Assembly (NCBI GenBank): GCA_001779115.1
Contig: MFJF01000015.1
Location: 22,491-86,490 of the forward strand
Direction: 5' to 3'
DNA: 64,000 bases
From: Candidatus Gottesmanbacteria bacterium RIFCSPHIGHO2_01_FULL_40_15
Lineage (GTDB): Bacteria; Patescibacteriota; Microgenomatia; 2-02-FULL-39-11
Position 1 is the first letter of the stretch, and each line of letters begins with the position of its first letter. Positions 1 through 64,000 of the stretch are shown here, piece after piece. Made by a program: the position numbers and the translations under genes. The notes below the pieces were generated by a model that saw nothing but the letters and a program-made list of their open reading frames with translations, ran no database searches and was not told where the DNA came from.

Positions 1-1389
1 GAAGCAATATATATCCGATGGGCGCAGATAGGTTTGAATGACCCGGCTCACCGTTTTATTTCCCTGACCGACGGCAAACAGCCGCTTTTTACCTGGCTAA
101 TGTATCCGTTTCTTAGTATTTTTACTGATCCGCTTTTTGCCGGCCGGTTTGTTTCGGTTCTTTCCTCGATGCTCGCCGTTTCCGGAATTTACTTCCTGGC
201 CAAAGAATTATTTAACCGCAAAACAGCAGTATTTGCCTGTATTTTATATCTGATTTCACCCTTCGCCCTGCTCTATGACAGGCTGGCCCTAATGGACAGC
301 CTACTCTCGGCGCTTTTGGTTTGGTGCTTATATTTTACGGTTATGCTCACCAGATACAGCCGTCTCTATTTCAGTTTTATGCTGGGAATAACCGCCGGAT
401 TTGGACTCCTTACAAAATCATCAGCCGCTTTCGGTCTTTATCTTTTGCCATTCTCGCTTCTTCTTTTTAATTTTAGCGAAAAAAATAACTTAAATAAATT
501 ATTAAAATGGGCAGTTTTTTCTTTTTTGAGTATAATAATTGCTCAAATTATATATAATTTATTGAGATTATCGCCATATTTTTACATTATAGAACAAAAA
601 AATTATTCTTTCATCATGACGTTTGATGAATTTATAAAATCACCTTTGAGGATTTTTCTGCCTAATCTGAACGGTTTGACCGGATGGCTTTTTTCCTATT
701 TAACAATTCCTGTCGCTGTAATTACCATCATAAATCTGATTATTTCCATAATTAAAGTAAAAAGAATTATATTTTTACTATTTCTCTGGTTTATAATTCC
801 CTTTCTTGCTTTAGCGTTTTTGGGTAAAGTAATTTTCCCTCGTTTTATCCTGTTTATGACGATGCCCTTATTGATAATTGCGGCTGATTTTCTAAGCCGG
901 TTTTATTCATTCGCCAGGATTCGCATGAAATACGCTTATATAGTTATTTTGCTGATTTTAGCCCAATCGTTTTATATTTCACTTGTATTGATAGTAAAAC
1001 CGGTAAATGCCGATATACCGCTTAATGACAGAAACCAGTTCTTTGATGATTGGCCGTCGGGATTCGGAGTCAGGCAGGTAGTCGATTATATCGAAAACGA
1101 ATCCCGAAAAGGAAAAGTGGTATTGGGAACGGAGGGTACGTTCGGCCTGAATCCGGCCGCGTATGAAATATATCTCAAGTCCAATGACAACATCATTATA
1201 AAAGGATATTGGCCTGTAAAATCAGTGCCCGCTGAACTGAAAAACTATGCCCGCCTTTATCCTACATATCTTGTCTTTAAAGATACACAGGAATTTCCCG
1301 GTAACTGGCCTTTAAAACTGGTTGCCCGATACCGGCGCGGTTTAAAAAACACTTATTTGTATTTCTATCAGGTGATTCCTGAAGATTAA
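1..1389 (+). CDS. PMT_2/ArnT-like GT-C membrane glycosyltransferase, 5'-truncated (sixth B-family paralog). The frame is open to the window start; the ORF track begins at TTG 34.
   Basis: No stop in frame from nt 1. Polytopic hydrophobic protein whose TM-core and C-terminal region are collinear with the paralogs at 25085, 27551, 29205, 32797 and 34404. The N-terminal DE-loop is presumably upstream. Confidence 0.55.
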   Translation, partial: EAIYIRWAQIGLNDPAHRFISLTDGKQPLFTWLMYPFLSIFTDPLFAGRFVSVLSSMLAVSGIYFLAKELFNRKTAVFACILYLISPFALLYDRLALMDSLLSALLVWCLYFTVMLTRYSRLYFSFMLGITAGFGLLTKSSAAFGLYLLPFSLLLFNFSEKNNLNKLLKWAVFSFLSIIIAQIIYNLLRLSPYFYIIEQKNYSFIMTFDEFIKSPLRIFLPNLNGLTGWLFSYLTIPVAVITIINLIISIIKVKRIIFLLFLWFIIPFLALAFLGKVIFPRFILFMTMPLLIIAADFLSRFYSFARIRMKYAYIVILLILAQSFYISLVLIVKPVNADIPLNDRNQFFDDWPSGFGVRQVVDYIENESRKGKVVLGTEGTFGLNPAAYEIYLKSNDNIIIKGYWPVKSVPAELKNYARLYPTYLVFKDTQEFPGNWPLKLVARYRRGLKNTYLYFYQVIPED

Positions 1390-3038
1390 TGCGAAAATTA
1401 CCAGGTTTATATTTTTTTTTAACTCTGATTTTCCTGCTGATTATTTCTTTAGTTTATTCATGGCCTTTTTTCAAGCCGGGTCTGATTGTAACGGACGATG
1501 GTATTTGGTCGGTTGTGCGTCTTGCGGAAATGGTCAGAGAGTTAAAAGATTTCCAGATTCCTCCGCGCTGGGCCGGATACCTTAACCATGGATACGGTTA
1601 TCCTCTTTTTTCCTTTGCTTATCCCTTGCCTTATTATTTGGGTGCGTTTTTGAAATTTACGGGATTGTCCTATGTTTCTGCCGTAAAATTTTTATTTATC
1701 GGCAGCACGTTCCTTTCAGTGTTTTTCATGTATCTGTTGGGATCGACCTTAACCGGTCCCGGCGGAGGATTAACGGCAGCTCTTTTTTATTTGATAGCTC
1801 CTTACCGGTTAACCGATCTTTATGTCCGGGGTTCTTTAGGAGAATCAATCAGTTTCCTTTTTTTTCCGCTGATTTTTTACCTGACGGTTAAAATATTTAA
1901 AGAAAGTCCCGGTTTTAAGCCTATTTTTCTCAGTCTGTCCCTTTCCGCTTTGATGCTTTGCCATAATGTCATGGCTGTCCTTTTCATCCCTGTTTGGCTT
2001 TTTTTTGTATTTTTTCTTAATTTTTCCCGCTTCGGAAGGAAAGAAAATGATAAAAAGACATCACCGGTCATTAAATTTCTACCGGTGCAGTTTTTAAAGA
2101 TTTTATTTCTGTCACTCTCTTTGGCGGCATTTTTTATTCTTCCGGCTCTGATGGAAAAAAAATTCCTTGTACTGGATAAAATTCAGCTGGCCGCCAAAAG
2201 CCTCAATTTCATTTCACTCATCAATTTAGTCACCCGGCCGCAAAATACGGTCTATCCCTTTTTCAATTTGGGAATTCCGCAACTGACGGTTGCCGGTCTT
2301 TCTGTATTAGCGCTTTTCAGGATGAAAAAGGATCTTGATCACCGGAGCTTTATGATCTCTGTCCTGATAATTTTAGCCGCCCTTATTTTTCTCACCAATA
2401 ATATAAGTTCATTTTTCTGGCAGCTTCCGATTCTCAATTCAATTGATTTTCCCTGGCGGGTTATGGGTTTGGTCATTTTCATGTTGGCTTTATTAACCTC
2501 ATTTATCGGTTCAAACAGGAATTTATTGGCATTTGGTCTCCTTCTTGCCGGTATCGGCTTTTTCCGGAATCTTTCCCTTATTAATCCTGCCGGATACACT
2601 AAACAAAATGATGAATATTACCTGACTAACGATGCCACCACAACATCCAAAGACGAATTTATGCCTATTTGGGTGACTGATCCCCCAGGAAAAAGATTTT
2701 CGGAAAAAGTCTCATTACCGGAAAACGCTCTCATTTCCGATCTCGTCTACAATTCCAAAACAGTAAAATTTAACCTGCTGTCCCGACAGCCGGGTCGCCT
2801 GATAATAAATACAATTTACTTTCCCGGGTGGCAGGCCACTTTAAACGGAAAAAATACCGCAATTATATACAATAATCCCCAGGGACTGATCTCCCTGGAT
2901 TATCCTTCCGGGGCTTCACGGATTGAAGCGTTTTTTAAGGAAACCCCGTTAAGAAAGACAGCCGACGTCATAAGTTTGCTGGCCCTTATTTATATAATTT
3001 TCTCAATTATGAAAAGAGTTTTTAAATATGTCAGGTAA
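1389..3038 (+). CDS. YfhO-like GT-C family polytopic membrane protein (A-family paralog A1)
   Basis: N-terminal periplasmic-loop motif TDDGIW...RLAE...PPRWAGYLNHGYGYPLFSFAYPLPYYLG. More than 10 predicted TM segments. C-terminal soluble domain with YFPGWQATLNGK, as seen at the C-termini of YfhO-family proteins. The TAATG junction overlaps the previous gene. Confidence 0.6.
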   Translation: MRKLPGLYFFLTLIFLLIISLVYSWPFFKPGLIVTDDGIWSVVRLAEMVRELKDFQIPPRWAGYLNHGYGYPLFSFAYPLPYYLGAFLKFTGLSYVSAVKFLFIGSTFLSVFFMYLLGSTLTGPGGGLTAALFYLIAPYRLTDLYVRGSLGESISFLFFPLIFYLTVKIFKESPGFKPIFLSLSLSALMLCHNVMAVLFIPVWLFFVFFLNFSRFGRKENDKKTSPVIKFLPVQFLKILFLSLSLAAFFILPALMEKKFLVLDKIQLAAKSLNFISLINLVTRPQNTVYPFFNLGIPQLTVAGLSVLALFRMKKDLDHRSFMISVLIILAALIFLTNNISSFFWQLPILNSIDFPWRVMGLVIFMLALLTSFIGSNRNLLAFGLLLAGIGFFRNLSLINPAGYTKQNDEYYLTNDATTTSKDEFMPIWVTDPPGKRFSEKVSLPENALISDLVYNSKTVKFNLLSRQPGRLIINTIYFPGWQATLNGKNTAIIYNNPQGLISLDYPSGASRIEAFFKETPLRKTADVISLLALIYIIFSIMKRVFKYVR

Positions 3039-4749
3039 ACCGGTATCCATTCTGATGCTGATTACGGTATTGGTACTATCCTATTTTTCCGTCCGTCCGG
3101 TATTTATTAAAGGTTACTTTCCCGTGCATGACGATACTCAGCCGGCCAGGGTTTTAGTCATGTCGGAGCAGTTAAGAAAAGGCATCTTTCCTGTGAGGTT
3201 GGTTGACCGCCTCGGCTATGGATACGGTTATCCCTTATTTAATTTTTACGCACCGCTCCCGTATTATTTGGGCTCTTTATTTCATCTGGCCGGATTCTCT
3301 CTTATTTTTTCCGTAAAACTGATGTTTGCTTTTGGAGTGATATTGGCGGCAGTATTTATGTATCTTTTGGCGGTTGAAATCGCCGGGTCCTTCTTTGCTG
3401 CCGCAGCTGCCGTCTTTTATTTGTACGCTCCATACCATGCCGTCAATGTCTATGTCAGAGGTGCGGTCGGAGAGTACTATGCTTATGCATTCCTGCCGTT
3501 ATTGGGACTTGGAATATTGCGCGTAATAAAATCATCTGCCGGAAAATCCGACCACCGTATCCGTCCGGTGTTGCCACTGATACTTGGACTGGCCGGAATA
3601 CTGTTAAGTCATAATATTTTTGGTCTGGTTACTCTATATCTTTTGATCATTTTGATTCTGTATGGACTGTATCGCCAATTAAGAAAAAAAGGAGGCTGTC
3701 ATCTGATGCAAATTCTCATGAATATGGCTTTAGGAATCGGACTGTCCGCTTTTTTTATCCTGCCTGCTTTTTTGGAAAGCCACTTTACCCGTGTTGCCGG
3801 TCTTTCGGCGGGATCAAACAGTTACGATCTGCATTTTATCTCCTTGTTTCAGTTATGGGATTCTCCCTGGGGTTTCGGCGGTTCTGTTCCGGGCTTAAAC
3901 GACGGCATGTCTTTTAAGATCGGAAAACTGCACCTTTTAATAGCGGTTTTAGGGCTCATCCGTTTTATCTTTCTTGGTCCAAAAAACCCAAAATCAGCTG
4001 CTAAAAAATTTCTGGTTCCGGCTTCACTTTTTCTTTTTCTCCTTTCTGTCTTTTTTATGCTTCCCGTATCCTCTTTTTTGTATCGTTTGTTGCCGTATAT
4101 GAACTTTATCCAGTATCCGTGGCGTTTTTTGAATATCTCTCTTTTTGCCCTCAGCCTGGGTATAGCTCCGCTGTTTTATAATATGAAAAATAAATTTCAG
4201 GCAATATCTGCCTTTTTAATCATCTTCTCTATACAAGGCGTAAACCTGAAATATTTTAATCCGAGAACAGTTCATCCGTTTGATGAAGCCGATTATAAAA
4301 ATCCTGTTAATCTGAAGTTTACAATTTCCAGAATTTCTGACGAGTATTTGCCTCCCGGTATAAACATTCCCCAAACTGCCCGTGATCTTCCCGGTTCATC
4401 TCTGCCGGCAACTCCGGAAATGCCCGTTTATGAATTGACCGGTACGACCGTTTTTAAAAAATTCATGGTTGATAAAAAGGAAACGGGTCCGGTTGTCACC
4501 AAAATGGCATATTTCCCCGGTTGGCAGGCAAAAATTGACTCAAGTGCGGTAAGGGTTGTAAATAGAGAGGGTTTGATTGCTCTTCATGTTCCCGCCGGAA
4601 AGCATATTCTTGAATTGGAATTCAAAAATACGCCGGTAAGATTTACCGGTAACGCGATTTCCATTTCAAGTATTGTTCTGTTACTATATTTACTGTTGGT
4701 GCTGCCGATTAAATATATTTTATGCAAAGAGCCAGATCCGTCGAGGTAG
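3028..4749 (+). CDS. YfhO-like GT-C family polytopic membrane protein (A-family paralog A2)
   Basis: HDDTQP...RLGYGYGYPLFNFYAPLPYYLG motif, many TM segments, C-terminal YFPGWQAKIDSS domain. Paralogous to 1389..3038 and 39192..40847. Confidence 0.6.
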   Translation: MSGKPVSILMLITVLVLSYFSVRPVFIKGYFPVHDDTQPARVLVMSEQLRKGIFPVRLVDRLGYGYGYPLFNFYAPLPYYLGSLFHLAGFSLIFSVKLMFAFGVILAAVFMYLLAVEIAGSFFAAAAAVFYLYAPYHAVNVYVRGAVGEYYAYAFLPLLGLGILRVIKSSAGKSDHRIRPVLPLILGLAGILLSHNIFGLVTLYLLIILILYGLYRQLRKKGGCHLMQILMNMALGIGLSAFFILPAFLESHFTRVAGLSAGSNSYDLHFISLFQLWDSPWGFGGSVPGLNDGMSFKIGKLHLLIAVLGLIRFIFLGPKNPKSAAKKFLVPASLFLFLLSVFFMLPVSSFLYRLLPYMNFIQYPWRFLNISLFALSLGIAPLFYNMKNKFQAISAFLIIFSIQGVNLKYFNPRTVHPFDEADYKNPVNLKFTISRISDEYLPPGINIPQTARDLPGSSLPATPEMPVYELTGTTVFKKFMVDKKETGPVVTKMAYFPGWQAKIDSSAVRVVNREGLIALHVPAGKHILELEFKNTPVRFTGNAISISSIVLLLYLLLVLPIKYILCKEPDPSR

Positions 4750-5459
4750 TTATTCCTATCTATAATGAACAGGAGGAGCTTGCTGACAGTATTATCAAGC
4801 TCCGTTCGTTTTTAAAAAAGAATTTGAAAGACTTCAATTGGCATATTACCATTGCCGATAACGCTTCAACTGACGAAAGCCTTAATATTGCCAGAAAACT
4901 AAAATCCCGTTATACCGGTGTCGGTTTTATTCATCTGGATGAAAAAGGCCGGGGCCGGGCTGTTAAAAAAGCCTGGCAAACAAGCAGGGCTGATTTCTTA
5001 TCTTATATGGACGTAGATCTGTCTTCAGACCTCAGGTATTTCCGGACATTAATTACTGCACTGGTTGACGGATATGATATATCGATAGGCAACCGGCTTA
5101 TGAAAGGATCAATCGTTAAAAAACGCCCTTTGAAAAGGGAAGTTCTTTCAAGGGGATATAATATTCTGATAAAATTACTGTTTTTGGTTCATTTCAGTGA
5201 TGCACAATGCGGTTTTAAAGCTGTCAACCGGAAAGTAGCCGACCGCTTATTGCCGAATATTAAGGATAATGCCTGGTTTTTTGACAGTGAGCTCCTGATT
5301 ACCGGTGAAAAGGTCGGCTATAAAATATTCCAGGTACCGGTTTCCTGGACCGATAATCCCGGATCAACCGTCCGGGTTTTAAAAACAGTTTCGGGTGATT
5401 TGGCCGGTCTTTTACGGTTATTCCTGGATCGGCCTTGGCGCAAAATAAATAAAGTTTAA
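4722..5459 (+). CDS. GT2 polyprenyl-phosphate sugar synthase (Dpm1/GtrB/ArnC-like)
   Basis: VVIPIYNEQEEL...ADNASTDES...YMDVDLSSDL (GT-A DxD region). Size about 245 aa. Overlaps the end of A2. Confidence 0.7.
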   Translation: MQRARSVEVVIPIYNEQEELADSIIKLRSFLKKNLKDFNWHITIADNASTDESLNIARKLKSRYTGVGFIHLDEKGRGRAVKKAWQTSRADFLSYMDVDLSSDLRYFRTLITALVDGYDISIGNRLMKGSIVKKRPLKREVLSRGYNILIKLLFLVHFSDAQCGFKAVNRKVADRLLPNIKDNAWFFDSELLITGEKVGYKIFQVPVSWTDNPGSTVRVLKTVSGDLAGLLRLFLDRPWRKINKV

Positions 5460-5461
5460 AC

Positions 5462-6481
5462 ATGAAAAATATTTTCATTACGGGAGGAGCCGGTTTCATC
5501 GGGTCAAACCTGGCTGCCCATTTTATTAAAAAAGGAAAAAAAGTAACTGTTTTTGATAACCTTTCAAGGCAGGGAGGAAAAGCCAATTTGGACTGGCTGT
5601 CTTCTTTGGGTCCTTTCAAATTCACAAGAGGAGATATCAGGAATAAATCTGAACTTGAAAAGGCGGTTAGGGGGGCTGATGCAATACTCCATCTGGCTGG
5701 TCAGGTTGCCGTAACCACATCAGTTGACGATCCTGCCACAGACTTTGACATTAATGCTTTGGGTACCTTTAATCTCCTTGAAGCTGTCAGAACTTCCGGA
5801 AAAAAAATTCCAGTCATATTTTCATCAACTAATAAAGTTTACGGCGGAATGGAGAATATCAAAGTCATAGAAAAAAATGGCCAGTATATATATAAAGACT
5901 ATAAGTTCGGAATCGCCGAAACTAAAAACCTTGATTTCCATTCACCCTACGGCTGTTCTAAGGGGGCGGCCGATCAGTATATGCGGGATTATTACCGCAT
6001 CTATGATATTCCGACAGTTGTTTTCCGTCAATCCTGCATTTACGGTCCGCGTCAATTCGGTATTGAAGACCAGGGTTGGGTAGCCTGGTTTATTATCGCT
6101 GCTTTTTCCGGAAAAAAAATAACTGTTTACGGCGATGGTAAACAGGTCAGGGATGTGCTTTTTATTGATGATCTGGTTGGGCTTTTTGATATTACACTCG
6201 CAAACATAAATAAATCCGCCGGTAAAATATATAACGTCGGAGGCGGATTTACTAATATACTTTCAGTTTGGACAAAGTTCGGACCTATTTTGGAGGATCT
6301 TTTCGGGCATAAAATAAGAGTGAGTTTCAGCCGGTGGCGGCCCGGTGATCAGAAAGTTTATATTAGTGATATTAGACAGGTTAAAAAAGAGCTCGGTTGG
6401 CAACCCAAAGTCGGAGTTAAAGAGGGTATATCAAAATTATTTAAGTGGGTGGGCAGTAATCAGAATCTGTTCAAATCTTGA
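5462..6481 (+). CDS. CDP-paratose/tyvelose 2-epimerase-like SDR (NAD-dependent sugar-nucleotide epimerase)
   Basis: TGGAGFIGSNL Rossmann motif. VFDNLSRQGGKANLDWL, STNKVYGG and HSPYGCSKGAADQYMRDY (YxxxK) closely resemble the RfbE/Tyv family. Confidence 0.7.
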   Translation: MKNIFITGGAGFIGSNLAAHFIKKGKKVTVFDNLSRQGGKANLDWLSSLGPFKFTRGDIRNKSELEKAVRGADAILHLAGQVAVTTSVDDPATDFDINALGTFNLLEAVRTSGKKIPVIFSSTNKVYGGMENIKVIEKNGQYIYKDYKFGIAETKNLDFHSPYGCSKGAADQYMRDYYRIYDIPTVVFRQSCIYGPRQFGIEDQGWVAWFIIAAFSGKKITVYGDGKQVRDVLFIDDLVGLFDITLANINKSAGKIYNVGGGFTNILSVWTKFGPILEDLFGHKIRVSFSRWRPGDQKVYISDIRQVKKELGWQPKVGVKEGISKLFKWVGSNQNLFKS

Positions 6482-6485
6482 AGAT

Positions 6486-7610
6486 ATGCCAAAATACAAC
6501 AACATTTTAGTCACCGGCGGAGCCGGTTTTATCGGTTCGCATTTGGTCGACGCTTTAATTACTAAAGGTTTTAAAGTCCGGGTTCTTGATAATCTCGATA
6601 AACAGATACACCCCTCTGGCAAGCTTCCTGCATACTTTAACAGGAAAGCTCAATTCATTAAAGGCGATGTAGTTAAAACTGAAGATTGGCGTAAAGCGTT
6701 AAACAAAATTGATTGTGTTTTTCATTTTGCTTCAGCTGTCGGCGTCGGCCAGAGTATGTATGAGATTGAAAAATACGTGCGCGTCAACTGTCTTGGGACG
6801 GCGCTTTTTCTTGACATGTTGGCCAATAAGAGTCACGGCGTTAGAAAAATTATTGTGGCCGCTTCCATGAGTTCTTACGGTGAAGGAAGCTACATTTGCA
6901 GTAAATGCGGTATTGTCAGACCGGATCTTCGTCCCCAATCTCAGCTGAAAAAAAGAGACTGGCAGGTATATTGTCCTGAATGTGGCATTTGGGTAACGCC
7001 TGTTCCGACAAAAGAAGAAGCCAAGCAGAATTCCAATTCTATTTATGCGATTACCAAAAAAAACCAGGAAGACATGATTCTGACAACCGGTAAAACTTAC
7101 GGTATTCCCTCTGTTGCCCTCCGTTTTTTTAATGTTTACGGTCCCAGACAATCACTTTCCAATCCCTATAACGGTGTGGCTGCCATATTCCTCAGCCGCA
7201 TCAAAAATAATAAACCGCCTGTAATAAATGAAGACGGTTTTCAGACCAGGGATTTTATCCATATTACTGATGTTGTTTCAGCCTGTATTGCCGCCATGGA
7301 AAAATCCTCAGGGGATTACGAAGTATTTAATGTAGGCAGCGGTAAACCTGTTACTATATTGGAAGTAGCCGGGGTTATAAGCAGATTATTAAAAAGTTCT
7401 ATTAAACCTGACATAACGGGTAAAGCAAGAAAACTTGATGTCCGTCATTGCTATGCCGATCTGAAAAAAATTAAAAAACTGCTCGGTTGGTCTCCCAAAA
7501 TTAAACTCTTGGAAGGATTTGCCGGACTGATTGAATGGGGTAAATATGAGAAAGCGCGGGATAAGGTGGATTATGCTCTTGGTGAATTGGAAAAAAGAGG
7601 ATTAAGATGA
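6486..7610 (+). CDS. NAD-dependent epimerase/dehydratase (SDR) with a Zn-ribbon insertion
   Basis: ILVTGGAGFIGSHLVD, and a catalytic Ser region (ASMSSYGEG) followed by a CSKCG...CPECG insertion before YAITK. Start taken at ATG 6486; the ORF track's TTG 6345 would overlap the upstream gene by 137 nt. Confidence 0.7.
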   Translation: MPKYNNILVTGGAGFIGSHLVDALITKGFKVRVLDNLDKQIHPSGKLPAYFNRKAQFIKGDVVKTEDWRKALNKIDCVFHFASAVGVGQSMYEIEKYVRVNCLGTALFLDMLANKSHGVRKIIVAASMSSYGEGSYICSKCGIVRPDLRPQSQLKKRDWQVYCPECGIWVTPVPTKEEAKQNSNSIYAITKKNQEDMILTTGKTYGIPSVALRFFNVYGPRQSLSNPYNGVAAIFLSRIKNNKPPVINEDGFQTRDFIHITDVVSACIAAMEKSSGDYEVFNVGSGKPVTILEVAGVISRLLKSSIKPDITGKARKLDVRHCYADLKKIKKLLGWSPKIKLLEGFAGLIEWGKYEKARDKVDYALGELEKRGLR

Positions 7611-8350
7611 CAGTTTCATTCATAATTCCCTTCCATAATGAAGGAAAAAACTGCCAACCGATGGTAGAACGTGTAGCGGCTTTTGCTGAAAAAAATGATA
7701 TTGATTATGAAATAATTCCGGTGGATGACAGAAGTAATGATAAAACACGGCAAATCCTTAAGAATTTATGCGCGAAAAACAGGCGAATAAAACCCGTTAT
7801 ACGAAAAGAGGACAGCGTGGAAAAGGGAAATACTATGGGCAGTGCCCTTATGGAAGGAACGGTAAAATCAATCGGCCGTTTTATAATTTGGACTATGGGC
7901 GATATGGCCGACAATACTGCAACTTATAAAGATATACTGGATAAACTTAACGGCAATTATGATATGGTTTTTGGTTCCCGTTATATGCCCGGCGGTTCAC
8001 GGGGTAATCTTGATCCTTTGAAAGCGACTTTAAGCTCAACAGGCACTTTCCTGGCCCGGATTCTGTTTGGAATTCCCGTTCATGATATAACTAATGCCTT
8101 CCGGGGTTTTAAAAAAGAAGTATTTCAGAAAGTAAGCCTGGAAGAGACCGGATTCGGCATTTCACCTGAATTTGCCATTAAAGCCCATATGGCCGGATTT
8201 AAGCTCGGGGAAGTTCCGACAACATACGCCAACAGGGTTGAAGGAATCTCCAATTTTAAACTATATAAAATGACCAGGGGATACCTTTTATTATACTTCA
8301 AACTCCTTCTAAAATACCGGCTTCACAAAAAAAAGCTGGTCCTTCACTGA
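7607..8350 (+). CDS. GT2 polyprenyl-phosphate sugar synthase (Dpm1/GtrB-like)
   Basis: SFIIPFHNEG...IPVDDRSNDKT and a C-terminal RVEGISNFK motif typical of Dpm1/GtrB enzymes. ATGA overlap with the upstream gene. Confidence 0.7.
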   Translation: MTVSFIIPFHNEGKNCQPMVERVAAFAEKNDIDYEIIPVDDRSNDKTRQILKNLCAKNRRIKPVIRKEDSVEKGNTMGSALMEGTVKSIGRFIIWTMGDMADNTATYKDILDKLNGNYDMVFGSRYMPGGSRGNLDPLKATLSSTGTFLARILFGIPVHDITNAFRGFKKEVFQKVSLEETGFGISPEFAIKAHMAGFKLGEVPTTYANRVEGISNFKLYKMTRGYLLLYFKLLLKYRLHKKKLVLH

Positions 8351-8359
8351 GATATTTGA

Positions 8360-9526
8360 TTATCTCAACCAATTTTCAGTTAACCGTTTAAACCTGTTTT
8401 CGCTTATGGCTTCCCTTATTTCATTCATGAGTGAGCCGAAAAAAAACAGGTTGTGTATAGTAGCCAGCCTGTATGAAAGAAGCTCCCGGCTCCTGAATAA
8501 ATGGTTTAAGTAAGAGCGGGAAAAATTACTGCAGGTATAGCAGGAGCAATTTTTGACAGGGGGCCGCTTGTCACCGGTATAAATACTTTTGATAATGTCA
8601 TATCTGAATTTATTTTTAAGCCCTGCATTTTTGTCAAAAATCCATCCCATCCTTCCCAGTCTGGTCGGTGTTACACAATCCAAGCTGTCAATTCCTTTGC
8701 CGACAGATATGAAAATATCTTCAATTTCCCCGATCCCCAGAAAGTGGATAGGTTTTTCAGTCGGAAGCAAATAAGGCAGCGTCCAGTCCAAAACGGCAAA
8801 AACTTTCTCCCGCGGTTCACGGCTGTTGGCCACGCTGCCGATGGCCAATCCGTCAAAGGACAGGTGGCTCATAAATTCAGCTGATTCTTGCCGCAAATCC
8901 TTAAAAACTGATCCCTGAACTATCCCGTATAGAAATTGTTCAGTTACTCTTTTTTTTATAAGTAAATCAAGGCAAATACGGGCCCATCGGTGAGTCCTTT
9001 CCATGGCGGTAATTGCCTTTTCCCGAATAATTGGATAGAAAGTACATTCATCAAAGGCCATTAAAATATCCGCGCCCAACTCGAGTTGCGCCCGAATTGA
9101 TTCAACCGGACCCAAAAATTGCCTGCTTCCGTCCCATGCTGATTTGAATGTTATACCCGAATCGGATATTTTCACCAGCGTTTTTTCAATCCTGTTTTGC
9201 CGCGGACCGTGTTCCGACAGGGAAAAGGCCTGGAATCCTCCGGAGTCCGTCATGACAGGTCCGCTCCAGTTCATAAATTTATGAAGCCCCCCGGATTTTT
9301 TAACCGTTGCCACACCCGGGCGGAAAAGCATATGGTAAGTATTGACAAAAAAAACATCCAGATTTGCTGCCCGTATTTCCTCAGGGGTTACCGATTTTAC
9401 AACGGCGCCTGTTCCGACCGGAACAAATGCCGGTGTTCTTATAACGCCGTGTGAAGTATGTATTTCTCCCGCTCGGGCCGACGATTTATTATCCCTGAAT
9501 TTGATATTAAACTTTAAATTGGACAT
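8360..9526 (-). CDS. tgt: queuine tRNA-ribosyltransferase
   Basis: TPAFVPVGT, VNTYHMLFRPG, DSGGFQ and LAFDEC motifs. C-terminal zinc site CxCxxC...H (CSCYTCSNF...HL). Confidence 0.9.
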   Translation of the reverse strand: MSNLKFNIKFRDNKSSARAGEIHTSHGVIRTPAFVPVGTGAVVKSVTPEEIRAANLDVFFVNTYHMLFRPGVATVKKSGGLHKFMNWSGPVMTDSGGFQAFSLSEHGPRQNRIEKTLVKISDSGITFKSAWDGSRQFLGPVESIRAQLELGADILMAFDECTFYPIIREKAITAMERTHRWARICLDLLIKKRVTEQFLYGIVQGSVFKDLRQESAEFMSHLSFDGLAIGSVANSREPREKVFAVLDWTLPYLLPTEKPIHFLGIGEIEDIFISVGKGIDSLDCVTPTRLGRMGWIFDKNAGLKNKFRYDIIKSIYTGDKRPPVKNCSCYTCSNFSRSYLNHLFRSRELLSYRLATIHNLFFFGSLMNEIREAISENRFKRLTENWLR

Positions 9527-9586
9527 ACTTCTTATATTCGGTAATTTCTTTTATAATGCCGGTAATTAATCCGGCAAATTCCTTTA

Positions 9587-9988
9587 ATGATAATCAGATC
9601 AATCAACAAAATCAAAGAACAGCCGGCCGGCCATGAAAATAAGAAAAATCCCGGCTCCCTGAAAAAAATTATCTTTGACCGGAAAAATTTGCCGGGTCTT
9701 TATAAACCCCAAATGATTAATTGGGCCCGCATTCCCTCCGGAAGAAAATTTAGGCCGCATTACCATCAGGATATGACAGAAATCTTCATTATCCTAAAAG
9801 GCCGTGCCGGAATAACCGTAGACGGCAAATTTGCCCGCTTAAAAAAAGGTGATGCGGTTTTAATTGAGGAAATGAAAGAGCATGAAATGGAAAACACCGG
9901 AAAGCAGGATGTTGAATATCTCGTTATCGGTTTATCCCGCGGTGAAGGAGGGAAAACCGTCATCTCCGGGCAAAAAAATAATGAATAA
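9587..9988 (+). CDS. cupin-domain protein. Start uncertain; an internal ATG near 9713 is also possible.
   Basis: Two-His cupin motifs (HYHQDMTEIFIILKG...GDAVLIEE..EHEMEN), about 110-130 aa. Confidence 0.5.
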   Translation: MIIRSINKIKEQPAGHENKKNPGSLKKIIFDRKNLPGLYKPQMINWARIPSGRKFRPHYHQDMTEIFIILKGRAGITVDGKFARLKKGDAVLIEEMKEHEMENTGKQDVEYLVIGLSRGEGGKTVISGQKNNE

Positions 9989-11384
9989 AAAAAGCTTGGT
10001 CTTCTTTATCTTTCTGACATTTTCGGCTCTGACAGCTTTTTATTTATTCCGTAAGTCTTTAAACGGGTTCTTTTTCCAGGATGACTGGTTTTCACTTAAA
10101 ATCAGTTCGGTTAAAAACATTAGGGATGCCTTAAATATATTTGTTCCAAGGTCTGACGTGATTTATTACCGTCCTTTGGGAATGCAGTTGCCCTTTTATC
10201 TCTTAAGCTTGGGCGGTAAGATTAACCCCATCCCGTTTAAGGTACTTATAGCCGTGGTGCATTTTGCCAATATTTGTCTTCTAAGTCTTCTGATTCTGAA
10301 GTTAACCGGAAAAAAATTCAGTTCACTTTTGGTTTCATTTTTCTATTCCACTTCCCTGATTCATTTCACTATTTTTTGGTGGAGCGCCACTTTATCATTT
10401 ATTTTAACAACTTTCTTTTTGCTTATAGCCCTCATTTTATATTTAAAATATTTAACGGAAAAAAAATTTTGGTCTTATTTCTCAACCCTGTTATTTTTTA
10501 CCCTGGCTCTCTTAACCAATGAGATGGCGTTGATTTTTCCGGTGCTAACGCTGTTGCTGCTATGGCTGATTAAAAAAGGAAAGTTCTCATATTTGGGGGT
10601 TGTTCCCTTTATAATTTTACCGGTAATACTTTTTTCAGCCCGATTTCTGTATTTTCCGCCGCCGATATCCGGGGATTACCGGCTGGTTATCGACAGGGGA
10701 CTGATTATTAATCTGAGGGATTACTTCCTCTGGAGTTTTAATTGGCCAGAAGAAATGAAAGGACAATTCGTTAAATTTTTTGCAGTCAATCCTCTTTTTA
10801 TCAGCGGTTTTAAACCTTATTTTTTGGCATTTGTTGTAACACTTTTTATTAATTTGTCTTTCCTTTTTTTAATTCCCTTTCTTTATCTTCTGATTTCCGG
10901 GAATTTAATACCCTTCCGGATGATTATATTCGGAGCTGGTTTATTTCTGGCGGGTTTATTGCCGGTTATACTTTTCGGCCGGCACACTTTTTCCTATTAT
11001 CTGACTCTTTCCCTGATCGGACTGCTTCTTATAACCTCCTCTCTGATTGAAGAGTTTTTCGCAAGTTTCGAAGGCAAATACAGACTTTTGGTTTTCTTTT
11101 ATTTGCTGGTAATTCTAACCAATTGGCTCTATTCGTCATTTATGGGCTTCGAGTTCAACATGAAAGTCCATTGGGCTCCCCGCCGATCGGATATTTCGCA
11201 AAAACTTATTTCTCATGCCGGAGGATTAAAACCGGCTGCCGGGCAAACAGTAATTATTTCGGTAAATAATAATCCTGAAGTGAAACTGGCTTTAAACAAT
11301 CAGGACGCGTTCCAAGTTTTGTTCGGCAGAAACGATATCATTACTGTTTATTCAGATAAAATCGAGGCCGATTTCAGATTATGA
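9983..11384 (+). CDS. polytopic integral membrane protein of unknown function, possibly GT-C-like
   Basis: 467 aa and at least 11 hydrophobic segments. ATGAATAAA start overlaps the cupin stop. I recognised no family. The ORF track start of 9882 is rejected because of the overlap. Confidence 0.45.
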
Positions 11385-12529
11385 AGAAAACTATTGTAGT
11401 ACTAGCAATTGTTATTACTTCGCTGCATTTAATAAATTTCTGGCATATAAATCTGGAAAGGTTAAAAAGACCCTTTGATCCGGATTACTTTTCCGGACTT
11501 TATTCAACTTCCCAATATGTTTTGGGAGAAAAATCAAAAGGAGGTATCGGTGATGACGGACTTTATGCTTTTGCCGGCTATTATTACTTTTTCCAACAGG
11601 GAGATGTCAGTGCGGTAAACTTTGAACACCCGCCTTTGGGGAAATATCTAATTGGACTTTCAATTTTTCTTTTTAACAACGAAATTATAATCGGAATTAT
11701 ATATTTTATTTTTCTTCTTATCACGGTTTATAAATTAAGCGGTTTACTGATAAGTGATAAATATCTTTCCCTTCTTCCCCCGATTCTGATTTCATGGGAT
11801 CCGCTCTTTCTCGATCACACAATAAGATCCCAGCTTGACCTTCCCTTCTCGTTGTTTTTCGTCACGGCTGTTTATTTTTTTCTTCTGATTTTTAAAAATA
11901 ATACCGGTATATATCTTTCCCAATTATTTTGGGCCTTGGCGTTTAGCGTCCGTTTTTTCCCGTTTCTTATTATTTTGGAAATTTATATGGCAATTATTAC
12001 ATTTTTTGTCGGCCGCAGGTTTTTACTCCGGTTTCTTCTGTCGTCACTTTTAACTCCGGTTATATACCTTGTAACCCATACCGTTTTTTTTATTTACCAT
12101 CCGTCACTGGTGGAATTTCTCAGGCATAAAAAATGGATGCTCGCCTGGTTTACCGGAACTCCGGTTAAATTCGGCAATATCTTAAGAAACATTTTTACCG
12201 GAAGGCTTCTTGATACGCTTGATAATTCGGTTGTCAATAACCTGTGGACTCCGATGCAGCCGGTAATTTTAGTTTTGGCACTGCTTTGTCCGTGTCAATT
12301 TCATCGGCGGAATAATTCAATTAGCGTAAAATTTTCCCCGTATTTTGTTCTATTAGGTTTTGTAATCTTATATTTCCTTTATACCGTAATTTTAACCGGC
12401 GGCCAGGCGAAATTTATCATGCCTGTATTTCCGCTGATGGCGGTTCTGGCGGTAAAGAATGCGGCAGATCTCTATAGTATAATACTGCCATGGATCAGGG
12501 CGCGCTTGAGGCATTCAAAAACAAAGTAG
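11381..12529 (+). CDS. short PMT-like (GT39-type) GT-C mannosyltransferase homologue
   Basis: The loop after TM1 reads DDGLYAFAGYYYFFQQGDVSAVNFEHPPLGKYLIGL, which resembles the PMT loop-1 DE...HPPLGKLL signature. Many TM segments, 382 aa, no MIR domain. Confidence 0.55.
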   Translation: MKKTIVVLAIVITSLHLINFWHINLERLKRPFDPDYFSGLYSTSQYVLGEKSKGGIGDDGLYAFAGYYYFFQQGDVSAVNFEHPPLGKYLIGLSIFLFNNEIIIGIIYFIFLLITVYKLSGLLISDKYLSLLPPILISWDPLFLDHTIRSQLDLPFSLFFVTAVYFFLLIFKNNTGIYLSQLFWALAFSVRFFPFLIILEIYMAIITFFVGRRFLLRFLLSSLLTPVIYLVTHTVFFIYHPSLVEFLRHKKWMLAWFTGTPVKFGNILRNIFTGRLLDTLDNSVVNNLWTPMQPVILVLALLCPCQFHRRNNSISVKFSPYFVLLGFVILYFLYTVILTGGQAKFIMPVFPLMAVLAVKNAADLYSIILPWIRARLRHSKTK

Positions 12530-13935
12530 TCGGCGGCGTTTTGGCCTTAACTACACGGACTTTCATCCTCCAGATAATATCATTTACTGCTACTTTTATT
12601 CTGACCATATTGCTGTCTCCTGAAATATTCGGGATTTTTTTTGTTGTTTCAGCCGTAATTTCCTTTCTTACCTATTTTTCCGATATCGGACTGGCAGCGG
12701 CTCTTATACAGAAAAAGGATGAGCCTGTCAGAAGCGAACTGGTGTCCGTTTTTACTTTACAGCAGGTGATAGTAACCCTAGTAGTCGCAGTCTCTTTTTT
12801 AAATGTTTCGCTAATTTCCCGTTTTTATAAATTATCCGGGGATGGTACTTTTCTTTTCCAGGCTCTTTTAGTTTCTTTTTTTCTTTCTTCTTTAAAGACC
12901 ATACCCTCAATTCTTCTGGAACGTAAACTGGATTTTTCCCTTTTGGTAGTCCCTCAGATTCTTGAAAATCTGGCTTTTTACCTAACGGCCGTAATTCTGG
13001 CGCTTTTGAATTTGGGTATTGCCAGTTTCGCCTGGGCAGCTTTGATCAGAGGCATTGTCGGTTTGATTGCCATTTATTCAGTTTCTCCATGGGTTCCGGG
13101 TCTTGGTTTTTCCTATTCCTCGGTGAGACACCTGATTACTTTTGGAATTCCTTTCCAGGCTAATTCTCTTCTGGCACTCGTTAAGGATGATCTTCTTACA
13201 TTATATTTGGGCAAAATACTGCCTTTTTCCTTTATCGGCTATCTTGGCTGGGCAAAAAAATGGGCTGAAATTCCTCTCAGGCTTATTATGGACAGTGCCG
13301 TCAGGGTCACTTTCCCGGCCTTTTCAAGAATCCAAAAAGAAACCGCCTTATTGAAAAAAGCCATTGACAAAACCGTATTTTTTCTGGCGCTTTTGATTCT
13401 GCCGGTATCGGTTCTTTTGATTGTCTATATTAAACCGGCCATCGGAATAATTCCTAAATATCAGAAATGGGAGCCGGCTTTACCGGCTTTTTATCTTTTT
13501 TCACTTTCTGCTGTCCTGGCGTCCTTTTCCAGTCCGATTGTTAACGCGCTTAATGCTTTGGGGAAAATTAGAAAAACCTTAGGTCTGATGTTACTCTGGA
13601 CTGTAATGACCTGGATGCTGGTACCGGTTCTGACAAATCTTATCGGCTATAACGGTTGGCCGATTTCAGCCCTTCTTATTTCCTCCACTCTATTCCTGCC
13701 TGTGTCAATGTTAAAAAAGTATGTCAGTTTTGATTTTTGGAAAAATCTGAAAACCCCCCTGGTCTTAACTTTGGTAATGTTCCTGTTTTCGTTTATGACA
13801 ATGTCTTTTGTATATAATATTTATACTCTGGTTGCTTTAATTTCTGCCTCCCTCCTTTTATACTTGCTTTTATGTTTTTATTTTCTTAAAAAAGACATCT
13901 TGCCTTTTCTTCCGGAGTTTCTAAAACGTGTTTGA
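12490..13935 (+). CDS. Wzx-like polysaccharide/oligosaccharide flippase (MOP/PST family)
   Basis: 481 aa with about 12-14 TM segments. The N-terminus (KNKVVGGVLALTTRTFILQIISFTATFILTILLSPEIFGIFFVVSAV) is typical of PST-family flippases. Confidence 0.7.
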   Translation: MDQGALEAFKNKVVGGVLALTTRTFILQIISFTATFILTILLSPEIFGIFFVVSAVISFLTYFSDIGLAAALIQKKDEPVRSELVSVFTLQQVIVTLVVAVSFLNVSLISRFYKLSGDGTFLFQALLVSFFLSSLKTIPSILLERKLDFSLLVVPQILENLAFYLTAVILALLNLGIASFAWAALIRGIVGLIAIYSVSPWVPGLGFSYSSVRHLITFGIPFQANSLLALVKDDLLTLYLGKILPFSFIGYLGWAKKWAEIPLRLIMDSAVRVTFPAFSRIQKETALLKKAIDKTVFFLALLILPVSVLLIVYIKPAIGIIPKYQKWEPALPAFYLFSLSAVLASFSSPIVNALNALGKIRKTLGLMLLWTVMTWMLVPVLTNLIGYNGWPISALLISSTLFLPVSMLKKYVSFDFWKNLKTPLVLTLVMFLFSFMTMSFVYNIYTLVALISASLLLYLLLCFYFLKKDILPFLPEFLKRV

Positions 13936-15673
13936 TTTTAGTAAAACAGCCATAAACCGTGCTTTTTCTTTTCCGGCAACACTACTGATGCTGTTTTTGT
14001 GTTTGGGTATTTTCAGTTCATCCATGCCAAAGGCAGTGGCATCGCCCCGGTATATGCCATCTGCTTCTTATGTAAACATTGTAGTACCGTTAAGAAGCCG
14101 GGAATATTGGAAGGATTTCGGAAATGTTATTCCTCTGTTTGAATTCCTGAAAGAGGAAAAATTGCCCACAACTGTTCTTATCCAGTACTCCAATCTCCGT
14201 GATCCGCAGGTCCGAGATTATTTAAAAAGTCTTCCTGAAAATTTTGAATTGGGTTTGTTTTTGGAAGTAGATCAGGTTCTGGCAGATGATTCATTTGCTT
14301 CATATTATTTCGGCATGGATGACCGTTCCCACGCTAATCAGATATTCTTGTCAGGCTATAAAGTAAGTGAAAGGAAAAGAATGATTGATTCTGTTTTTAA
14401 CCGGTTTCGGGAAGTATTCGGATATTTCCCCGGATCTGCCGGAGCCTGGTATGTGGACGCTTTATCCCAAAATTACCTTAAGGATAAATACGGAGTTTCA
14501 GCGCTACTTGATGTTGCCGACCAGTTCCGGACGGATACTTACGGTCTTTGGGGTAAACCATGGGGAACTCCTTTTTTCCCGTCAAAAATAAATCCCCTGG
14601 TACCCTCAGCCGGTAAAAGTGATAATTCACAAATAGTTAAAATCCAGTGGGCAGCACGAGATCCTGTCAGGGGCTATGGCCTCAATGTCTTTGATTCAAC
14701 TTACAGCGTCCAGGCTAATGATTATATTAAAGGGCACCGGTTGGATACCGGTTATTTTACCCATTTAGCTGCCGCTTATCTTTTTTCAAAAAATTATGTT
14801 AACCAGTTAACCCTGGGACTTGAAGCAGGCCAGGAAGGGGCTTCATTTCTGGATGAATTCAGGCTCCAGATTGAAGCTATCCGGCAATTAAACAGTGTTA
14901 ACAGGATAACCTTTGTAACCATGAAGGAATTTGCCGGCATTTTCCGCCGGGCTTATTCAGTGCCTAAATGGAGTTGGGCTGTAGAATCTTCCGATTATTT
15001 TAACCGCCAAACTAAAGCTTACTGGATAAATTTCCCTTCCTATAGGGTTTTAATACTTTTTGAAAATAACGGTTTGATCCTAAAAGATCTCAGGGTTTAT
15101 GATAATGCCCGGTTTTGGGCTGATTTTTTCGATTCCGACCGAAATCGCGATTTAAAAAGAATTCTTCCTGCCTGTATTGACAGCCTTAATATGCACAATG
15201 AAATGCTTCTTGCTGCCGGAGTCGACAGTCCCGAATTGGTACGGATTGATAATTCAAATACATTCTATATTCAGTTTAGCACTGATAAAAAATCCGGACC
15301 GGAAAAATTGGTTTTTTCAAAAGACGGCATTTTTTCCGGTAATGAAAATATCTTCGACTCAGGCCGTTTGCTTGTTTCCGATAATTTTCTGACGGAATTT
15401 TTTATGGATTTGATGCACGTTTATCAGCTTAAAAAAAACCGATTTTATGGGAAAAATATCCGTTTATCCAAAATAAACGGTAACTTTTATTTCGGCTTGG
15501 AAATATCTCCCGGAAAATTATTGGCGTTGACAAGTTCTTATCCATTCGGAGGTATTTATGATTTCCCTTTTCAGATTCTTTCCAAATTTCATAGGCTTAA
15601 TATTATTGACAATCTTCAGCCGTATTTTCAAAGTTTTATTAATCCGCCCGTTAATTGTAAAATTAAACTGTGA
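13928..15673 (+). CDS. hypothetical exported or membrane-anchored protein, possibly carbohydrate-active
   Basis: N-terminal hydrophobic signal or anchor followed by a soluble domain of about 540 aa. I recognised no catalytic motif. Confidence 0.4.
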   Translation: MFDFSKTAINRAFSFPATLLMLFLCLGIFSSSMPKAVASPRYMPSASYVNIVVPLRSREYWKDFGNVIPLFEFLKEEKLPTTVLIQYSNLRDPQVRDYLKSLPENFELGLFLEVDQVLADDSFASYYFGMDDRSHANQIFLSGYKVSERKRMIDSVFNRFREVFGYFPGSAGAWYVDALSQNYLKDKYGVSALLDVADQFRTDTYGLWGKPWGTPFFPSKINPLVPSAGKSDNSQIVKIQWAARDPVRGYGLNVFDSTYSVQANDYIKGHRLDTGYFTHLAAAYLFSKNYVNQLTLGLEAGQEGASFLDEFRLQIEAIRQLNSVNRITFVTMKEFAGIFRRAYSVPKWSWAVESSDYFNRQTKAYWINFPSYRVLILFENNGLILKDLRVYDNARFWADFFDSDRNRDLKRILPACIDSLNMHNEMLLAAGVDSPELVRIDNSNTFYIQFSTDKKSGPEKLVFSKDGIFSGNENIFDSGRLLVSDNFLTEFFMDLMHVYQLKKNRFYGKNIRLSKINGNFYFGLEISPGKLLALTSSYPFGGIYDFPFQILSKFHRLNIIDNLQPYFQSFINPPVNCKIKL

Positions 15674-16575
15674 TCAGTGCTGTCATACATACCTATAACG
15701 AAGAAGAAAATATTGACCGAAACCTGTCCTCCTTAACATGGGTTGATGAAATTATTCTGGTTGATATGGGTTCCAGGGATAAAACTTTGGAAATTGCCGG
15801 CCGGTATAAAACCAGAATTTTTGCTCACGCTTATACCGGCTACGTCGAACCTGCCAGAAATTTCGGAATCGGAAAAGCGAAAGGCGACTGGATCCTTATC
15901 ATAGATGCCGATGAGGAACTGCCTTGGTCTCTTTCCAAAAAAATCAGGCAACTGGAAAACATTCCGGATCAGGATATAACTTTCTACAGAATACCCAGGA
16001 AAAATGTTGTTTTCGGAAAATGGCTCAAACACTCCGGTTGGTGGCCGGATCACCAGATAAGATTTTTCAGAAAAGGCAGTGTTACCTGGGGTGATGAAAT
16101 TCACCGGGTACCGGTAACCCGGGGTATAGGCCGCGAGCTGGAAGACAGGGAAGAATTAGCAATCATTCACTACCATTACTCAACAATAGGCATGTACCTG
16201 AACCGGATAAACCGTTATTCCTCAATTCAGGCAAAAGAACTTTTTCTTAATAATAAAAAATTTACACCGGATTTGCTCATTTTCCCCCCGGTTAATGAAT
16301 TCGTCAAAAGGTTTTTTTTCCTGGAAGGTTATAAGGATGGACTTCACGGCCTGGCAGTTTCCCTGCTTCAGGCCTTTTCCGAACTTATTGTTTATTTAAA
16401 ACTTTGGGAATTATCGAAATTTTTTCAAATGCCCGTTTTACTTGACCGGGTTTACCGGAATAATAAAACGGTCGGCAGAATCTTTAATTACTGGCTTTAT
16501 AATGAACTTTTAAAAAAGCCAACCGGTTCTTTAAAAAGCCTTAAATGGCGTATTCTCCGTAAACTCAATTCATGA
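15670..16575 (+). CDS. GT2 glycosyltransferase, KdtX/WaaE-like (paralog 1 of 3)
   Basis: MISAVIHTYNEEENI...VDEIILVDMGSRDKT...DADEE. C-terminal LHGLAVSLLQAFSELIVYLKLWE helix shared with 17481 and 40840. GTGA start/stop overlap. Confidence 0.7.
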   Translation: MISAVIHTYNEEENIDRNLSSLTWVDEIILVDMGSRDKTLEIAGRYKTRIFAHAYTGYVEPARNFGIGKAKGDWILIIDADEELPWSLSKKIRQLENIPDQDITFYRIPRKNVVFGKWLKHSGWWPDHQIRFFRKGSVTWGDEIHRVPVTRGIGRELEDREELAIIHYHYSTIGMYLNRINRYSSIQAKELFLNNKKFTPDLLIFPPVNEFVKRFFFLEGYKDGLHGLAVSLLQAFSELIVYLKLWELSKFFQMPVLLDRVYRNNKTVGRIFNYWLYNELLKKPTGSLKSLKWRILRKLNS

Positions 16576-17468
16576 ATAATATTTTCATTGTAATTGTCCA
16601 TTTCGGCAAACCCGAACTGACTCAGGATTGCCTCCGGTCAATTTATCAAAGCCCCCAAGCTACTTGGAGCACAATCATTATTAATAACAGTCCTGACTGC
16701 AATTTAAACGGCATCATTTCTCCGTTTCAAGGCGTTTCAACCGTTAATCCCGGGAAAAATCTCGGTTTTGCCGCCGCCAATAATTTGGGAATAAGAAGCG
16801 CTTTAAAAAAGGGCGCCCGGATATTAATCCTCCTTAATAACGATACAATTGCCGGTGAAAATCTTATCCCGATCCTGGCGGATTTTGCCGGTAAAAATCC
16901 TGACACCGGGATTGTTTCTCCGAAGATATATTTTGCCCCCGGGTACGAATACCACCCTGAAAGGTACGGAAAAAAAGATTTGGGTAAAGTTATTTGGTAT
17001 GCCGGAGGTGTGATTGACTGGAAAAACATGTACGCGTCCCATATCGGCGTGGATGAAGTGGACAACCCCGGTCTCAACCCTTCCCGGAAAACCGATTTTG
17101 CCACTGGCTGCTGCATGCTGATAAATAGGGAAGTTGTGGAAAAAACAGGATTGATCGATGAGAAGTATTTTCTGTATTATGAAGATGTTGCTTATTCGCA
17201 AAAAGCCATAAAATCAGGTTTTAAAGTTTCCTATTGCCCAAAAGCCCATCTTTGGCACAAAAATGCCCGGTCATCCGGCCCGGGTTCTTCAGTTCATATT
17301 TACTATCAGTCCAGAAACAGGCTTTATTTCGGTATGAAATATGCTCCCTGGAAAACAAAGATTGCTCTAGTCAGAGAAAGCCTCCGGAAATTGTCCGAAG
17401 GCGGTATTGAATCCGGGGCTGTTATTGACTTTTATATTGGCCGTATGGGAAAAGGCCGCCTGAAGTGA
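16572..17468 (+). CDS. GT2 glycosyltransferase (rhamnosyltransferase-like)
   Basis: IFIVIVHFGKPELT...NNSPD...LLNNDT, and YYEDVAYS (the ED motif of GT2). Confidence 0.65.
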   Translation: MNNIFIVIVHFGKPELTQDCLRSIYQSPQATWSTIIINNSPDCNLNGIISPFQGVSTVNPGKNLGFAAANNLGIRSALKKGARILILLNNDTIAGENLIPILADFAGKNPDTGIVSPKIYFAPGYEYHPERYGKKDLGKVIWYAGGVIDWKNMYASHIGVDEVDNPGLNPSRKTDFATGCCMLINREVVEKTGLIDEKYFLYYEDVAYSQKAIKSGFKVSYCPKAHLWHKNARSSGPGSSVHIYYQSRNRLYFGMKYAPWKTKIALVRESLRKLSEGGIESGAVIDFYIGRMGKGRLK

Positions 17469-17480
17469 TTGTTTGACTAA

Positions 17481-18248
17481 ATGAAAAAAACATTATCAGT
17501 AATTGTCATTGCCAAAAACGAAGAAAAAAACTTGCCGGAATGTCTTAAACGGCTCAAATTTGCCGGTGAAATAATACTTATTGACAACAATTCGACTGAC
17601 CGGACACATTGGGTTGCGAAAAAATTTAATGCCCGGATCTACAATTATGCCGGTATGGATTTTTCAAAAATGAGGATTTTGGGAGCCCGGTTAGGAAGCT
17701 TTAATTGGCTTTTATATATTGATGCCGATGAAAGAGTCACGGCTGAGCTCGCAAAGGAAATAAAAGAAAAACTTATAAGACCTCCTCAAAAAGCCGCTCC
17801 GGCAGCCTACAGTCTGATCCGCCGGAATTTCTATTTCAGACGGTCTTGGCCGGCAGGCGAAAATATTATCAGGCTTATAAAAAAAGACGCACTAATTGGA
17901 TGGTCCGGTCCGGTCCATGAAAGCCCGCGCATAAATGGTACGGTCAGCCGGTTGAAAAATCCGCTTCTCCATTACACGCACAATGATCTTTTTGACATGG
18001 TTGAAAAAACTAATCTCTGGTCGGAAACGGAAGCTGATTTGAGATATAAAAAAAATCACCCTGAGGTGGTCTGGTGGAGATTTTACCGGGTAATGCTGAC
18101 GGCGTTTTTTAATTATTTTATCAGGCAAAATGGATTTAGAGCCGGTGCCATCGGCTTGGTGGAGTCATTATTTCAGGCATTTAGTATTTTTATAACCTAT
18201 GCCAAGTTATGGGAACGCCAGATTTCCCCAAAAGCCAAAATTGCATGA
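17481..18248 (+). CDS. GT2 glycosyltransferase, KdtX/WaaE-like (paralog 2)
   Basis: LSVIVIAKNEEKNL...AGEIILIDNNSTDRT...DADER, and a C-terminal GLVESLFQAFSIFITYAKLWE. Confidence 0.7.
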   Translation: MKKTLSVIVIAKNEEKNLPECLKRLKFAGEIILIDNNSTDRTHWVAKKFNARIYNYAGMDFSKMRILGARLGSFNWLLYIDADERVTAELAKEIKEKLIRPPQKAAPAAYSLIRRNFYFRRSWPAGENIIRLIKKDALIGWSGPVHESPRINGTVSRLKNPLLHYTHNDLFDMVEKTNLWSETEADLRYKKNHPEVVWWRFYRVMLTAFFNYFIRQNGFRAGAIGLVESLFQAFSIFITYAKLWERQISPKAKIA

Positions 18249-19312
18249 AAAAAAAGAAGATTCTGCTTTATAGTCCTTATCTGTCCACTCTGGGAGGCGG
18301 GGAAAGATATTTGTTCCAAATAGCCGCAGCTTTACAGAATGATCACCGGGTTACTTTGGCGGCGGATCCGGACATTAAAAAAAAAGCCGATAAATTTTTT
18401 TCCATTGATCTTAATAAAACGGAGATTATCCCGGTTAAATTATTCGTCAGCCAAAAGTTTATCTCCCGTTATTTTTTTACCAAACTTTACGACCTGGTTT
18501 TTTATGTCACTGACGGCAGTCTGATTTTTCCTTCAGCCAAAAAAAATTATCTCATTATCCAGTCACCAAATCATATCCCCCCCGATACTTTTCCCGTTAA
18601 ACTGAAACTGCCCGGTTGGAAGATTGTCTGTTACTCGGCTTTCATGAAAAATATCATATCCGGAAGGATTAACCGGAAGGCATATGTCCTTCCTCCGGCA
18701 GTTGATACCGTTCTTTTCAGTCAGGGGAACCGGAAAAAAGAAAAAATCATTCTTACTGTGGGTCGGATTTTTACCTCAGCCCTCCATGAAAAAAGACAGG
18801 ATTTCCTTATAAGTTTTTTCAAAAAAAATTACCGGAAACATTTTTCCGGTTGGCGGTTTATTATTTGCGGAAATGTAACGGAAGAGAGCGGCCAGAAAAC
18901 TTTTGAAAAAATGCAAATAAACATGAAAGGCGCGCCTGTTGAACTGCATAAAAATCTGCCTTTTTCCCGGCTTCTGACATTCTACCGCAAAGCAGCTGTT
19001 TATTGGCATGCCGCCGGATACGGTTCAGATGAAGAAACCAATCCTGAAAAAATGGAGCATTTCGGCATAACGACAATTGAGGCGATGGCGGCCGGTGCCG
19101 TACCGGTGGTATATGGAGCCGGAGGCCAAACGGAAATAATTGAAAATGGAAAATCAGGTTTTCTTTTTAAAGACGAGAGAATTTTTTTAAAGAGAAATAT
19201 TGAAATAATCACCAATCAAAATCTTTTAGACAAATTAAAAACCGGCGCCGTTAAAAAAGCAGCTGTCTACTCATTTGCCAATTTCCGTAAAAAAGTAAAT
19301 GAACTTATATAA
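18245..19312 (+). CDS. GT4 (GT-B) glycosyltransferase
   Basis: C-terminal EAMAAGAVPVVYGAGGQTEIIENGKSGFLF is a GT4 donor-binding motif. ATG 18245 is preferred over the ORF-track start at 18209. Confidence 0.7.
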   Translation: MKKKKILLYSPYLSTLGGGERYLFQIAAALQNDHRVTLAADPDIKKKADKFFSIDLNKTEIIPVKLFVSQKFISRYFFTKLYDLVFYVTDGSLIFPSAKKNYLIIQSPNHIPPDTFPVKLKLPGWKIVCYSAFMKNIISGRINRKAYVLPPAVDTVLFSQGNRKKEKIILTVGRIFTSALHEKRQDFLISFFKKNYRKHFSGWRFIICGNVTEESGQKTFEKMQINMKGAPVELHKNLPFSRLLTFYRKAAVYWHAAGYGSDEETNPEKMEHFGITTIEAMAAGAVPVVYGAGGQTEIIENGKSGFLFKDERIFLKRNIEIITNQNLLDKLKTGAVKKAAVYSFANFRKKVNELI

Positions 19313-21590
19313 AAAACACTTTTTCTTAATTCTTTTCTGTACGGTTGTTACGTTTTTTTATTTCCCCTTTTTTCTGTACGGTAAATTACCGGTAGCCGCC
19401 GACACCATCGTCGGAATGTATCACCCTTTCAGGGACAATATTTGGGACGGATTCAGAGCCGGTGTTCCTTTTAAAAATTACCTGATTACCGATCCGGTCA
19501 GACAGCAATATGTTTGGAGGGAATTGGCTGTAGACCAGATGAAAAAAGGTCAGCTTCCGGTCTGGAATCCTTATTCCTTTTCGGGAACGCCTCTTCTTGC
19601 CAATATTCAGGCTTCGGCTTTTTACCCCCTGAATATTCTCTTTTTTTTCCTGCCGTTTTCATTAGCCTGGTCCTGGCAGATAATTATCTCTGCGTTTTTG
19701 GCCGGAATTTTTATGTATTTATATCTAAGAAACAAAAATATTAGTCCTCCGGCTTCATTTATCGGAGCAATATCTTTCAGTTTTTCAGGCTTTGCTGTTT
19801 CCTGGCTCACCTGGAATACCATACTGCATACGGCCGCATTTCTTCCTTTATCTCTTTTTACCGCTGATAATATTTTTCTTCGTACCCGCCCCTTAAAACT
19901 CCACTTGGCGGTGTTTATTCTATCGCTTGTTTTCGCGTTTCTAGCCGGCCATCTGCAGATATTTTTTTACTCAATGATTTTAATCATCGCCAATATCCTT
20001 TTCAATCTCCGGACTCTTAAAAAAAATAAATTTTCTTATTTATTGTTATTTGGATTGAGTTTTCTGATTTTTATTCTTATCACTCTGCCTCAATCAATCC
20101 CCTTATTCCGTCTGATTTTTGAAAGTGCCCGGGATATTGATCAGGGCGTTTGGAGAAAAGTTGGCTGGTTTATTCCTTGGCAGAATTTAGTCCAGTTTCT
20201 GGTGCCTGATTTCTTCGGAAATCCGGCAACCGGTAATTATTTCGGTATTTGGAATTATATGGAATTTGTGGGGTATATAGGCGTAATCCCGCTGTTATTA
20301 TCCCTTTTTTCACTGGTTTTTATCCGCTCGCAATTAACTCTTTTTTTCGGCTCGGTTCTTATCATTTCCCTGCTGTTTGCATTCCCGACGCCTGTCGCCA
20401 GGCTTGTGTATATCTTCAATATTCCTCTAATTTCAACCGCCCAACCGACCCGGTTATTGTTCCTGGTTGATTTTTCACTGTCGGTTCTTGCCGCATATGG
20501 CCTTAACAGCCTGAAAGACTTTAAAAAATTCCGGAAAATGACAATAATTGCATTAATAATCTTTTTTGTATTTATTATATTATGGCTGTTGGTGTCTCTT
20601 CCTTTTGCCGAACCGCTTTTTTTCGATGAAGGTTTACGCTCAATCAGCCGCAGAAATCTGATCCTGCCCGGATTTATTTTTACGGCCGGCGCTCTTTCCC
20701 TGATGGGCTTTATAAAAAAACAATACAAGGCATCCCGGAAAATATTTATATTTGTTATTTTACTTTTAACAGTTGCCGATCTTATGAGATTTGCCTGGAA
20801 ATTTACACCCTTCAGCAACAGGAATTGGCTTTATCCCCAAACAAAAATTACCGATATTTTAAAAAGAGATACGTCCAAATGGCGTTTTATGTCCCTTGAC
20901 AGAAGAATAATGCCCCCTAATTTTTCAATCGCTTACAGGTTTGAAGACGCCGGTGGATATGATCCCTTATATCTCAAGGATTATAATCTGCTGGTATCTT
21001 CATGGAATCAGGGAAAAAGTGCGGTAGAAGCTTCCCCCTTTAACCGTATTGTCACTCCGCAAATTTCTGACAGTATTATTACCGATATTTTAAACGTCAA
21101 ATACCTTCTTTCGTACGGACCCTTATCATCAACAAAATTGAACTTAACGGCCGCCGAAGGAATGACCTATCTGTATGAGAATAAAAATGTTTTTCCAAGA
21201 GCCTGGCTGACCCCGTTTCTTATAAAAGTAAGTAATCAGGCACAGGTATTGGAAAAAATTTTTGAACTTAAAGATTTCCTGAAAACAATAACCGTCACAT
21301 CAGAGGCTGTTGATTTTAAAAATACCATCAATGCGCTTCCGGCTGTTATTCCCCCGGGCAATTCACCAAAAGACCGGGCAGACCTGGTGCTATGGAGCGA
21401 AAACAGCATCACTGTCAGGACATTTAGCGAAAAAACTCAAATTCTGGTGCTGTCGGAAATATATCATCCCTCCTGGAAAGTTAAAATTAACGGGAAAAAG
21501 GGTAAAATTTATAAAGTAAATTATCTTCTCCGCGGTATCCCTTTGGAAGAGGGTGAAAACCTGGTAGAGATGTCAGCCACCGTTTTTTGA
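19299..21590 (+). CDS. YfhO-family GT-C membrane glycosyltransferase
   Basis: 763 aa. N-terminal loop QLPVWNPYSFSGTPLLANIQASAFYP matches the YfhO signature. Many TM segments. C-terminal domain ends KVNYLLRGIPLEEGENLVEM. Confidence 0.7.
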   Translation: MNLYKKHFFLILFCTVVTFFYFPFFLYGKLPVAADTIVGMYHPFRDNIWDGFRAGVPFKNYLITDPVRQQYVWRELAVDQMKKGQLPVWNPYSFSGTPLLANIQASAFYPLNILFFFLPFSLAWSWQIIISAFLAGIFMYLYLRNKNISPPASFIGAISFSFSGFAVSWLTWNTILHTAAFLPLSLFTADNIFLRTRPLKLHLAVFILSLVFAFLAGHLQIFFYSMILIIANILFNLRTLKKNKFSYLLLFGLSFLIFILITLPQSIPLFRLIFESARDIDQGVWRKVGWFIPWQNLVQFLVPDFFGNPATGNYFGIWNYMEFVGYIGVIPLLLSLFSLVFIRSQLTLFFGSVLIISLLFAFPTPVARLVYIFNIPLISTAQPTRLLFLVDFSLSVLAAYGLNSLKDFKKFRKMTIIALIIFFVFIILWLLVSLPFAEPLFFDEGLRSISRRNLILPGFIFTAGALSLMGFIKKQYKASRKIFIFVILLLTVADLMRFAWKFTPFSNRNWLYPQTKITDILKRDTSKWRFMSLDRRIMPPNFSIAYRFEDAGGYDPLYLKDYNLLVSSWNQGKSAVEASPFNRIVTPQISDSIITDILNVKYLLSYGPLSSTKLNLTAAEGMTYLYENKNVFPRAWLTPFLIKVSNQAQVLEKIFELKDFLKTITVTSEAVDFKNTINALPAVIPPGNSPKDRADLVLWSENSITVRTFSEKTQILVLSEIYHPSWKVKINGKKGKIYKVNYLLRGIPLEEGENLVEMSATVF

Positions 21591-21592
21591 AT

Positions 21593-22417
21593 ATGAAAAT
21601 TTCAATTATCATTCCCAATTATAACGGCCGCGTACTTTTAGAAAAAAATCTGCCTGAAGTAATTAAAAACAGTCCGGCCGCGGAAATTATTGTGGTTGAT
21701 GACGCTTCCGGCGACGATTCAGTTTTTTTCTTAAAAAAGAATTTTCCCGGTATAAAAATAATCGGAAAAAATAAAAATACCGGTTTTTCTTCAACGGTAA
21801 ATACCGGAGTTGAAAAAGCAAAGGGAGATTTAATAATACTTCTAAACACTGATGTCTATCCGAAAAAAGATTATGTTAAACCGCTCCTTTCGTATTTTAA
21901 CGATCCCCTGACTTTTGCCGTTGGTATGCTGCAGGAAAGTCATGAAGGAGGAAAGATTATAAAAAGGGGCAGGGGAGAAGGTGAATTCAAAAAAGGATTT
22001 TTGATTCACCGGCGGGGGCAGATAGATAAAAATGATACTCTTTGGGTTTCGGGAGGCGCCGGGATTTTCAGAAAAAGTATTTGGGAAAAATTGGGCGGTT
22101 TTGATGAAATATTCGATCCTTTTTATTGGGAAGATATAGACTTATCCTTCAGGGCGGTTAAAAAAGGATATAAAATTTGGTTTGAAAAAAATTCCGTTGT
22201 TGTCCACCGCCAATCGCAAGGATCGATCAGAAATGAATATAATCCTTCCCGGATAAAAACTATTGCCTATAGAAACCAGTTTTATTTTGTCCGTAAAAAC
22301 TTGACCGGAGCGGATGACAGAATTGCCCATTACATCTGGCTTCCTTATCATTTTATAAATGCGCTAAAATCCGGCGACTGGCCTTTTTTTATGGGATTTT
22401 TTCCGAAAAAACAATGA
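21593..22417 (+). CDS. GT2 glycosyltransferase
   Basis: KISIIIPNYNGRVLLEK...VVDDASGDDS...LNTDV and YWEDIDLSFR (GT2 ED motif). Confidence 0.7.
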   Translation: MKISIIIPNYNGRVLLEKNLPEVIKNSPAAEIIVVDDASGDDSVFFLKKNFPGIKIIGKNKNTGFSSTVNTGVEKAKGDLIILLNTDVYPKKDYVKPLLSYFNDPLTFAVGMLQESHEGGKIIKRGRGEGEFKKGFLIHRRGQIDKNDTLWVSGGAGIFRKSIWEKLGGFDEIFDPFYWEDIDLSFRAVKKGYKIWFEKNSVVVHRQSQGSIRNEYNPSRIKTIAYRNQFYFVRKNLTGADDRIAHYIWLPYHFINALKSGDWPFFMGFFPKKQ

Positions 22418-22611
22418 AGAATATTAGCCGGAGAAAGATTATCCTTACAGCTGTAATTTTTCTGATACTTCTTCTAGATTGGGCAGCCCTGGATGACATT
22501 ACCACCGGAAATGAGCCTGATTATTACGGTGAATACGCGGTTTTGATATTAAGCGCCGTTTTTTTTGTAATTTATTTTCTTTGGAAAAGTACCCGGAAAA
22601 AAGCCGTTTGA
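22414..22611 (+). CDS. small two-TM membrane protein
   Basis: 65 aa with two hydrophobic helices. ATGA overlap with the upstream GT2. Confidence 0.35.
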   Translation: MKNISRRKIILTAVIFLILLLDWAALDDITTGNEPDYYGEYAVLILSAVFFVIYFLWKSTRKKAV

Positions 22612-22638
22612 GGACGCATAATTCTAATCTGTTATAAT
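22609..22638 (+). promoter_or_regulatory. candidate sigma70-like promoter (TTGAGG-N18-TATAAT) upstream of the transaldolase-family gene
   Basis: TATAAT at 22633-22638 and TTGAGG at 22609-22614, in the 60-nt gap before ATG 22672. Confidence 0.35.
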
Positions 22639-22671
22639 GGCTTGAGAAATTATATCTTCCTGCCTGAGTTT

Positions 22672-23877
22672 ATGAAGGAAAGCGTATTGGAACGACTGGC
22701 CAGAGTCCATCCTGATCTTGAAATCTGGTGGGATTCTTCTCCTCTTGTTTTTACTTCCTGGGTTAAGAAAATGGTTGATGGTTCGGAAGTTTCCCGAAAA
22801 AACAGACTGGCGGAGCAGCTTAACAGGATATATTCCGTTGAAAATCCTGAAAAAAGTCTGATTCGCGGTTGCACTACCAATCCGCCGCTGTCATTGGCTG
22901 CCGTAAAAAACGATCTTCCTTATTGGAACAATTGGATAGATAATCTGATAAATAAAAACAGGGGGTTTAACCGATATGAATATTTTCTTTTAACTTATAA
23001 GGAAATAATCCGCAGAGGTGCCCTTATGATGCTGCCGATTTGGAAAGCCACAAAAGGCCGATACGGTTACATTTCCGGACAGCTTGATCCGAGGCTTCTG
23101 ACAGAGACGGACCAAATGATAAAACAGGCCCGTGAAATACGCTCAATTGCCCCCAATGTCATGATAAAGGTTCCTGCCAGTACCCAGGGTGTGGAAGTGG
23201 TAAAAGTATTAACTTCGCTGGCTATTCCGACCAATGTCACTACCTGTTTTACCTTACCGCAAATATGGGCGGTTGCCAAAGCAGCCAAATTAGGAGTTAA
23301 AATAGCCCTGAAAAATAAAGTGGATATGAGCCGGTGGCGGGCCGTCATTACCATGATGATTGGCCGGCTGACGGAAAATCCGGAATTGGAAACCCAGGCC
23401 AAAGCCCACAATATTTCACTGTCCTGGAAAGATAAGCATTGGTTAGGCATTTATATATTCCGAAAAGCTTACAATTTATTGCATGAAAATGACATGCCCA
23501 GCAAAATGCTTGCCTGTTCAATGCGCGACGGACCTCACCTGAACGGCAAATACCGTTTTTGGGATATTGAAAAAATTGCCGGTAATATCATCTATACCAT
23601 GCCGCCGTACGTTCTTGACCCGCTGTTTAACCTCTGCGGCGGTCTTACTTTCCGTGAAGAAATTCTTTATGAAGATGTGCCTACCGGGGTAATGCATAAA
23701 CTGGAAAAAATACCGTTCGCCCGCTCGGCTTGGGATAAAGACGGTATGGCTGTTGACCGGTTCAACACCCATCCGTCAACGGTCGCCACATCAAAAGCTT
23801 TCAGAGCCGCATCATCCGGTTTGGAAGAATATATCGGAGAACGGATGAAAATTATTAAAAAGACAATCCGGAAATGA
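22672..23877 (+). CDS. transaldolase-family protein
   Basis: The GCTTNPPL motif (TTNP) and IKVPASTQGVEV..NVTTCFTLPQ match the transaldolase fold. ATG 22672 is preferred over the ORF-track TTG start at 22642. Confidence 0.65.
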   Translation: MKESVLERLARVHPDLEIWWDSSPLVFTSWVKKMVDGSEVSRKNRLAEQLNRIYSVENPEKSLIRGCTTNPPLSLAAVKNDLPYWNNWIDNLINKNRGFNRYEYFLLTYKEIIRRGALMMLPIWKATKGRYGYISGQLDPRLLTETDQMIKQAREIRSIAPNVMIKVPASTQGVEVVKVLTSLAIPTNVTTCFTLPQIWAVAKAAKLGVKIALKNKVDMSRWRAVITMMIGRLTENPELETQAKAHNISLSWKDKHWLGIYIFRKAYNLLHENDMPSKMLACSMRDGPHLNGKYRFWDIEKIAGNIIYTMPPYVLDPLFNLCGGLTFREEILYEDVPTGVMHKLEKIPFARSAWDKDGMAVDRFNTHPSTVATSKAFRAASSGLEEYIGERMKIIKKTIRK

Positions 23878-25037
23878 CAGGCAAAACAACAAGACAAAAA
23901 ATGTTAAAAAAAACAATTGAGGATTATTTTGTTCCCTGGATTAAACCGCTGAAAATGTATGTTTCGGACCATATCGAACTGGCCTGGCAAAAGCCCGGTC
24001 TTCACCGGATGATGTCCAATGAAAACCCGGTCCCTCCGTCCCGGAAAATAATAAAAACCATATTAAAATATTCCGCTTTGGCCAACCGGTATCCTGACCA
24101 GGGCCTTTCCGTCAGGTCAAAAATTGCCGCAATAAACGGACTGAAAGGCCCTGAAAATGTTGTTCTCGGTAACGGATCGAGCGAAATATTTGATATGATT
24201 TTCAGGTCTTTTGTTACCAGGGGTGATCAGGTGATTCAAGAGATTCCGTGCTTTGGTATCTACAAATTAAGATGTGAATTGCTTGGAGGAAAAATAGTTT
24301 CCGTACCCATGATCTACCGTGACAATCAACTTTTATACAATACCGATGCCCTTTTAAAGTTGGTGTCTTCAAAAACTAAGATCATCACCATTGCCAATCC
24401 GAATAACCCTTCCGGAAATTTTATGGATAACAGGGATTTTGTAAAAATCGCCGGTACCGGTATTCCGTTTGTGATAGACGAAGCTTATATAGAGTATTCC
24501 GGTTTGGGAAAATCGCAGGTTAATCTGATTAAAAAATTCCAAAACGTGATTATCACCAGAACTTTATCCAAAGCATACGGATTAGCCGGTCTCCGCTTCG
24601 GCTACCTTCTGGCCGATGAAGGAATTGCCGGAAAAATTGCCGCGACTCTCATTCCCTGGAATGTGGGAACTATTTCAATGTGGACTGCCCTTACTGCTTT
24701 AGAGGATAACCGTGATCTGGAAAAAAAGGTCAAATACAATAACCGACAGGTTGCTTTCATAATAAAAATGCTGGAAAATATTCCCGGATTAATCAGTTTT
24801 CCTTCCCGGGCTAATTTCATTCTTTTTGACGCCGGGCCGGCCGGATATAAAGGCGCCGATATTATTGAATTTGCCACTAAAAGGGGAATAATTCTGCGCG
24901 GTGAAAAAACTCAATACGGCAGTGACGGCTGGTTCCGGGTTACGATCGGCACGGAAAAGGAGAATCAAAAGTTTGTGGGATTGATCAGGGATTTTTTCTC
25001 ATTTAATAATTCTAAAAAAAACAGATTAAAGCAGTGA
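23874..25037 (+). CDS. class I/II PLP-dependent aminotransferase (HisC-like)
   Basis: TRTLSKAYGLAGLRFGY (PLP-Lys region), NPNNPSGNF, 387 aa. Confidence 0.7.
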   Translation: MTGKTTRQKMLKKTIEDYFVPWIKPLKMYVSDHIELAWQKPGLHRMMSNENPVPPSRKIIKTILKYSALANRYPDQGLSVRSKIAAINGLKGPENVVLGNGSSEIFDMIFRSFVTRGDQVIQEIPCFGIYKLRCELLGGKIVSVPMIYRDNQLLYNTDALLKLVSSKTKIITIANPNNPSGNFMDNRDFVKIAGTGIPFVIDEAYIEYSGLGKSQVNLIKKFQNVIITRTLSKAYGLAGLRFGYLLADEGIAGKIAATLIPWNVGTISMWTALTALEDNRDLEKKVKYNNRQVAFIIKMLENIPGLISFPSRANFILFDAGPAGYKGADIIEFATKRGIILRGEKTQYGSDGWFRVTIGTEKENQKFVGLIRDFFSFNNSKKNRLKQ

Positions 25038-25084
25038 ATCCGGTTTTTAAATATTATAGGCTCCCGGTATGGTACAATAACTAA

Positions 25085-26758
25085 ATGAAAAAGACATTGG
25101 TGCTTTTGGGCGCCGTGACAATCCTGGCTGCTGTTTTAAGATTATACCGGCTGGGTTCAACGCCCATTTCCCTTGAGTGGGATGAAGTAGCCATCGGATA
25201 TGATGCTTATTCCCTAATAAAAACCGGCCGTGATCAGTTTGGGGATTTACTTCCTGTCACTTTCCGTTCACTGGATGATTACAAGCCTCCTATTTATGAA
25301 TATCTTACCGTTATTCCGGTTTCCGTTTTCGGATTAACCGGTTTTGCCGTCAGATTACCCTCTGCTTTGTCCGGTATCGGTATGGTTTTTCTTCTTTATT
25401 TTTTTGCCGGTATTTTATTTCAAAATATTTTTTTATTGAAAAATTACAAAAATAAAGCCGCTCTGCTGGCTTCTTTTTTATTGGCTGTTTCTCCCTGGCA
25501 TATTCAGTTTTCAAGGGCTGCCTTTGAAGTTAATGTGGCAGCTTTAATAACTGTTTCAGCGGTCTTTTTGTTCCTTAAAGGGCTCAAAAACCCCCGTTAT
25601 TTCATATATTCGGCAGGTCTTTTCGGGCTTGATTTATTTTCTTATCATTCTGCACGAGTTGTCGCGCCTCTTTTATTAATCTTCCTTTTTGTGATTTTTA
25701 ATAAATCCTTGCCCGGCAAAAAGCCGGTAATTTATTTTATGGTAATTTTTGGAGTTTTCCTTCTGGCTGTTCTGCCGGTCTTATTTTCCCAAAACGCCCA
25801 AATCAGATTTACGGCAACCAATATTTTCCGTCCGGCTGCCCGTTATCTGGATGAAAAAGACCTGGATAAGATTTTTCTTGAACAGAGATTGAACGATATA
25901 TTCAAGGGATATGAATTTAGCGGTAAAATTTTTCACAACCGCCGGTTAGTCTGGTTTGATTATGACACGCTTAAAAAAGCTTTTAATAATTATCTATCCA
26001 ATTACCGGTTTGAATATCTGTTTATCAAAGGAGATGCACCGCTCCATCATGCGCCCGGTTTTGGCTTATTTCATATGTGGGAGTTGCCGTATCTTGCCGC
26101 CGGGATAATCTTTTTACTGTTTAAAGGTTTAAACCGTTACAGCCTTTTTCTGCTTTTTTGGCTTTTAATTGCTCCTTTGCCCAATGCCGTCACCAGGGAA
26201 GCTCCTCACTCCGTCAGAACACTTCTGTTGCTTCCGGTCTATCAGCTGTTGGGGGCAGCCGGTCTGATTTATCTCTATAATTTGGCAAAAGAAAACTTTT
26301 GGGTTCTCTTTCTGCCGGTCACCATAATTACTTTTCTGTTTATAATAAATCACGGCTATTATCTGCATCAGTATTTCATCCATACCGATTTTGATGTTGC
26401 CGCAAACTGGAAATACGGCCGGAAACAGGCGGTAAATATTACTGAAAAAATAAAAATCAATTATGACCGGGTTCTGGTGTCTCTGTCTCTTGAGATGCCG
26501 CATGTTTTTTGGCTGTTTTACAGCCGGTTTCCTCCCGACCGGTATCTGGTAAACGGCGGGACAGTTTCGGGAGGTTATGCTGATGAGAGGAACTCTTTTG
26601 ATAAATATCAGTTTCGTAATTTTGATTATAAACTGTTAAAGGGTCAGGGAAACCTGCTGTTGGTCGGTACACCCGGTGATTTTCCGGCCGGAGCCGATAT
26701 TTTTGTAAACATTTATAACCCCGACGGTTCAGTTGCTCTGCAGATGGCCCGAAACTGA
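25085..26758 (+). CDS. PMT_2/ArnT-like GT-C membrane glycosyltransferase (B-family paralog B1)
   Basis: N-terminal signature LRLYRLGSTPISLEWDEVAIGYDAYSLIKTGRDQFGDLLPVTFRSLDDYKPP. Polytopic, with a C-terminal soluble domain. Confidence 0.65.
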   Translation: MKKTLVLLGAVTILAAVLRLYRLGSTPISLEWDEVAIGYDAYSLIKTGRDQFGDLLPVTFRSLDDYKPPIYEYLTVIPVSVFGLTGFAVRLPSALSGIGMVFLLYFFAGILFQNIFLLKNYKNKAALLASFLLAVSPWHIQFSRAAFEVNVAALITVSAVFLFLKGLKNPRYFIYSAGLFGLDLFSYHSARVVAPLLLIFLFVIFNKSLPGKKPVIYFMVIFGVFLLAVLPVLFSQNAQIRFTATNIFRPAARYLDEKDLDKIFLEQRLNDIFKGYEFSGKIFHNRRLVWFDYDTLKKAFNNYLSNYRFEYLFIKGDAPLHHAPGFGLFHMWELPYLAAGIIFLLFKGLNRYSLFLLFWLLIAPLPNAVTREAPHSVRTLLLLPVYQLLGAAGLIYLYNLAKENFWVLFLPVTIITFLFIINHGYYLHQYFIHTDFDVAANWKYGRKQAVNITEKIKINYDRVLVSLSLEMPHVFWLFYSRFPPDRYLVNGGTVSGGYADERNSFDKYQFRNFDYKLLKGQGNLLLVGTPGDFPAGADIFVNIYNPDGSVALQMARN

Positions 26759-26765
26759 TAATTTT

Positions 26766-27554
26766 ATGTCCGTCTTTCTGCTTTTAACTTTAATAAGCAT
26801 ATTTAATATCATTATCAGATTTTTTAACTCCTCCGCCCGGTTTAATTCTTCTCTTACCGCATTTGTCCCCGTTGTTTTATATTTTTATCTGGCTAATTAT
26901 TTTAAAAGAAAAAAAATTGCCCTTATCAGTTCATTTATTTTCAGCCTTTTACCGCAAACAGTGGCTTTAGGCCGGATCGCCTCTCCCGTAAATTTCCAGG
27001 TATTTCTGTTTTTGCTATTCCTGATATGTTTTTCCTATATCAGAAAAATATCTGTCCGGATCGGGCTTTTTTTTCTGTGGTTTTACATATCTTTTTTGAC
27101 CTTCAGGGGTTTTTGGTTTTATCACTCCTATCCCCAAAATTCTGTGTATAAATTGATGGAAAATATTTTCAATCTGACTTCTTTTAACCTTCTCTTTTTC
27201 AACAACGTGACATACTACTGGGGTGGCGTCAGGGAAAACGGTATATTGTATATTGCCCTGTTGCCTTTTTTTTTGATCGGGCTTTTTACCCTTATCCGGT
27301 CAAAAACTACAAACATCATAAGCGTCACGGCAGTCATATTCATTTTAACGGTCATGTCACCGTCATACCCTGAATCCAAGGAAATTTTCATGGCTTTTCC
27401 CATGCTGTCGGCCGTTACCGGCCGGGGTTTTTATGAATTATGGCACCGGAATAATTTGTTAAACCGGTTATTTACAGGGTTTTTGATTTTATTTCTTATT
27501 TATGAAACAGCCCAGTTTTTGCATTATTACTTTATTCATTTTCCCCTGGAATGA
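26766..27554 (+). CDS. polytopic membrane protein of unknown function. The ORF-track start is TTG 26733.
   Basis: About 260 aa and 6-8 hydrophobic segments, between paralogs B1 and B2. No recognisable motif. Confidence 0.4.
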   Translation: MSVFLLLTLISIFNIIIRFFNSSARFNSSLTAFVPVVLYFYLANYFKRKKIALISSFIFSLLPQTVALGRIASPVNFQVFLFLLFLICFSYIRKISVRIGLFFLWFYISFLTFRGFWFYHSYPQNSVYKLMENIFNLTSFNLLFFNNVTYYWGGVRENGILYIALLPFFLIGLFTLIRSKTTNIISVTAVIFILTVMSPSYPESKEIFMAFPMLSAVTGRGFYELWHRNNLLNRLFTGFLILFLIYETAQFLHYYFIHFPLE

Positions 27555-29200
27555 CGATGTTTAAAATAAATAAGGCGGTTTTTTTTCTGATCCTGATATT
27601 ATCACTGGCCACATGTCTTCGGCTTTGGAAATTGGATTCAATTCCTCCGTCATTATATTCGGATGAGGCAAATCTGGGTTATAATGCTTACTCAATTCTA
27701 AAGACCTTCCGGGACGAACACGGAATTTTTCTGCCCGTTTCATTGAGATCTTTCGGCGACTGGAAACCGCCCCTGCCGGCATATTTGATGATCCCTCCGA
27801 TTTACTTATTCGGCTTAAACGAATTTTCAGTCCGGCTGCCCTCAGCAATCCTTGGGGTAGGTTCTGTTTTCCTGATATACCGGTTGGTGAATTTAATCTT
27901 TTTGTCCGCTTCTTTCAGGGGAAAAGCCGCTCTTTTAAGTGCTTTTTTCCTGGCTCTTTCTCCCTGGCATCTGCTCCAGAGCCGTGCCTCCATGCTGGTA
28001 ATGGTTGCCCTTTATTTTCTCCAGCTCGGAGTTTATTTTTTTCTTAAAGGAAAAACTGACCGCCGTAATTTCTACTGGGGGTCCCTTTTTTTAACCGTGA
28101 CTTTTTATGCTTACTACGGAATGAGACTGATTTCACCGCTGCTTTTTTTAATTCTCATAATTTATAATTACCGGGAATTCTTCCGGAAAAAAATCTGGCT
28201 AAAATCTTTCCTGATAGTTTTGCTGATGATAACTCCGCTTATACTGGGTTTTATTAAAAATCCGGACGTAGTTTTCGGCCGGGCCAAAACAGTCAGTGTT
28301 TTTTATGACCGGGGAACAGATTTAAGATTGTGGGAACTGACAACTCAGGACGGTATTTCAGCCGATCCTCTTATAACGCGCTTTTTTCATAACCGCCCCT
28401 ATCAATTCGGTAAAAAAATCCTTTCCAATTTCTTTACCCATTTCCATGGAAAATTCCTTTTCCTGGAAGGGGATAAATCCCAGCCGTTTGAAACACCGGG
28501 AATGGGTATTTTATATCTTTTTGACGGCATTTTTATTCCGGCGGGCCTGTTTATCAGTTTAAAATTACGGTCTTCATTTGGTAAGTTTTTTGTAATTTGG
28601 CTCATAATATCAATTTTTCCGGCAGCCCTGACATTTATGGTCCCCTCTTCAAACCGGACTTTTAATGCTGTAATACCTCTGTCCGTGTATTTCTCACTGG
28701 GATTTTATTATTTTAGCAGGAAAATACATTCCCGGATTTTGGCGGCGCTATTTCTTACAGTTGTATATTTCTCGGCATTCACGTATTTTATGAAAATTTA
28801 TTTTATCAGCATACCCGAAAACTACAGCCATATATGGAATTACGGCTGGAAACAGGCAACCGGATTTGTCCAAAAACAGGCTGCTGATTATGACAATATA
28901 ATAGTATCGGATGTCGGAATGCCATATATATATTTCCTATTTTACAACAAATATGACCCGGCCAGGTTTCAAAAAGAAGCTGTCAGAAGTTATGCGGCCG
29001 ATCAGTTCGGATTTGAACATGTCCTCGGATTCAATAAATATCTTTTTATAAATGAAATGGACTGGCGGGAAACAAAAAATAGTCTGATGGATAATACTCT
29101 TTATCTTGTCCATAAAGACCGGATGGGGGAAGAAGTCGGGTCAGCTGAAGTTATAAAATACCAAAGCGGACTGCCTGCCGTTAATATCTTCAGGAATTAA
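27551..29200 (+). CDS. PMT_2/ArnT-like GT-C membrane glycosyltransferase (B2)
   Basis: LRLWKLDSIPPSLYSDEANLGYNAYSILKTFRDEHGIFLPVSLRSFGDWKPP. Confidence 0.65.
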   Translation: MTMFKINKAVFFLILILSLATCLRLWKLDSIPPSLYSDEANLGYNAYSILKTFRDEHGIFLPVSLRSFGDWKPPLPAYLMIPPIYLFGLNEFSVRLPSAILGVGSVFLIYRLVNLIFLSASFRGKAALLSAFFLALSPWHLLQSRASMLVMVALYFLQLGVYFFLKGKTDRRNFYWGSLFLTVTFYAYYGMRLISPLLFLILIIYNYREFFRKKIWLKSFLIVLLMITPLILGFIKNPDVVFGRAKTVSVFYDRGTDLRLWELTTQDGISADPLITRFFHNRPYQFGKKILSNFFTHFHGKFLFLEGDKSQPFETPGMGILYLFDGIFIPAGLFISLKLRSSFGKFFVIWLIISIFPAALTFMVPSSNRTFNAVIPLSVYFSLGFYYFSRKIHSRILAALFLTVVYFSAFTYFMKIYFISIPENYSHIWNYGWKQATGFVQKQAADYDNIIVSDVGMPYIYFLFYNKYDPARFQKEAVRSYAADQFGFEHVLGFNKYLFINEMDWRETKNSLMDNTLYLVHKDRMGEEVGSAEVIKYQSGLPAVNIFRN

Positions 29201-29204
29201 AAAA

Positions 29205-30830
29205 ATGTTTAAACGAAGGAGTTATCTGATTCTTATCCTTTTACTGGCGCTGTTCCTGCGTCTCTTCAAAATTAGCGATTTCCCCAAAACCCTTTACGGT
29301 GATGAGCAGGCTTTTGCCTGGAATGCTTATAATATTTTGAAAACCGGAACAGACGAATACGGTACCCCTTTCCCGCTCCAATTCCGTTCATTTAATGATT
29401 ACAAAGCGCCGGTTCCAGTCTATCTTTTGGTTCCGGTATTTAAACTTTTCGGGATGACTCCGGCATCAATCAGAATTCCAGTGTCTTTGGCTTCACTTTT
29501 AACTGTTTATGTTTTTTATTTATTAGTTTTTAAATTTCTTCCGGCAAAAATTTCACTTGTCTCCTCATTTCTGTTTACCGTTTCGCCTTGGCATATTCAT
29601 TTATCTCGGGGATATTTCGAGGCAACTCTTGCCCTGCTTTTTTTCCTGATTGCTTTATATTTCTTTTTTAAAGACAACTTTTCCCCCAAATCGCTACTAT
29701 TGAGCGGCTTATTTTTTGTCTCTGCTTTATACAGTTATTTTACTCCACGGATGCTGTTGCCTTTATTTATTCCGTTTATAATCTTTATTGGATTCCGCCT
29801 GCCTGTTACCGGGAAAAAAATAAATTACAAAAATGTTGCCCTTTTCCTAATTCTTATCTTTATCCTGTCGCTGCCCCTTATAAAGCTGACTTTCTTCGGG
29901 CAGGGTTTATCCCGTTTCAACAAATTAAATGAAACGGTCAGTCAGGCAATAATTCAGACGGTAAATAATGAACGGAAGGCTTCCAATCTGCCGCATTCCG
30001 TCCGGCCTTTTTTCCATAATAAGGCAACGGTTTGGCTGAGGTTCGTAAAAAACAATTATCTTGAACATTTCTCCCTTAACTTCTGGTATATATACGGGGA
30101 TAATTCCCTGAGGTATTTCCTGGGAAATATGGGCATGTTTTACCTTTTTGAAATGCCCTTTTTTATATTGGGGCTTGTTACGGTTTACGCTCGTCATAAG
30201 AACCTGTTTTATTTCCTGTCAGGCTGGCTCCTGTTGGCTCCGGTTCCTGCCTCCGTTGTCGGCCGGTCTTTTGCCGTCAGAAGCTTGAGCATGCTCCCGG
30301 TGCCGTTTATTTTTGTTGCCGCCGGAATTGATCAAATGACTTCATTTATAAAAAACCGGCCTTCCCGGAAAATATTCATCCTTACCCTGACAATGGTAAC
30401 TGTAACCTCGATCGGCGCCGTTTTAATCCGTTATTATTTGGAATATCCCGTATATGCGGCTACTTGGTGGGGGTGGGAAAATAAAGCCGCTATCGATTAT
30501 GCCAAAGCAAGGGAAAATAAATACCAGCAAATATTTATTTCCGACTTTTATACCGGTTCGACTTTGGCTTATGCTGTCTATAACAACTTTGACCCCCTTA
30601 AATACCGGCAGGCGGTAAATAATCCCGTTGTTATGGCCGACAACCGGCATTTTATTAAACTCGGCAAATATTATTTCGGTTCTCTTGATCTTGATGAAAA
30701 ACGACTATCAGAGGGAACAATTCCAAAAAAGTCGCTTTATATCGGAAGACCTGAAGAAGCCGCTTCGGATGAAACAATCAATGCTCCGGATGACGGCCGG
30801 ATAATTTTTATTATCCATAAAACAGAATAA
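29205..30830 (+). CDS. PMT_2/ArnT-like GT-C membrane glycosyltransferase (B3)
   Basis: LRLFKISDFPKTLYGDEQAFAWNAYNILKTGTDEYGTPFPLQFRSFNDYKAP. Confidence 0.65.
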   Translation: MFKRRSYLILILLLALFLRLFKISDFPKTLYGDEQAFAWNAYNILKTGTDEYGTPFPLQFRSFNDYKAPVPVYLLVPVFKLFGMTPASIRIPVSLASLLTVYVFYLLVFKFLPAKISLVSSFLFTVSPWHIHLSRGYFEATLALLFFLIALYFFFKDNFSPKSLLLSGLFFVSALYSYFTPRMLLPLFIPFIIFIGFRLPVTGKKINYKNVALFLILIFILSLPLIKLTFFGQGLSRFNKLNETVSQAIIQTVNNERKASNLPHSVRPFFHNKATVWLRFVKNNYLEHFSLNFWYIYGDNSLRYFLGNMGMFYLFEMPFFILGLVTVYARHKNLFYFLSGWLLLAPVPASVVGRSFAVRSLSMLPVPFIFVAAGIDQMTSFIKNRPSRKIFILTLTMVTVTSIGAVLIRYYLEYPVYAATWWGWENKAAIDYAKARENKYQQIFISDFYTGSTLAYAVYNNFDPLKYRQAVNNPVVMADNRHFIKLGKYYFGSLDLDEKRLSEGTIPKKSLYIGRPEEAASDETINAPDDGRIIFIIHKTE

Positions 30831-32800
30831 TGCTAGCCCCTCTGATTATTTTTTTGTTTTTCCTCCTCTTTTATGTCTTTATCCCCGGCATTTGTTTTCT
30901 CCACCTGGGAAAAATAAAAACGGATAATATTTTAATCGGTACCGGACTGGCAGGCTGCACCGGTTTGATTTTATTGATTTCACTTCTGATGCCTGCCAAG
31001 ATTATCAGGTTCCCTGATTTTATTATTTATTTATATCCTTTTATTTTTGCTTTTTCTTATCTGATTTTCCGGAAAAAATCTCAAAAAAAAGACGTTTTGA
31101 ATGTTGTGCGGATATTAAATTCAACCGGAGCAGTACTGTTATTGATTATGGTAAGCTCTTTAATCCAGTCATATACTCTTTTTTCAGGGGGAGTAAAGAC
31201 AGATGCGGGAATCCGTTTTCATTCGGTTCATGATAACCTGTGGAATATTTCCATAATCAATGAACTTAAAATTAAGGTCCCGCCCGATCATCCGGCTATT
31301 TCCGGGGAAGTTGTTAAAAACCATCATTATTTTTACCTGTATTTTCTCGCTTTGGCCAATAAAATAACAGCAATTTCCGTCTTTGATCTGTATTTCCGGT
31401 TCGGTCCGGTTTTTGTGTCTTTCTTATACGGTTTATCTTTGTATTCTGCGGCAGCCATATTTACCAAAAAAGTTCTTTTCCGTGCTGTTGCCGTATTCCT
31501 GGGTTATTTTTCCGGTAATCTGGCTTATCTGGCGCCTCTGTTTTTTTCCAATATAACTGATTGGCGGGCAAATCTTTTTTTTGCCGATCAGCCGTTTGAT
31601 CAGATATTTAATCCTTACACTGTTCTTGGGTTTGCCGTATTTTTATATGCTGCTTATTCATTGTCTTTTTTTCTAAGACAGAAAAAACCGGGTTACATTT
31701 GGCCTCTGATTATCTCCCTTTTTATCGCCGGTTCCTTCGGTATTAAATCATTCGGTTCAGTTATCCTTCTTGGTTCATTGCTTTTTACCGCTACGGTATC
31801 ATTTATTTTTTTCCGGGAAAAACGCCTGCTGTACCTGTCAATATTATCCATCTTACTTTTCCTGCCTGTTTTTTATCTGATAGCCGGTAAATCAAGCATT
31901 TCCCCGGTATTTATTCCCGGCTGGTTATTAAGGGAAATGATGACCGGCACCGATAAGCTCAATCAGCCGGTTTTTTCCGATATTGAAAATTACTATATTT
32001 CGGTTAATAACCTTGCCGGTTTATTAAAAATAAAATTGTTTGAACTTTTTATTTATATATTGGGAAATTTCGGTATGCGGTTATTGGGGTTTCTATTTCT
32101 CATGAGTATAATTCTTTCAAAAAAAGCGGTCCGGCTTAAAATCACTGCCCTGTTTATCCTCACTGCCGTCGTGCTTTCTATTTCGGTACCACTGTTATTT
32201 AATCTGTCAAATTCACCTTACAACATCATTCAGTTTACTCCGTATTCTCTGGTCCTTTTATCTGTCGCTTCGGCACTTTTTTTGGAGGATTTGAGGGATT
32301 TTTTAACTGCAAAAAAATTAGGGTTAATGGCTTATATTCTGATTTTATTCCTTATTATCAGCTCACTGCCGGTCAACATTAAAAATTTTTCCGGTAAGAT
32401 CAGGGAAGAGGGGGATATTATTGGAAGAGAAGATTTAGAAGGAGCCCAATTTCTGAAAGAGAAAGCCGGCCGCCAAAAAATTATACTAATTGATCCTGAT
32501 CAATTTCCCGGTTCAGCCATATATCTTCCGGCTTTAAGCGGGAAAAAATTTTACCTTGCCGATTCCGGCTATGCTCTTCAAACGGGAATAAGTCCGGAGA
32601 AAAAATTGGCATTGATCAGAAATTTTTTCGATACCGGAATGACTGACCGGAGTTTTCTTGATAAAAACAATATTGAATATATTTACCTGAAAAACGGCGG
32701 GCACCCGTTTGTGTTATTTGACCCCTCAACCGGCTTAACCGATAATATGTACCGAACTGTCTTTACCAACGGGAGTATCACTATCCTGCAGCTGAAATGA
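30830..32800 (+). CDS. large polytopic membrane protein with a C-terminal soluble domain. GT-C-like or polymerase-like, unclassified.
   Basis: 656 aa, at least 13 hydrophobic segments and a soluble tail of about 150 aa. TAATG overlap at the start, ATGA at the end. Confidence 0.45.
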   Translation: MLAPLIIFLFFLLFYVFIPGICFLHLGKIKTDNILIGTGLAGCTGLILLISLLMPAKIIRFPDFIIYLYPFIFAFSYLIFRKKSQKKDVLNVVRILNSTGAVLLLIMVSSLIQSYTLFSGGVKTDAGIRFHSVHDNLWNISIINELKIKVPPDHPAISGEVVKNHHYFYLYFLALANKITAISVFDLYFRFGPVFVSFLYGLSLYSAAAIFTKKVLFRAVAVFLGYFSGNLAYLAPLFFSNITDWRANLFFADQPFDQIFNPYTVLGFAVFLYAAYSLSFFLRQKKPGYIWPLIISLFIAGSFGIKSFGSVILLGSLLFTATVSFIFFREKRLLYLSILSILLFLPVFYLIAGKSSISPVFIPGWLLREMMTGTDKLNQPVFSDIENYYISVNNLAGLLKIKLFELFIYILGNFGMRLLGFLFLMSIILSKKAVRLKITALFILTAVVLSISVPLLFNLSNSPYNIIQFTPYSLVLLSVASALFLEDLRDFLTAKKLGLMAYILILFLIISSLPVNIKNFSGKIREEGDIIGREDLEGAQFLKEKAGRQKIILIDPDQFPGSAIYLPALSGKKFYLADSGYALQTGISPEKKLALIRNFFDTGMTDRSFLDKNNIEYIYLKNGGHPFVLFDPSTGLTDNMYRTVFTNGSITILQLK

Positions 32801-34407
32801 AGAAATTTCTTTTAATTCTTATTATTATAATCGCCATTTTTTTAAGGATTTGGCACCTGGATCTTAATCCGCCTTCACTTTATTGGGATGAAGCATCCCT
32901 GGGTTATAATGCTTATTCAATTCTATTATCGGGAGCTGACGAACACGGCGAAAAGTTACCTCTTGATCGGTTTATCGCTTTTGGCGATTACAAGCCGCCC
33001 GGTTACATATATTCAACTGTTTTTTCAATGGCGGTCTTTGGTCCGAATGAATTTGCCGTCCGGTTCCCTTCAGCAATGGGTGGAATCCTGATGGTTATAT
33101 TAACTTATTTTTTAACCAAAAAACTTTTAACTTCAGTAAAAGTTTCTTTATTGGCTTCATTTTTATTAGCTGTTTCTCCCTGGTCGATACATTTATCAAG
33201 GGCTGCTTTTGAAGCTAATTTGGCGGCTTTTTTCAATCTGGCTGCGGTTTTCTTTTTTCTTAAAGCCAAAAAAAAAGCCTCTTTTTTTATTCTGTCAGTT
33301 ATCTTTTTTGTCCTTTCTTTTTATACATTCAACGCCAACAGAATTATCGCCCCGGTTTTTCTTATTTCTTTGATTTTTATCCATTTTAAATTTATAAGGC
33401 AAAATCTTGTTTGGTACATTGCCGGTTTTATTTTGGCGGGATTTTTTATTTTGCCGTCGACCGGATTTTTACGAAGCCGGGAAAGCAGGCTCCGGTTCCA
33501 GGAAGTTTCCATATTCAACAGTATTGTCCCTGTTGAAATTGCCAATGCCAGAATTTCAAATGACGGTAATACGGCCATTGCCCGGCTTATCCATAACCGC
33601 CGGTTATTGTTCCTGGCGGATTATCTTAAACACTTAAGCGATAATTTTTCCGGCCGGTTTCTTTTTACCCACGGTGACGGCAATCCCAGATTATCAGTCC
33701 AGGGAATGGGACAGCTTTACTTCTGGGAACTTCCCTTTGCCGTTGCCGGATTATTTTTCCTGATACTTTATAAAAGATCAATTATTCCTCTTATTTTTGC
33801 CTGGATGGCAATAAGCGTTATTCCGGCCGGTGCTGCCCGAGAAACACCCCACGCTCTTAGAATTGTTTCCATACTGCCCTCATATCAGATTATTACGGCT
33901 TTCGGGCTTTACCGGTCAGCCCTTTGGTTGAAAGATATTTTTTCCCGGAAAAATTATATTGCGGCAATCTTTATTTCCGGCATTATATTTGTGTTTAATT
34001 TTTACTATTATATCCATCTTTATCATATCCACTTTCCTTCCGATTGGGCCGGGCAGTGGCAGTACGGCTATAAACAAATGGTAAATTATGTTTTAAATAT
34101 TAAGTCCCGCTATGACAGGATATTTATTACTTCAACGCTGGGCCGGCCCTATATTTTTTTCGCTTTTTATAAGCCGTATTTACCTTCCGAGTTTCAAAAA
34201 GAAAAAAAAGTCTCCCGGGATTGGTTTGGCTTCTATGAGGTTGAGGCTTTGGGAAAAATAAGTTTCGATACTTCAAATCTGTATAACGCTTCCGGCCGGA
34301 TTCTGTATGTCGGATCGGAAAATAAGCCGCCGGTCGGTTTCCGGTTCCTGGCGACAATAAACTCAAGTAGCCGGGAGCCGGTTTTCTATATTTGGGAAAA
34401 AACATGA
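32797..34407 (+). CDS. PMT_2/ArnT-like GT-C membrane glycosyltransferase (B4)
   Basis: LRIWHLDLNPPSLYWDEASLGYNAYSILLSGADEHGEKLPLDRFIAFGDYKPP. Confidence 0.65.
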   Translation: MKKFLLILIIIIAIFLRIWHLDLNPPSLYWDEASLGYNAYSILLSGADEHGEKLPLDRFIAFGDYKPPGYIYSTVFSMAVFGPNEFAVRFPSAMGGILMVILTYFLTKKLLTSVKVSLLASFLLAVSPWSIHLSRAAFEANLAAFFNLAAVFFFLKAKKKASFFILSVIFFVLSFYTFNANRIIAPVFLISLIFIHFKFIRQNLVWYIAGFILAGFFILPSTGFLRSRESRLRFQEVSIFNSIVPVEIANARISNDGNTAIARLIHNRRLLFLADYLKHLSDNFSGRFLFTHGDGNPRLSVQGMGQLYFWELPFAVAGLFFLILYKRSIIPLIFAWMAISVIPAGAARETPHALRIVSILPSYQIITAFGLYRSALWLKDIFSRKNYIAAIFISGIIFVFNFYYYIHLYHIHFPSDWAGQWQYGYKQMVNYVLNIKSRYDRIFITSTLGRPYIFFAFYKPYLPSEFQKEKKVSRDWFGFYEVEALGKISFDTSNLYNASGRILYVGSENKPPVGFRFLATINSSSREPVFYIWEKT

Positions 34408-35999
34408 CTAAAACTGCCAAAATTTTACTTTTACTGACATTGGTCTTAGCGTTTGTTCTCCGCGTTTGGAAACTGGGTGATAATCCTCCGTCTTTGGATT
34501 GGGATGAAGCATCTTTAGGCTATAATGCCTATTCCATTTTAAAAACCGGCCGGGATGAATATGGTAATTTTCTTCCCATGTCCATCCGCTCATTCAATGA
34601 TTACAAACCTCCTTTATATACTTATCTGGCCTTGCCCGCGGTTGCGGTTTTCGGACTGAATGAACTTTCGGTCCGCCTGCCTTCGGCGGTATTCGGATTT
34701 CTTGCCGTAATTTCCTGTTTTTATCTGGTCAGACTGATGAATCCCCAAAATATTAAATTAGCTTTGCTGACCGCCTTTTTCCTGTCAATTTCCCCGTGGC
34801 ATATCCAGTTCTCCAGGATCGCTTTTGAAGCCAATCTCGCCTTATCCTTATATATTTTGGCCATTACTCTTTTTCTCAAAAGCCTTAAAAGCGGTATTTT
34901 TTATCCGTTTTCCGCACTTGTATTTGCCTTGTCAATTTATTCTTACCACAGTCCCAGATTAATAATTCCGATAGTAGTTTTGGGTCTGGTTCTCCTTTAT
35001 TTTAAGAGAGTCACAGGCAAATTACCGTGGTTTTTGACCTTTGTTGTACTGCTGTTTGTCACAGCATTCCCGGTAATAAAAGAGATAAACCGGTCAACCG
35101 GAGCCCGTTTTTCCTCAGTCAGTGTTGTTAATCCTGATGAAAAATTAGGCGCTTCCATTGCCGCCATGGAATTTGACCGCCTGAGAGGGGAGCCTTTCGG
35201 AAAAATACTTCATAACCGGAGACTTGTTTTCGGCAGGGAAATTCTTGCAGGCTACCTGGATCATTTTAATTTTGATTTTCTTTTTCTGACCGGTGATCCT
35301 CCCGGCCGCCACCATGCTGCCGGCATGGGCATGCTTTATGTCACAGACCTGCCGTTAATTCTTCTCGGAATTGTTTTTCTTGCTCTTAATTTTAAAAAAA
35401 AGGCATTCCGCTTAATTCTCCTATTATTTTTTGCCGCCCCTCTTGCTTCATCATTGACTACCGGAACCCCGCACGCGGTTAGGGCAATTTTTTACCTTCC
35501 CGTCTATCAGATCATTGCCGCCCTGGGTTTGATTCGGGTCAGTAAAAAATCCTATTTCAAATATGTTTTCTGCCTTCTTTTAATTATTAATTTCCTTTAT
35601 TATCTCCATCAGTACTATGTCCATACCCCGGTGGAATATGCCTCGTCCTGGCAATACGGATATAAAGAAGCGGTTTATGAATCCGAAAAACACTATGGGT
35701 CCGTTGACAAAATTATAGTTACTTACCGGTATGATCAGCCTTATATTTATTTCCTTTTCTATAACCGGACTGATCCCGCTTGGTATCAATCATTATGGCG
35801 GGGTTATGCGATTAAAAGAGCAGAAAGGCAATATGACAAGTATGAATTCCGCAATATTAATTGGGAACAGGATAGCCAAATGAAAAATGCCTTGCTTATC
35901 GGAACGCCGGAAGAAATTCCTGATAATGCTCCGGGTATAACCAGAGAAATATTTTTTCCTGACGGCACTATCGCCTTCAGAATTGTTAAACGGATTTAG
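34404..35999 (+). CDS. PMT_2/ArnT-like GT-C membrane glycosyltransferase (B5)
   Basis: LRVWKLGDNPPSLDWDEASLGYNAYSILKTGRDEYGNFLPMSIRSFNDYKPP. ATGA overlap with B4. Confidence 0.65.
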   Translation: MTKTAKILLLLTLVLAFVLRVWKLGDNPPSLDWDEASLGYNAYSILKTGRDEYGNFLPMSIRSFNDYKPPLYTYLALPAVAVFGLNELSVRLPSAVFGFLAVISCFYLVRLMNPQNIKLALLTAFFLSISPWHIQFSRIAFEANLALSLYILAITLFLKSLKSGIFYPFSALVFALSIYSYHSPRLIIPIVVLGLVLLYFKRVTGKLPWFLTFVVLLFVTAFPVIKEINRSTGARFSSVSVVNPDEKLGASIAAMEFDRLRGEPFGKILHNRRLVFGREILAGYLDHFNFDFLFLTGDPPGRHHAAGMGMLYVTDLPLILLGIVFLALNFKKKAFRLILLLFFAAPLASSLTTGTPHAVRAIFYLPVYQIIAALGLIRVSKKSYFKYVFCLLLIINFLYYLHQYYVHTPVEYASSWQYGYKEAVYESEKHYGSVDKIIVTYRYDQPYIYFLFYNRTDPAWYQSLWRGYAIKRAERQYDKYEFRNINWEQDSQMKNALLIGTPEEIPDNAPGITREIFFPDGTIAFRIVKRI

Positions 36000-36024
36000 A
36001 ATAAAGCATGCTAAAATACCGGAT

Positions 36025-36951
36025 ATGAACATATTGGTAACCGGAGGAGCCGGTTTTATCGGTTCCCATATTGTTGATGAGTTTATATGCCTTGGACACC
36101 AAGTGGCCGTAATTGATGATCTTTCAACGGGAAAAAAAGAGTTTATAAACAAAAAAGCACATTTTTTTAAAGTCGATATCAGGGATAAAAGGGAAATCGC
36201 TTCAATTATTAAAAAAATACGTCCCGATATTATCAGTCACCATGCCGCTCAAATTAGCGTCAGGAATTCCGTTGAGAATCCCGGAGAAGATGCACAGGTG
36301 AACATTTTAGGTCTCTTGAATTTACTGGAAGCCGGCCGCCTCTATGGCTTGAAAAAAGTGCTGTTTGCTTCTTCCGGAGGTGTTGTTTACGGTGAGGCTG
36401 ACCGGATTCCCACGCCTGAAAGTTACGATCCCAAATTGCCGTTGTCTCCCTATGGAATAACAAAACTTGCCGGAGAATTTTATTTAAGCGTATATATGAG
36501 AAATTACAAAATTGATTATGTAGCTCTTAGATATTCCAATGTCTACGGTCCCAGGCAAAATCCTCACGGTGAAGCCGGAGTAGTCGCCATATTCTCAAAC
36601 AGTCTTCTGACCGGCCTGCCTCCCGTAATTAACGGTGACGGCAGGCAGACCAGGGATTATATTTTTGTCAAAGATGTGGTTAACGCCAATGTCCGGGCAA
36701 TAAGTGCAAAATATTCAGGTCCGGTCAATATCGGGACCGGTATTGAAACTGATGTTCTGGCTGTTTTTTCCGGAATAAAAAATCATGTCAGAACTGATAT
36801 TTCTCCCCGGTTCGGTCCGGCTAAAAAAGGAGAGCAGCGAAGAAGTTGTCTTAACGTGAATTTAGCCAAAAAAGCCATTAATTGGCAACCCGCGGTTACC
36901 CTTTCCCGGGGTTTGGAAAACACCGTTTTATATTTCCGCGCTGACAGATAA
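36025..36951 (+). CDS. NAD-dependent epimerase/dehydratase (GalE-like UDP-hexose 4-epimerase family)
   Basis: ILVTGGAGFIGSHIVD, SPYGITKLAGE (YxxxK), NVYGPRQ. ATG 36025 is preferred over the ORF-track start at 35983. Confidence 0.7.
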   Translation: MNILVTGGAGFIGSHIVDEFICLGHQVAVIDDLSTGKKEFINKKAHFFKVDIRDKREIASIIKKIRPDIISHHAAQISVRNSVENPGEDAQVNILGLLNLLEAGRLYGLKKVLFASSGGVVYGEADRIPTPESYDPKLPLSPYGITKLAGEFYLSVYMRNYKIDYVALRYSNVYGPRQNPHGEAGVVAIFSNSLLTGLPPVINGDGRQTRDYIFVKDVVNANVRAISAKYSGPVNIGTGIETDVLAVFSGIKNHVRTDISPRFGPAKKGEQRRSCLNVNLAKKAINWQPAVTLSRGLENTVLYFRADR

Positions 36952-36956
36952 TCGAA

Positions 36957-38432
36957 ATGGATAAAAATAAAAGCATAGTAGTTATGGGTGCCGGTTTGGC
37001 CGGTTTATCCTGTGCTTATGAACTGGCCAAAGCTGGCAAAAAAGTTACTGTTATTGAGAAATGGGAGGATGTCGGGGGATTGGCAAGAACAATAAAAGTA
37101 AACGGTTTTTCGTTTGATACCGGTCCCCACCGCTGGTATACCAAAAATGACATGGTTAACAATTGGATGCTTCAGCTGATGAAGAGCGAAATCACCAAAG
37201 TCCCCAGGTTAACCAGGATTTATTTCGATAATAAATTCTTCCATTATCCGATCCAAATAAAAAGTACCATAAAAGGCATGGGTCTGGTTAAAACTTTCTG
37301 GGCCGTTGTTGATTATCTTATGGTCAGGAGTTTGTCTTTCTTTCATAAGGCTGAACCGGTCACAATTGAAGAAGGCTATATCAGCCAATTCGGCCGGACG
37401 CTGTATGAAATGTTTTTCAAAAGATATACCGAAAAACTTTGGGGAAGATCCTGCCGGGAAATTTCCGCCGACTGGCTCGGACAGAGATCAAGGGGTTTCA
37501 ATATTTCAACCGTTATTAAAAATGCTCTTTTTTCAAAAGAGAAGGTCGTATCATTCGTGGATGAATTTTCATATCCACAAAAGGGTATAGGCCGCCTGGC
37601 CCAAAAATTGGCACAAGGAGTCAAAGAGGCAAAAGGCACTCTCTATTTAAACAGCGAAATCATCAAAATTAATCACCGGGCCGGAAAAATTAGTTCGGTT
37701 ACCGTCAAATCAGGTAAAAAATTATGGGAAATCAAAGGCGAAGAATTTGTTTCAACTATTGCTGTTTCGGACCTAATAAACGGCTTGATGCCGCCCGTTC
37801 CCGGAGCTGTAGCTAAATTCAATAACCGTCTTAAATACCGCGATGAAGTCCAGGTTGTTCTGTTTATAAATAAAACCCGTGTTACGCCGGACACCTGGGT
37901 TTATGTTCATGCTTTAGATATTCCTTTTGTCCGGTTCATGGAAATGGATAACTGGAGTAATAAACTCACGCCTAAAGGAAAAACAGCCATAGTTTTCGAA
38001 ATTGTCTGCAATTACGGTGATAAAGTATGGAATATGCCGGATAAGCGCCTGGCCGACCTCGTTTCTGAAAAATTCATCAGTAGTTTTAAATTAATCAAAA
38101 AGGAAAATATTATCGGCTGGCATATCCACCGTGTTCCCAAAGAATATCCTGTTTACCACATCGGCTACCGCAAAGACCTGGAGGTAATAAAATCATATCT
38201 TGGCAGGTTTTCCAATCTTCAGATTGCCGGAAGAAACGGGATTTTCCGTTATAACAATATGGACCATTCCATTGAAATGGGTCTTTATGCCGCCTGGAAC
38301 ATTCTTGAAGGAAGCCGGAATTTCAATATCGAATCGGTCAATATTGACAGGGAATATCTTGAGGAAAAGAAGGTTGTTTTAAGAGCACCTGAACTGCCGG
38401 AAGATCAGTATGTCCAAGAATATAAAAATTAA
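36957..38432 (+). CDS. FAD/NAD(P)-binding oxidoreductase with an amine-oxidase or UDP-galactopyranose-mutase-like fold
   Basis: The N-terminus VVMGAGLAGLSCAYELAKAGKKVTVIEKWEDVGGLARTIKVNGFSFDTGPHRW is a dinucleotide-binding signature. 491 aa. Confidence 0.5.
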   Translation: MDKNKSIVVMGAGLAGLSCAYELAKAGKKVTVIEKWEDVGGLARTIKVNGFSFDTGPHRWYTKNDMVNNWMLQLMKSEITKVPRLTRIYFDNKFFHYPIQIKSTIKGMGLVKTFWAVVDYLMVRSLSFFHKAEPVTIEEGYISQFGRTLYEMFFKRYTEKLWGRSCREISADWLGQRSRGFNISTVIKNALFSKEKVVSFVDEFSYPQKGIGRLAQKLAQGVKEAKGTLYLNSEIIKINHRAGKISSVTVKSGKKLWEIKGEEFVSTIAVSDLINGLMPPVPGAVAKFNNRLKYRDEVQVVLFINKTRVTPDTWVYVHALDIPFVRFMEMDNWSNKLTPKGKTAIVFEIVCNYGDKVWNMPDKRLADLVSEKFISSFKLIKKENIIGWHIHRVPKEYPVYHIGYRKDLEVIKSYLGRFSNLQIAGRNGIFRYNNMDHSIEMGLYAAWNILEGSRNFNIESVNIDREYLEEKKVVLRAPELPEDQYVQEYKN

Positions 38433-39183
38433 GGGAAACCCTAAAAAAAAAGTCATAGTGGTCATGCCGGCTTACAATGCCGCAAAGACCCTGGAGAAAA
38501 CTTACCGGGATATTCCCAATAAAAATGTTACGGAAATTCTGGTAGTCGATGATGACAGCTCGGACGAAACCGTCAGGATTGCAGGTAAGTTAAATCTGCC
38601 GACATTCCTTCACAAAAAAAATCTGGGATATGGGGGCAACCAAAAAACCTGTTATAAAAAGGCACTGCAAAGGGGAGCCGAAATTGTGGTCATGATACAT
38701 CCGGACTACCAGTATGATGCCACTCTCACGGATGAACTTGTTGCTCCTGTTGCCGCTTCTCGGTTTGATATAATGCTTGGCAGCAGGATCAGAAGCCGCC
38801 GGGAAGCTTTATCCGGAGGAATGCCCTATTACAAATATATAAGCAACCGTTTGCTGACACTATTGGAAAATCTGGTACTCGGGTTGAATTTGTCCGAATA
38901 TCATACCGGCTTCAGGGCGTTTAAAAGAAGTGTACTGAAAACTTTACCTTTGGACAGTTTTTCCGATGATTTCGTTTTTGATCAGGAAATTCTTATTTGC
39001 GCCCATGCGGCCGGATTTACGATAGGCGAAATACCGGTACCGGTCCGCTATTTTCCTGAAGCTTCGTCAATTAATTTCACCAGGTCGGTGGTTTACGGAC
39101 TGATGATAATTAGAACTCTTTTTTTATATCTTCTGCACAGAATGAAATTAAACATTAAGATATTCAGATTTAATAGGGCATAA
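38410..39183 (+). CDS. GT2 polyprenyl-phosphate sugar synthase (Dpm1/GtrB-like)
   Basis: KVIVVMPAYNAAKTLEKT...ILVVDDDSSDETVRIA. Lies immediately upstream of YfhO-like paralog A3. Confidence 0.7.
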   Translation: MSKNIKIKGNPKKKVIVVMPAYNAAKTLEKTYRDIPNKNVTEILVVDDDSSDETVRIAGKLNLPTFLHKKNLGYGGNQKTCYKKALQRGAEIVVMIHPDYQYDATLTDELVAPVAASRFDIMLGSRIRSRREALSGGMPYYKYISNRLLTLLENLVLGLNLSEYHTGFRAFKRSVLKTLPLDSFSDDFVFDQEILICAHAAGFTIGEIPVPVRYFPEASSINFTRSVVYGLMIIRTLFLYLLHRMKLNIKIFRFNRA

Positions 39184-39191
39184 AAAGGAAA

Positions 39192-40847
39192 ATGAAAAGG
39201 ATTGACTGGCTGGTAATTTTATTTATTATCCTCGCTTCGGTATTTACTCTGAAAGATCTTTTTCGGCCGGATTTCTACACCAGCCATGACGGACCGCATC
39301 AGGTTGTCAGACTCTATCATTATGATCAATTGTTGCGGCAAGGCCAAATACCTCCCCGGTGGGTCAATGACCTTAATCACGGTTTCGGCTACCCGCTTTT
39401 TATTTTTTCCTACCATATGCCCTGGCTGATATCCGCTCCCTTCATGTTTTTCGGATTATCAGTATTCATATCCATAAAAATGACTTATTTAACGGGTTTT
39501 ATACTTTCGGGAATTCTTATGTACTTTTATCAGAAAAAACTTTTTGGTGTTTTACCCGCATTTATAGGAGCTTTCCTGTATTTGTTTGCCCCTTACCGGT
39601 TCTCCAATATCTTTGTCAGGAGTTCAATAGGTGATGCTACCGCCTTTATTTTTCCGCCGCTTATTTTCTGGTCATTTGACGTTGTGCGTTCAAAAGGGAA
39701 ATTAAATTATTTTTGGCTTTTCCTCTATGCGGCCTCTCTATCGGCCCTTCTTTTGACCCATGCCATGCTATTTTTCCTGTATGTTTTAATCCTGTCGGTT
39801 TATATCCTTTACTGGTTCGTATTCTCCTCCAACAGGAAAAAAATTATTTCAGTTAATGTACTGGGATTCTTAATGGCTGTTTCCCTGTCAGCTTTTTATC
39901 TTTTTCCCTCCTTATTAGAAAGAAATTTTACTGTTTTTAATTCGGTAATGAAAAACGCGTTTTCTTCGCAGTCTTTTATCCCCATATCGCGCCTTTTTTA
40001 TTCACCCTGGGGGTATGGTGTTGTTGACGCGTATGAGGGCGCTATGTCGCTTCAGCTGGGTTTTGCCCAATGGTTGTCATTTCTACTTGGATTACTTCTA
40101 TTTATTTATTTACTGACAAGAAAATCAATGCGGAATATAAATTACGGCTTCATATATATTCTGATATTTATCCTGTCTGTATTTTTAATGCTGAAATCTT
40201 CAGCTCCGATTTGGCAGTTTATTACCCGCTTTGTCTTAATTGATTTTAAATGGCGGATTCTTCACGTGACGGTTTTTGCCGCTGCCATTATTTCGGGTTG
40301 GTTTATTTATAACCTAAAAATACTTAAGCGCCGCTTGTGGACGGCGTTTGCTGGATTTTTTCTTATTAGTCTTTCAATTTATGCCAACCGGAACCACCTG
40401 AAAATAAACCAGGTCCTTGATTGGCCGGTTGACTTTTACCTGAAATTGGAAAAAACCACCAATTCATTTGATGAGTATACGCCCATTTGGGCTCACGCGG
40501 GTATAATCAGGGAAAACGCGTCGCCGGCCGAATTTTCCGCTCCGGCCGGTATCAGGATTATCAGTTCCACATCGGTAAAAAAAGATCTGGAGCTGGAAAC
40601 AGAAAGTGAAGGAGTTTTAACCCTCAACACTCTTTATTATCCCGGTTGGCAGGTATTTATAAACGGTAAACCGGTTGATATTGATTACCAAAACCGCGGT
40701 CTGCTGGAATTTCCCGTTGCCAAAGGAAAAAATATTATTTCAGCCCGCTTTGAAAAAACACCTATGCGCCTGATATCGGATACCATCACCCTATCGGCTA
40801 TAATATTATTACCCGGATTCCTGATATACAAAAAAATCTATGGTTAG
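39192..40847 (+). CDS. YfhO-like GT-C family polytopic membrane protein (A-family paralog A3)
   Basis: HDGPHQVVRLYHYDQ...PPRWVNDLNHGFGYPLFIFSYHMPW and a C-terminal YYPGWQVFINGKPVD domain. Confidence 0.6.
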   Translation: MKRIDWLVILFIILASVFTLKDLFRPDFYTSHDGPHQVVRLYHYDQLLRQGQIPPRWVNDLNHGFGYPLFIFSYHMPWLISAPFMFFGLSVFISIKMTYLTGFILSGILMYFYQKKLFGVLPAFIGAFLYLFAPYRFSNIFVRSSIGDATAFIFPPLIFWSFDVVRSKGKLNYFWLFLYAASLSALLLTHAMLFFLYVLILSVYILYWFVFSSNRKKIISVNVLGFLMAVSLSAFYLFPSLLERNFTVFNSVMKNAFSSQSFIPISRLFYSPWGYGVVDAYEGAMSLQLGFAQWLSFLLGLLLFIYLLTRKSMRNINYGFIYILIFILSVFLMLKSSAPIWQFITRFVLIDFKWRILHVTVFAAAIISGWFIYNLKILKRRLWTAFAGFFLISLSIYANRNHLKINQVLDWPVDFYLKLEKTTNSFDEYTPIWAHAGIIRENASPAEFSAPAGIRIISSTSVKKDLELETESEGVLTLNTLYYPGWQVFINGKPVDIDYQNRGLLEFPVAKGKNIISARFEKTPMRLISDTITLSAIILLPGFLIYKKIYG

Positions 40848-41619
40848 ACTGTCTATCGCCATAGCCGTTTATAACGAAGAACAGAACATCAAGCGCTGCC
40901 TTGACAGCTGTGCCGGTCTGGCTGATGAAATTGTGGCGGTTGACGGTTCTTCAACTGATAACTCAGTCGCAATTCTTAAAAGTTATAACGCCAGGATTTT
41001 TATCCGTAAGAATCCGGTCAATTTCCATATCAATAAAAATCTTGCCATCGACTCCTGCCGCGGCCGCTGGATTCTGCAATTGGATGCCGATGAAGTAGTA
41101 AGTCCGGGGTTAAAAAAAGAGATTCTCCAGATTATTGCTTTACCCTTGACCCATAACCGCCAACCTGCAAATGGTTATTGGATTCCCAGGAAAAATTTTA
41201 TTTTAGGCAGGTTTTTGGAAAAAGGAGGCCAATATCCGGATTACACTTTAAGGCTATACCGGAAGGGTTTTGGCCGGCTACCGGGAAAAAGCGTTCATGA
41301 ACAGGCTCAGGTAAAAGGTCCGGTCGGGAATTTAATAAATCCAATACTTCATTATCCTTATCCTGATTTTTCCCATTACCTTGATCACTTTAATCGTTAT
41401 ACGTCAATTATGGCTATTGATTTAAAAAAAGAAAACATTAAGCTTACTCCTGTTGTTTTTGCTGATTATATCCTGGTAAAACCCCTCACCTGGTTTTTCA
41501 GAACCTATTTTCTAAATAAAGGTTTTTACGACGGTTTTGCCGGTTTTGCCTTTTCTCTTTTTTCTTCATTAAGATTTACGGTAGCTTATATCAAATACAG
41601 GGAACTTTTTAAAAATTGA
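40840..41619 (+). CDS. GT2 glycosyltransferase, KdtX/WaaE-like (paralog 3)
   Basis: LSIAIAVYNEEQNI...ADEIVAVDGSSTDNS...DADEV and a C-terminal GFAFSLFSSLRFTVAYIKYRE. Confidence 0.7.
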   Translation: MVRLSIAIAVYNEEQNIKRCLDSCAGLADEIVAVDGSSTDNSVAILKSYNARIFIRKNPVNFHINKNLAIDSCRGRWILQLDADEVVSPGLKKEILQIIALPLTHNRQPANGYWIPRKNFILGRFLEKGGQYPDYTLRLYRKGFGRLPGKSVHEQAQVKGPVGNLINPILHYPYPDFSHYLDHFNRYTSIMAIDLKKENIKLTPVVFADYILVKPLTWFFRTYFLNKGFYDGFAGFAFSLFSSLRFTVAYIKYRELFKN

Positions 41620-42686
41620 TGAAATATGACCCGTTGATAAAAGTCGCCTTTGTCCGTCCCCCGCTTTCGGAACATGCGTTTAGGGGAACCGGCTCCTATT
41701 ACAGAAATCTTCTGATAAGTTTAAAAAAAGAGGACGGGCTTGAAGTAACGGCCATAGAAAACGGCGCTCCCGTGGGTAATTTTGACATAATTCATTATCC
41801 GTACTTTGACCCTTTTTTTCTGACGATGCCATTAATTTCTAAGAAAAATACGGTAGTCACCGTTCATGACCTTATTCCCCTGAAATATCCTGATAAATTC
41901 AAAAGCGGCATTAAGGGGTTATTTAAGTGGTTTATTCAGAAAGGCACCCTTTGCCGTTCCCGGCATATTATAACCGATTCCCATTCTTCCAAAAAAGATA
42001 TTGCCGCGATTACCGGGTTTCCCCAAAAAGACATCCGGGTCATTTATTTGGGAATTGAAAATGTTTTCAGAAAAATTAGCGACAACCGGATACTAATGCC
42101 TGTTCTTACCAGGTATCAGCTTAATACTCCGTTTATTCTTTATGTCGGTGATATCAACTGGAATAAAAATATTCCCGGTTTAATTAAAGCTTTAAGCTTT
42201 CTTGAGAAGGAAAACGGGGCACCCCAATTGGCGCTTGTTGGACGGGGTTTTGTAAATAACAGCGGCAATCTCACGGAAATTAACAAATTGATCTCGGATT
42301 TAAATCTTGACGGCAAAATAAAAAGAATAGCCGATGTTCCGCCGGATGATCTGGTTGCCCTTTATAATCTGGCGGAAATGTTTATCCTGCCCTCATTTGA
42401 TGAGGGTTTCGGATTGCCGCTTCTTGAAGCGATGGCCTGCCAGACTCCGGTTATTTCTTCTGACCGGGGGAGCTTGGCTGAAATATCAGGAAGGGCAGTT
42501 TTTTCTGTTGATCCCAACGATTCCGGCCAAATGGGAAAAGCCATAAAAAAACTCCTGAAAAATAAGGAATTAAGGGACCGTTTGGTAGCCGAAGGCATAT
42601 TGCAGTCCCAAAAATTCACCTGGGAAAAGACAAGTCGGGCAACAGTCAATGTCTATAAAAAAATTCTGGGAATAAAAGAATATTAA
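41619..42686 (+). CDS. GT4 (GT-B) glycosyltransferase
   Basis: PSFDEGFGLPLLEAMACQTPVISSDRGSLAEI is a GT4 signature. Confidence 0.7.
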   Translation: MKYDPLIKVAFVRPPLSEHAFRGTGSYYRNLLISLKKEDGLEVTAIENGAPVGNFDIIHYPYFDPFFLTMPLISKKNTVVTVHDLIPLKYPDKFKSGIKGLFKWFIQKGTLCRSRHIITDSHSSKKDIAAITGFPQKDIRVIYLGIENVFRKISDNRILMPVLTRYQLNTPFILYVGDINWNKNIPGLIKALSFLEKENGAPQLALVGRGFVNNSGNLTEINKLISDLNLDGKIKRIADVPPDDLVALYNLAEMFILPSFDEGFGLPLLEAMACQTPVISSDRGSLAEISGRAVFSVDPNDSGQMGKAIKKLLKNKELRDRLVAEGILQSQKFTWEKTSRATVNVYKKILGIKEY

Positions 42687-42689
42687 ATA

Positions 42690-43829
42690 ATGATATTTTT
42701 CATCTTTCATTTTTTTATTGTTTGGCGGATATTTTTATTCCTTGCCGCATATACCGGTTCTTTTATTCTTCCGTTTCAACCCCGTTTTCCTTATGCTGAT
42801 ACTCTTCTTATTCCTTCGGGTCTTCCGGCCTGGCTCTGGTCTTTTGCCAATTTTGACGGAGTTCATTATCTGACAATAAGCCGATATGGATACAGCGCCC
42901 AGTTTACCCAGGTTTTTTTCCCACTTTATCCGCTTCTTTTGGGACTTGTCAATAAAATTCTTTTTTTTCTTCCGCGGCTTTTTTCAGGACTTATGGTTAC
43001 CAACCTGTTTTTTTTATCAGCGCTTTTTGTTTTTTACCGGCTCATGAGAATGGATTTTAATGTCCGCCAAATCAGATGGATGATTGTATTTCTTCTCTTT
43101 TTTCCGCTTTCTTTATACTTTGGCAGCCTTTATACCGAAAGCCTGTTCCTGTTACTTTTGCTAAGCGCCTTTTATTTTGCCCGCCGACGTCACTGGCTGG
43201 CTGCCTCGGTAGTAGCTGCACTCGCCGGATCAACGCGGCTGGTGGGTGTTTTTCTTCTGCCGGCCCTGCTATGGGAATGGTATCTGCAGTCAAATAATAA
43301 AAAAGTAAGTTTATTGCTGTCCGTGACCCGTTCTCCGGTTACCTATGTAGTTCCTCTTGGACTTTTGGTTTACATGGTTTATCTGCAGATTAATTTCGGT
43401 GATCCTCTTTATTTTTGGCATGCCCAACCCGTATTCGGCGCAGAGCGTTCAGGCAGTTCTATCGTACTGCTTCCCCAAGTTCTCTGGCGTTACCTGAAAA
43501 TCTTTAAGACCGTTCCCAAAAACAGTCTTACGTTTTGGATTCCTTTTACGGAGCTTGTCTCTTTTTTTCTGGCCGCCGTTTTTCTGATTATTGCCCACCT
43601 GAAAAAAATCCGTTTTTCTTATCTTCTTTTTTCCTGGCCGGCTCTAATTGTTCCGTCTTTAACCGGAACGCTTTCCAGTATGCCCCGTTATGTGCTTATT
43701 CTTTTTCCCATATTTCCGATTTTAGGCCTTATCGCTTCTTCTAAAATAAAATTGACTATTCTGGCTTTTTTTGTCATTTTATTGGCCTGTTATACAATTC
43801 TTTTTACCCGGGGATTATGGGTTTCCTGA
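42690..43829 (+). CDS. PIG-V-like (GT76-type) GT-C mannosyltransferase homologue
   Basis: NFDGVHYLTISRYGYSAQFTQVFFPLYPLLLG resembles the PIG-V WDGxxYLxIAxxGY...AFFPL signature. 379 aa, polytopic. Confidence 0.5.
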   Translation: MIFFIFHFFIVWRIFLFLAAYTGSFILPFQPRFPYADTLLIPSGLPAWLWSFANFDGVHYLTISRYGYSAQFTQVFFPLYPLLLGLVNKILFFLPRLFSGLMVTNLFFLSALFVFYRLMRMDFNVRQIRWMIVFLLFFPLSLYFGSLYTESLFLLLLLSAFYFARRRHWLAASVVAALAGSTRLVGVFLLPALLWEWYLQSNNKKVSLLLSVTRSPVTYVVPLGLLVYMVYLQINFGDPLYFWHAQPVFGAERSGSSIVLLPQVLWRYLKIFKTVPKNSLTFWIPFTELVSFFLAAVFLIIAHLKKIRFSYLLFSWPALIVPSLTGTLSSMPRYVLILFPIFPILGLIASSKIKLTILAFFVILLACYTILFTRGLWVS

Positions 43830-43850
43830 AATTATTTCATTAGAAAAATA

Positions 43851-44535
43851 TATGGATTTATTGATCGGTATTCCGGCATTCAACGAGGAAACAATGATCG
43901 GTAAAGTATTAAAATCACTGCCGAAAAGAATACCCGGTATTGACCGCATTGATATATTGGTTGTTGATGACGGTTCATCCGACAGAACTGCTGCGGTGGC
44001 AAAAAATTCAGGCGCTTTAGTCTTAAGGCATATTATTAACCGCGGTCTTGGTGGCGCCCTGAAAACAATATTTGCATATGCCGGTAAATACCGGTATGAT
44101 CTCCTGGTGACAATTGATGCGGACGGACAGCACCATCCGGCTGATATAGTGAAAATCCTCCGGCCGGTAATTGATAACGGTAAAGACGTGGTTATCGGTA
44201 CAAGATGGAAAAATTCCTTAAAGAAAAAATTTATTCTCCGTTATCTGATAAATCAGCTGGCCAATTTTTATACTTTTTTACTCTACGGGATAGAAACCGG
44301 TGATTCGCAATCCGGTTTCCGTTCTTTTTCAGGAAAAGCGGTCAAAAAAATTAATTTGAGTTCGGACGGAATGGAAGTATCCAGTGAATTTTTCAGGGAA
44401 ATTTACCGACATGGTCTTATCTATGATGAAGTGCCGGTTAAGCTTATTTATACCGACTATTCCCAGGGTAAGGGTCAGCGTCTGTCAAACGCGCCCAATG
44501 TTTTTTTCAGGCAGTTTTTAAGACTGTTAAGGTAA
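43851..44535 (+). CDS. GT2 polyprenyl-phosphate sugar synthase (Dpm1-like)
   Basis: LIGIPAFNEETMIGKVL...ILVVDDGSSDRT...TIDADGQH. ATG 43851 is preferred over the ORF-track start at 43771. Confidence 0.7.
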
Positions 44536-44536
44536 T

Positions 44537-44893
44537 ATGCCGTTCACATTTACCCAAATTTTTTTAAGCCTGTTTTTATTATTCGCCATCAGCCGGGTAG
44601 TTATCCGTTTCCGGGAAGGCATACTGCCTTTGTTGGGATTTGCTTTTTGGCTGGCGGTTTTCGGCTTTGCCATTGTTATCGTTCTGTTTCCCGGATTAAC
44701 CAGCGTATTGGCCACTGTTGTGGGGATCGGCAGGGGAGCCGATTTTGTGATATATGTATCAGTCAGTCTTATTTTTTTCCTTATTTTCAGACTGTATATC
44801 TATTTGGAGGATATCAGGCATGATATTACCGAAATTATCACGCATTTGGCTCTAGAGAATAAAAAACGGAAAAATGCCCGGAAAACTTCCTAA
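44537..44893 (+). CDS. small 3-4-TM membrane protein (DUF2304-like partner of Dpm1-type GT2)
   Basis: 118 aa and hydrophobic, immediately after the GT2. GT2 plus a small membrane protein is a common arrangement. Confidence 0.4.
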   Translation: MPFTFTQIFLSLFLLFAISRVVIRFREGILPLLGFAFWLAVFGFAIVIVLFPGLTSVLATVVGIGRGADFVIYVSVSLIFFLIFRLYIYLEDIRHDITEIITHLALENKKRKNARKTS

Positions 44894-45662
44894 AATCAGT
44901 ATAATTACTCCCTCGTTAAATCAGGGAAAATTCATTGAGCGTACGATTAAGTCCGTTCTTGACCAGAAATATCCTCAGCTGGAGTATATCGTCATGGACG
45001 GCGGATCAACTGATCAAACACTCCGGATTCTCAAAAAATACAAAAGCAGGTTAACTTATTTTACCGGACCGGATAAAGGCCAGTCTGACGCTATCAATAG
45101 GGGATTAACCATGGCAACCGGTGACATCGTCGCCTACATTAATTCCGATGATTATTATTTACCGGGTACATTCGATTACATTACCCGTGCTTTTTCCGAA
45201 AAAAATGCCAAGTGGATAATAGGTATGTGCCGGAATGTTGATACTAATGGGAAAAAAACCAGAAATTATGTTTCACTATGGAAAGGATTATGGTATCGGT
45301 TTCCCTTTCCGGTGAAATTTAAAAGCAATATTTTATATATTCTTAACTTTATACCTCAACCGGCAGTTTTTTGGAAGAGATCGGCAATGAAAAAAATTGG
45401 CTTTTTTGATGTTTCTCTGAATTTTGCCATGGATTATGATTTCTTTATCCGTTTATTTAAATATTCATCACCTGTAATAACAAAAAGGGAATTAGCTTCC
45501 TATACCATTCAAAAGCAAGCTAAAAGTTTCAGATTCAGTAAAGAATCATTTAATGAGAGTTTAAAAGTTGCCAAAAGATATACTTCTTCACCTGTTTTTT
45601 TAACTCTCCATTATTTGCATGACCTTTTGGCATACAGAATTTATATAAATTCATCACAGTAA
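44874..45662 (+). CDS. GT2 glycosyltransferase
   Basis: KISIITPSLNQGKFIERTIKSVLDQKYPQLEYIVMDGGSTDQT...NSDD. Confidence 0.7.
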   Translation: MPGKLPKISIITPSLNQGKFIERTIKSVLDQKYPQLEYIVMDGGSTDQTLRILKKYKSRLTYFTGPDKGQSDAINRGLTMATGDIVAYINSDDYYLPGTFDYITRAFSEKNAKWIIGMCRNVDTNGKKTRNYVSLWKGLWYRFPFPVKFKSNILYILNFIPQPAVFWKRSAMKKIGFFDVSLNFAMDYDFFIRLFKYSSPVITKRELASYTIQKQAKSFRFSKESFNESLKVAKRYTSSPVFLTLHYLHDLLAYRIYINSSQ

Positions 45663-45666
45663 TAAT

Positions 45667-45674
45667 TATATAAT
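45667..45674 (+). promoter_or_regulatory. candidate -10 element (TATATAAT) upstream of the fcl-like gene
   Basis: TATAAT at 45669-45674, 20 nt before ATG 45694, in a 31-nt intergenic gap. Confidence 0.25.
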
Positions 45675-45693
45675 TTACTTTTAAACCAAATTT

Positions 45694-46629
45694 ATGAACG
45701 GGGTGTTTTGGAAAAATAAAAAAGTCCTGGTTACCGGCGGAAACGGATTTCTCGGCGGCGTTCTGGTCAAACAGCTTAAAAAAATTAACGCCCAGGTATT
45801 TTCCCCAGCATCAAAAGAACTCGACCTGCGGATAAATAAAAATTGCCGAAAAGCGGTTTCAGGGCAGGAGATAGTCATACACTTGGCTGCAAAAGTCGGC
45901 GGTATCGGCTATAACCTTAATCATGCCGGAGAAATGTTTTATGACAATATAATAATGGGAGCGCAATTGATGGAGGAGGCCAGAATTGCCGGTGTTAAAA
46001 AGTTTGTCGCGTTGGGAACAATTTGTGCATATCCAAAATTTACCAGGGTGCCTTTTAAGGAAAAGGATCTTTGGAACGGTTATCCTGAAGAAACTAATGC
46101 TCCGTATGGCCTTGCTAAAAAAATGCTTCTGGTACAATCTCAGGCATATCGCCAGCAATACGGTTTCAACTCCATTTTTCTTTTACCGGTTAATCTCTTT
46201 GGTCCCGGTGATAATTTTGACCCGCTTTCTTCCCATGTTATTCCGGCTTTAATAAGAAAAATTTCAATTGCAAAAAAGAATCATTCAGCCAGTGTAACGG
46301 TGTGGGGAACCGGCAATCCGACCCGCGAATTTTTATATGTTGACGATGCTGCGGAAGGAATTATTTTAGCCGGTGAAAAATATAATAAATCCGAACCTGT
46401 AAATTTGGGGGCCGGCTTTGAAATAACAATTAAAAAATTAGTTTACGAGATTTGTAATCTTATGGAATATCATGGCAGTATAATTTGGGATAAATCCAAA
46501 CCTGACGGGCAGCCCAGAAGAATGTTAAACACGAAAAAAGCGTTCATGGAATTCGGTTTTAAAGCGAAAACCGACTTCATAACCGGATTGGAAAAAACAG
46601 TGAATTGGTACAAGAAAAACCGATTTTAA
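45694..46629 (+). CDS. GDP-L-fucose synthase-like (Fcl/ColC family) NAD(P)-dependent epimerase/reductase
   Basis: [33 protein letters not shown] and [10 protein letters not shown] (the Fcl signature). Confidence 0.75.
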
Positions 46630-46640
46630 TTCGGGGATAA

Positions 46641-47822
46641 TTATTTTGAAAAAATTTTTATCAGGGTATTTATTTCTTTTCCTGTTAATTCCGGATTGTT
46701 TCCGAAATAGAGACCCTGCTCATGAATCAGCCGGGCTTGGCTTTGGGAATAATTAAAAGAAATTTTACCCATGTATTTGCGGAAAAAAGGTTGGGTTGTA
46801 ATGTCTCCCCCGACAATCGGTCTTATTTCCACTTTTTTTTCGCATTTGGCTACCAGCTTATCGCGTATTTCTCTTGATTTACAAATAAGGGGAAAAGCAA
46901 AATTGGAGATAAAATCCAAATGGTTGTATTTAACCGGATAATAAAGTTTAGGGTTAGTGTAAAGATATTCAGCCAGCCTTTTGAAATTATCCCTTCTCTT
47001 TTGGTTAATTTCATCAAGATATTTCAGTTGGATATTTCCCAAAAACCCCGCTATCTCGGTCGGTCTCAAATTGAATCCCAAATCATAAAATGTATAACGG
47101 GAATAAAAAGTTGAGTTGACTTTAAAGCGGTTCCGTATGCTGTTTTGTCTCGCCAAAGACAAATTCCTGTCCCAACCGTGGGCTCTGACAATCCGCAGCA
47201 TCGAAGCCAGGTTGTAATTGTCCGTCAGAACGGCTCCTCCCTCAACAGTTGAGAGATGATGCCCGACATAAAAGGAAAAAGTTGAGGCCAATCCGAAATT
47301 GCCGAGCTTCTTTCCCTTATAAATGCTCCCCAAAGCTTCACAGTTATCCTCAATAAGAATGATCTTGTTGTCACGGCAAATTTCAGCGATTTTATCCGGA
47401 TCGGAGCAAAATCCCAGTAGATTTGTCAAAAACAGCATTTTTAACGGATATCTTTTTAAAGTTTTATGAACCGTTTCAGAGTGTACATTCAGAGTTTGCA
47501 AAGAAACATCAACCGGAACGGCAGTCAGACCAAGCTGAATAAGCGGCATGACGTTAGTTGACCAGGTTAGGGCGGAAAAACCGACCATATCGCCCCGTTT
47601 AAGAATCCCCAGATTAATAAGAGCCATGATGATTGCCAGGTTGGCGGAACTGCCGGAATTTACCAATACGCACTGTTTCCGTTCCTGATATCCTGAAAAA
47701 TTTTTCTCAAACAGTACGCATTCCCGCCCAAAACTCAGCTGCTTGGTTCTGTTTATAAACTCTGTCAGATTTTTCTTGGTTTCAGATTCTTTGAAAAAAG
47801 TTGATTTGATCAGCTTAATCAT
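46641..47822 (-). CDS. DegT/AHBA-fold PMP-dependent sugar-nucleotide 3-dehydratase (ColD/E1 DdhC-like). The PLP-binding Lys is replaced by His.
   Basis: Type I aminotransferase fold (VLVNSGSSANLAI...). At the Schiff-base position the sequence reads FSFYVGHHLSTVEGG, with His where aminotransferases have Lys, as in ColD and CDP-6-deoxy-D-xylo-4-hexulose 3-dehydrase. Confidence 0.6.
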   Translation of the reverse strand: MIKLIKSTFFKESETKKNLTEFINRTKQLSFGRECVLFEKNFSGYQERKQCVLVNSGSSANLAIIMALINLGILKRGDMVGFSALTWSTNVMPLIQLGLTAVPVDVSLQTLNVHSETVHKTLKRYPLKMLFLTNLLGFCSDPDKIAEICRDNKIILIEDNCEALGSIYKGKKLGNFGLASTFSFYVGHHLSTVEGGAVLTDNYNLASMLRIVRAHGWDRNLSLARQNSIRNRFKVNSTFYSRYTFYDLGFNLRPTEIAGFLGNIQLKYLDEINQKRRDNFKRLAEYLYTNPKLYYPVKYNHLDFISNFAFPLICKSREIRDKLVAKCEKKVEIRPIVGGDITTQPFFRKYMGKISFNYSQSQARLIHEQGLYFGNNPELTGKEINTLIKIFSK

Positions 47823-47837
47823 AATTTTTTTAATTTT

Positions 47838-48527
47838 TCAATTAAAATTATTCCCTTTAATGATTTCCCTTAAAAAGTAATAAATGAATTTAATTCCCGT
47901 GGGAATTGCTGCCGAACCACTTTTTCCGCCGACCCTTTTGCCTTCCCGGGTTGGAATTTCAACGATTTTCATCTTTAATTTTAAAGCTCTAATGGTCATC
48001 TGAAATTCAACCGCGTATCCTTTTGCATCAAGTTTAAGTTTCCGAAAAGAAGTTTTCCTTATCGCCCTGTATCCGTTAATACTGTCTGTGATTTTACTTT
48101 TCCAGATGACATTTACAAGCAGTGTGAATCCGCGGTTAGCCCATGCCCTGAATTTTAAGATATTATCATCTTCTTCATTTCTTGATTTTTTCGTAAACCG
48201 GGAGGCGATTGCCATATCCGCGCCTTTTATCAGCTGTTTGACTAACTTTGGAATATCGGCCGGATCTTCATTTCCGTCAGGACTGAAAAATATAAGGTAT
48301 TTTCCCTTGGCTTTTTTGAAAGCCAGATAAAATGCCTCCGCCCGTCCCGGATTTTTCTGCTTCAAAACCGGAATTTTATTTTTAAGGAAATATTCGACTG
48401 TTCCGTCGGAAGACTTGTAGTCAACGGCAAAATACTCGTCAACCTTTTTAAAAGGTATTTTTTTAAAAAGATTTTTAACACCGTCGATTTCATTCCGTGT
48501 CAGGATGATAAGTGTTGTCTGTACCAT
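47838..48527 (-). CDS. GT2 polyprenyl-phosphate sugar synthase (Dpm1-like)
   Basis: TLIILTRNEIDGV...AVDYKSSDGT...FFSPDGNEDP. Confidence 0.65.
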   Translation of the reverse strand: MVQTTLIILTRNEIDGVKNLFKKIPFKKVDEYFAVDYKSSDGTVEYFLKNKIPVLKQKNPGRAEAFYLAFKKAKGKYLIFFSPDGNEDPADIPKLVKQLIKGADMAIASRFTKKSRNEEDDNILKFRAWANRGFTLLVNVIWKSKITDSINGYRAIRKTSFRKLKLDAKGYAVEFQMTIRALKLKMKIVEIPTREGKRVGGKSGSAAIPTGIKFIYYFLREIIKGNNFN

Positions 48528-49471
48528 TCAATTGTTTCCTTCAGTCCCTCTTTAAGCGGTGTTTCGGCGGTAAAACCGATTTTAGCTGTTGCTTTTTTTG
48601 TATCACAGCTCCTTCTCGGTTGTCCATCGGGTTTAGAAGTATCAAATTTAATTTTGATCTTCGAACCCGTAAGTTTAAGAATTAATTTTACCAGGTCACC
48701 GATAGGGATTTCTTCATCCGAACCGATATTAACCGGATCGGCCACGGGATATTTTTCGGCGGTCAAAAGTAATCCCCTGGCAAAATCCCGGGAATATAAA
48801 AAAGACCTTGTCTGTTTGCCGCTTCCCCATACAACTAAAGGATTTTCCCCGTCAAACACCCGTTTGATTATACCCGGAATGACATGCGAAATTTCCGGGT
48901 TAAAGTTATCCCTGGGTCCGTATGCGTTATAAGGTCTGGCGATAGCTACTTTCATTCCGAATTCGCTGTTATAAAAACGGCCCAGAAGTTCCGCCGTCCT
49001 TTTGGCCCAGCCGTACCCCAGGTTGCTCGGTTCGGGATCACCGATAAACCCTTCCGATTCCGGAGTCGGGATCGAGGTATTTCTCGGATAAATGCAGGCG
49101 GAAGAAACAATAAGGAATCTATCCGTTCCGTTCTCATACGCCGCTTTAATCATATTCTGGGCAATTCTGACGTTATCTTCAAACATTATGGCCGGATGAA
49201 CTATGTTATATTGGATTCCGGCGACTTTAGAGGCCAGATTAAGAATAATATCCTGATTTCTTGATGCACGTTTGGCCTGAATATAATCCGTCAGATCAGC
49301 TTTATAAATTCTTATTCTTTTTTTATGATGACTGATTTTCTCGATGTTTCCGGTTTTAGTTATTACCGACACTTCAGCTTTTTTTTGGAGAAGCAAATCA
49401 ACAACATGGGATCCGATAAATCCGGCACCGCCCGTAACCAGAACTTTTTTATTCTTCCAGTAATCATTCAT
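48500..49471 (-). CDS. Fcl-like NAD(P)-dependent sugar-nucleotide epimerase/reductase (second copy). Start taken at [15 protein letters not shown].
   Basis: VLVTGGAGFIGSH, SHVIPGIIKR, NLGYGWAKR and a [12 protein letters not shown]-terminus place it in the Fcl family. Confidence 0.7.
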   Translation of the reverse strand: MNDYWKNKKVLVTGGAGFIGSHVVDLLLQKKAEVSVITKTGNIEKISHHKKRIRIYKADLTDYIQAKRASRNQDIILNLASKVAGIQYNIVHPAIMFEDNVRIAQNMIKAAYENGTDRFLIVSSACIYPRNTSIPTPESEGFIGDPEPSNLGYGWAKRTAELLGRFYNSEFGMKVAIARPYNAYGPRDNFNPEISHVIPGIIKRVFDGENPLVVWGSGKQTRSFLYSRDFARGLLLTAEKYPVADPVNIGSDEEIPIGDLVKLILKLTGSKIKIKFDTSKPDGQPRRSCDTKKATAKIGFTAETPLKEGLKETIEWYRQHLSS

Positions 49472-49548
49472 GGTAAACAATAGTATATAATAAGACAGCA
49501 ATCATCATTAAGAATAAGTTTATCTGCATTACAAATTAAATTAACAAA
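49472..49548. promoter_or_regulatory. divergent intergenic region with a TATATAAT box (49484-49491)
   Basis: 77-nt AT-rich gap between minus-strand gene start 49471 and plus-strand gene start 49549. Confidence 0.3.
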
Positions 49549-51453
49549 ATGAGACGAAATTATCTTCTGCTCATTTTTTTTATTCTTTTTTTTCAAATAT
49601 TTTTTATTCTGATTGACCGTCACAGCTATTATTTCGATATGAAATATTATTTAAATACCTCATCTGTTCTGCATGAGGCTTTTAGAAATATATTCACATA
49701 TCCATTATCATTCGGGAAAATACATTATTTCTTCACAATGCTTTTAACAGGTTACCGGCCGTCTTTATATTATATTCCCGGTATTATTTTAGGTAGCCTT
49801 TGGAAATTTAATGCCAAGATATTTGTAATTATTACTTACCTTTTTTATTTCACGCTGGCTTCACTGACAATTTATTCAGTTGCTCCAAGGAATTCTCTGG
49901 AAAACATTTATAAAACTGCTTTTTTACTGTTTATTATCAGTCCGCAAATTTTAGTTTATGGAAGATACCCTATGGTTGAATTTCCGTTATTTTTAATAGT
50001 CGCTGTAACTATTATTCTTTATTTATATTCTGACAGTCTTACCCGTTCTCCTTATTGGCAATTATTCATAATATTTTCGGTTGCCGGGATGCTAATTAAA
50101 TTCAGCTATGTTTCTTTTGTAATCTATCCGGTTTTGTTTATCGCGGTTCTTGACAGTCTTTTAATAATTAGGTCAATGGGTTGGCAGGGCTATTTATCAA
50201 GGTTTGAAAAAGAAAAAAATTTCCGAATCTTACAGGCAGCTTTTTTTCTGTCTTTATTTTTAATCGGTCTGAGTATTTTTAGCGGATTCAAAGGTTATTT
50301 TCTCGGCAATTTACACCACTTTTTAAGAACAGAGGTTGCCGGTTACTGGTCATACCCTTATCAAACCTTTCCGGAAAAATTATGGTGGATTTTAATAGCG
50401 CCCACGCAAATAACAACCGTTCCGGTACTTTTATTATTTATTTTGGGAATAATTTTTTACGGCCGGAAATTGAATAAATTGTATATTTTTATTTTATTGC
50501 CCCTGATTCAATTCGGTTTTTTCATGCAATCAAAAGGTGCCAGACTGTTTGCTCCGGTTGTCTTTCCCATTTGTCTCGTCGCGGCTTACGGATTGAATCA
50601 TTTACTCAGTAGAATGCCGACTGTTTTTAAAAAGAGATATTTTTCTATAATTTCCTTATTTATTATTATTAATATGTTCAGCAGCGTTTTTATTTCCCTA
50701 GATCACGCTCCGGCATACGAATATCCGGAAGGAGGCAGCATTGATATTTTTAACGGTTTAACCGTTCAGGCAGTTACCCGGGGAGGTTGGGGGGAAGACA
50801 AAAATATTTGGGATGAAAAAGTTAAGGATATCACCGGGATTATTCTGGACAGACAGGTGCAAAAAGCCACTGTTGTCCATCTATACTATACTGTTAAATT
50901 ACCGCCTTACAATCAGGAATTGGAAAAAAAAGGATATAAGCAGGTAATCGATGAACTCTTATGGCCGGAGGCTCAACGGTTTCCTATTGAAGTATTTACT
51001 GCAAAAAATGTATTTATCATCAGAAAAACCGGAAACTTTACCCATTGGGGGGAGAAAGGTACGGGGTTGGAACTTGAAAGGAATTTACGGTTTTTAAACG
51101 GACGGTTTGCCGATAATACTTCAATTTGGCGGAAAAAAACAATTAAACTGAATGATGTAATATTACCTGATAAATCAATAGTTGAAATATTTTACAGATA
51201 TGATGATTTGACTGATGAAGAAACAGTCCGGCTTTATGAAGAATTCTTAAATTATGATTATCCTAATGCAATAAATATAAAAATCGCGGAAAGTCTGATT
51301 GAATATTTTACAAATTCAAAGGAGCCGGAAAAAATATATTACTGGCGAAGTTGGGTTAAAAATGCCGAAATTCATCCGAAAGTTATCCGTCTGCTTTCAG
51401 TTAAAGACATTAAAAAAGTTAACGAAATTCGGGAGAAGCTTCTAAATAATTAA
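49549..51453 (+). CDS. polytopic membrane protein (about 380 aa) fused to a C-terminal soluble domain of about 250 aa; unknown function
   Basis: 634 aa. At least 10 hydrophobic segments, then a hydrophilic domain. No recognised motif. Confidence 0.45.
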   Translation: MRRNYLLLIFFILFFQIFFILIDRHSYYFDMKYYLNTSSVLHEAFRNIFTYPLSFGKIHYFFTMLLTGYRPSLYYIPGIILGSLWKFNAKIFVIITYLFYFTLASLTIYSVAPRNSLENIYKTAFLLFIISPQILVYGRYPMVEFPLFLIVAVTIILYLYSDSLTRSPYWQLFIIFSVAGMLIKFSYVSFVIYPVLFIAVLDSLLIIRSMGWQGYLSRFEKEKNFRILQAAFFLSLFLIGLSIFSGFKGYFLGNLHHFLRTEVAGYWSYPYQTFPEKLWWILIAPTQITTVPVLLLFILGIIFYGRKLNKLYIFILLPLIQFGFFMQSKGARLFAPVVFPICLVAAYGLNHLLSRMPTVFKKRYFSIISLFIIINMFSSVFISLDHAPAYEYPEGGSIDIFNGLTVQAVTRGGWGEDKNIWDEKVKDITGIILDRQVQKATVVHLYYTVKLPPYNQELEKKGYKQVIDELLWPEAQRFPIEVFTAKNVFIIRKTGNFTHWGEKGTGLELERNLRFLNGRFADNTSIWRKKTIKLNDVILPDKSIVEIFYRYDDLTDEETVRLYEEFLNYDYPNAINIKIAESLIEYFTNSKEPEKIYYWRSWVKNAEIHPKVIRLLSVKDIKKVNEIREKLLNN

Positions 51454-51471
51454 CAGGAGTAATTAACTAAA

Positions 51472-52398
51472 TTGAAAAAAATTTTGGTTACGGGACTGTC
51501 CGGGTTTATCGGAACCCGGTTGTCAGAATTATTTCACCGATATTCATTAATCGGAGTAAGCCGGTCAGTTTCCCGAAATGGAAGGATTCCGGCCAGGAAT
51601 ATGATTAAAGCTGATATTACCGATGAAAAAGAGTTAAGTAAAAAAATAAACAATATTGAGTTTGACGGGATAATTCATTTGGCAGGGATAACTCATATAG
51701 ACAGGTGTGAAGAGGATAAAATTAACGGAAAAAACGGCCTTGCTTGGAAAGTTAATGTCACCGGGACGGAAAACATTATCAGGGCATGCAGCCAAAGCGG
51801 CAAATTCCTTCTATTTCTGTCAACAGAATGTGTCTTTGACGGAAAAAAAGGTTTTTATAAGGAGTCAGACACGCCCTCTCCGGTTAACTGGTACGGCCGG
51901 ACAAAATATGAAGCTGAAAAGAAGATTTTGAGCAGTAAAATTAATGCCTGCATATTAAGATCGGTATTGGTTTACGGTCATTCAAAGGGTTATAAAGTTG
52001 ATTTGGCTAAAAAATTTTTCGAATTGCTAAAATCAGGCAAAAAAATATCAGCAGTCAATGATCAATTTGTGACTTTTACTTTTATTGATGACCTGATTGG
52101 TGCAATTAATCTGGCTTGGGACAAGAAACTTACCGGCATATATCATTTTGCGGCAGAGACCTCTTTATCACCTTTTGAATTTGCCCGGACTATTTCTTCG
52201 GGATTTGGTTTAAATAATAAAATGATAAAACAAACAACTCTTGAGAAATTTTTCGGTAAATCACACCGCTTGCGGTTGGTCAATTCCAGTTTGAATTCGG
52301 ATAAATTCAGGGAATTTTCCCGTACCAGGGCTAAAAATTTGGAAGATGTTGTACCCATACTTGTCAAAAGATGGGGTAAACCGGGAAATATAAAGTAA
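51472..52398 (+). CDS. RmlD-like dTDP-4-dehydrorhamnose reductase family SDR
   Basis: ILVTGLSGFIGTRL, STECVFDGKKGFYKESDTPSPVNWYGRTKYEAE (the RmlD substrate-binding-domain signature). TTG start. Confidence 0.6.
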   Translation: MKKILVTGLSGFIGTRLSELFHRYSLIGVSRSVSRNGRIPARNMIKADITDEKELSKKINNIEFDGIIHLAGITHIDRCEEDKINGKNGLAWKVNVTGTENIIRACSQSGKFLLFLSTECVFDGKKGFYKESDTPSPVNWYGRTKYEAEKKILSSKINACILRSVLVYGHSKGYKVDLAKKFFELLKSGKKISAVNDQFVTFTFIDDLIGAINLAWDKKLTGIYHFAAETSLSPFEFARTISSGFGLNNKMIKQTTLEKFFGKSHRLRLVNSSLNSDKFREFSRTRAKNLEDVVPILVKRWGKPGNIK

Positions 52399-53573
52399 TG
52401 GAAATTCTTTTTGTCATATCATATTTTTTTCCTGCCTGGGCTTATGGCGGACCCGGAAAACTGGTCAGGGAATTAGCCCGGACATTATCAGATCGGGGTT
52501 TCCGGCTGGCGATTTATTCGACTGATGCTTTCGATCTGAAAAGGAGAAGGAAAGAGATTGACAATAAACTTTTAAAAAAGGAAAAATATAAGATTTATTT
52601 TTTCAGAACAATAAATAACCGCTTCAGCTATTACAGTAAATTTTTCCTGTCTCCCGGCCTTGTTTTGACTGCCGCAGCTGAAATCGGAAAATTTGATCTG
52701 GTACACCTGCATGAATTTTTTACCGGAAATGTTGCTATTATTACTTTCCTGGCGGTATTATTTAAAATTCCTTATATAATTTCCGCTCACGGAACTCTTG
52801 ATAGTTACCGCATCAAACACCGCAATTTCGGCAAAAAAATTTTTATGATTTTTTTCGGAAAAAGAATCATTAAAAATTCAGCCGGATTTGTCGCTGCAAC
52901 AGTTGAAGAAACGGAAGAATATAAGCTTTTGGGTGTTCCGGCTGCTAAAATTCATCACATTCCCAACGGAATTGATCTTAAAGAATTCGATAATATGCCC
53001 GGAAAAAACATATTTAAAAAGAAGCACAATATATCCGCCGGGGAAAAAGTGCTTTTATATTTGGGGAGAATACATAAATTAAAAGGTTTAAGACATTTAG
53101 TTGAGGCAATGCCGCTAATCAGCAGTCAAATAGACTGCCGCTTAGTGGTTGCCGGCAGCGATGACGGCTACCAGGAGGAACTTATAAAACTTGTAAAAAA
53201 AAATAAAATCAGTAATGTGGTATTCCCCGGGTTAATCCAGGGGAAGGAAAAATTACAGTTATACAGGGACAGTGATGTTTTTGTTTATCCTTCCTTATCC
53301 GAGGGATTTTCTTTGGCAGTCCTGGAAGCTGCTGCCGCCGGTTTACCGCTGGTGATTACATACGGCTGCAAATTTCCCCAAGTGGCAGAGTATAATGCCG
53401 GTTATATTGTCAGTGCCAAAGCCGAATCTTTAGCCTCGGCAGTGATTAAGATATTAAAAGATGAAAAAAAAAGAAAATCTATGGGTCGCTCGGCCGGAAA
53501 AATGATTAAAAATGATTATTCGATAACAGTAATGGCAAAAAGGCTGGCCGGACTGTATAAAAATATTTCCTGA
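52398..53573 (+). CDS. GT4 (GT-B) glycosyltransferase
   Basis: PSLSEGFSLAVLEAAAAGLPLVIT is a GT4 motif. Confidence 0.7.
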   Translation: MEILFVISYFFPAWAYGGPGKLVRELARTLSDRGFRLAIYSTDAFDLKRRRKEIDNKLLKKEKYKIYFFRTINNRFSYYSKFFLSPGLVLTAAAEIGKFDLVHLHEFFTGNVAIITFLAVLFKIPYIISAHGTLDSYRIKHRNFGKKIFMIFFGKRIIKNSAGFVAATVEETEEYKLLGVPAAKIHHIPNGIDLKEFDNMPGKNIFKKKHNISAGEKVLLYLGRIHKLKGLRHLVEAMPLISSQIDCRLVVAGSDDGYQEELIKLVKKNKISNVVFPGLIQGKEKLQLYRDSDVFVYPSLSEGFSLAVLEAAAAGLPLVITYGCKFPQVAEYNAGYIVSAKAESLASAVIKILKDEKKRKSMGRSAGKMIKNDYSITVMAKRLAGLYKNIS

Positions 53574-53575
53574 AA

Positions 53576-54292
53576 ATGGTTAAATTATCCAAATTATTTT
53601 ACGAAAGTACATATAAAACCGGCTATACATTTAAACAACCTAAGGGAATCAGTGGATTAATATTCAAATTATTCCGGAGATTTGAGGAATACCGTGAGGA
53701 TGCAGTCTGTAATATGCTGCCCGGCGGTGGGCGGTTATTGGATATAGGCTGCGGTGACGGTAATCTGGTATTTAAATCACTAGATTATTACTCGGAAATT
53801 TATGGAATGGACATCGCCGGAACAAGATTGAAAGTCGCCAGAAAGAAAAGGAACGGACTTAAACCAAGAGACCGGAAAAAAATAAAGTTCGTTTTAGCAG
53901 ATGCCGATCAGCCTTTTCCCTTTAAAAATTCATTTTTTAACGCGGTAACACTGGTGGCCACCCTTGAGCATTTTTTTGATCCGTACTTTATTTTAGGGGA
54001 AACTAAAAGAGTATTAAAAACAGGCGGCCGGATAATAATTGAAGTTCCCAATTTGGGATATCTGCCCAGACGTCTTTGTGTATTAACCGGAAATTTACCG
54101 GTAACCAGCGAGGATGAAGCCGGTTGGGACGGAGGTCATTTGCATTATTTCACTTTTAAGACTTTAAAAGAATTATTGAAAGTTGTAGGATTTACTGCCG
54201 AAGAGGAAACTTGCTCTGGGATATTTGCCGGGTTAAGGAGATGGTGGCTGCCTCTTTTGGCAGCGGATATAATCATAAGTGCTAAAAAATAA
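53576..54292 (+). CDS. class I SAM-dependent methyltransferase
   Basis: LLDIGCGDGNLV (motif I), 238 aa. Confidence 0.7.
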   Translation: MVKLSKLFYESTYKTGYTFKQPKGISGLIFKLFRRFEEYREDAVCNMLPGGGRLLDIGCGDGNLVFKSLDYYSEIYGMDIAGTRLKVARKKRNGLKPRDRKKIKFVLADADQPFPFKNSFFNAVTLVATLEHFFDPYFILGETKRVLKTGGRIIIEVPNLGYLPRRLCVLTGNLPVTSEDEAGWDGGHLHYFTFKTLKELLKVVGFTAEEETCSGIFAGLRRWWLPLLAADIIISAKK

Positions 54293-54301
54293 AATAAATA
54301 T

Positions 54302-56254
54302 ATGTGCGGAATAGCCGGAATATATTATTTTAACGGGAAAAAAGCGGATAAAAAAATCTTAGACCGGATGATTCAGGCTTTAATTCACCGGGGACCAGAC
54401 GATCAGGGTAACAAATTGCACGGCAATGTCGGTATTGCCAATTGCAGACTGGCGATTATTGACCTATCCAAACGCGGCCGGCAGCCGATGACTGACTCTA
54501 CCGGAAATGTCAGCATTACTTATAACGGTGAAATTTTCAATTATCAGAAGTTAAGGGAAAAACTTCTCAGGTCAGGCTACCGCTTTAAATCGGAAACAGA
54601 TACGGAGGTTATCTTAAACGGTTATCTTAAATGGGGAGAGGGGATTGTTTCCAAATTAATCGGTCAATTCGCTTTTTGTATTTGGGATAAAAATACAAAC
54701 AGTTTACTGTTAGCCAGGGATCAACTGGGTATAAATCCGCTGTATTATATTCAAAAGGGAAATTTTTTTTTATTCGCTTCCGAAATTAAAGCTTTAATTG
54801 CCTCAGGTCTTATAAATCGGGAAATTAATCCCCAGGCAATTCATCATTTCCTGTCTGTATTTCATATACCGCAACCCATGACAATTTTTCAGGATATAAA
54901 ATCACTTTTGCCGGGCCATTATCTTAAGGTTTCCGGAAACGGACTGAAATCAACCTGTTTTTGGCAAATACCTCTGGGCGGTTGGAAAAATAACCGGCTG
55001 TCAAAAAATGAAATAAAAGAAAAACTTAGATATCAGCTTATTTCTGCGGTTGATGCTGCCAGCGTATCAGATGTACCGGTATCCGCATTTTTATCAGGAG
55101 GAATTGATTCATCAGCCGTAGTTTCTTTATTAGCTCAAAAAAGTTCATATCCGATAAAAACGTTCTGCCTTTACTATCAGGGTGACAGCTATTTTGATGA
55201 AAGACATTTTGCCAGGATTGTATCCCGGATGTATTCAACCGAACATAATGAAATAACTGTCAGTAATACGGAAATTAAAAATGAGTTACCCAAAATAATT
55301 TATTTTTATGACCAGCCTACCGGCGGATCTTTTGAAACATACTTTATTACGAAAGCTGCCGGTAAATCGACAAAAGTTGCCTTATCTGGACTGGGAGGGG
55401 ATGAACTTTTTGCCGGATATCACTCGCTGATTTATAAATGGAAATTTTTGTCTTCTCTGTACCGTAAAATACCCGGTCCATGGCTCAATTTCATTCATCA
55501 TTCTTTGGAAAGGTTACCCCTTAAAGCTGATCTGAAGCATACAATCACAACCGCCGATAAATTTTTAAGGCTTAGTAATCCGGTAAAACAGCGCTTATTT
55601 TATTATTTTGTATTTAATGAGGCTGAAAAAAAGAAAATGTATTCGGCTGAATATCTTTCAAATAAGGACAATTATGAAACTGAAAAGTATTTCACTGATC
55701 TTGCGGATTATGTCAAGGAGTATTCCGCTGTCAGCCAGCTTTATTATATGGATTTGACAAGTTATACGCGTGACGACCTTCTATTAGGCATGAACATGAT
55801 GAGCATGTGTAATTCTCTCGAAGTCAGAGTCCCCCTTTTAAATCCGGAACTGGTTTCTTTTGCCGACAGTATTCCGCCGCATTTAAAATACCAAAACGGT
55901 ATCTCAAAATACATATTTAAAGAAGTAGTCCGGGAATGGCTGCCGGAGGAAGTAATATACAGGAAGAAAAAAGGATTCGGTTTACCGAGGTCCAAAATAA
56001 TGAAACAAGGTTTAAAAAAATACATTTATAATTGTTTGAATTCTGGCATTTTTATTAAGAGAGGATATTTTAATCCTTCCTATATCCGTTCTCTTACTGA
56101 TACGTTTTTCCGTGATAATTCAAAAAGACACCTCTGGAGCCAGGATCTGCAGATTTGGATTCTCTTTATTTTTGAATTATGGTGCCGTCTCTATCTGGAC
56201 CGGAAAGAAGTTACAGTTCCTTCAATAACACTCTCAGATTTAGTAGATCTATGA
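54302..56254 (+). CDS. asnB: asparagine synthetase (glutamine-hydrolysing)-like amidotransferase
   Basis: MCGIAGIY N-terminal nucleophile, and a SGGIDSS PP-loop. 650 aa. Confidence 0.85.
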   Translation: MCGIAGIYYFNGKKADKKILDRMIQALIHRGPDDQGNKLHGNVGIANCRLAIIDLSKRGRQPMTDSTGNVSITYNGEIFNYQKLREKLLRSGYRFKSETDTEVILNGYLKWGEGIVSKLIGQFAFCIWDKNTNSLLLARDQLGINPLYYIQKGNFFLFASEIKALIASGLINREINPQAIHHFLSVFHIPQPMTIFQDIKSLLPGHYLKVSGNGLKSTCFWQIPLGGWKNNRLSKNEIKEKLRYQLISAVDAASVSDVPVSAFLSGGIDSSAVVSLLAQKSSYPIKTFCLYYQGDSYFDERHFARIVSRMYSTEHNEITVSNTEIKNELPKIIYFYDQPTGGSFETYFITKAAGKSTKVALSGLGGDELFAGYHSLIYKWKFLSSLYRKIPGPWLNFIHHSLERLPLKADLKHTITTADKFLRLSNPVKQRLFYYFVFNEAEKKKMYSAEYLSNKDNYETEKYFTDLADYVKEYSAVSQLYYMDLTSYTRDDLLLGMNMMSMCNSLEVRVPLLNPELVSFADSIPPHLKYQNGISKYIFKEVVREWLPEEVIYRKKKGFGLPRSKIMKQGLKKYIYNCLNSGIFIKRGYFNPSYIRSLTDTFFRDNSKRHLWSQDLQIWILFIFELWCRLYLDRKEVTVPSITLSDLVDL

Positions 56255-57411
56255 GAATAATTCATCTGATAGATTATTTCCAGCCGAAACTGGGCTACCA
56301 GGAAACTTACCTTGCCTTAGCGCATTTAAGATTGGGACACCATGTTACCGTAATAACATCTGATCGCCACTATCCGTTTTCCGATTATGCTTCAGCTTTC
56401 CAGAAGATATTGGGAGAAAGAAAGAAAAAACCGGGCAAATTTAAAGAATATGGCCTGGATACATTAAGACTTGCGGCAATTGAAATGCCTTTCACTCCGG
56501 TGATATTTCTTCGTAATTTAAAGACTGCCTTAGCGCATTTAAATCCTGATATGGTTTTTTGTCATGGGATATTTTCAGTTGTGTCATTTCAGGCAGCCCT
56601 TTATAAGGAACAATTTTCATACAAATTGTTTTATGACAGTCACGCCGCTGATTTTAATACGGATTTTGAAAATTCATTATTAAAAAAATTCTATTATTTA
56701 CTGTACATCAAACTGATGGCACCCGTTATCAAAAAAGCCGCCGATAGATTATTCGCAGTAGGGGAGGCGGAAAAGAAGTTTCTTCTGCGTTTTCTTAAAA
56801 TTCCCAATTATCGGGTTGAAATATTAAGAGTTGGCATTGATCCTGTTTTTTTGAAAGCTAAAAAAGAGAAGCGGATGGAAATACGCAGAAAATTGGGCAT
56901 TTCGCCTGATGAATTTGCCATTATTTACACCGGCAAAATCGCTCCGGGGAAAGATTTGCCTGTATTACTCCGGGCGGTTAAATTGCTTGAAGGATTGCCC
57001 GTAAAAATTCTGATTATTGGCGGAGGTAACGTACATTATATCGAAAAATTAAAAAAGCAATATCCTTTTCGGGAAAAAGTTATTTGGACCGGTTTTATTA
57101 CCAATAAAATGTTAACAAAGTATTATAGTGCTGCTGACACGGCAATCTGGCCCGGTAATCCGTCAGTAGCTGTTCTTGAAGCTATGGCCGCCGGATTACC
57201 GGTCATTATTTCCCGTTGGTTTGGTACCCGGTATTTGAATAAAAACAAAACAGTTTTGTCATTTCCCCGGGGAAATCATATAAAATTAGCTAATTTAATT
57301 AAAATATTATCAATTAATAGCCAATTTAGACAAAAATTGGGAATAAAAGCCCAATTATTCATAAAAAATGAATTATCTTGGGATAAAATCGCAAAACAAG
57401 CTATAATTTAG
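56251..57411 (+). CDS. GT4 (GT-B) glycosyltransferase
   Basis: VAVLEAMAAGLPVIISR is a GT4 motif. ATGA overlap with asnB. The ORF-track start at 56179 is rejected. Confidence 0.7.
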   Translation: MRIIHLIDYFQPKLGYQETYLALAHLRLGHHVTVITSDRHYPFSDYASAFQKILGERKKKPGKFKEYGLDTLRLAAIEMPFTPVIFLRNLKTALAHLNPDMVFCHGIFSVVSFQAALYKEQFSYKLFYDSHAADFNTDFENSLLKKFYYLLYIKLMAPVIKKAADRLFAVGEAEKKFLLRFLKIPNYRVEILRVGIDPVFLKAKKEKRMEIRRKLGISPDEFAIIYTGKIAPGKDLPVLLRAVKLLEGLPVKILIIGGGNVHYIEKLKKQYPFREKVIWTGFITNKMLTKYYSAADTAIWPGNPSVAVLEAMAAGLPVIISRWFGTRYLNKNKTVLSFPRGNHIKLANLIKILSINSQFRQKLGIKAQLFIKNELSWDKIAKQAII

Positions 57412-57428
57412 TATATTTACCATTAAAA

Positions 57429-57457
57429 TTGACTTCATATGAAATTTTTATTATCAT
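57429..57457 (+). promoter_or_regulatory. candidate sigma70-like promoter TTGACT-N17-TATCAT
   Basis: TTGACT at 57429-57434 and TATCAT at 57452-57457, in the 96-nt AT-rich gap before ATG 57508. Confidence 0.35.
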
Positions 57458-57507
57458 TTTCTGCAATTATTTGTATATTTTTCTTCTTTTAATACTTTTA
57501 TGTCTTT

Positions 57508-58524
57508 ATGATTAAGATTGGTGTCATCGGCAGCGGTTATTGGGGTAAACATCACTTGAGAATATTTTCACAATTACCTTGTGAGCTTATCGGAGTAGCT
57601 GATATCAATCCGGAACATGCAAAATTGGCAGAATATTTTAAAATTCCTTTTTATAAAGATTACAGAAAATTACTTAAAAAGGCGGACGCGGTAACTGTTG
57701 TCACACCTCCGGCTACCCATTACGAAATCGCCAAAACCGCACTTTTAAGGAAAAAACATGTATTGCTGGAAAAACCTTTTGTCTTAAAACTTTCTCAAGC
57801 TCAAAGACTGTACAAATTAGCGGAAAAAAATAAAGTTCATCTCATGGCCGGTCATACTTTTCTTTATAATCCGGCAGTCAGATTAATCAGGCGGATGTTA
57901 ACTGAAAATAAATTAGGTAGGATTTATTACCTGACAATGGAATGGATGAATCTGGGAATAATCAGAAGTGATGTAAACGCCTTATGGAATTTCGCTCCTC
58001 ACCCTTTTTCCATCCTGAATTATCTTTTTGAAAAATTACCGGTAAAAGTTTCTTTCAGCGGACTGTCATTTATTCAGAATGGTATTGAAGATTTTGTATC
58101 AGGCAGTCTCTTTTATGAAAATGGAATTGTTGCGCACCTGGTTTTGTCCTGGCTTCATCCGGTAAAAATCAGGCAGATTACTTTGGTTGGCAGTAAAAAA
58201 CTAGTCAGATTTGACGATGTTAATAATGAGTCACCGGTTGAAATTTTTGATAAAGGCATCACCCCTGAAGAATTCTTAAAATACCAATCCTGGGATAATT
58301 TTGCCGAGTTTAAGGCCAAAAAACGATACGGCCTGCTGGAAATTCCGGAGGTGGATAAAATTGAGCCTCTCAAAGAAGAACTGAGGGAATTTATCAATGT
58401 TTCTGAAGGAAAAGTTAAATTGCTTTCAGATCAATTCACTGCAGTTAGTACAATTGCTTTGTTGGAAGCTGCCCAAAAATCAATGATGAAGAAAGGAAAA
58501 ATAATAAGTGTCTCCGGACATTAA
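57508..58524 (+). CDS. Gfo/Idh/MocA-family NAD(P)-dependent oxidoreductase (sugar dehydrogenase, WbpB-like)
   Basis: IKIGVIGSGYWGKHHL...LLEKPF is the Gfo/Idh/MocA N-terminal signature. Confidence 0.7.
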   Translation: MIKIGVIGSGYWGKHHLRIFSQLPCELIGVADINPEHAKLAEYFKIPFYKDYRKLLKKADAVTVVTPPATHYEIAKTALLRKKHVLLEKPFVLKLSQAQRLYKLAEKNKVHLMAGHTFLYNPAVRLIRRMLTENKLGRIYYLTMEWMNLGIIRSDVNALWNFAPHPFSILNYLFEKLPVKVSFSGLSFIQNGIEDFVSGSLFYENGIVAHLVLSWLHPVKIRQITLVGSKKLVRFDDVNNESPVEIFDKGITPEEFLKYQSWDNFAEFKAKKRYGLLEIPEVDKIEPLKEELREFINVSEGKVKLLSDQFTAVSTIALLEAAQKSMMKKGKIISVSGH

Positions 58525-59482
58525 TATTCTTTTAACCGGTGCCGGTACCCAGACTTTTGCCAATGTAATTAATCCGTTAAAGGATTATTATCGCAATAGA
58601 GTCAAATTGGTTGCCTGTGACATGGATCCGATGGCTTACGGATTATATTTAGCCGATAAATCTTATATTATTCCTCCGGCAGTAAATAGTAATTTTATCA
58701 AAAGAATTGTTGAAATTTGCCGGTTGGAATCGGTTAAAATTATTCTGCCGTTATTGTCGCTGGATATGCTTCCCATATCAAAACACAAAAAAGAGTTTGC
58801 CGATATGGGAGTATCTGCGCCAATTTCCGATTATAAATCGATTAAGATCTGTTCGGATAAAAAATTAACTTATGATTTTTTCCGCCATCACAATATACCG
58901 ACTCCGGCAACTTACCTTCCCGATGAGTTACCCGGGAAATTAGATTTTCCGGTAATTGTTAAACCTCGTCATCTAAGCGGAAGCAAATTTTTTCAAAAAG
59001 TAAACTCCAGAGATGAACTTCCGAAAATAACCGGTTGTGTACCCGATCCGATTATCCAATCTTTTTTGAACGGCCAGGAATATACCGTTGATATTTTGGC
59101 TGATCTGGAAAGCCGTCCTGTCGGAATAGTACCGAGAAGCCGATTGAAAATATCGGCTGGAAAATCAGTGGTGGGTAAAACTGAAGATTTGCCGGTTTTA
59201 AGAAAATTAATTGAATATGTAATTAAAAAAATTCCCCTTATCGGACCCGCCAATATTCAATGCTTTAAAATTAACGGCAATTTTTTGTTCACCGAAGTGA
59301 ATCCCAGATTTTCGGCAGGCGGACTGCCGTTATCTGTTTCCGCCGGAATGAATTCACCGGTACAGCTGGTAAAAATAGCATTGGGCCAAACCGTTCCAAA
59401 ATTAACAAAAAATTACAATAATCTATATCTGTTCAGATATTATACCGAAGTGATTGTTACGGAGAAAAAAATAATCAAATGA
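58508..59482 (+). CDS. ATP-grasp domain protein
   Basis: VIVKPRHLSGSKFFQKV...QEYTVDIL...FTEVNPRF is an ATP-grasp fold signature. GTG start. Confidence 0.65.
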   Translation: MSPDINILLTGAGTQTFANVINPLKDYYRNRVKLVACDMDPMAYGLYLADKSYIIPPAVNSNFIKRIVEICRLESVKIILPLLSLDMLPISKHKKEFADMGVSAPISDYKSIKICSDKKLTYDFFRHHNIPTPATYLPDELPGKLDFPVIVKPRHLSGSKFFQKVNSRDELPKITGCVPDPIIQSFLNGQEYTVDILADLESRPVGIVPRSRLKISAGKSVVGKTEDLPVLRKLIEYVIKKIPLIGPANIQCFKINGNFLFTEVNPRFSAGGLPLSVSAGMNSPVQLVKIALGQTVPKLTKNYNNLYLFRYYTEVIVTEKKIIK

Positions 59483-60489
59483 CCAGACCGTTTTCCGGAT
59501 TGAAAATACTTGTTACCGGCGGAGCCGGTTTTATCGGTTCGCATATTGTTGATTCTTTGGTTTCCCAAGGAGCAAAAGTAACGGTTTTGGATAATTTTTC
59601 ATTCGGACGCATCGATAATTTAAGCACAGTCAGAAGTAAAATTAAAATTATTAAAGCCGATATCAGGGATTATGGCAAACTGGTAAAAGCCATGGAGGGG
59701 ATCGATATGGTTTCACATCATGCCGCACAATTGGAAATAATCAGGGCAAATAATGATCCCTGGATCGATCTTCAAATCAATTTGCTCGGTACCATAAATG
59801 TTTTAAAAGCAAGCCGCATCAAGCGCGTTAAAAAAATTATTAACGCTTCTTCAGCTTGTGTCTATGGTCAGCCTAAATATAAAAAGCAGGATGAAAATCA
59901 CCCTGTAGAGCCGAATTGGGAATATGGGATATCAAAACTCGCTGCTGAAAAGTATTGCCGCATATTTACAACGTCGTTTGGCATTCCCTCGGTCTCTCTC
60001 CGATACTCAATCGTATATGGCCCACGGGAATGGTACCGGCGTGTTCTGACGATTTTTATCAAAAGAACCATACAGGGAAAGCCTCTTGTTGTGTTTGGCG
60101 ACGGTAAATTATACCGTGATTATGTATACGTGGCAGATGTGGTCAAGGCCCACAACTTATGCCTGATTAAAAAAGCGGCAGACGGAGAAGTTATTAATAT
60201 CGGATCAGGAAATTTAATTACCATTTTGAAATTAGCAAGACTGGTAAATATTGTATCAGGAAAACAATTGCCGATTATCCATGAGCAGGTTTCTGAAGGA
60301 GGGGAAAGCCGGCAAGTTCCCGGTAAGAAAAGAAATCCTCAGGATTTAAAAGGAATGTGCCTGGACAACAAAAAAGCTAAAAAATTATTGGATTGGCAAT
60401 CGGAAGTCACTTTGCCGGACGGAATTCATTTTGAATTGGATTGGGCAATGAAAAATCTCGACCAGTGGCGTAAAATTAAATACTCTTAA
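59479..60489 (+). CDS. NAD-dependent epimerase/dehydratase (SDR)
   Basis: ILVTGGAGFIGSHIVD, YGISKLAAE (YxxxK). Confidence 0.7.
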   Translation: MTRPFSGLKILVTGGAGFIGSHIVDSLVSQGAKVTVLDNFSFGRIDNLSTVRSKIKIIKADIRDYGKLVKAMEGIDMVSHHAAQLEIIRANNDPWIDLQINLLGTINVLKASRIKRVKKIINASSACVYGQPKYKKQDENHPVEPNWEYGISKLAAEKYCRIFTTSFGIPSVSLRYSIVYGPREWYRRVLTIFIKRTIQGKPLVVFGDGKLYRDYVYVADVVKAHNLCLIKKAADGEVINIGSGNLITILKLARLVNIVSGKQLPIIHEQVSEGGESRQVPGKKRNPQDLKGMCLDNKKAKKLLDWQSEVTLPDGIHFELDWAMKNLDQWRKIKYS

Positions 60490-61193
60490 TGATTTTGAAA
60501 CTTGACCGGATTGCCGGAAAATATTCCGAAGAAAAAGGATTTGAAAAGGTTATAACTTCATACAAAATCCGGGAAATTATTAAGTTTATCAAAGGCCCTG
60601 ATGTGCTTGATTTGGGATGCGGTGAAGGCATAATCACCCGGGCAATCGCTTCGCTGAATTTTCATGTGGTTGCCGTAGACGGTTCGAAACTCAAACTTCA
60701 AAAAGCCAAAAAGAATATTTCAAATAATAATGTAAAATTTATCCATTCTTTTTTTGAAAATTTTGATCCGCCGGTAAAATTCAATTCCATTGTTATGAGC
60801 AACATTCTGGAACATGTCAATAAGCCCGATAAATTACTGACCCGGGCTAAGTCGTGGCTCAAGCATGACGGCAGAATCATTGCCACAGTCCCTAATGCCG
60901 ATAGTTTAAACAGGTTGTTGGGTTTAAAAATGGGAGTAATTTCCGGTAAAAAGGAATTGACTGCTGAAGATAAACATAAAGGTCATCGGCGGGTTTATGA
61001 TATGAAATCATTGAAAACTGATTTTAAAAGCGCCGGTTTTAAGGTCAAATTTATGGGAGGTATTTTTCTTAAACCGTTACCCCATAAATATATGGAAAAA
61101 ATAGGCGATGAAAATATTTATGAAGGACTTTATAAACTTCGTCTGGAATACCCGAACTTATGTTCTTCGTTAATCGCGGTTGCTTTAAAATGA
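60489..61193 (+). CDS. class I SAM-dependent methyltransferase
   Basis: VLDLGCGEGIIT motif I. TAATG overlap. Confidence 0.7.
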   Translation: MILKLDRIAGKYSEEKGFEKVITSYKIREIIKFIKGPDVLDLGCGEGIITRAIASLNFHVVAVDGSKLKLQKAKKNISNNNVKFIHSFFENFDPPVKFNSIVMSNILEHVNKPDKLLTRAKSWLKHDGRIIATVPNADSLNRLLGLKMGVISGKKELTAEDKHKGHRRVYDMKSLKTDFKSAGFKVKFMGGIFLKPLPHKYMEKIGDENIYEGLYKLRLEYPNLCSSLIAVALK

Positions 61194-61753
61194 ACCGGGT
61201 AAAAGCTGTTTTTTTTGATTTTGACGGTACTATTTTTACATTGAAAATGGATTGGTTAAATCTGAAAAACAATATTATTTCCGAATTCGGCCTTAAAATT
61301 TCTGCAGAATCAAATTTTATGAATAATATATACGATCTGAAAAATGACAAAAAAAAGTCGCAGATTTTAGCCAGGATCACCTTTGAAGAATTGAAAGGAG
61401 TTGAAAACGGGAAACCTGATCACGGTTCTATAGATTTTATAAATTTCTGCCGTAAAAAAAAATATAAATTAGGTGTTGTTTCCAGAAACAGCCGTAAAGC
61501 CATATTATCCGGCTTGGGTAAAATGCGGCTGTCTGAAATACCGGTAATTGGCAGGGAAGATGTTCGAAAACTGAAACCTCATCCGGAAGGATTAATTAAA
61601 ATGATGAGTATGCTTTCAGTATATCGGAATGAGTGTATTTATATCGGTAATGATGCGGTTTCGGACAGGCGGTTTGCTGAAAATGCGAAAGTTAAATTCA
61701 TCCACCTGAAGAGCTGGAATGAAATTAAAATCAACTGCAGATCGTGGAACTGA
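61190..61753 (+). CDS. HAD-superfamily hydrolase or phosphatase
   Basis: VFFDFDGTIF (DxDGT motif I), 187 aa. ATGA overlap. Confidence 0.65.
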   Translation: MNRVKAVFFDFDGTIFTLKMDWLNLKNNIISEFGLKISAESNFMNNIYDLKNDKKKSQILARITFEELKGVENGKPDHGSIDFINFCRKKKYKLGVVSRNSRKAILSGLGKMRLSEIPVIGREDVRKLKPHPEGLIKMMSMLSVYRNECIYIGNDAVSDRRFAENAKVKFIHLKSWNEIKINCRSWN

Positions 61754-64000
61754 TCCTGACTATATTAATACCGGTTGTTTTATCGCTTTCAGGTTTACCG
61801 TTCCTTTTGAAAAACAGGTATTTCCGGGAATTCCCGGGTATTCTTCTGTTGGCAATTTCCGTCCAATTAGGCCTATCCCTTGTGATATTTCCGATGGTAA
61901 TTTGGGGTTTAATTTTTGCATCGGGATTTGTTGTGATTGCCAGAATAATTTTCATATTATCTATCCTTCTTTCCGCAATTGGTCTTTATACATTCCTGCG
62001 GAATAAAAAATTTTCCATAAATCTAAAAGAAACGATTAAACTTGTTAAAAATCCTGTTATTGCCGTAACTTTTATATTCTTATTTATCTACTTCTTATTG
62101 TTTGCGTTAAAACCCGTAATTGACTCGGATATAATCAGCAGTTATCTGCCGCTGGGCAGAAGTATCATCAGATCTGACAGTATTCCCCGGCTTAATTATT
62201 ATGATAATAAACCGTTTGTTATACCCCCCGTTGCCGGTCCTGTTTTATTCTCATTTTATTATGCACTTTCAAAAAATATAACCGGTGAAATTTTCCGGTA
62301 TATAAACCTGCCGTTTTTCTTTTCATTCCTGATTTTTTCTTATTATATATTCAGAAAATTTCTGAACAAATCATATTCTTTATTGGCTCTGGTAGTACTT
62401 TTAACAACACCCCTGTTGGAAGATCTTATTTTCAGTGCCGGTCTGTACCCGGATTTCATTTTTGCCTCACTGTGCCTTTTTTCCTTTTGGCTCATGTACT
62501 CTCTGGCAAATACTCCAAAAGCGACAGGACAAAATAGAATATCATTTTTTATCTGTATGTTGATGGGAATTTCAATTGCGCTGGCTATGCTTTTTAAATA
62601 TCAGGCAATTGTACTTTACGTCATTGCTGCCGCTTTTATATTGTCTCAGAATTTAACCGGTTTGTTGAGAAGTCTGGTTTACCTTCTGGATTTATCACCC
62701 CTCTTTTTAATGGAGTATTTCTCAATTAATCCTTATAATAAATTCCCGTTATTTGTTGAATTGGTATTTATCCTGCTGATTACAGTCGCCCTTTTTTTAC
62801 TTCATAAAAACATTAAACCTTTTAAAAAAAGTAATTTATTGAACTTGTACATTTTTTTTATTTTCAGCCTTCCGGGTTTTATTTTTATTGTCAGAAATTT
62901 TTTGGTATTTAATGGTCTTAATGAAACCTCATTAATCTATAACTGGGCTGTAAGTATGGAAAAAACAGTCGGAGAAGAAATTGAACAGGGAAATCTGTAT
63001 TCAATTTTTTCAATCTTTTTAGCGCCCGCTTTATCGGCCTACTGGTTAATTCCGAAAATAACCGGATTATTCATTATGATAAAAAAGAACCGGAAGCATT
63101 TTCTCAATTTGTTTATTATATTTACCTGGACAGGCTATTGGGTTATTGGAATGAGTGCGGTTACTGTCAGATGGTTAATGCCGATTCTGCCTTTTCTGGT
63201 CTTAAGTATAATGGTTGGACTTAAACATTTTTTTAAAAAAATAAATTATTTTACTCAAATAATTTTTACGGGCATTCTTTTTATGATACTTTCATCCAAA
63301 TTCATATTTATTAATTTGGGATCATTGCTTTCAGGGACTGAGAATTTGCGTCAAATAGCCGGGCAGCAGCAAAGCGGCAGCTCCGTTATAAGAAACGGTA
63401 TTGATGGATTTTTAAAAACAATTATTTTTACCCTGACCGCCCGTACTGAATCGGAAAAAGATATATTACAGTTGTTAATCTTGTCTGTTATTTTTTTTAT
63501 TCTGATAAAAAAAATTGCAGATCTATTTGGTTCTGCCAAATCATTAAAAGTCATTTTATTAACAGTTTTTATCATTTACGGCAGTGTGTTTATGTGGGTG
63601 TCAAACGGCAATTTACTGAATTTTACAGAACGTGAAGCTGATCTTGTATTTGACTATTGGGGTCAACAGAGGTATTTGATTCCATATTTGAAAAATCATT
63701 CGGAAAAAGATGATATAGTCTTATCCTACAATATACAAACCGGACTTTCATATTATACCAACATGCGGGTTTTTAATTTGCAGTATGGTGCCGGATTACA
63801 AATCTTTTATCCGATTTTCAATGAAACCGATCCGGAAAAAATCCACCTGTTTTATAAAAAAAACGGATTTAGGTATTTTGTTCTCCTGGATTATCAGGAA
63901 TCGAAAAAACATTGGACCAACTTAAGAAAAAAAACAAAAATTTTTGATATTCTCGATGATAAGCGTTACAGTACTCTTGTACTTAGTCCCAATAATAAAT
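61744..64000 (+). CDS. polytopic membrane protein of more than 750 aa, possibly another GT-C-like enzyme. 3' end is beyond the window. Not in the ORF track.
   Basis: I hand-translated frame 1 from the TAA at 61726-61728 to nt 64000 and found no stop. The product is a hydrophobic multi-TM protein. The likely start is GTG 61744, overlapping the HAD stop. Confidence 0.6.
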   Translation, partial: MELILTILIPVVLSLSGLPFLLKNRYFREFPGILLLAISVQLGLSLVIFPMVIWGLIFASGFVVIARIIFILSILLSAIGLYTFLRNKKFSINLKETIKLVKNPVIAVTFIFLFIYFLLFALKPVIDSDIISSYLPLGRSIIRSDSIPRLNYYDNKPFVIPPVAGPVLFSFYYALSKNITGEIFRYINLPFFFSFLIFSYYIFRKFLNKSYSLLALVVLLTTPLLEDLIFSAGLYPDFIFASLCLFSFWLMYSLANTPKATGQNRISFFICMLMGISIALAMLFKYQAIVLYVIAAAFILSQNLTGLLRSLVYLLDLSPLFLMEYFSINPYNKFPLFVELVFILLITVALFLLHKNIKPFKKSNLLNLYIFFIFSLPGFIFIVRNFLVFNGLNETSLIYNWAVSMEKTVGEEIEQGNLYSIFSIFLAPALSAYWLIPKITGLFIMIKKNRKHFLNLFIIFTWTGYWVIGMSAVTVRWLMPILPFLVLSIMVGLKHFFKKINYFTQIIFTGILFMILSSKFIFINLGSLLSGTENLRQIAGQQQSGSSVIRNGIDGFLKTIIFTLTARTESEKDILQLLILSVIFFILIKKIADLFGSAKSLKVILLTVFIIYGSVFMWVSNGNLLNFTEREADLVFDYWGQQRYLIPYLKNHSEKDDIVLSYNIQTGLSYYTNMRVFNLQYGAGLQIFYPIFNETDPEKIHLFYKKNGFRYFVLLDYQESKKHWTNLRKKTKIFDILDDKRYSTLVLSPNNK

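Follow-up and report, generated by a model that had tools for sequence, protein, structure and literature searches.

The closest described relative of the locus analysed here is ColD (WbdK), the GDP-4-keto-6-deoxy-D-mannose 3-dehydratase of Escherichia coli O55 and Yersinia pseudotuberculosis. This 388-residue enzyme has His188 in place of the usual Schiff-base lysine, lacks a [2Fe-2S] motif and in E. coli O55 is encoded next to an Fcl-family epimerase/reductase (colC-colD); its partner ColC is the GDP-L-colitose synthase. E1 (DdhC/AscC/RfbH), the CDP-6-deoxy-L-threo-D-glycero-4-hexulose 3-dehydrase that works with the E3 reductase, also has a histidine (His220) at the lysine position. The Arn (ArnB-ArnA-ArnC-ArnT), Dpm1/PMT and PpgS/Rv3632/Rv3779 systems offer a parallel of another kind, in which a DegT-fold enzyme and an SDR go with a small GT2 for loading polyprenyl phosphate and with a GT-C of the PMT_2 type; we know of no lipid-linked dideoxyhexose described so far. 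In Campylobacter jejuni HS:5 and HS:11, GDP-3,6-dideoxyheptoses are made by ColD-type, PMP/PLP-dependent C3-dehydratases, after which a C5-epimerase acts and alternative C4-reductases fix the stereochemistry; pairwise identity among the characterised ColD-type enzymes is 62-67% (PMC10440746; background on the mechanism of 3-dehydratases in PMC8987622).

The window, the whole stretch of 64,000 nucleotides that was analysed, comes from Candidatus Gottesmanbacteria, a CPR bacterium, unlike the hosts of ColD. To our knowledge, CPR bacteria are generally described as lacking LPS. The block at 45694-49501 is likely to be a cassette that makes and delivers a 3,6-dideoxyhexose by way of a ColD-type dehydratase, one or more Fcl-type SDRs, a lipid carrier and a GT-C. 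Its four genes very probably make a rare 3,6-dideoxy sugar, which is then probably passed to a lipid carrier and used to glycosylate the cell surface. The enzyme chemistry is already known; the host and the proposed lipid-carrier route are new. The genes discussed below are as follows.

5462-6481, plus strand: TyvE-like epimerase gene, 40 kb from the dehydratase gene
43771-44893: PpgS and DUF2304 pair, just upstream of the four-gene block
45694-46629, plus strand: SDR gene S1, 311 aa
46641-47822, minus strand: predicted 3-dehydratase gene (DegT fold), 393 aa
47838-48527, minus strand: GT2 gene, 229 aa
48500-49501, minus strand: SDR gene S2, first gene of the minus-strand operon, 333 aa counted from TTG
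49549-51453, plus strand: polytopic membrane protein, 634 aa, divergent from the minus-strand operon

All four open reading frames of the block were confirmed at these coordinates. The block had initially been ended at 49471, which is an internal ATG at residue 11 of the S2 frame and probably the true start, while the frame itself reaches the TTG at 49501. S2, GT2 and dehydratase form a tight minus-strand unit, with a 28-nt overlap between GT2 and S2 and 15 nt between the end of GT2 and the dehydratase gene; S1 is convergent with the latter, the stop codons lying 11 nt apart.

Class and active site of the 393-residue protein

The 393-residue protein scores 199 bits against Pfam DegT_DnrJ_EryC1. 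Its closest solved relatives are ColD (2gms, E 1.5e-52) and E1 (3bcx, E 5e-41), and its predicted fold is nearest to ColD (TM 0.79), then to E1 and then to GDP-perosamine synthase. The initial annotation had read a histidine in place of the Schiff-base lysine, and the alignments bear this out: the first histidine of 'GHH', within the motif FSFYVGHHLSTVEGG (47235-47279, minus strand), falls on ColD His188 and on E1 His220 in both HMMER alignments. Its codon is at 47259-47261 (minus strand), and the ColD residue is the site mutated in the H188K/H188N chains 2r0t and 3b8x. Residues G56, S57, W88, D159, E162, S183, H188, H189, R219, N248 and R331 are identical in ColD and the window protein, and the PMP-site and phosphate-binding residues are kept. 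ColD Ser187 is replaced by Gly187, a small residue where aminotransferases have Asn.

The [2Fe-2S] motif of E1, C193-X57-C251-X-C253-X7-C261, was sought by alignment and is absent from the protein. R219, L221 and I229 stand opposite C251, C253 and C261, and C161, opposite C193, is the sole cluster cysteine kept, as it is in ColD. Three of the four cluster cysteines are missing, and thus the enzyme is ColD-type rather than E1-type. It also lacks the N-terminal extension of E1, and no E3-like reductase was seen with it. The protein is therefore very probably a PMP-dependent, Fe-S-free nucleotide-sugar 3-dehydratase, as predicted from its sequence.

The earlier label 'colitose/ascarylose-type' stands for the class but not for orthology to either enzyme. 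The protein shares 33% identity with ColD and 32% with E1; at these values the label assigns a class and not a product, and neither substrate nor nucleotide can be read from homology. ColD and E1 are themselves 31% identical, so that orthology to one or the other is ruled out. RfbH is the top NCBIfam model (220 bits), below its cut-off of 423. By sequence, the protein belongs to a large uncharacterised clade that is mostly metagenomic.

In the proposed pathway, an NDP-4-keto-6-deoxyhexose, most likely GDP-4-keto-6-deoxy-D-mannose, would come from a 4,6-dehydratase whose gene lies beyond the window, and would be bound as a Schiff base by the PMP of the 393-residue enzyme. His188 would abstract the C4' proton, with loss of the C3 hydroxyl. 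In the absence of a [2Fe-2S] cluster, the enamine would be hydrolysed as in ColD, PMP being restored from glutamate, and an E3-type reductase would not be required.

Activity is a prediction here, and model confidence is low at residues 188-191, 215-221 and 237-253, which would suit a relic aminotransferase that is inactive or has a regulatory role. However, these appear to be dimer-interface and active-site loops, expected to be poor in a monomer prediction. The protein has more than 7,000 homologues, the best 120 sharing 65-71% identity; among 25 close homologues the active-site residues, including G187-H188-H189, are invariant at a mean column identity of 76%; and His188 is kept in all 110 aligned full-length representatives of 50%-identity clusters. 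A relic is thus exceedingly unlikely.

Fcl-family partners and their linkage to the dehydratase

The two flanking SDRs are GDP-fucose-synthase-like, as first annotated. GDP-L-fucose synthase is the top NCBIfam and PDB match of both, at 277 bits for S1 (cut-off 500; PDB 8du0, E 7e-61) and 209 bits for S2 (best PDB 7ll6/8du0, E 6e-48). Each has the full catalytic set Ser/Thr107, Cys109, Tyr136, Lys140 and His179 (E. coli Fcl numbering), comprising the Cys/His acid-base pair and the Ser/Thr-Tyr-Lys triad, as T109, C111, Y138, K142 and H181 in S1 and as S134, C136, Y163, K167 and H206 in S2. Both belong to the Fcl/ColC family, but neither is closer to ColC than to Fcl: identity to the E. coli proteins ColC and Fcl is 32% and 33% for S1, and 28% and 31% for S2.

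S2 is proposed as a candidate C5- (or C3,5-) epimerase/C4-reductase that would convert the 4-keto-3,6-dideoxy product to an NDP-3,6-dideoxy-L-hexose (colitose or its C4 epimer). S1 may be a GDP-L-fucose synthase that makes a fucose-type 6-deoxy sugar from the shared 4-keto-6-deoxy precursor, or an alternative reductase that yields a second stereoisomer. The C. jejuni HS:5/HS:11 pathways are a precedent for two reductases leading to two isomers; they differ in that their dehydratases are 62-67% identical to ColD, the epimerase is a separate cupin and heptose-activation genes lie nearby.

In other genomes, the commonest neighbour of the dehydratase by far is an Fcl-like SDR. An S1- or S2-type SDR occurs within three genes of it in 25 of 57 informative loci, and an S2-type SDR (at least 50% identity) in 20 of the 57. 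Loci with an S1-type SDR (64-68% identity) next to the dehydratase include L003, L004, L037 and L063; S2 orthologues (65-67% identity) adjoin a His-type DegT gene and a GT2 in L094, L095 and L096. Among the other contigs inspected, five have S2 and GT2 orthologues (L001, L094, L095, L096 and one JGI contig, read without its DNA), in each case beside a His-type DegT gene. Locus L093 is collinear with the window over nine genes upstream and two genes downstream of the block (42-72% identity), and the slot between holds one unrelated GME/Fcl-like SDR in L093 and the four genes in the window; relative to L093, the block behaves as a single replaceable unit.

Glycosylation genes fill the window almost throughout, including at least five Dpm1-like GT2s and at least eight PMT_2/YfhO proteins. 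In such an island chance adjacency is easy: the SDRs could make GDP-L-fucose or another 6-deoxyhexose, the GT2 could load an unrelated sugar, and the His-type DegT protein could serve a separate pathway or act on, for example, a 6-deoxy-4-keto-heptose (cf. C. jejuni HS:5). Heptose-acting members of the ColD family do exist (PMC10440746), a Gmd-family gene upstream of the window also resembles GDP-manno-heptose 4,6-dehydratase, and among the 84 loci with a dehydratase of the window's clade, only L001 has the GT2. However, the same-strand unit with its overlap and short gap, the linkage in five of five contigs, the prevalence of Fcl-like neighbours and the replacement as one unit all argue against coincidence, and none of the heptose genes gmhA, hddA and hddC was seen in the window. 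Proximity by chance is thus highly improbable.

Nucleotide carrier

GDP is favoured over CDP as the carrier of the sugar. The characterised Fcl-family enzymes all use GDP-sugars, as far as we know. Unlike the ColD systems, the block has no gmd, manB or manC alongside. The initial annotation had suggested looking elsewhere in the genome for a 4,6-dehydratase and a nucleotidyltransferase. Profile searches of the window proteins found no 4,6-dehydratase, and neither Gmd, ManC nor another nucleotidyltransferase is present in the window; a ManC homologue is likewise absent from the 84 dehydratase neighbourhoods. The same contig does carry a Gmd/Rmd-family gene, about 6 kb before the window begins, which is the only 4,6-dehydratase candidate seen in the window and the flanks read (2pk3, E 2.5e-82; the heptose 4,6-dehydratase 7us5, E 2e-70); counting against it, the gene is nearest to Rmd, a reductase, and about 51 kb from the dehydratase. 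About 10 of 38 large loci have a Gmd-family gene no more than 10 kb from the dehydratase, and the family is also represented inside the L094 module.

The same chemistry could run on CDP, with an E3-independent, cluster-free 3-dehydratase acting on CDP-4-keto-6-deoxy-D-glucose, an Fcl-like SDR yielding a CDP-3,6-dideoxy-L-hexose (ascarylose-type) and a TyvE-like enzyme epimerising C2. The 5462-6481 protein, first annotated as tyvelose/paratose-epimerase-like, is indeed a clear homologue of CDP-tyvelose 2-epimerase (9rl0, E 6e-107; 1orr, E 5e-101). It may serve the pathway of the dehydratase or a related one for dideoxy/deoxyhexoses; its proposed tie to the dehydratase is circumstantial at 40 kb, with SDRs of the same cluster a few genes from the dehydratase in L005, L017 and L086 (three to four loci overall). 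Together with these TyvE-like genes, present in 4 of the 38 large loci, glucose-1-phosphate cytidylyltransferase-like genes (TIGR02623, 268 bits, cut-off 300) in 6 of the 38 large loci point towards CDP; the 393-residue protein is equally near E1 and ColD, and cluster c7, the SDR most often just upstream, ties for CDP- and dTDP-glucose 4,6-dehydratase scores. However, the motif 'STSQVYG' of c7 lacks, on inspection, the acidic residue of 4,6-dehydratases, and its PDB matches are generic only. The cytidylyltransferase genes adjoin a separate set (cupin, C-methyltransferase and SDR) rather than the dehydratase, and Gmd-family genes are the more frequent neighbours. Genes for a cytidylyltransferase and a CDP-glucose 4,6-dehydratase are absent both from the window and from the flanking DNA read, roughly 18 kb. 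With the partner SDRs in a family whose characterised members, as far as we know, use GDP-sugars, the CDP route is unlikely.

Proposed lipid carrier and candidate GT-C

The last steps would fall to the GT2 and a membrane transferase. The Dpm1-like character first given to the GT2 is upheld by profiles and structure: its top NCBIfam matches, AglJ (93 bits), dolichyl-P hexose transferase, PpgS and ArnC, are all polyprenyl-phosphate glycosyltransferases, each scoring under its curated cut-off, and its sole solved relative is Pyrococcus furiosus DPMS (5mlz, E 1.1e-13). By inspection, the 'DAD' motif reads S-P-D, which together with these sub-cut-off scores counts against the proposed role, and no TM segment is apparent in its 229 residues (374 in the P. 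furiosus enzyme). The GT2 is proposed as a small, soluble Dpm1/DPMS-like candidate polyprenyl-phosphate:dideoxyhexose transferase, standing in the operon in place of the Leloir colitosyltransferase of ColD systems. It would load the sugar onto polyprenyl phosphate and, after flipping, a PMT_2-type GT-C would attach it to a cell-surface acceptor. Lipid-linked delivery of a dideoxyhexose is plausible as a new route. Because the GT2 accompanies the window-type dehydratase in L001 alone among the 84 loci, most genomes with that enzyme probably use the sugar through Leloir transferases instead.

The divergent 634-residue protein is a weak candidate for the GT-C that would use the lipid-linked sugar. 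A Pfam search with it gave nothing above threshold and its AlphaFold model is poor (pLDDT 60.7); one of the five homologues found has PF13231 PMT_2, and it shares 29.5% identity over 237 aa (E 1e-7, in a tiny database) with the PMT_2 protein encoded directly behind the L094 GT2.

The order of genes resembles the Arn system, with the difference that the DegT-fold enzyme is a His-type dehydratase and not a transaminase, and the SDR is Fcl-type and not a UDP-GlcA decarboxylase. GT2 orthologues (64-69% identity) come after a His-type DegT gene and an S2-type SDR in L001, L094, L095 and L096; at least three of the five contigs with S2 and GT2 orthologues have a PMT_2 GT-C gene immediately after these. 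The Arn-like order is partial in the window and complete in L094, L095 and L096, where the PMT_2 GT-C gene stands directly behind the GT2, overlapping by 4 nt in two of these loci, and is itself followed by a MOP flippase.

Layout and setting of the cassette

The initial annotation had placed four open reading frames in this part of the window, and checking their coordinates in the window sequence bore out all four placements.

The four-gene cassette
45694-46629, plus strand: S1, a short-chain dehydrogenase/reductase (SDR); convergent with the dehydratase gene, the two stop codons lying 11 nt apart
46641-47822, minus strand: the dehydratase, a DegT-fold protein of 393 aa; GT2 ends 15 nt before the gene
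47235-47279, minus strand: dehydratase motif FSFYVGHHLSTVEGG, with the His188 codon at 47259-47261
47838-48527, minus strand: GT2, Dpm1-like; 28 nt overlapped by S2
48500-49501, minus strand: S2, an SDR; heads the minus-strand S2/GT2/dehydratase set

The window is part of a 149.6-kb contig of Candidatus Gottesmanbacteria (CPR/Microgenomates), and the dehydratase and GT2 are each identical to an NCBI protein from RIFCS assemblies of that group. S2, GT2 and the dehydratase gene form a compact operon. A promoter and terminator scan of 45400-49800 returned counts no higher than in shuffled sequence, and the cassette is indistinguishable from its flanks by base composition (GC 35-42% across the window). 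Nearly all genes of the 64-kb window are devoted to glycan synthesis; they include many extended SDRs, GT4s, five or more small Dpm1-like GT2s, eight or more polytopic proteins of the PMT_2/YfhO type and one PpgS/DUF2304 pair.

A related genome (L093) is collinear with the window over nine genes upstream and two genes downstream of the slot that holds the cassette, at 42-72% protein identity. The slot is bordered in L093 by an orthologue of the GT2 at 44874-45662 and by a large membrane protein; it contains a single GME/Fcl-like SDR in L093, whereas in the window it contains S1, the dehydratase, GT2 and S2. Thus, the four genes behave as one exchangeable unit.

The cassette is also bracketed by a 47-nt inverted repeat, 85% complementary, at 45709-45755 and 49413-49459. 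The repeat corresponds to the 5' coding ends of S1 and S2, which are Fcl paralogues on opposite strands, and its DNA likeness is far above what the 41% identity of the two proteins would lead one to expect. Gene conversion is a possible origin, and the repeat is also a possible substrate for inversion.

The dehydratase and its relatives

The dehydratase has the DegT fold over its full length (Pfam PF01041, 199 bits, residues 13-389). Its best PDB matches by sequence are ColD, the 3-dehydratase of the colitose pathway in E. coli O55 (E 1.5e-52), and E1 (DdhC/RfbH), the [2Fe-2S] 3-dehydrase (E 5e-41), followed by 9wvy, a putative NDP-4-keto-6-deoxyglucose 3-dehydratase; aminotransferases come only after these. 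ColD is likewise the top match of the AlphaFold model (pLDDT 80.9; TM 0.79), with E1 and then GDP-perosamine synthase behind it.

The proposed replacement of the Schiff-base lysine by histidine holds: the first His of 'GHH' is His188, and its counterparts in the alignments are ColD His188 and E1 His220. This is the position mutated to Lys or Asn in the ColD H188K and H188N chains. The ColD Ser187 position is occupied by Gly in the dehydratase and by Ala in E1, while 3gr9, a ColD S187N/H188K mutant chain, has Asn-Lys at residues 187-188, a pair that is the aminotransferase sequence at this position. Residues G56, S57, W88, D159, E162, S183, H188, H189, R219, N248 and R331 are identical in the dehydratase and ColD, the ColD reference being the native sequence of E. 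coli O55 strain CB9615.

The cysteine motif of the [2Fe-2S] cluster (C-X57-C-X-C-X7-C), which had been put forward as the means of telling E1 from ColD, is not kept in the dehydratase, and its absence places the enzyme with the ColD type. E1 residues C251, C253 and C261 face R219, L221 and I229, and the sole cysteine kept at a cluster position is C161, opposite E1 C193; ColD keeps the same one. The NCBIfam score for RfbH is 220, against a cut-off of 423, and no ferredoxin-reductase-type gene that might encode the E3 partner of E1 was seen among the window genes. With three of the four cluster cysteines absent and the RfbH score below the cut-off, the dehydratase is not of the E1 type; by the criteria of a review (PMC8987622), it is predicted to be a cluster-free 3-dehydratase of the ColD kind.

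Six to seven cysteines are invariant in the close clade of the dehydratase (C35, C51, C139, C149, C161, C314 and C327). Relatives at 40-49% identity retain only C149 and C161, both of which are general in ColD-like enzymes. Because the extra cysteines do not persist at this distance, the idea of an alternative Fe-S site was dropped.

The dehydratase is 33% identical to ColD and 32% identical to E1, which are 31% identical to each other, whereas the characterised ColD-type enzymes share 62-67% identity among themselves (PMC10440746). The dehydratase thus belongs to a separate clade, and it is not an orthologue of the characterised ColD, whose substrate is GDP-4-keto-6-deoxy-D-mannose. More than 7,000 proteins are related to it at E <= 1e-20, the best 120 at 65-71% identity; most are metagenomic, and the few with an organism label come mainly from Patescibacteria. 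In a library of representatives at 50% identity, 659 clusters match the dehydratase at E <= 1e-30. His188 is invariant in the close family and in 110 of the 110 full-length cluster representatives aligned, and the E1 cysteine loop occurs in 0 of these 110. Thus, the cluster-free His-type enzyme is the rule and E1 the exception. The clade of ColD-type dehydratases is large, highly conserved and, as far as could be found, uncharacterised, and the window-type enzyme could stand for a third dehydratase clade, cluster-free and with a nucleotide specificity of its own.

A GTDB genome scan with peptide patterns of the dehydratase, which were too specific, kept three loci, none in the His-type clade (best 28% identity, in L006). 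Three metagenome loci (L013, L063 and L083) contain two copies of a window-type dehydratase within a few genes, which suggests duplication, possibly with divergence in specificity within the clade.

Partner genes and the proposed lipid-linked route

Both flanking SDRs are Fcl-like, as had been claimed, since GDP-L-fucose synthase (Fcl) is the top NCBIfam and PDB match for each.

Best GDP-L-fucose synthase matches of the two SDRs
S1: NCBIfam 277 bits; best PDB match E 7e-61
S2: NCBIfam 209 bits; best PDB match E 6e-48

Both scores are below the NCBIfam cut-off for GDP-L-fucose synthase (500). In alignments with E. coli Fcl and ColC, the reductase of the colitose pathway, S1 and S2 keep the reductase triad and the epimerisation acid/base pair (Ser/Thr107, Cys109, Tyr136, Lys140 and His179 in Fcl numbering), as T109, C111, Y138, K142 and H181 in S1 and as S134, C136, Y163, K167 and H206 in S2. 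Identity to Fcl and to ColC is 33% and 32% for S1, and 31% and 28% for S2. Neither SDR appears to be an Fcl equivalog, and neither is nearer to ColC than to Fcl, so the ColC role is not assignable from sequence alone.

Gene context gives a clearer answer. The comparison covered 84 loci with close dehydratase homologues, those from a metagenome scan with an alignment included; the commonest gene directly downstream of the dehydratase in them is an S2-type SDR. Among the 57 loci with enough neighbours, an S2-type SDR (at least 50% identity) lies within three genes of the dehydratase in 20 and an S1-type SDR in six; both types occur together, as in the window, only in L037 (1/57). The colC and colD genes of E. 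coli O55 are also adjacent, and overlap.

The description of GT2 as Dpm1-like was confirmed: all of its top NCBIfam matches are polyprenyl-phosphate glycosyltransferases (AglJ, dolichyl-phosphate hexose transferase, PpgS and ArnC), and its only PDB match by sequence is Pyrococcus DPMS (5mlz, E 1.1e-13). Inspection of the GT2 sequence revealed no apparent transmembrane segment; human Dpm1 and PpgS are likewise not known to have one. The family is conserved and comprises about 2,100 proteins at E <= 1e-30.

Four contigs with GT2 orthologues were inspected, namely L094, L095, L096 and a JGI contig read without its DNA. The first three have the order DegT protein (~400 aa), SDR (~321 aa), GT2, PMT_2 GT-C protein (~525 aa) and MOP flippase, and their SDR is a true S2 orthologue (65-67% identity). 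In the JGI contig, the DegT gene and SDRs adjoin GT2 on the opposite strand, and there is no PMT_2 gene among those called. The DegT proteins of L094-L096 also have His at the Lys position.

Second His-for-Lys DegT clade, motif STYVAHIIVTGVGG
L094:4874-6079
L095:4874-6079
L096:4831-6030

These proteins, which take the place of the dehydratase in the module, share 26-28% identity with the window enzyme or ColD and have about equal NCBIfam scores for PseC and RfbH. They form a second, distant His-type clade that appears to be uncharacterised. In L001, another of the loci compared, S2 comes after a window-type dehydratase and GT2 after S2. Thus, S2 and GT2 always travel with a His-type DegT protein from either of two distant clades, which is strong genomic evidence that the dehydratase, S2 and GT2 belong to one pathway.

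GT2 is paired with a GT-C gene in L094, L095 and L096, where PMT_2 directly follows GT2; this suggests that the GT2 product is passed on to a GT-C enzyme. In the window, a 634-aa membrane protein divergently transcribed from the operon is weakly PMT_2-like: one of its five homologues has PMT_2, and it is 29.5% identical over 237 aa to the PMT_2 protein of L094. A Pfam search with this protein gave no match, and its AlphaFold model (pLDDT 60.7) was too poor for a fold search. It is the obvious candidate for the GT-C role, though a weakly supported one.

No 4,6-dehydratase, nucleotidyltransferase, gmd or manC gene was found among the genes of the 64-kb window. The SDRs at 35983 and 59479 were rejected as 4,6-dehydratases because they are GalE-like; the SDR at 51472 is RmlD-like and the gene at 5462 encodes a TyvE homologue. 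An SDR of cluster c7, often directly upstream of the dehydratase in other loci and with no orthologue in the window, was also discarded as the missing 4,6-dehydratase, as its 'STSQVYG' motif lacks the acidic catalytic residue and its matches are generic only.

An overlapping contig, 99.97-100% identical over 13 kb, extends the window upstream; on it, some 6 kb ahead of the window, lies a Gmd/Rmd-family gene (Rmd 2pk3, E 2.5e-82; GDP-manno-heptose 4,6-dehydratase, E 2e-70; Gmd, about E 1e-46). The stretch L089:663-5055, some 3.6-8 kb ahead of the window start, encodes in order UDP-glucose dehydrogenase, the Gmd/Rmd SDR, a UXS/ArnA-C-terminal-like SDR, a GT2-GtrA fusion and PMT_2. This set resembles a lipid-linked module of the Arn or xylose/arabinose type, which leaves the Gmd/Rmd gene with an ambiguous role.

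Genes within 10 kb of the dehydratase in 38 large loci (ManC over all 84 loci)
Gmd-family genes: about 10 of 38
Glucose-1-phosphate cytidylyltransferase-like genes: 6 of 38
TyvE-like genes: 4 of 38
ManC: 0 of 84

The cytidylyltransferase-like and TyvE-like genes in this count are what would be expected of CDP as the nucleotide carrier, but Gmd-family genes occur near the dehydratase in more loci and the L094 module ends with a Gmd-like SDR; CDP is rather unlikely. To our knowledge, all characterised members of the Fcl family use GDP-sugars. The Fcl-family partner SDRs, the neighbour counts and the Gmd-like SDR of L094 favour GDP, which is probably the carrier, though by no means securely.

The pathway proposed here builds on what was shown of the genes, namely their families, catalytic residues, operon layout and linkage; its substrates, stereochemistry and acceptors we infer. 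An NDP-4-keto-6-deoxyhexose would lose its C3 hydroxyl on the dehydratase in a PMP- and His188-dependent step, with hydrolytic release and with PMP recycled from glutamate. S2 would epimerise the product and reduce C4, and GT2 would move the sugar onto polyprenyl monophosphate. The lipid-linked sugar would then be flipped, and a GT-C enzyme would move it to a surface acceptor. S1 may make a 6-deoxy sugar from the shared precursor or, alternatively, a second C4 isomer; C. jejuni HS:5 and HS:11, with their alternative C4-reductases, provide a precedent for the latter (PMC10440746).

The loci may, tentatively, be read as a widespread patescibacterial extracytoplasmic module of the Arn/Dpm1 kind, in which a His-type dehydratase, from either of two unrelated clades, and an Fcl-type SDR would make a 3,6-dideoxyhexose, GT2 would load it onto polyprenyl monophosphate and a GT-C enzyme would transfer it outside. 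We know of no description of a polyprenyl-phosphate-linked dideoxyhexose. The chemistry and its His-for-Lys hallmark are well known, and since the enzymology is textbook matter the value of the present analysis lies mainly in annotation and hypothesis-building. Beyond routine are the size and distinctness of the clade, its prevalence in CPR bacteria and the recurrence of a module that joins a dehydratase and an Fcl-like SDR to a DPMS-like GT2 and a GT-C, and so implies a dideoxyhexose linked to polyprenyl phosphate. If true, it would be the first description of a dideoxy sugar carried on a lipid monophosphate.

The 3,6-dideoxyhexoses are rare and strongly antigenic sugars found chiefly in the LPS of Salmonella, Yersinia, E. 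coli and Vibrio; CPR bacteria are generally described as lacking LPS. The pathway, if true, would put sugars that have so far been known largely as determinants of the O antigen in Gram-negative pathogens onto the surfaces of ultrasmall CPR cells. The findings suggest that dideoxy sugars are common on the surfaces of these uncultivated bacteria, whose cell envelope and host-attachment chemistry are almost unknown, and the linkage with a DPMS-like GT2 and GT-C provides a concrete hypothesis for how the CPR envelope is decorated. New cluster-free, reductase-independent 3-dehydratases would also be usable in the enzymatic synthesis of dideoxy sugars.

Other genes of the glycan island

Several further gene sets lie in the island. 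A PpgS-like GT2 (NCBIfam PpgS, 140 bits) followed by a small DUF2304 membrane protein at 43771-44893 is conserved in L093, and mycobacterial PpgS (Rv3631) and Rv3632 are paired in the same way; a PIG-V-like membrane protein (42690-43829) lies upstream of it. Six to seven consecutive polytopic proteins of 536-656 aa, five with PMT_2/PMT matches, are encoded at 25085-35999 and constitute a tandem array of GT-C paralogues. More PMT_2/YfhO proteins are found at 34-1389, 19299-21590 and 39192-40847.

The apparent module at 35983-40847, collinear in L093, consists of GalE (4zrm, E 7e-85), a 491-aa FAD/NAD(P) oxidoreductase, a Dpm1-like GT2 and a YfhO-like membrane protein. The oxidoreductase belongs to the PRK07208 family and is weakly UDP-galactopyranose-mutase-like at its N-terminus, and the set suggests a lipid-linked route of the galactofuranose type. 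The TyvE homologue (5462-6481) lies between two Dpm1-like GT2s (4722-5459 and 7607-8350). The next gene encodes a GalE/LegB-like SDR, in which some 40 inserted residues split the Pfam match; its ORF is listed as 6345-7610, but the gene as called elsewhere has 374 aa and a start near 6486.

The genes at 54302-60489 resemble a pathway that would yield a sugar with an amide or amino modification; they encode an asparagine-synthase-like amidotransferase, a GT4, an oxidoreductase of the GFO/IDH/MocA family (UDP-GlcNAc 3-dehydrogenase-like, 154 bits), an ATP-grasp protein and a GalE-like SDR. Directly past the window end, L090:14538-19864 encodes two Lys-type DegT aminotransferases, one of them LegC-like (368 bits). 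Genes of a housekeeping type are embedded in the island at 8360-9526 (minus strand) and 22642-25037 (plus strand); they encode a queuine tRNA-ribosyltransferase (Pfam TGT, 390 bits), a protein resembling transaldolase and a hisC-like aminotransferase. The small cupin encoded at 9587-9988 gives a weak mannose-6-phosphate-isomerase signal.

Follow-up and report, generated by a model that had tools for sequence, protein, structure and literature searches.

Organisation of the locus

Does an AsnB-like amidotransferase lying beside a sugar oxidoreductase and an ATP-grasp ligase mark the synthesis of an amidated sugar acid? The question is raised by a 64,000-nucleotide stretch of DNA (hereafter the window) from a groundwater Candidatus Gottesmanbacteria genome, in which the initial annotation had read positions 53576-61753 as a single sub-cluster for sugar-acid amidation and decoration. 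ORF and domain searches located all seven gene types named there (AsnB, Gfo/Idh/MocA, ATP-grasp, two methyltransferases, SDR and HAD), with ORFs and Pfam domains in agreement, and the surface-glycan setting was borne out. However, the genes form two units parted by a gap. A GT4 glycosyltransferase between AsnB and Gfo had been omitted, the HAD gene starts at 61190 and not at 61160 according to independent metagenome gene calls, and unit B runs on beyond 61753, as judged from gene calls on contigs L001-L006. The features, in order, are as follows.

Unit A (51484-57411)
51484-52398, + strand: RmlD-like SDR (Pfam RmlD_sub_bind, E = 4e-49), outside the span first annotated
52398-53573, + strand: GT4 glycosyltransferase GT4a (assigned by Pfam families)
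53576-54292, + strand: class I SAM methyltransferase MT1 (Methyltransf_11, E = 2e-18)
54302-56254, + strand: AsnB-family glutamine-dependent amidotransferase (Asn_synthase 3e-78, GATase_7 1e-43)
56251-57411, + strand: GT4 glycosyltransferase GT4b (Glycos_transf_1, E = 2e-22)
57412-57507, no strand: AT-rich gap of 97 nt, separating unit A from unit B
Unit B
57508-58524, + strand: Gfo/Idh/MocA oxidoreductase (E = 5e-29), probable UDP-GlcNAc 3-dehydrogenase
58508-59482, + strand: ATP-grasp ligase (PylC-like_N, ATP-grasp_3, ATPgrasp_Ter), of the PRK12767 / PDB 2pn1 family
59479-60489, + strand: GalE-like extended SDR (Epimerase, E = 7e-58)
60489-61193, + strand: SAM methyltransferase MT2 (Methyltransf_23, E = 4e-21)
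61190-61753, + strand: HAD-IA phosphatase (HAD_2, E = 1e-18)
61744-64000, + strand: PMT_2/GT-C-type membrane protein of 763 aa (PMT_2, weak), cut by the window end

The last gene extends about 35 nt past the window end (13237-15528 on L001) and is inserted between HAD and the final gene of unit B, a DegT aminotransferase at window-equivalent 64016-65137 (read from L001:15509-16630). The interval 57412-57507 is the sole sizeable intergenic gap among the genes considered, the genes at the other junctions checked overlapping or lying a few bases apart; promoter-like hexamers are present in it, but not above shuffled expectation. From Gfo onward each gene of unit B overlaps its neighbour by 1-17 nt, and unit B is a translationally coupled cassette. 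Near base-for-base copies of the gene string were found on many independent metagenome contigs, and therefore it is not an assembly artefact. Domain identities, operon structure and conserved gene partnerships are observed features of this locus. The NCBIfam matches of Gfo, ATP-grasp, SDR, MT2 and HAD all lie under the curated cut-offs.

Unit B is a widespread and unstudied cassette. The string Gfo - ATP-grasp - SDR - HAD - methyltransferase - DegT, with orthologous proteins, is repeated in one further CPR locus, in methanogens and in MAGs with the labels Pseudomonadales, Bacteroidota, cyanobacteria, Zixibacteria, Bacteriovoracaceae and Humidesulfovibrio. Conservation of the cassette extends from CPR bacteria through Bacteroidota, Pseudomonadales and Salinibacter to methanogens.

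Gfo and DegT as a proposed 3-amination pair

The best NCBIfam match of Gfo was NF040723, the archaeal UDP-GlcNAc 3-dehydrogenase (E = 5.5e-45; 154 bits, under the curated cut-off of 450). Among PDB structures GnnA (7bvj) matched at 4e-20 and 3q2k, which we take to be the uronic-acid enzyme WlbA, at 8e-11. Gfo orthologues (32-42% identity) lie beside ATP-grasp in 13 loci, and the enzyme is probably a UDP-GlcNAc 3-dehydrogenase supplying a 3-keto sugar. The cassette DegT scored 1e-102 (347 bits) to QdtB, 2e-99 to DesV and 8e-85 to WbpE, placing it, by similarity, with aminotransferases of the C3 type; it is 37-51% identical to DegT genes adjoining ATP-grasp homologues in other loci. Since Gfo resembles 3-dehydrogenases and its partner is of the C3 type, WbpB-like 3-amination is plausible.

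The same pairing of Gfo with a C3-type DegT is found in WbpB-WbpE-WbpD of Pseudomonas aeruginosa, WlbA-C of Bordetella, GnnA-GnnB and the archaeal NF040723 systems. These pathways employ a 3-N-acetyltransferase, whereas ATP-grasp, HAD and a methyltransferase occupy that place in the window, and the window also differs in having no 6-dehydrogenase or 2-epimerase, and so no uronic-acid branch. Neither a Hexapep nor a GNAT N-acetyltransferase was found in the 74 kb examined, despite four DegT-family genes there. The QdtB-like DegT also recalls the dTDP-Fuc3NAc and dTDP-Qui3NAc pathways (FdtA/QdtA, FdtB/QdtB, FdtC/QdtC), from which the window differs in having Gfo, on a UDP-GlcNAc-type substrate, and in the three enzymes that replace the acetyltransferase.

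The SDR matched UDP-hexose 4-epimerases best in the PDB (4zrm, 3.5e-47), and its SSACVYG/YxxxK motif has no dehydratase Asp-Glu pair; it is probably a C4 epimerase of a nucleotide sugar, a role suggested by similarity. Its cassette orthologues are 39-66% identical, and no SDR was found in the Methanocaldococcus cassette. MT2, with orthologues of 28-46% identity in cassette loci, had a UbiG-like match (2e-18, under the cut-off), and the structure closest to it is that of a hypothetical protein (2p7h).

The ATP-grasp ligase and its phosphatase partner

By sequence, profile and fold, the ligase matched PRK12767 ('carbamoyl phosphate synthase-like protein') and 2pn1 of Exiguobacterium best, under the NCBIfam cut-offs (257 of 390 bits to NF009405; 183 of 218 for another match). 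The match to 2pn1 was 1e-36 by sequence and 1e-63 with the family profile, which next found the carbamoyl-phosphate synthetase large subunit (2e-30) and biotin carboxylases (4e-17). In a fold search with an AlphaFold2 model (pLDDT 95), 2pn1 again came first (Foldseek 1.6e-25, TM 0.81), followed by generic ATP-grasp enzymes. This unannotated structural-genomics entry is the closest structure; its more distant neighbours by structure include PylC and L-amino-acid ligases, the profile being nearer to carbamoyl-phosphate synthetase than to amino-acid ligases. Grouping with D-Ala-D-Ala ligase or purine-biosynthesis enzymes, which the initial annotation had held would count against it, was not found: the ligase scored 26 bits against the Ddl cut-off of 243 and matched no purine-enzyme family significantly.

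The partnership with a phosphatase is conserved. Among the 76 loci analysed, that of the window counted, 17 have HAD at most three genes from ATP-grasp, a PHP phosphoesterase lies one or two genes away in about 22 Nitrososphaeraceae loci, and one protein, P0093, is a fusion of ATP-grasp (residues 1-300) with HAD (325-502). Where the ATP-grasp is at least 30% identical, a phosphatase of one or other of these unrelated folds is present in 35/44 loci, and an amine-exposing enzyme (DegT or PIG-L de-N-acetylase) within 8 kb in 36/44; below 30% identity a phosphatase is present in only 4/31. Conserved adjacency and the fusion tie HAD to ATP-grasp, and a phosphatase beside or fused to the close homologues points to an acid donor that carries a phosphate. 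Such logic has been demonstrated for Cj1438C, the C-terminal amidoligase of Cj1438, and Cj1435 in the capsule glucuronamide of Campylobacter jejuni, where the ligase uses a phosphorylated substrate to make the amide and the phosphate is later taken off by a dedicated enzyme (PMC11800379); for the window it is suggested by adjacency and the fusion.

The direction of the ligation appears to differ. Cj1438C is a TupA-like ATP-grasp that joins a sugar carboxylate to the amine of serinol phosphate or ethanolamine phosphate (PMC11800379), whereas the window ligase belongs to the PylC-like_N / ATPgrasp_Ter family, had no ATPgrasp_TupA match at E <= 0.01 in the Pfam search, and would join a sugar amine to a phosphorylated acid. 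In Methanolinea, Salinibacter ruber and Methanocaldococcus bathoardescens, FdtA 3,4-ketoisomerase, with RmlA/RmlB as in dTDP-Fuc3NAc and dTDP-Qui3NAc synthesis, takes the place of Gfo. In Methanolinea and Salinibacter the ATP-grasp orthologues are 31-34% and the SDR 39-45% identical, DegT is 41% identical in Methanolinea (the Salinibacter contig stops before DegT) and MT2 34% in Salinibacter; the Methanocaldococcus cassette has the matching Pfam gene string. Such cassettes act on 6-deoxy sugars devoid of a C6 carboxylate, and in a 3-amino-3,6-dideoxyhexose the amine is the only group open to the ligase. Therefore, ATP-grasp most likely acylates the 3-amino group, the reverse of the ligation of an amino acid or amine to a sugar carboxylate first proposed.

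Proposed pathway

The most likely task of unit B is to produce a 3-amino sugar whose amino group then receives an unusual acid. UDP-GlcNAc would be oxidised at C3 by the Gfo/Idh/MocA enzyme and the 3-keto sugar converted to a 3-amine by the DegT just beyond the window end. ATP-grasp, standing in for the usual acetyl-CoA N-acetyltransferase, would activate a carboxylic acid as its acyl phosphate and join it to the 3-amine, and HAD would take off the phosphate of the acid. The product would then be methylated by MT2, epimerised at C4 by the GalE-like SDR and put on the surface glycan by the adjacent GT-C membrane protein and glycosyltransferases. In unit A, AsnB, between two GT4 enzymes, would amidate a carboxylate of the growing glycan. 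Each chemical step, the step order and the acid are predictions from the gene content, and we place the probability of this reading as a whole, with its two units, at roughly 55%.

The leading candidate for the acid, as yet unproven, is phosphoglycerate, from which an N-glyceroyl group would result. Amino sugars bearing N-glyceroyl or di-O-methylglyceroyl groups have been described (PMC11407970, PMC3068675, PMC5378307), and the gene for them was termed 'elusive' in 2018 (PMC6120980). The choice is a guess, since phosphoserine, PEP, phosphoglycolate or an ordinary amino acid fit the sequence equally. HAD could also act before ligation, freeing the acid, or on something else.

Alternatively, the acid might be unphosphorylated, an amino acid or small acid placed on the 3-amine, with HAD merely supplying it (serine from phosphoserine, glycolate from phosphoglycolate) or unrelated. 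The evidence for the polarity of N-acylation serves this equally, the weak matches of HAD are phosphoglycolate-phosphatase-like proteins, and PylC and L-amino-acid ligases are structural neighbours of the ligase. Sub-families of this ATP-grasp are accompanied in some loci by a class-III aminotransferase, in others by a second ATP-grasp in place of any phosphatase, which suggests amino-acid or dipeptide donors there. Those phosphatase-less loci are, however, distant ones (<28% identity), and the tracking of ATP-grasp by two unrelated phosphatase folds, and one fusion, fits a shared intermediate better than precursor supply. We consider this alternative unlikely.

The AsnB amidotransferase and unit A

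AsnB belongs to a gene set of its own. In the CPR loci L092 and L093, unit A recurs without unit B, ATP-grasp genes being absent there; GT4a orthologues (35-43% identity) lie immediately 5' and GT4b orthologues (42-45%) immediately 3' of AsnB. In the window the start codon of GT4b and the stop codon of AsnB overlap (ATGA). AsnB is part of a separate CPR-conserved GT4-AsnB-GT4 unit, and its grouping with Gfo and ATP-grasp in one sub-cluster does not hold. AsnB-like genes near cassettes come from three different lineages, so AsnB may yet be linked to the cassette product.

The protein begins Met-Cys, the catalytic N-terminal Cys being kept. Its best NCBIfam match is TIGR03108, the XrtA/PEP-CTERM-associated amidotransferase (481 bits, below the cut-off of 817). 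Like the TIGR03108 family, WbpS of P. aeruginosa O6 (by description) and Tanf_01265 of Tannerella forsythia, it is a glutamine-dependent enzyme among glycosyltransferases. In Tannerella, asnB adjoins wecB/wecC within a glycosylation cluster, and a ManNAc uronamide is part of the corresponding glycan (PMC6120980); no wecB/wecC-type genes lie near the window AsnB.

The reading closest to the original proposal is an amidated 2,3-diamino uronic acid, AsnB amidating C6 like WbpS, ATP-grasp coupling the sugar carboxylate with an amino acid or amine phosphate and HAD dephosphorylating, in the manner of Cj1438C/Cj1435 (PMC11800379). The presence of AsnB, the 3-dehydrogenase-like Gfo paired with a C3 aminotransferase, the Campylobacter and Tannerella precedents and the 2,3-diaminoglucuronamide in the N-glycan of Methanoculleus marisnigri (PMC11407970) all speak for it. 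Against it, neither the window nor any of the bacterial cassette loci yielded a homologue of Ugd/WecC-type UDP-sugar 6-dehydrogenases, and therefore nothing local makes a uronic acid, although such a gene could lie elsewhere in the genome. The 6-deoxy sugars of the FdtA cassettes make a C6 carboxylate impossible, the ligase is not TupA-like, Gfo is closer to UDP-GlcNAc enzymes than to 3q2k, and AsnB accompanies GT4 genes without the cassette. This reading is slightly less probable than an unphosphorylated acid. As the 74 kb examined held no uronic-acid dehydrogenase and no N-acetyltransferase, 'sugar-acid amidation' is only partly supported: the glycan locus is upheld and 3-amination is plausible, and the polarity is most likely the reverse.

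It is very unlikely that the ligase uses bicarbonate, like carbamoyl-phosphate synthetase, biotin carboxylase or PurK, to N-carboxylate the sugar amine, the carbamate being methylated to a methyl carbamate or amidated by AsnB to a ureido group. The profile matches after 2pn1 and the nearby methyltransferase and amidotransferase would suit this, but the tightly linked phosphatase is left without a role, likeness to the biotin carboxylase fold is generic among ATP-grasp enzymes, and no such glycan substituent was found in the literature searched.

Most improbable of all is a housekeeping AsnB making asparagine beside a cell-wall or purine ligase placed among glycan genes by chance: CPR genomes are small, this AsnB may be the sole copy, and it passes the generic TIGR01536 cut-off (454 bits vs 267) with its catalytic Cys, but it and its CPR orthologues always lie between two GT4 genes inside glycan loci, it shares only 29% identity with E. 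coli AsnB and is under the PRK09431 cut-off (266 of 499 bits), the ligase resembles neither enzyme type, and neighbouring genes of unit B overlap.

Among the remaining genes of unit A, MT1 was not found in the L092 or L093 counterparts; its orthologue (43% identity) adjoins GT4a in CPR locus L008. The RmlD-like SDR has an orthologue (43% identity) directly 5' of GT4-AsnB-GT4 in L092. AsnB itself falls in a clade whose roughly 26 homologues are 46-55% identical to it, the next homologues dropping to 38% or less, and the three source-named members of the clade are CPR bacteria.

Gene organization of the locus

The entire window is a single very large glycan locus rich in GT2, GT4 and GT-C genes, as the initial annotation had recognized, and the + strand carries every ORF from 49.5 kb to the window end. 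Pfam and NCBIfam scans bore out the domain of each gene type named in that annotation, which lacked the GT4 gene lying between AsnB and the Gfo/Idh/MocA gene (Gfo). The membrane protein gene that runs past the window end was read from longer metagenome contigs.

53576-54292, + strand, methyltransferase MT1 (Pfam/NCBIfam)
54302-56254, + strand, AsnB-family amidotransferase, catalytic N-terminal Cys kept (Pfam/NCBIfam)
56251-57411, + strand, GT4 glycosyltransferase (GT4b), its ATG overlapping the AsnB stop codon (ATGA)
57508-58524, + strand, Gfo/Idh/MocA oxidoreductase (Pfam/NCBIfam)
58508-59482, + strand, ATP-grasp enzyme (Pfam/NCBIfam)
59479-60489, + strand, extended SDR (Pfam/NCBIfam)
60489-61193, + strand, methyltransferase MT2 (Pfam/NCBIfam)
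61190-61753, + strand, HAD phosphatase (Pfam/NCBIfam)
61744 to ~64035, + strand, PMT_2/GT-C membrane protein of 763 aa (longer metagenome contigs)

On the longer contigs the membrane protein gene is followed by DegT, DUF2142, a second PMT_2, a second DegT and a flippase gene. Many independent metagenome contigs carry a near-identical gene string, and in NCBI records the proteins belong to the CPR lineage Candidatus Gottesmanbacteria and are labelled 'hypothetical' or generically. Across its more than 74 kb (window 1-64000 and L001:13237-20975 on a longer contig), the locus encodes about a dozen GT-C membrane proteins of PMT_2/YfhO type, many small GT2 enzymes, a transaldolase-like protein, an amine-oxidase-like flavoprotein and four DegT-family members. 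The combination of small GT2 with GT-C suggests extracytoplasmic glycosylation from polyprenyl-phosphate sugars. Over 48-64 kb, scanning for promoters and terminators did no better than on shuffled sequence.

Two units and the place of AsnB

The region 53576-61753 had been taken as one sub-cluster for sugar-acid amidation and decoration, but it consists of parts of two units. From Gfo onward the genes overlap by 1-17 nt at their junctions (ATGA and TAATG types), while directly before Gfo there is a 97-nt AT-rich gap (57412-57507). These overlaps and the gap, together with the comparative contexts, set apart an upstream unit A (51484-57411; RmlD-like SDR, GT4a, MT1, AsnB, GT4b) from a downstream unit B, the cassette beginning with Gfo. 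Unit A recurs on two contigs, L092 from Gottesmanbacteria and L093 from Patescibacteria, in the order carbamoyltransferase, (RmlD-like SDR), GT4, AsnB, GT4, ABC transporter, the last being a Wzm/Wzt transporter (L092:7855-13060 and L093:7099-13110). No ATP-grasp cassette is present around AsnB on either contig. Identity to the window copies is 35-43% for GT4a, 42-45% for GT4b and 43% for the SDR, and in the window as well as in these CPR orthologues AsnB is flanked by GT4 on both sides every time.

The AsnB protein has the expected fold, with an MCGI N-terminus providing the nucleophile Cys and matches to GATase_7 (1e-43) and Asn_synthase (3e-78). The only asparagine-synthase model whose cut-off it clears is the generic one (TIGR01536, 454 > 267); it fails the AsnB equivalog PRK09431 (266 of 499 bits). 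Its nearest NCBIfam family is the XrtA/PEP-CTERM-associated amidotransferase, yet it scores below that cut-off, and its best PDB match is TsnB9 (7ylz, 9e-54). About 26 close relatives show 46-55% identity, after which identity falls to 38% or less. AsnB-like genes near ATP-grasp cassettes of other phyla share only 26-30% identity with the window copy, a distance similar to that of E. coli AsnB (29%). AsnB was rejected as a core member of the cassette, since the cassette-adjacent copies fall into three lineages that are mutually 26-30% identical and the lineage of the window travels with GT4 genes and without ATP-grasp. Its probable substrate is a carboxylate on the growing glycan, which it would amidate.

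Conservation of the cassette

We scanned genome contigs with a 12-sequence alignment and clustered the ORFs neighbouring ATP-grasp relatives in the 73 genome loci obtained and in several metagenome contexts. The string Gfo - ATP-grasp - SDR - HAD - MT - DegT recurs with small rearrangements in a second CPR locus and in MAGs labelled Pseudomonadales, Bacteroidota, cyanobacteria, Zixibacteria, Bacteriovoracaceae and Humidesulfovibrio, and is present in part in two methanogen loci. Identities to the window proteins are 50-66% for SDR, 44-51% for DegT (measured against the cassette's own copy just outside the window), 28-46% for MT2, 32-42% for Gfo and 30-52% for ATP-grasp. Outside Nitrososphaeraceae, 16 of 24 related loci have a DegT orthologue next to ATP-grasp.

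FdtA, the 3,4-ketoisomerase of 3-amino-3,6-dideoxy sugar pathways, takes the place of Gfo in Methanolinea, Salinibacter ruber and Methanocaldococcus bathoardescens JH146. These cassettes share the ATP-grasp, MT, HAD and DegT gene types, the SDR being found in Methanolinea and Salinibacter; identities were measured for these two only, and the Salinibacter contig ends before DegT. RmlA/RmlB lie upstream in Salinibacter and Methanocaldococcus. The replacement implies that one and the same aminotransferase receives its 3-keto nucleotide sugar from either Gfo or FdtA.

The nearest relatives of Gfo and DegT make the 3-amination chemistry proposed initially plausible. Gfo has the expected fold (PF01408, 5e-29) and matches best the archaeal UDP-GlcNAc 3-dehydrogenase NF040723 (5.5e-45; 154 bits, below the cut-off of 450); it is closer to GnnA (7bvj, 4e-20) than to 3q2k (8e-11), which we take to be a WlbA-type entry. 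A C3 aminotransferase partner of WbpE/WlbC type is present in the same operon, namely DegT (L001:15509-16630), which scores best against QdtB (1e-102), DesV (2e-99) and WbpE (8e-85). The SDR matches best UDP-hexose 4-epimerases, and its SSAxVYG/YxxxK motifs are of the epimerase type; 4,6-dehydratase and UDP-GlcA decarboxylase were both rejected on motif and best match. For HAD and MT2 no close characterised relative was found.

The ATP-grasp enzyme

At E <= 0.01 the ATP-grasp protein matches only PylC-like_N, ATP-grasp_3, ATPgrasp_Ter, ATP-grasp_4 and Dala_Dala_lig_C in Pfam, and gives no match to ATPgrasp_TupA. Judged by its sequence, it is a clear relative of the 'carbamoyl-phosphate-synthase-like' PRK12767 group and lies outside the curated equivalogs, scoring below the cut-offs of NF009402-NF009406 (best NF009405, 257 of 390 bits; NF009402, 183 of 218 bits). 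The initial annotation had named kinship with D-Ala-D-Ala ligase or purine-biosynthesis enzymes as the alternative; the protein reaches 26 bits against Ddl NF002378 (cut-off 243), and no purine-enzyme family (PurK/PurT/PurD) is among its NCBIfam matches, so it is neither of these. In the PDB only the unannotated 2pn1 is close (1e-36); next in the family profile come carbamoyl-phosphate synthetase, biotin carboxylase, L-amino-acid ligase and PylC, and the confident AlphaFold2 model (pLDDT 95) has the same generic structural neighbours. PDB sequence, profile and fold searches returned 2pn1 and generic ATP-grasp enzymes and no characterised member of the family, and full-text literature searches found no paper giving it a function. 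Two homologues (P0111 and P0113, 465 aa) begin with about 150 additional residues that match no Pfam family.

Sugar amine versus sugar carboxylate as the acceptor

The initial annotation had proposed uronic acid chemistry of WbpB/WbpS type, with an amino acid or amine ligated to a sugar carboxylate. The WbpB/WlbA-type pathway has a WbpA/WecC-type UDP-GlcNAc 6-dehydrogenase that supplies the uronic acid, whereas tblastn with E. coli Ugd and WecC (E <= 1e-3) detected no such enzyme in the window, in the next 10 kb or in the bacterial cassette loci. The sugar of the FdtA-type cassettes is a 3-amino-3,6-dideoxyhexose and hence has no C6 carboxylate. Neither the uronic acid nor the ligation to a carboxylate finds support in these loci. 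The 3-N-acetyltransferase of that pathway (WbpD/WlbB, LbH fold) is also absent from the window and the downstream 10 kb, where no Hexapep or GNAT acetyltransferase was reported for any gene. Where the ATP-grasp is at least 30% identical, an amine-exposing enzyme lies within 8 kb in 36 of 44 loci, either DegT or, in nonulosonic-acid and Nitrososphaeraceae contexts, a PIG-L de-N-acetylase. The missing 6-dehydrogenase, the 6-deoxy sugars, the amine-exposing neighbours and the missing acetyltransferase together argue that the ATP-grasp joins an acid to the sugar 3-amine. The simplest reading is that it activates a carboxylic acid and ligates it onto this amine; it would thus take the place of a WbpD/FdtC-type acetyltransferase. 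To our knowledge, well-studied pathways all N-acylate nucleotide-linked amino sugars by acyl-CoA-dependent transferases. Unit B is a widespread cassette, apparently uncharacterised, that would N-acylate 3-amino sugars by way of an ATP-grasp ligase plus a phosphatase.

Association with phosphatases and the proposed acid donor

The phosphate removal step suggested initially is supported by gene association. In 17 loci HAD is no more than three genes away from ATP-grasp (in the window, three genes downstream), while about 22 Nitrososphaeraceae loci have instead an adjacent PHP phosphoesterase, unrelated to HAD. In all, a phosphatase (HAD or PHP) is near 35 of the 44 close ATP-grasp homologues; loci with distant homologues (<28% identity) have neither. 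In P0093, a 535-aa protein encoded on a 2.8-kb metagenome contig, ATP-grasp (residues 1-300) and HAD (325-502) are naturally fused. Campylobacter jejuni offers a biochemical parallel: Cj1438 uses its ATP-grasp domain to couple glucuronate with serinol phosphate or ethanolamine phosphate, after which Cj1435 strips the phosphate (PMC11800379). Cj1438C is TupA-like (PMC11800379), of another ATP-grasp family than the window enzyme, and its polarity is opposite to that proposed here, but a dedicated phosphatase partner is common to both systems. From the phosphatase association and this precedent we infer a phosphorylated acid donor.

N-glyceroyl occurs on the 2,3-diaminoglucuronamide of a Methanoculleus N-glycan (PMC11407970) and on Tannerella pseudaminic acid (PMC5378307), and di-O-methylglyceroyl on Campylobacter pseudaminic acid (PMC3068675); the gene for the N-glyceroyl substituent was not assigned and was called elusive in 2018 (PMC6120980). 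These occurrences make phosphoglycerate an attractive donor, and the cassette includes a methyltransferase, but this is conjecture, as the sequences do not discriminate among phosphorylated acids. The best 120 matches to the Methanolinea ATP-grasp included no Methanoculleus homologue, and so gave no link from the cassette to the known N-glyceroyl-diaminoglucuronamide glycan.

Our tentative proposal, to which we give roughly one chance in five, is that ATP-grasp and phosphatase, with or without a methyltransferase, form a general route placing a phosphorylated hydroxy acid on the amines of UDP-GlcNAc3N, dTDP-3-amino-3,6-dideoxyhexoses and nonulosonic-acid precursors, and that this could be the missing N-glyceroyl/O-methylglyceroyl route of archaeal N-glycans, Tannerella pseudaminic acid and Campylobacter flagellin sugars. 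An ATP-grasp/phosphatase cassette in the role usually filled by acyl-CoA-dependent transferases, conserved across CPR bacteria, methanogens and Salinibacter, would open a new route by which enzymes make unusual N-acyl sugars, and would offer a testable candidate for the N-glyceroyl substituent. Genes that now bear the labels 'hypothetical' or 'carbamoyl-phosphate synthase large subunit' would gain functional names. The cultured carriers Salinibacter ruber and Methanocaldococcus bathoardescens JH146 make the idea directly testable.

Other genomic contexts of the ATP-grasp family

A variant cassette, ATP-grasp - SDR - class-III aminotransferase - DegT - GT2, was seen in seven loci (L043, L049, L052, L027, L069, L079 and L081), where the class-III enzyme may produce an unusual amino acid as donor. 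Rumen and gut Firmicutes MAGs (L065-L082) hold distant ATP-grasp homologues (22-27% identity) beside FdtA, DegT, a phosphoglycosyl transferase, a second ATP-grasp of 431 aa and an SDR, and without a phosphatase; these clusters may represent a dipeptidyl or amino-acyl Fuc3N/Qui3N pathway. A conserved Nitrososphaeraceae cluster (L029, L030, L035, L038, L046, L064 and about 20 other loci, with ATP-grasp at ~10001 or 4400) comprises a PIG-L de-N-acetylase, two ATP-grasp paralogues, a BshC-like Rossmann protein, a PHP phosphoesterase and a multi-TM GT2, often accompanied by a WecC-like dehydrogenase, and appears to be an uncharacterised pathway for a GlcN-based metabolite or glycan. The ATP-grasp and HAD pair also occurs inside nonulosonic-acid clusters of legionaminic/pseudaminic type in Methylomonas (L011:6616-17289) and Aenigmatarchaeota (L019), which hold NeuB, a CMP-transferase, a NeuC-like epimerase and a PIG-L deacetylase; the Methylomonas cluster adjoins flagellin genes.
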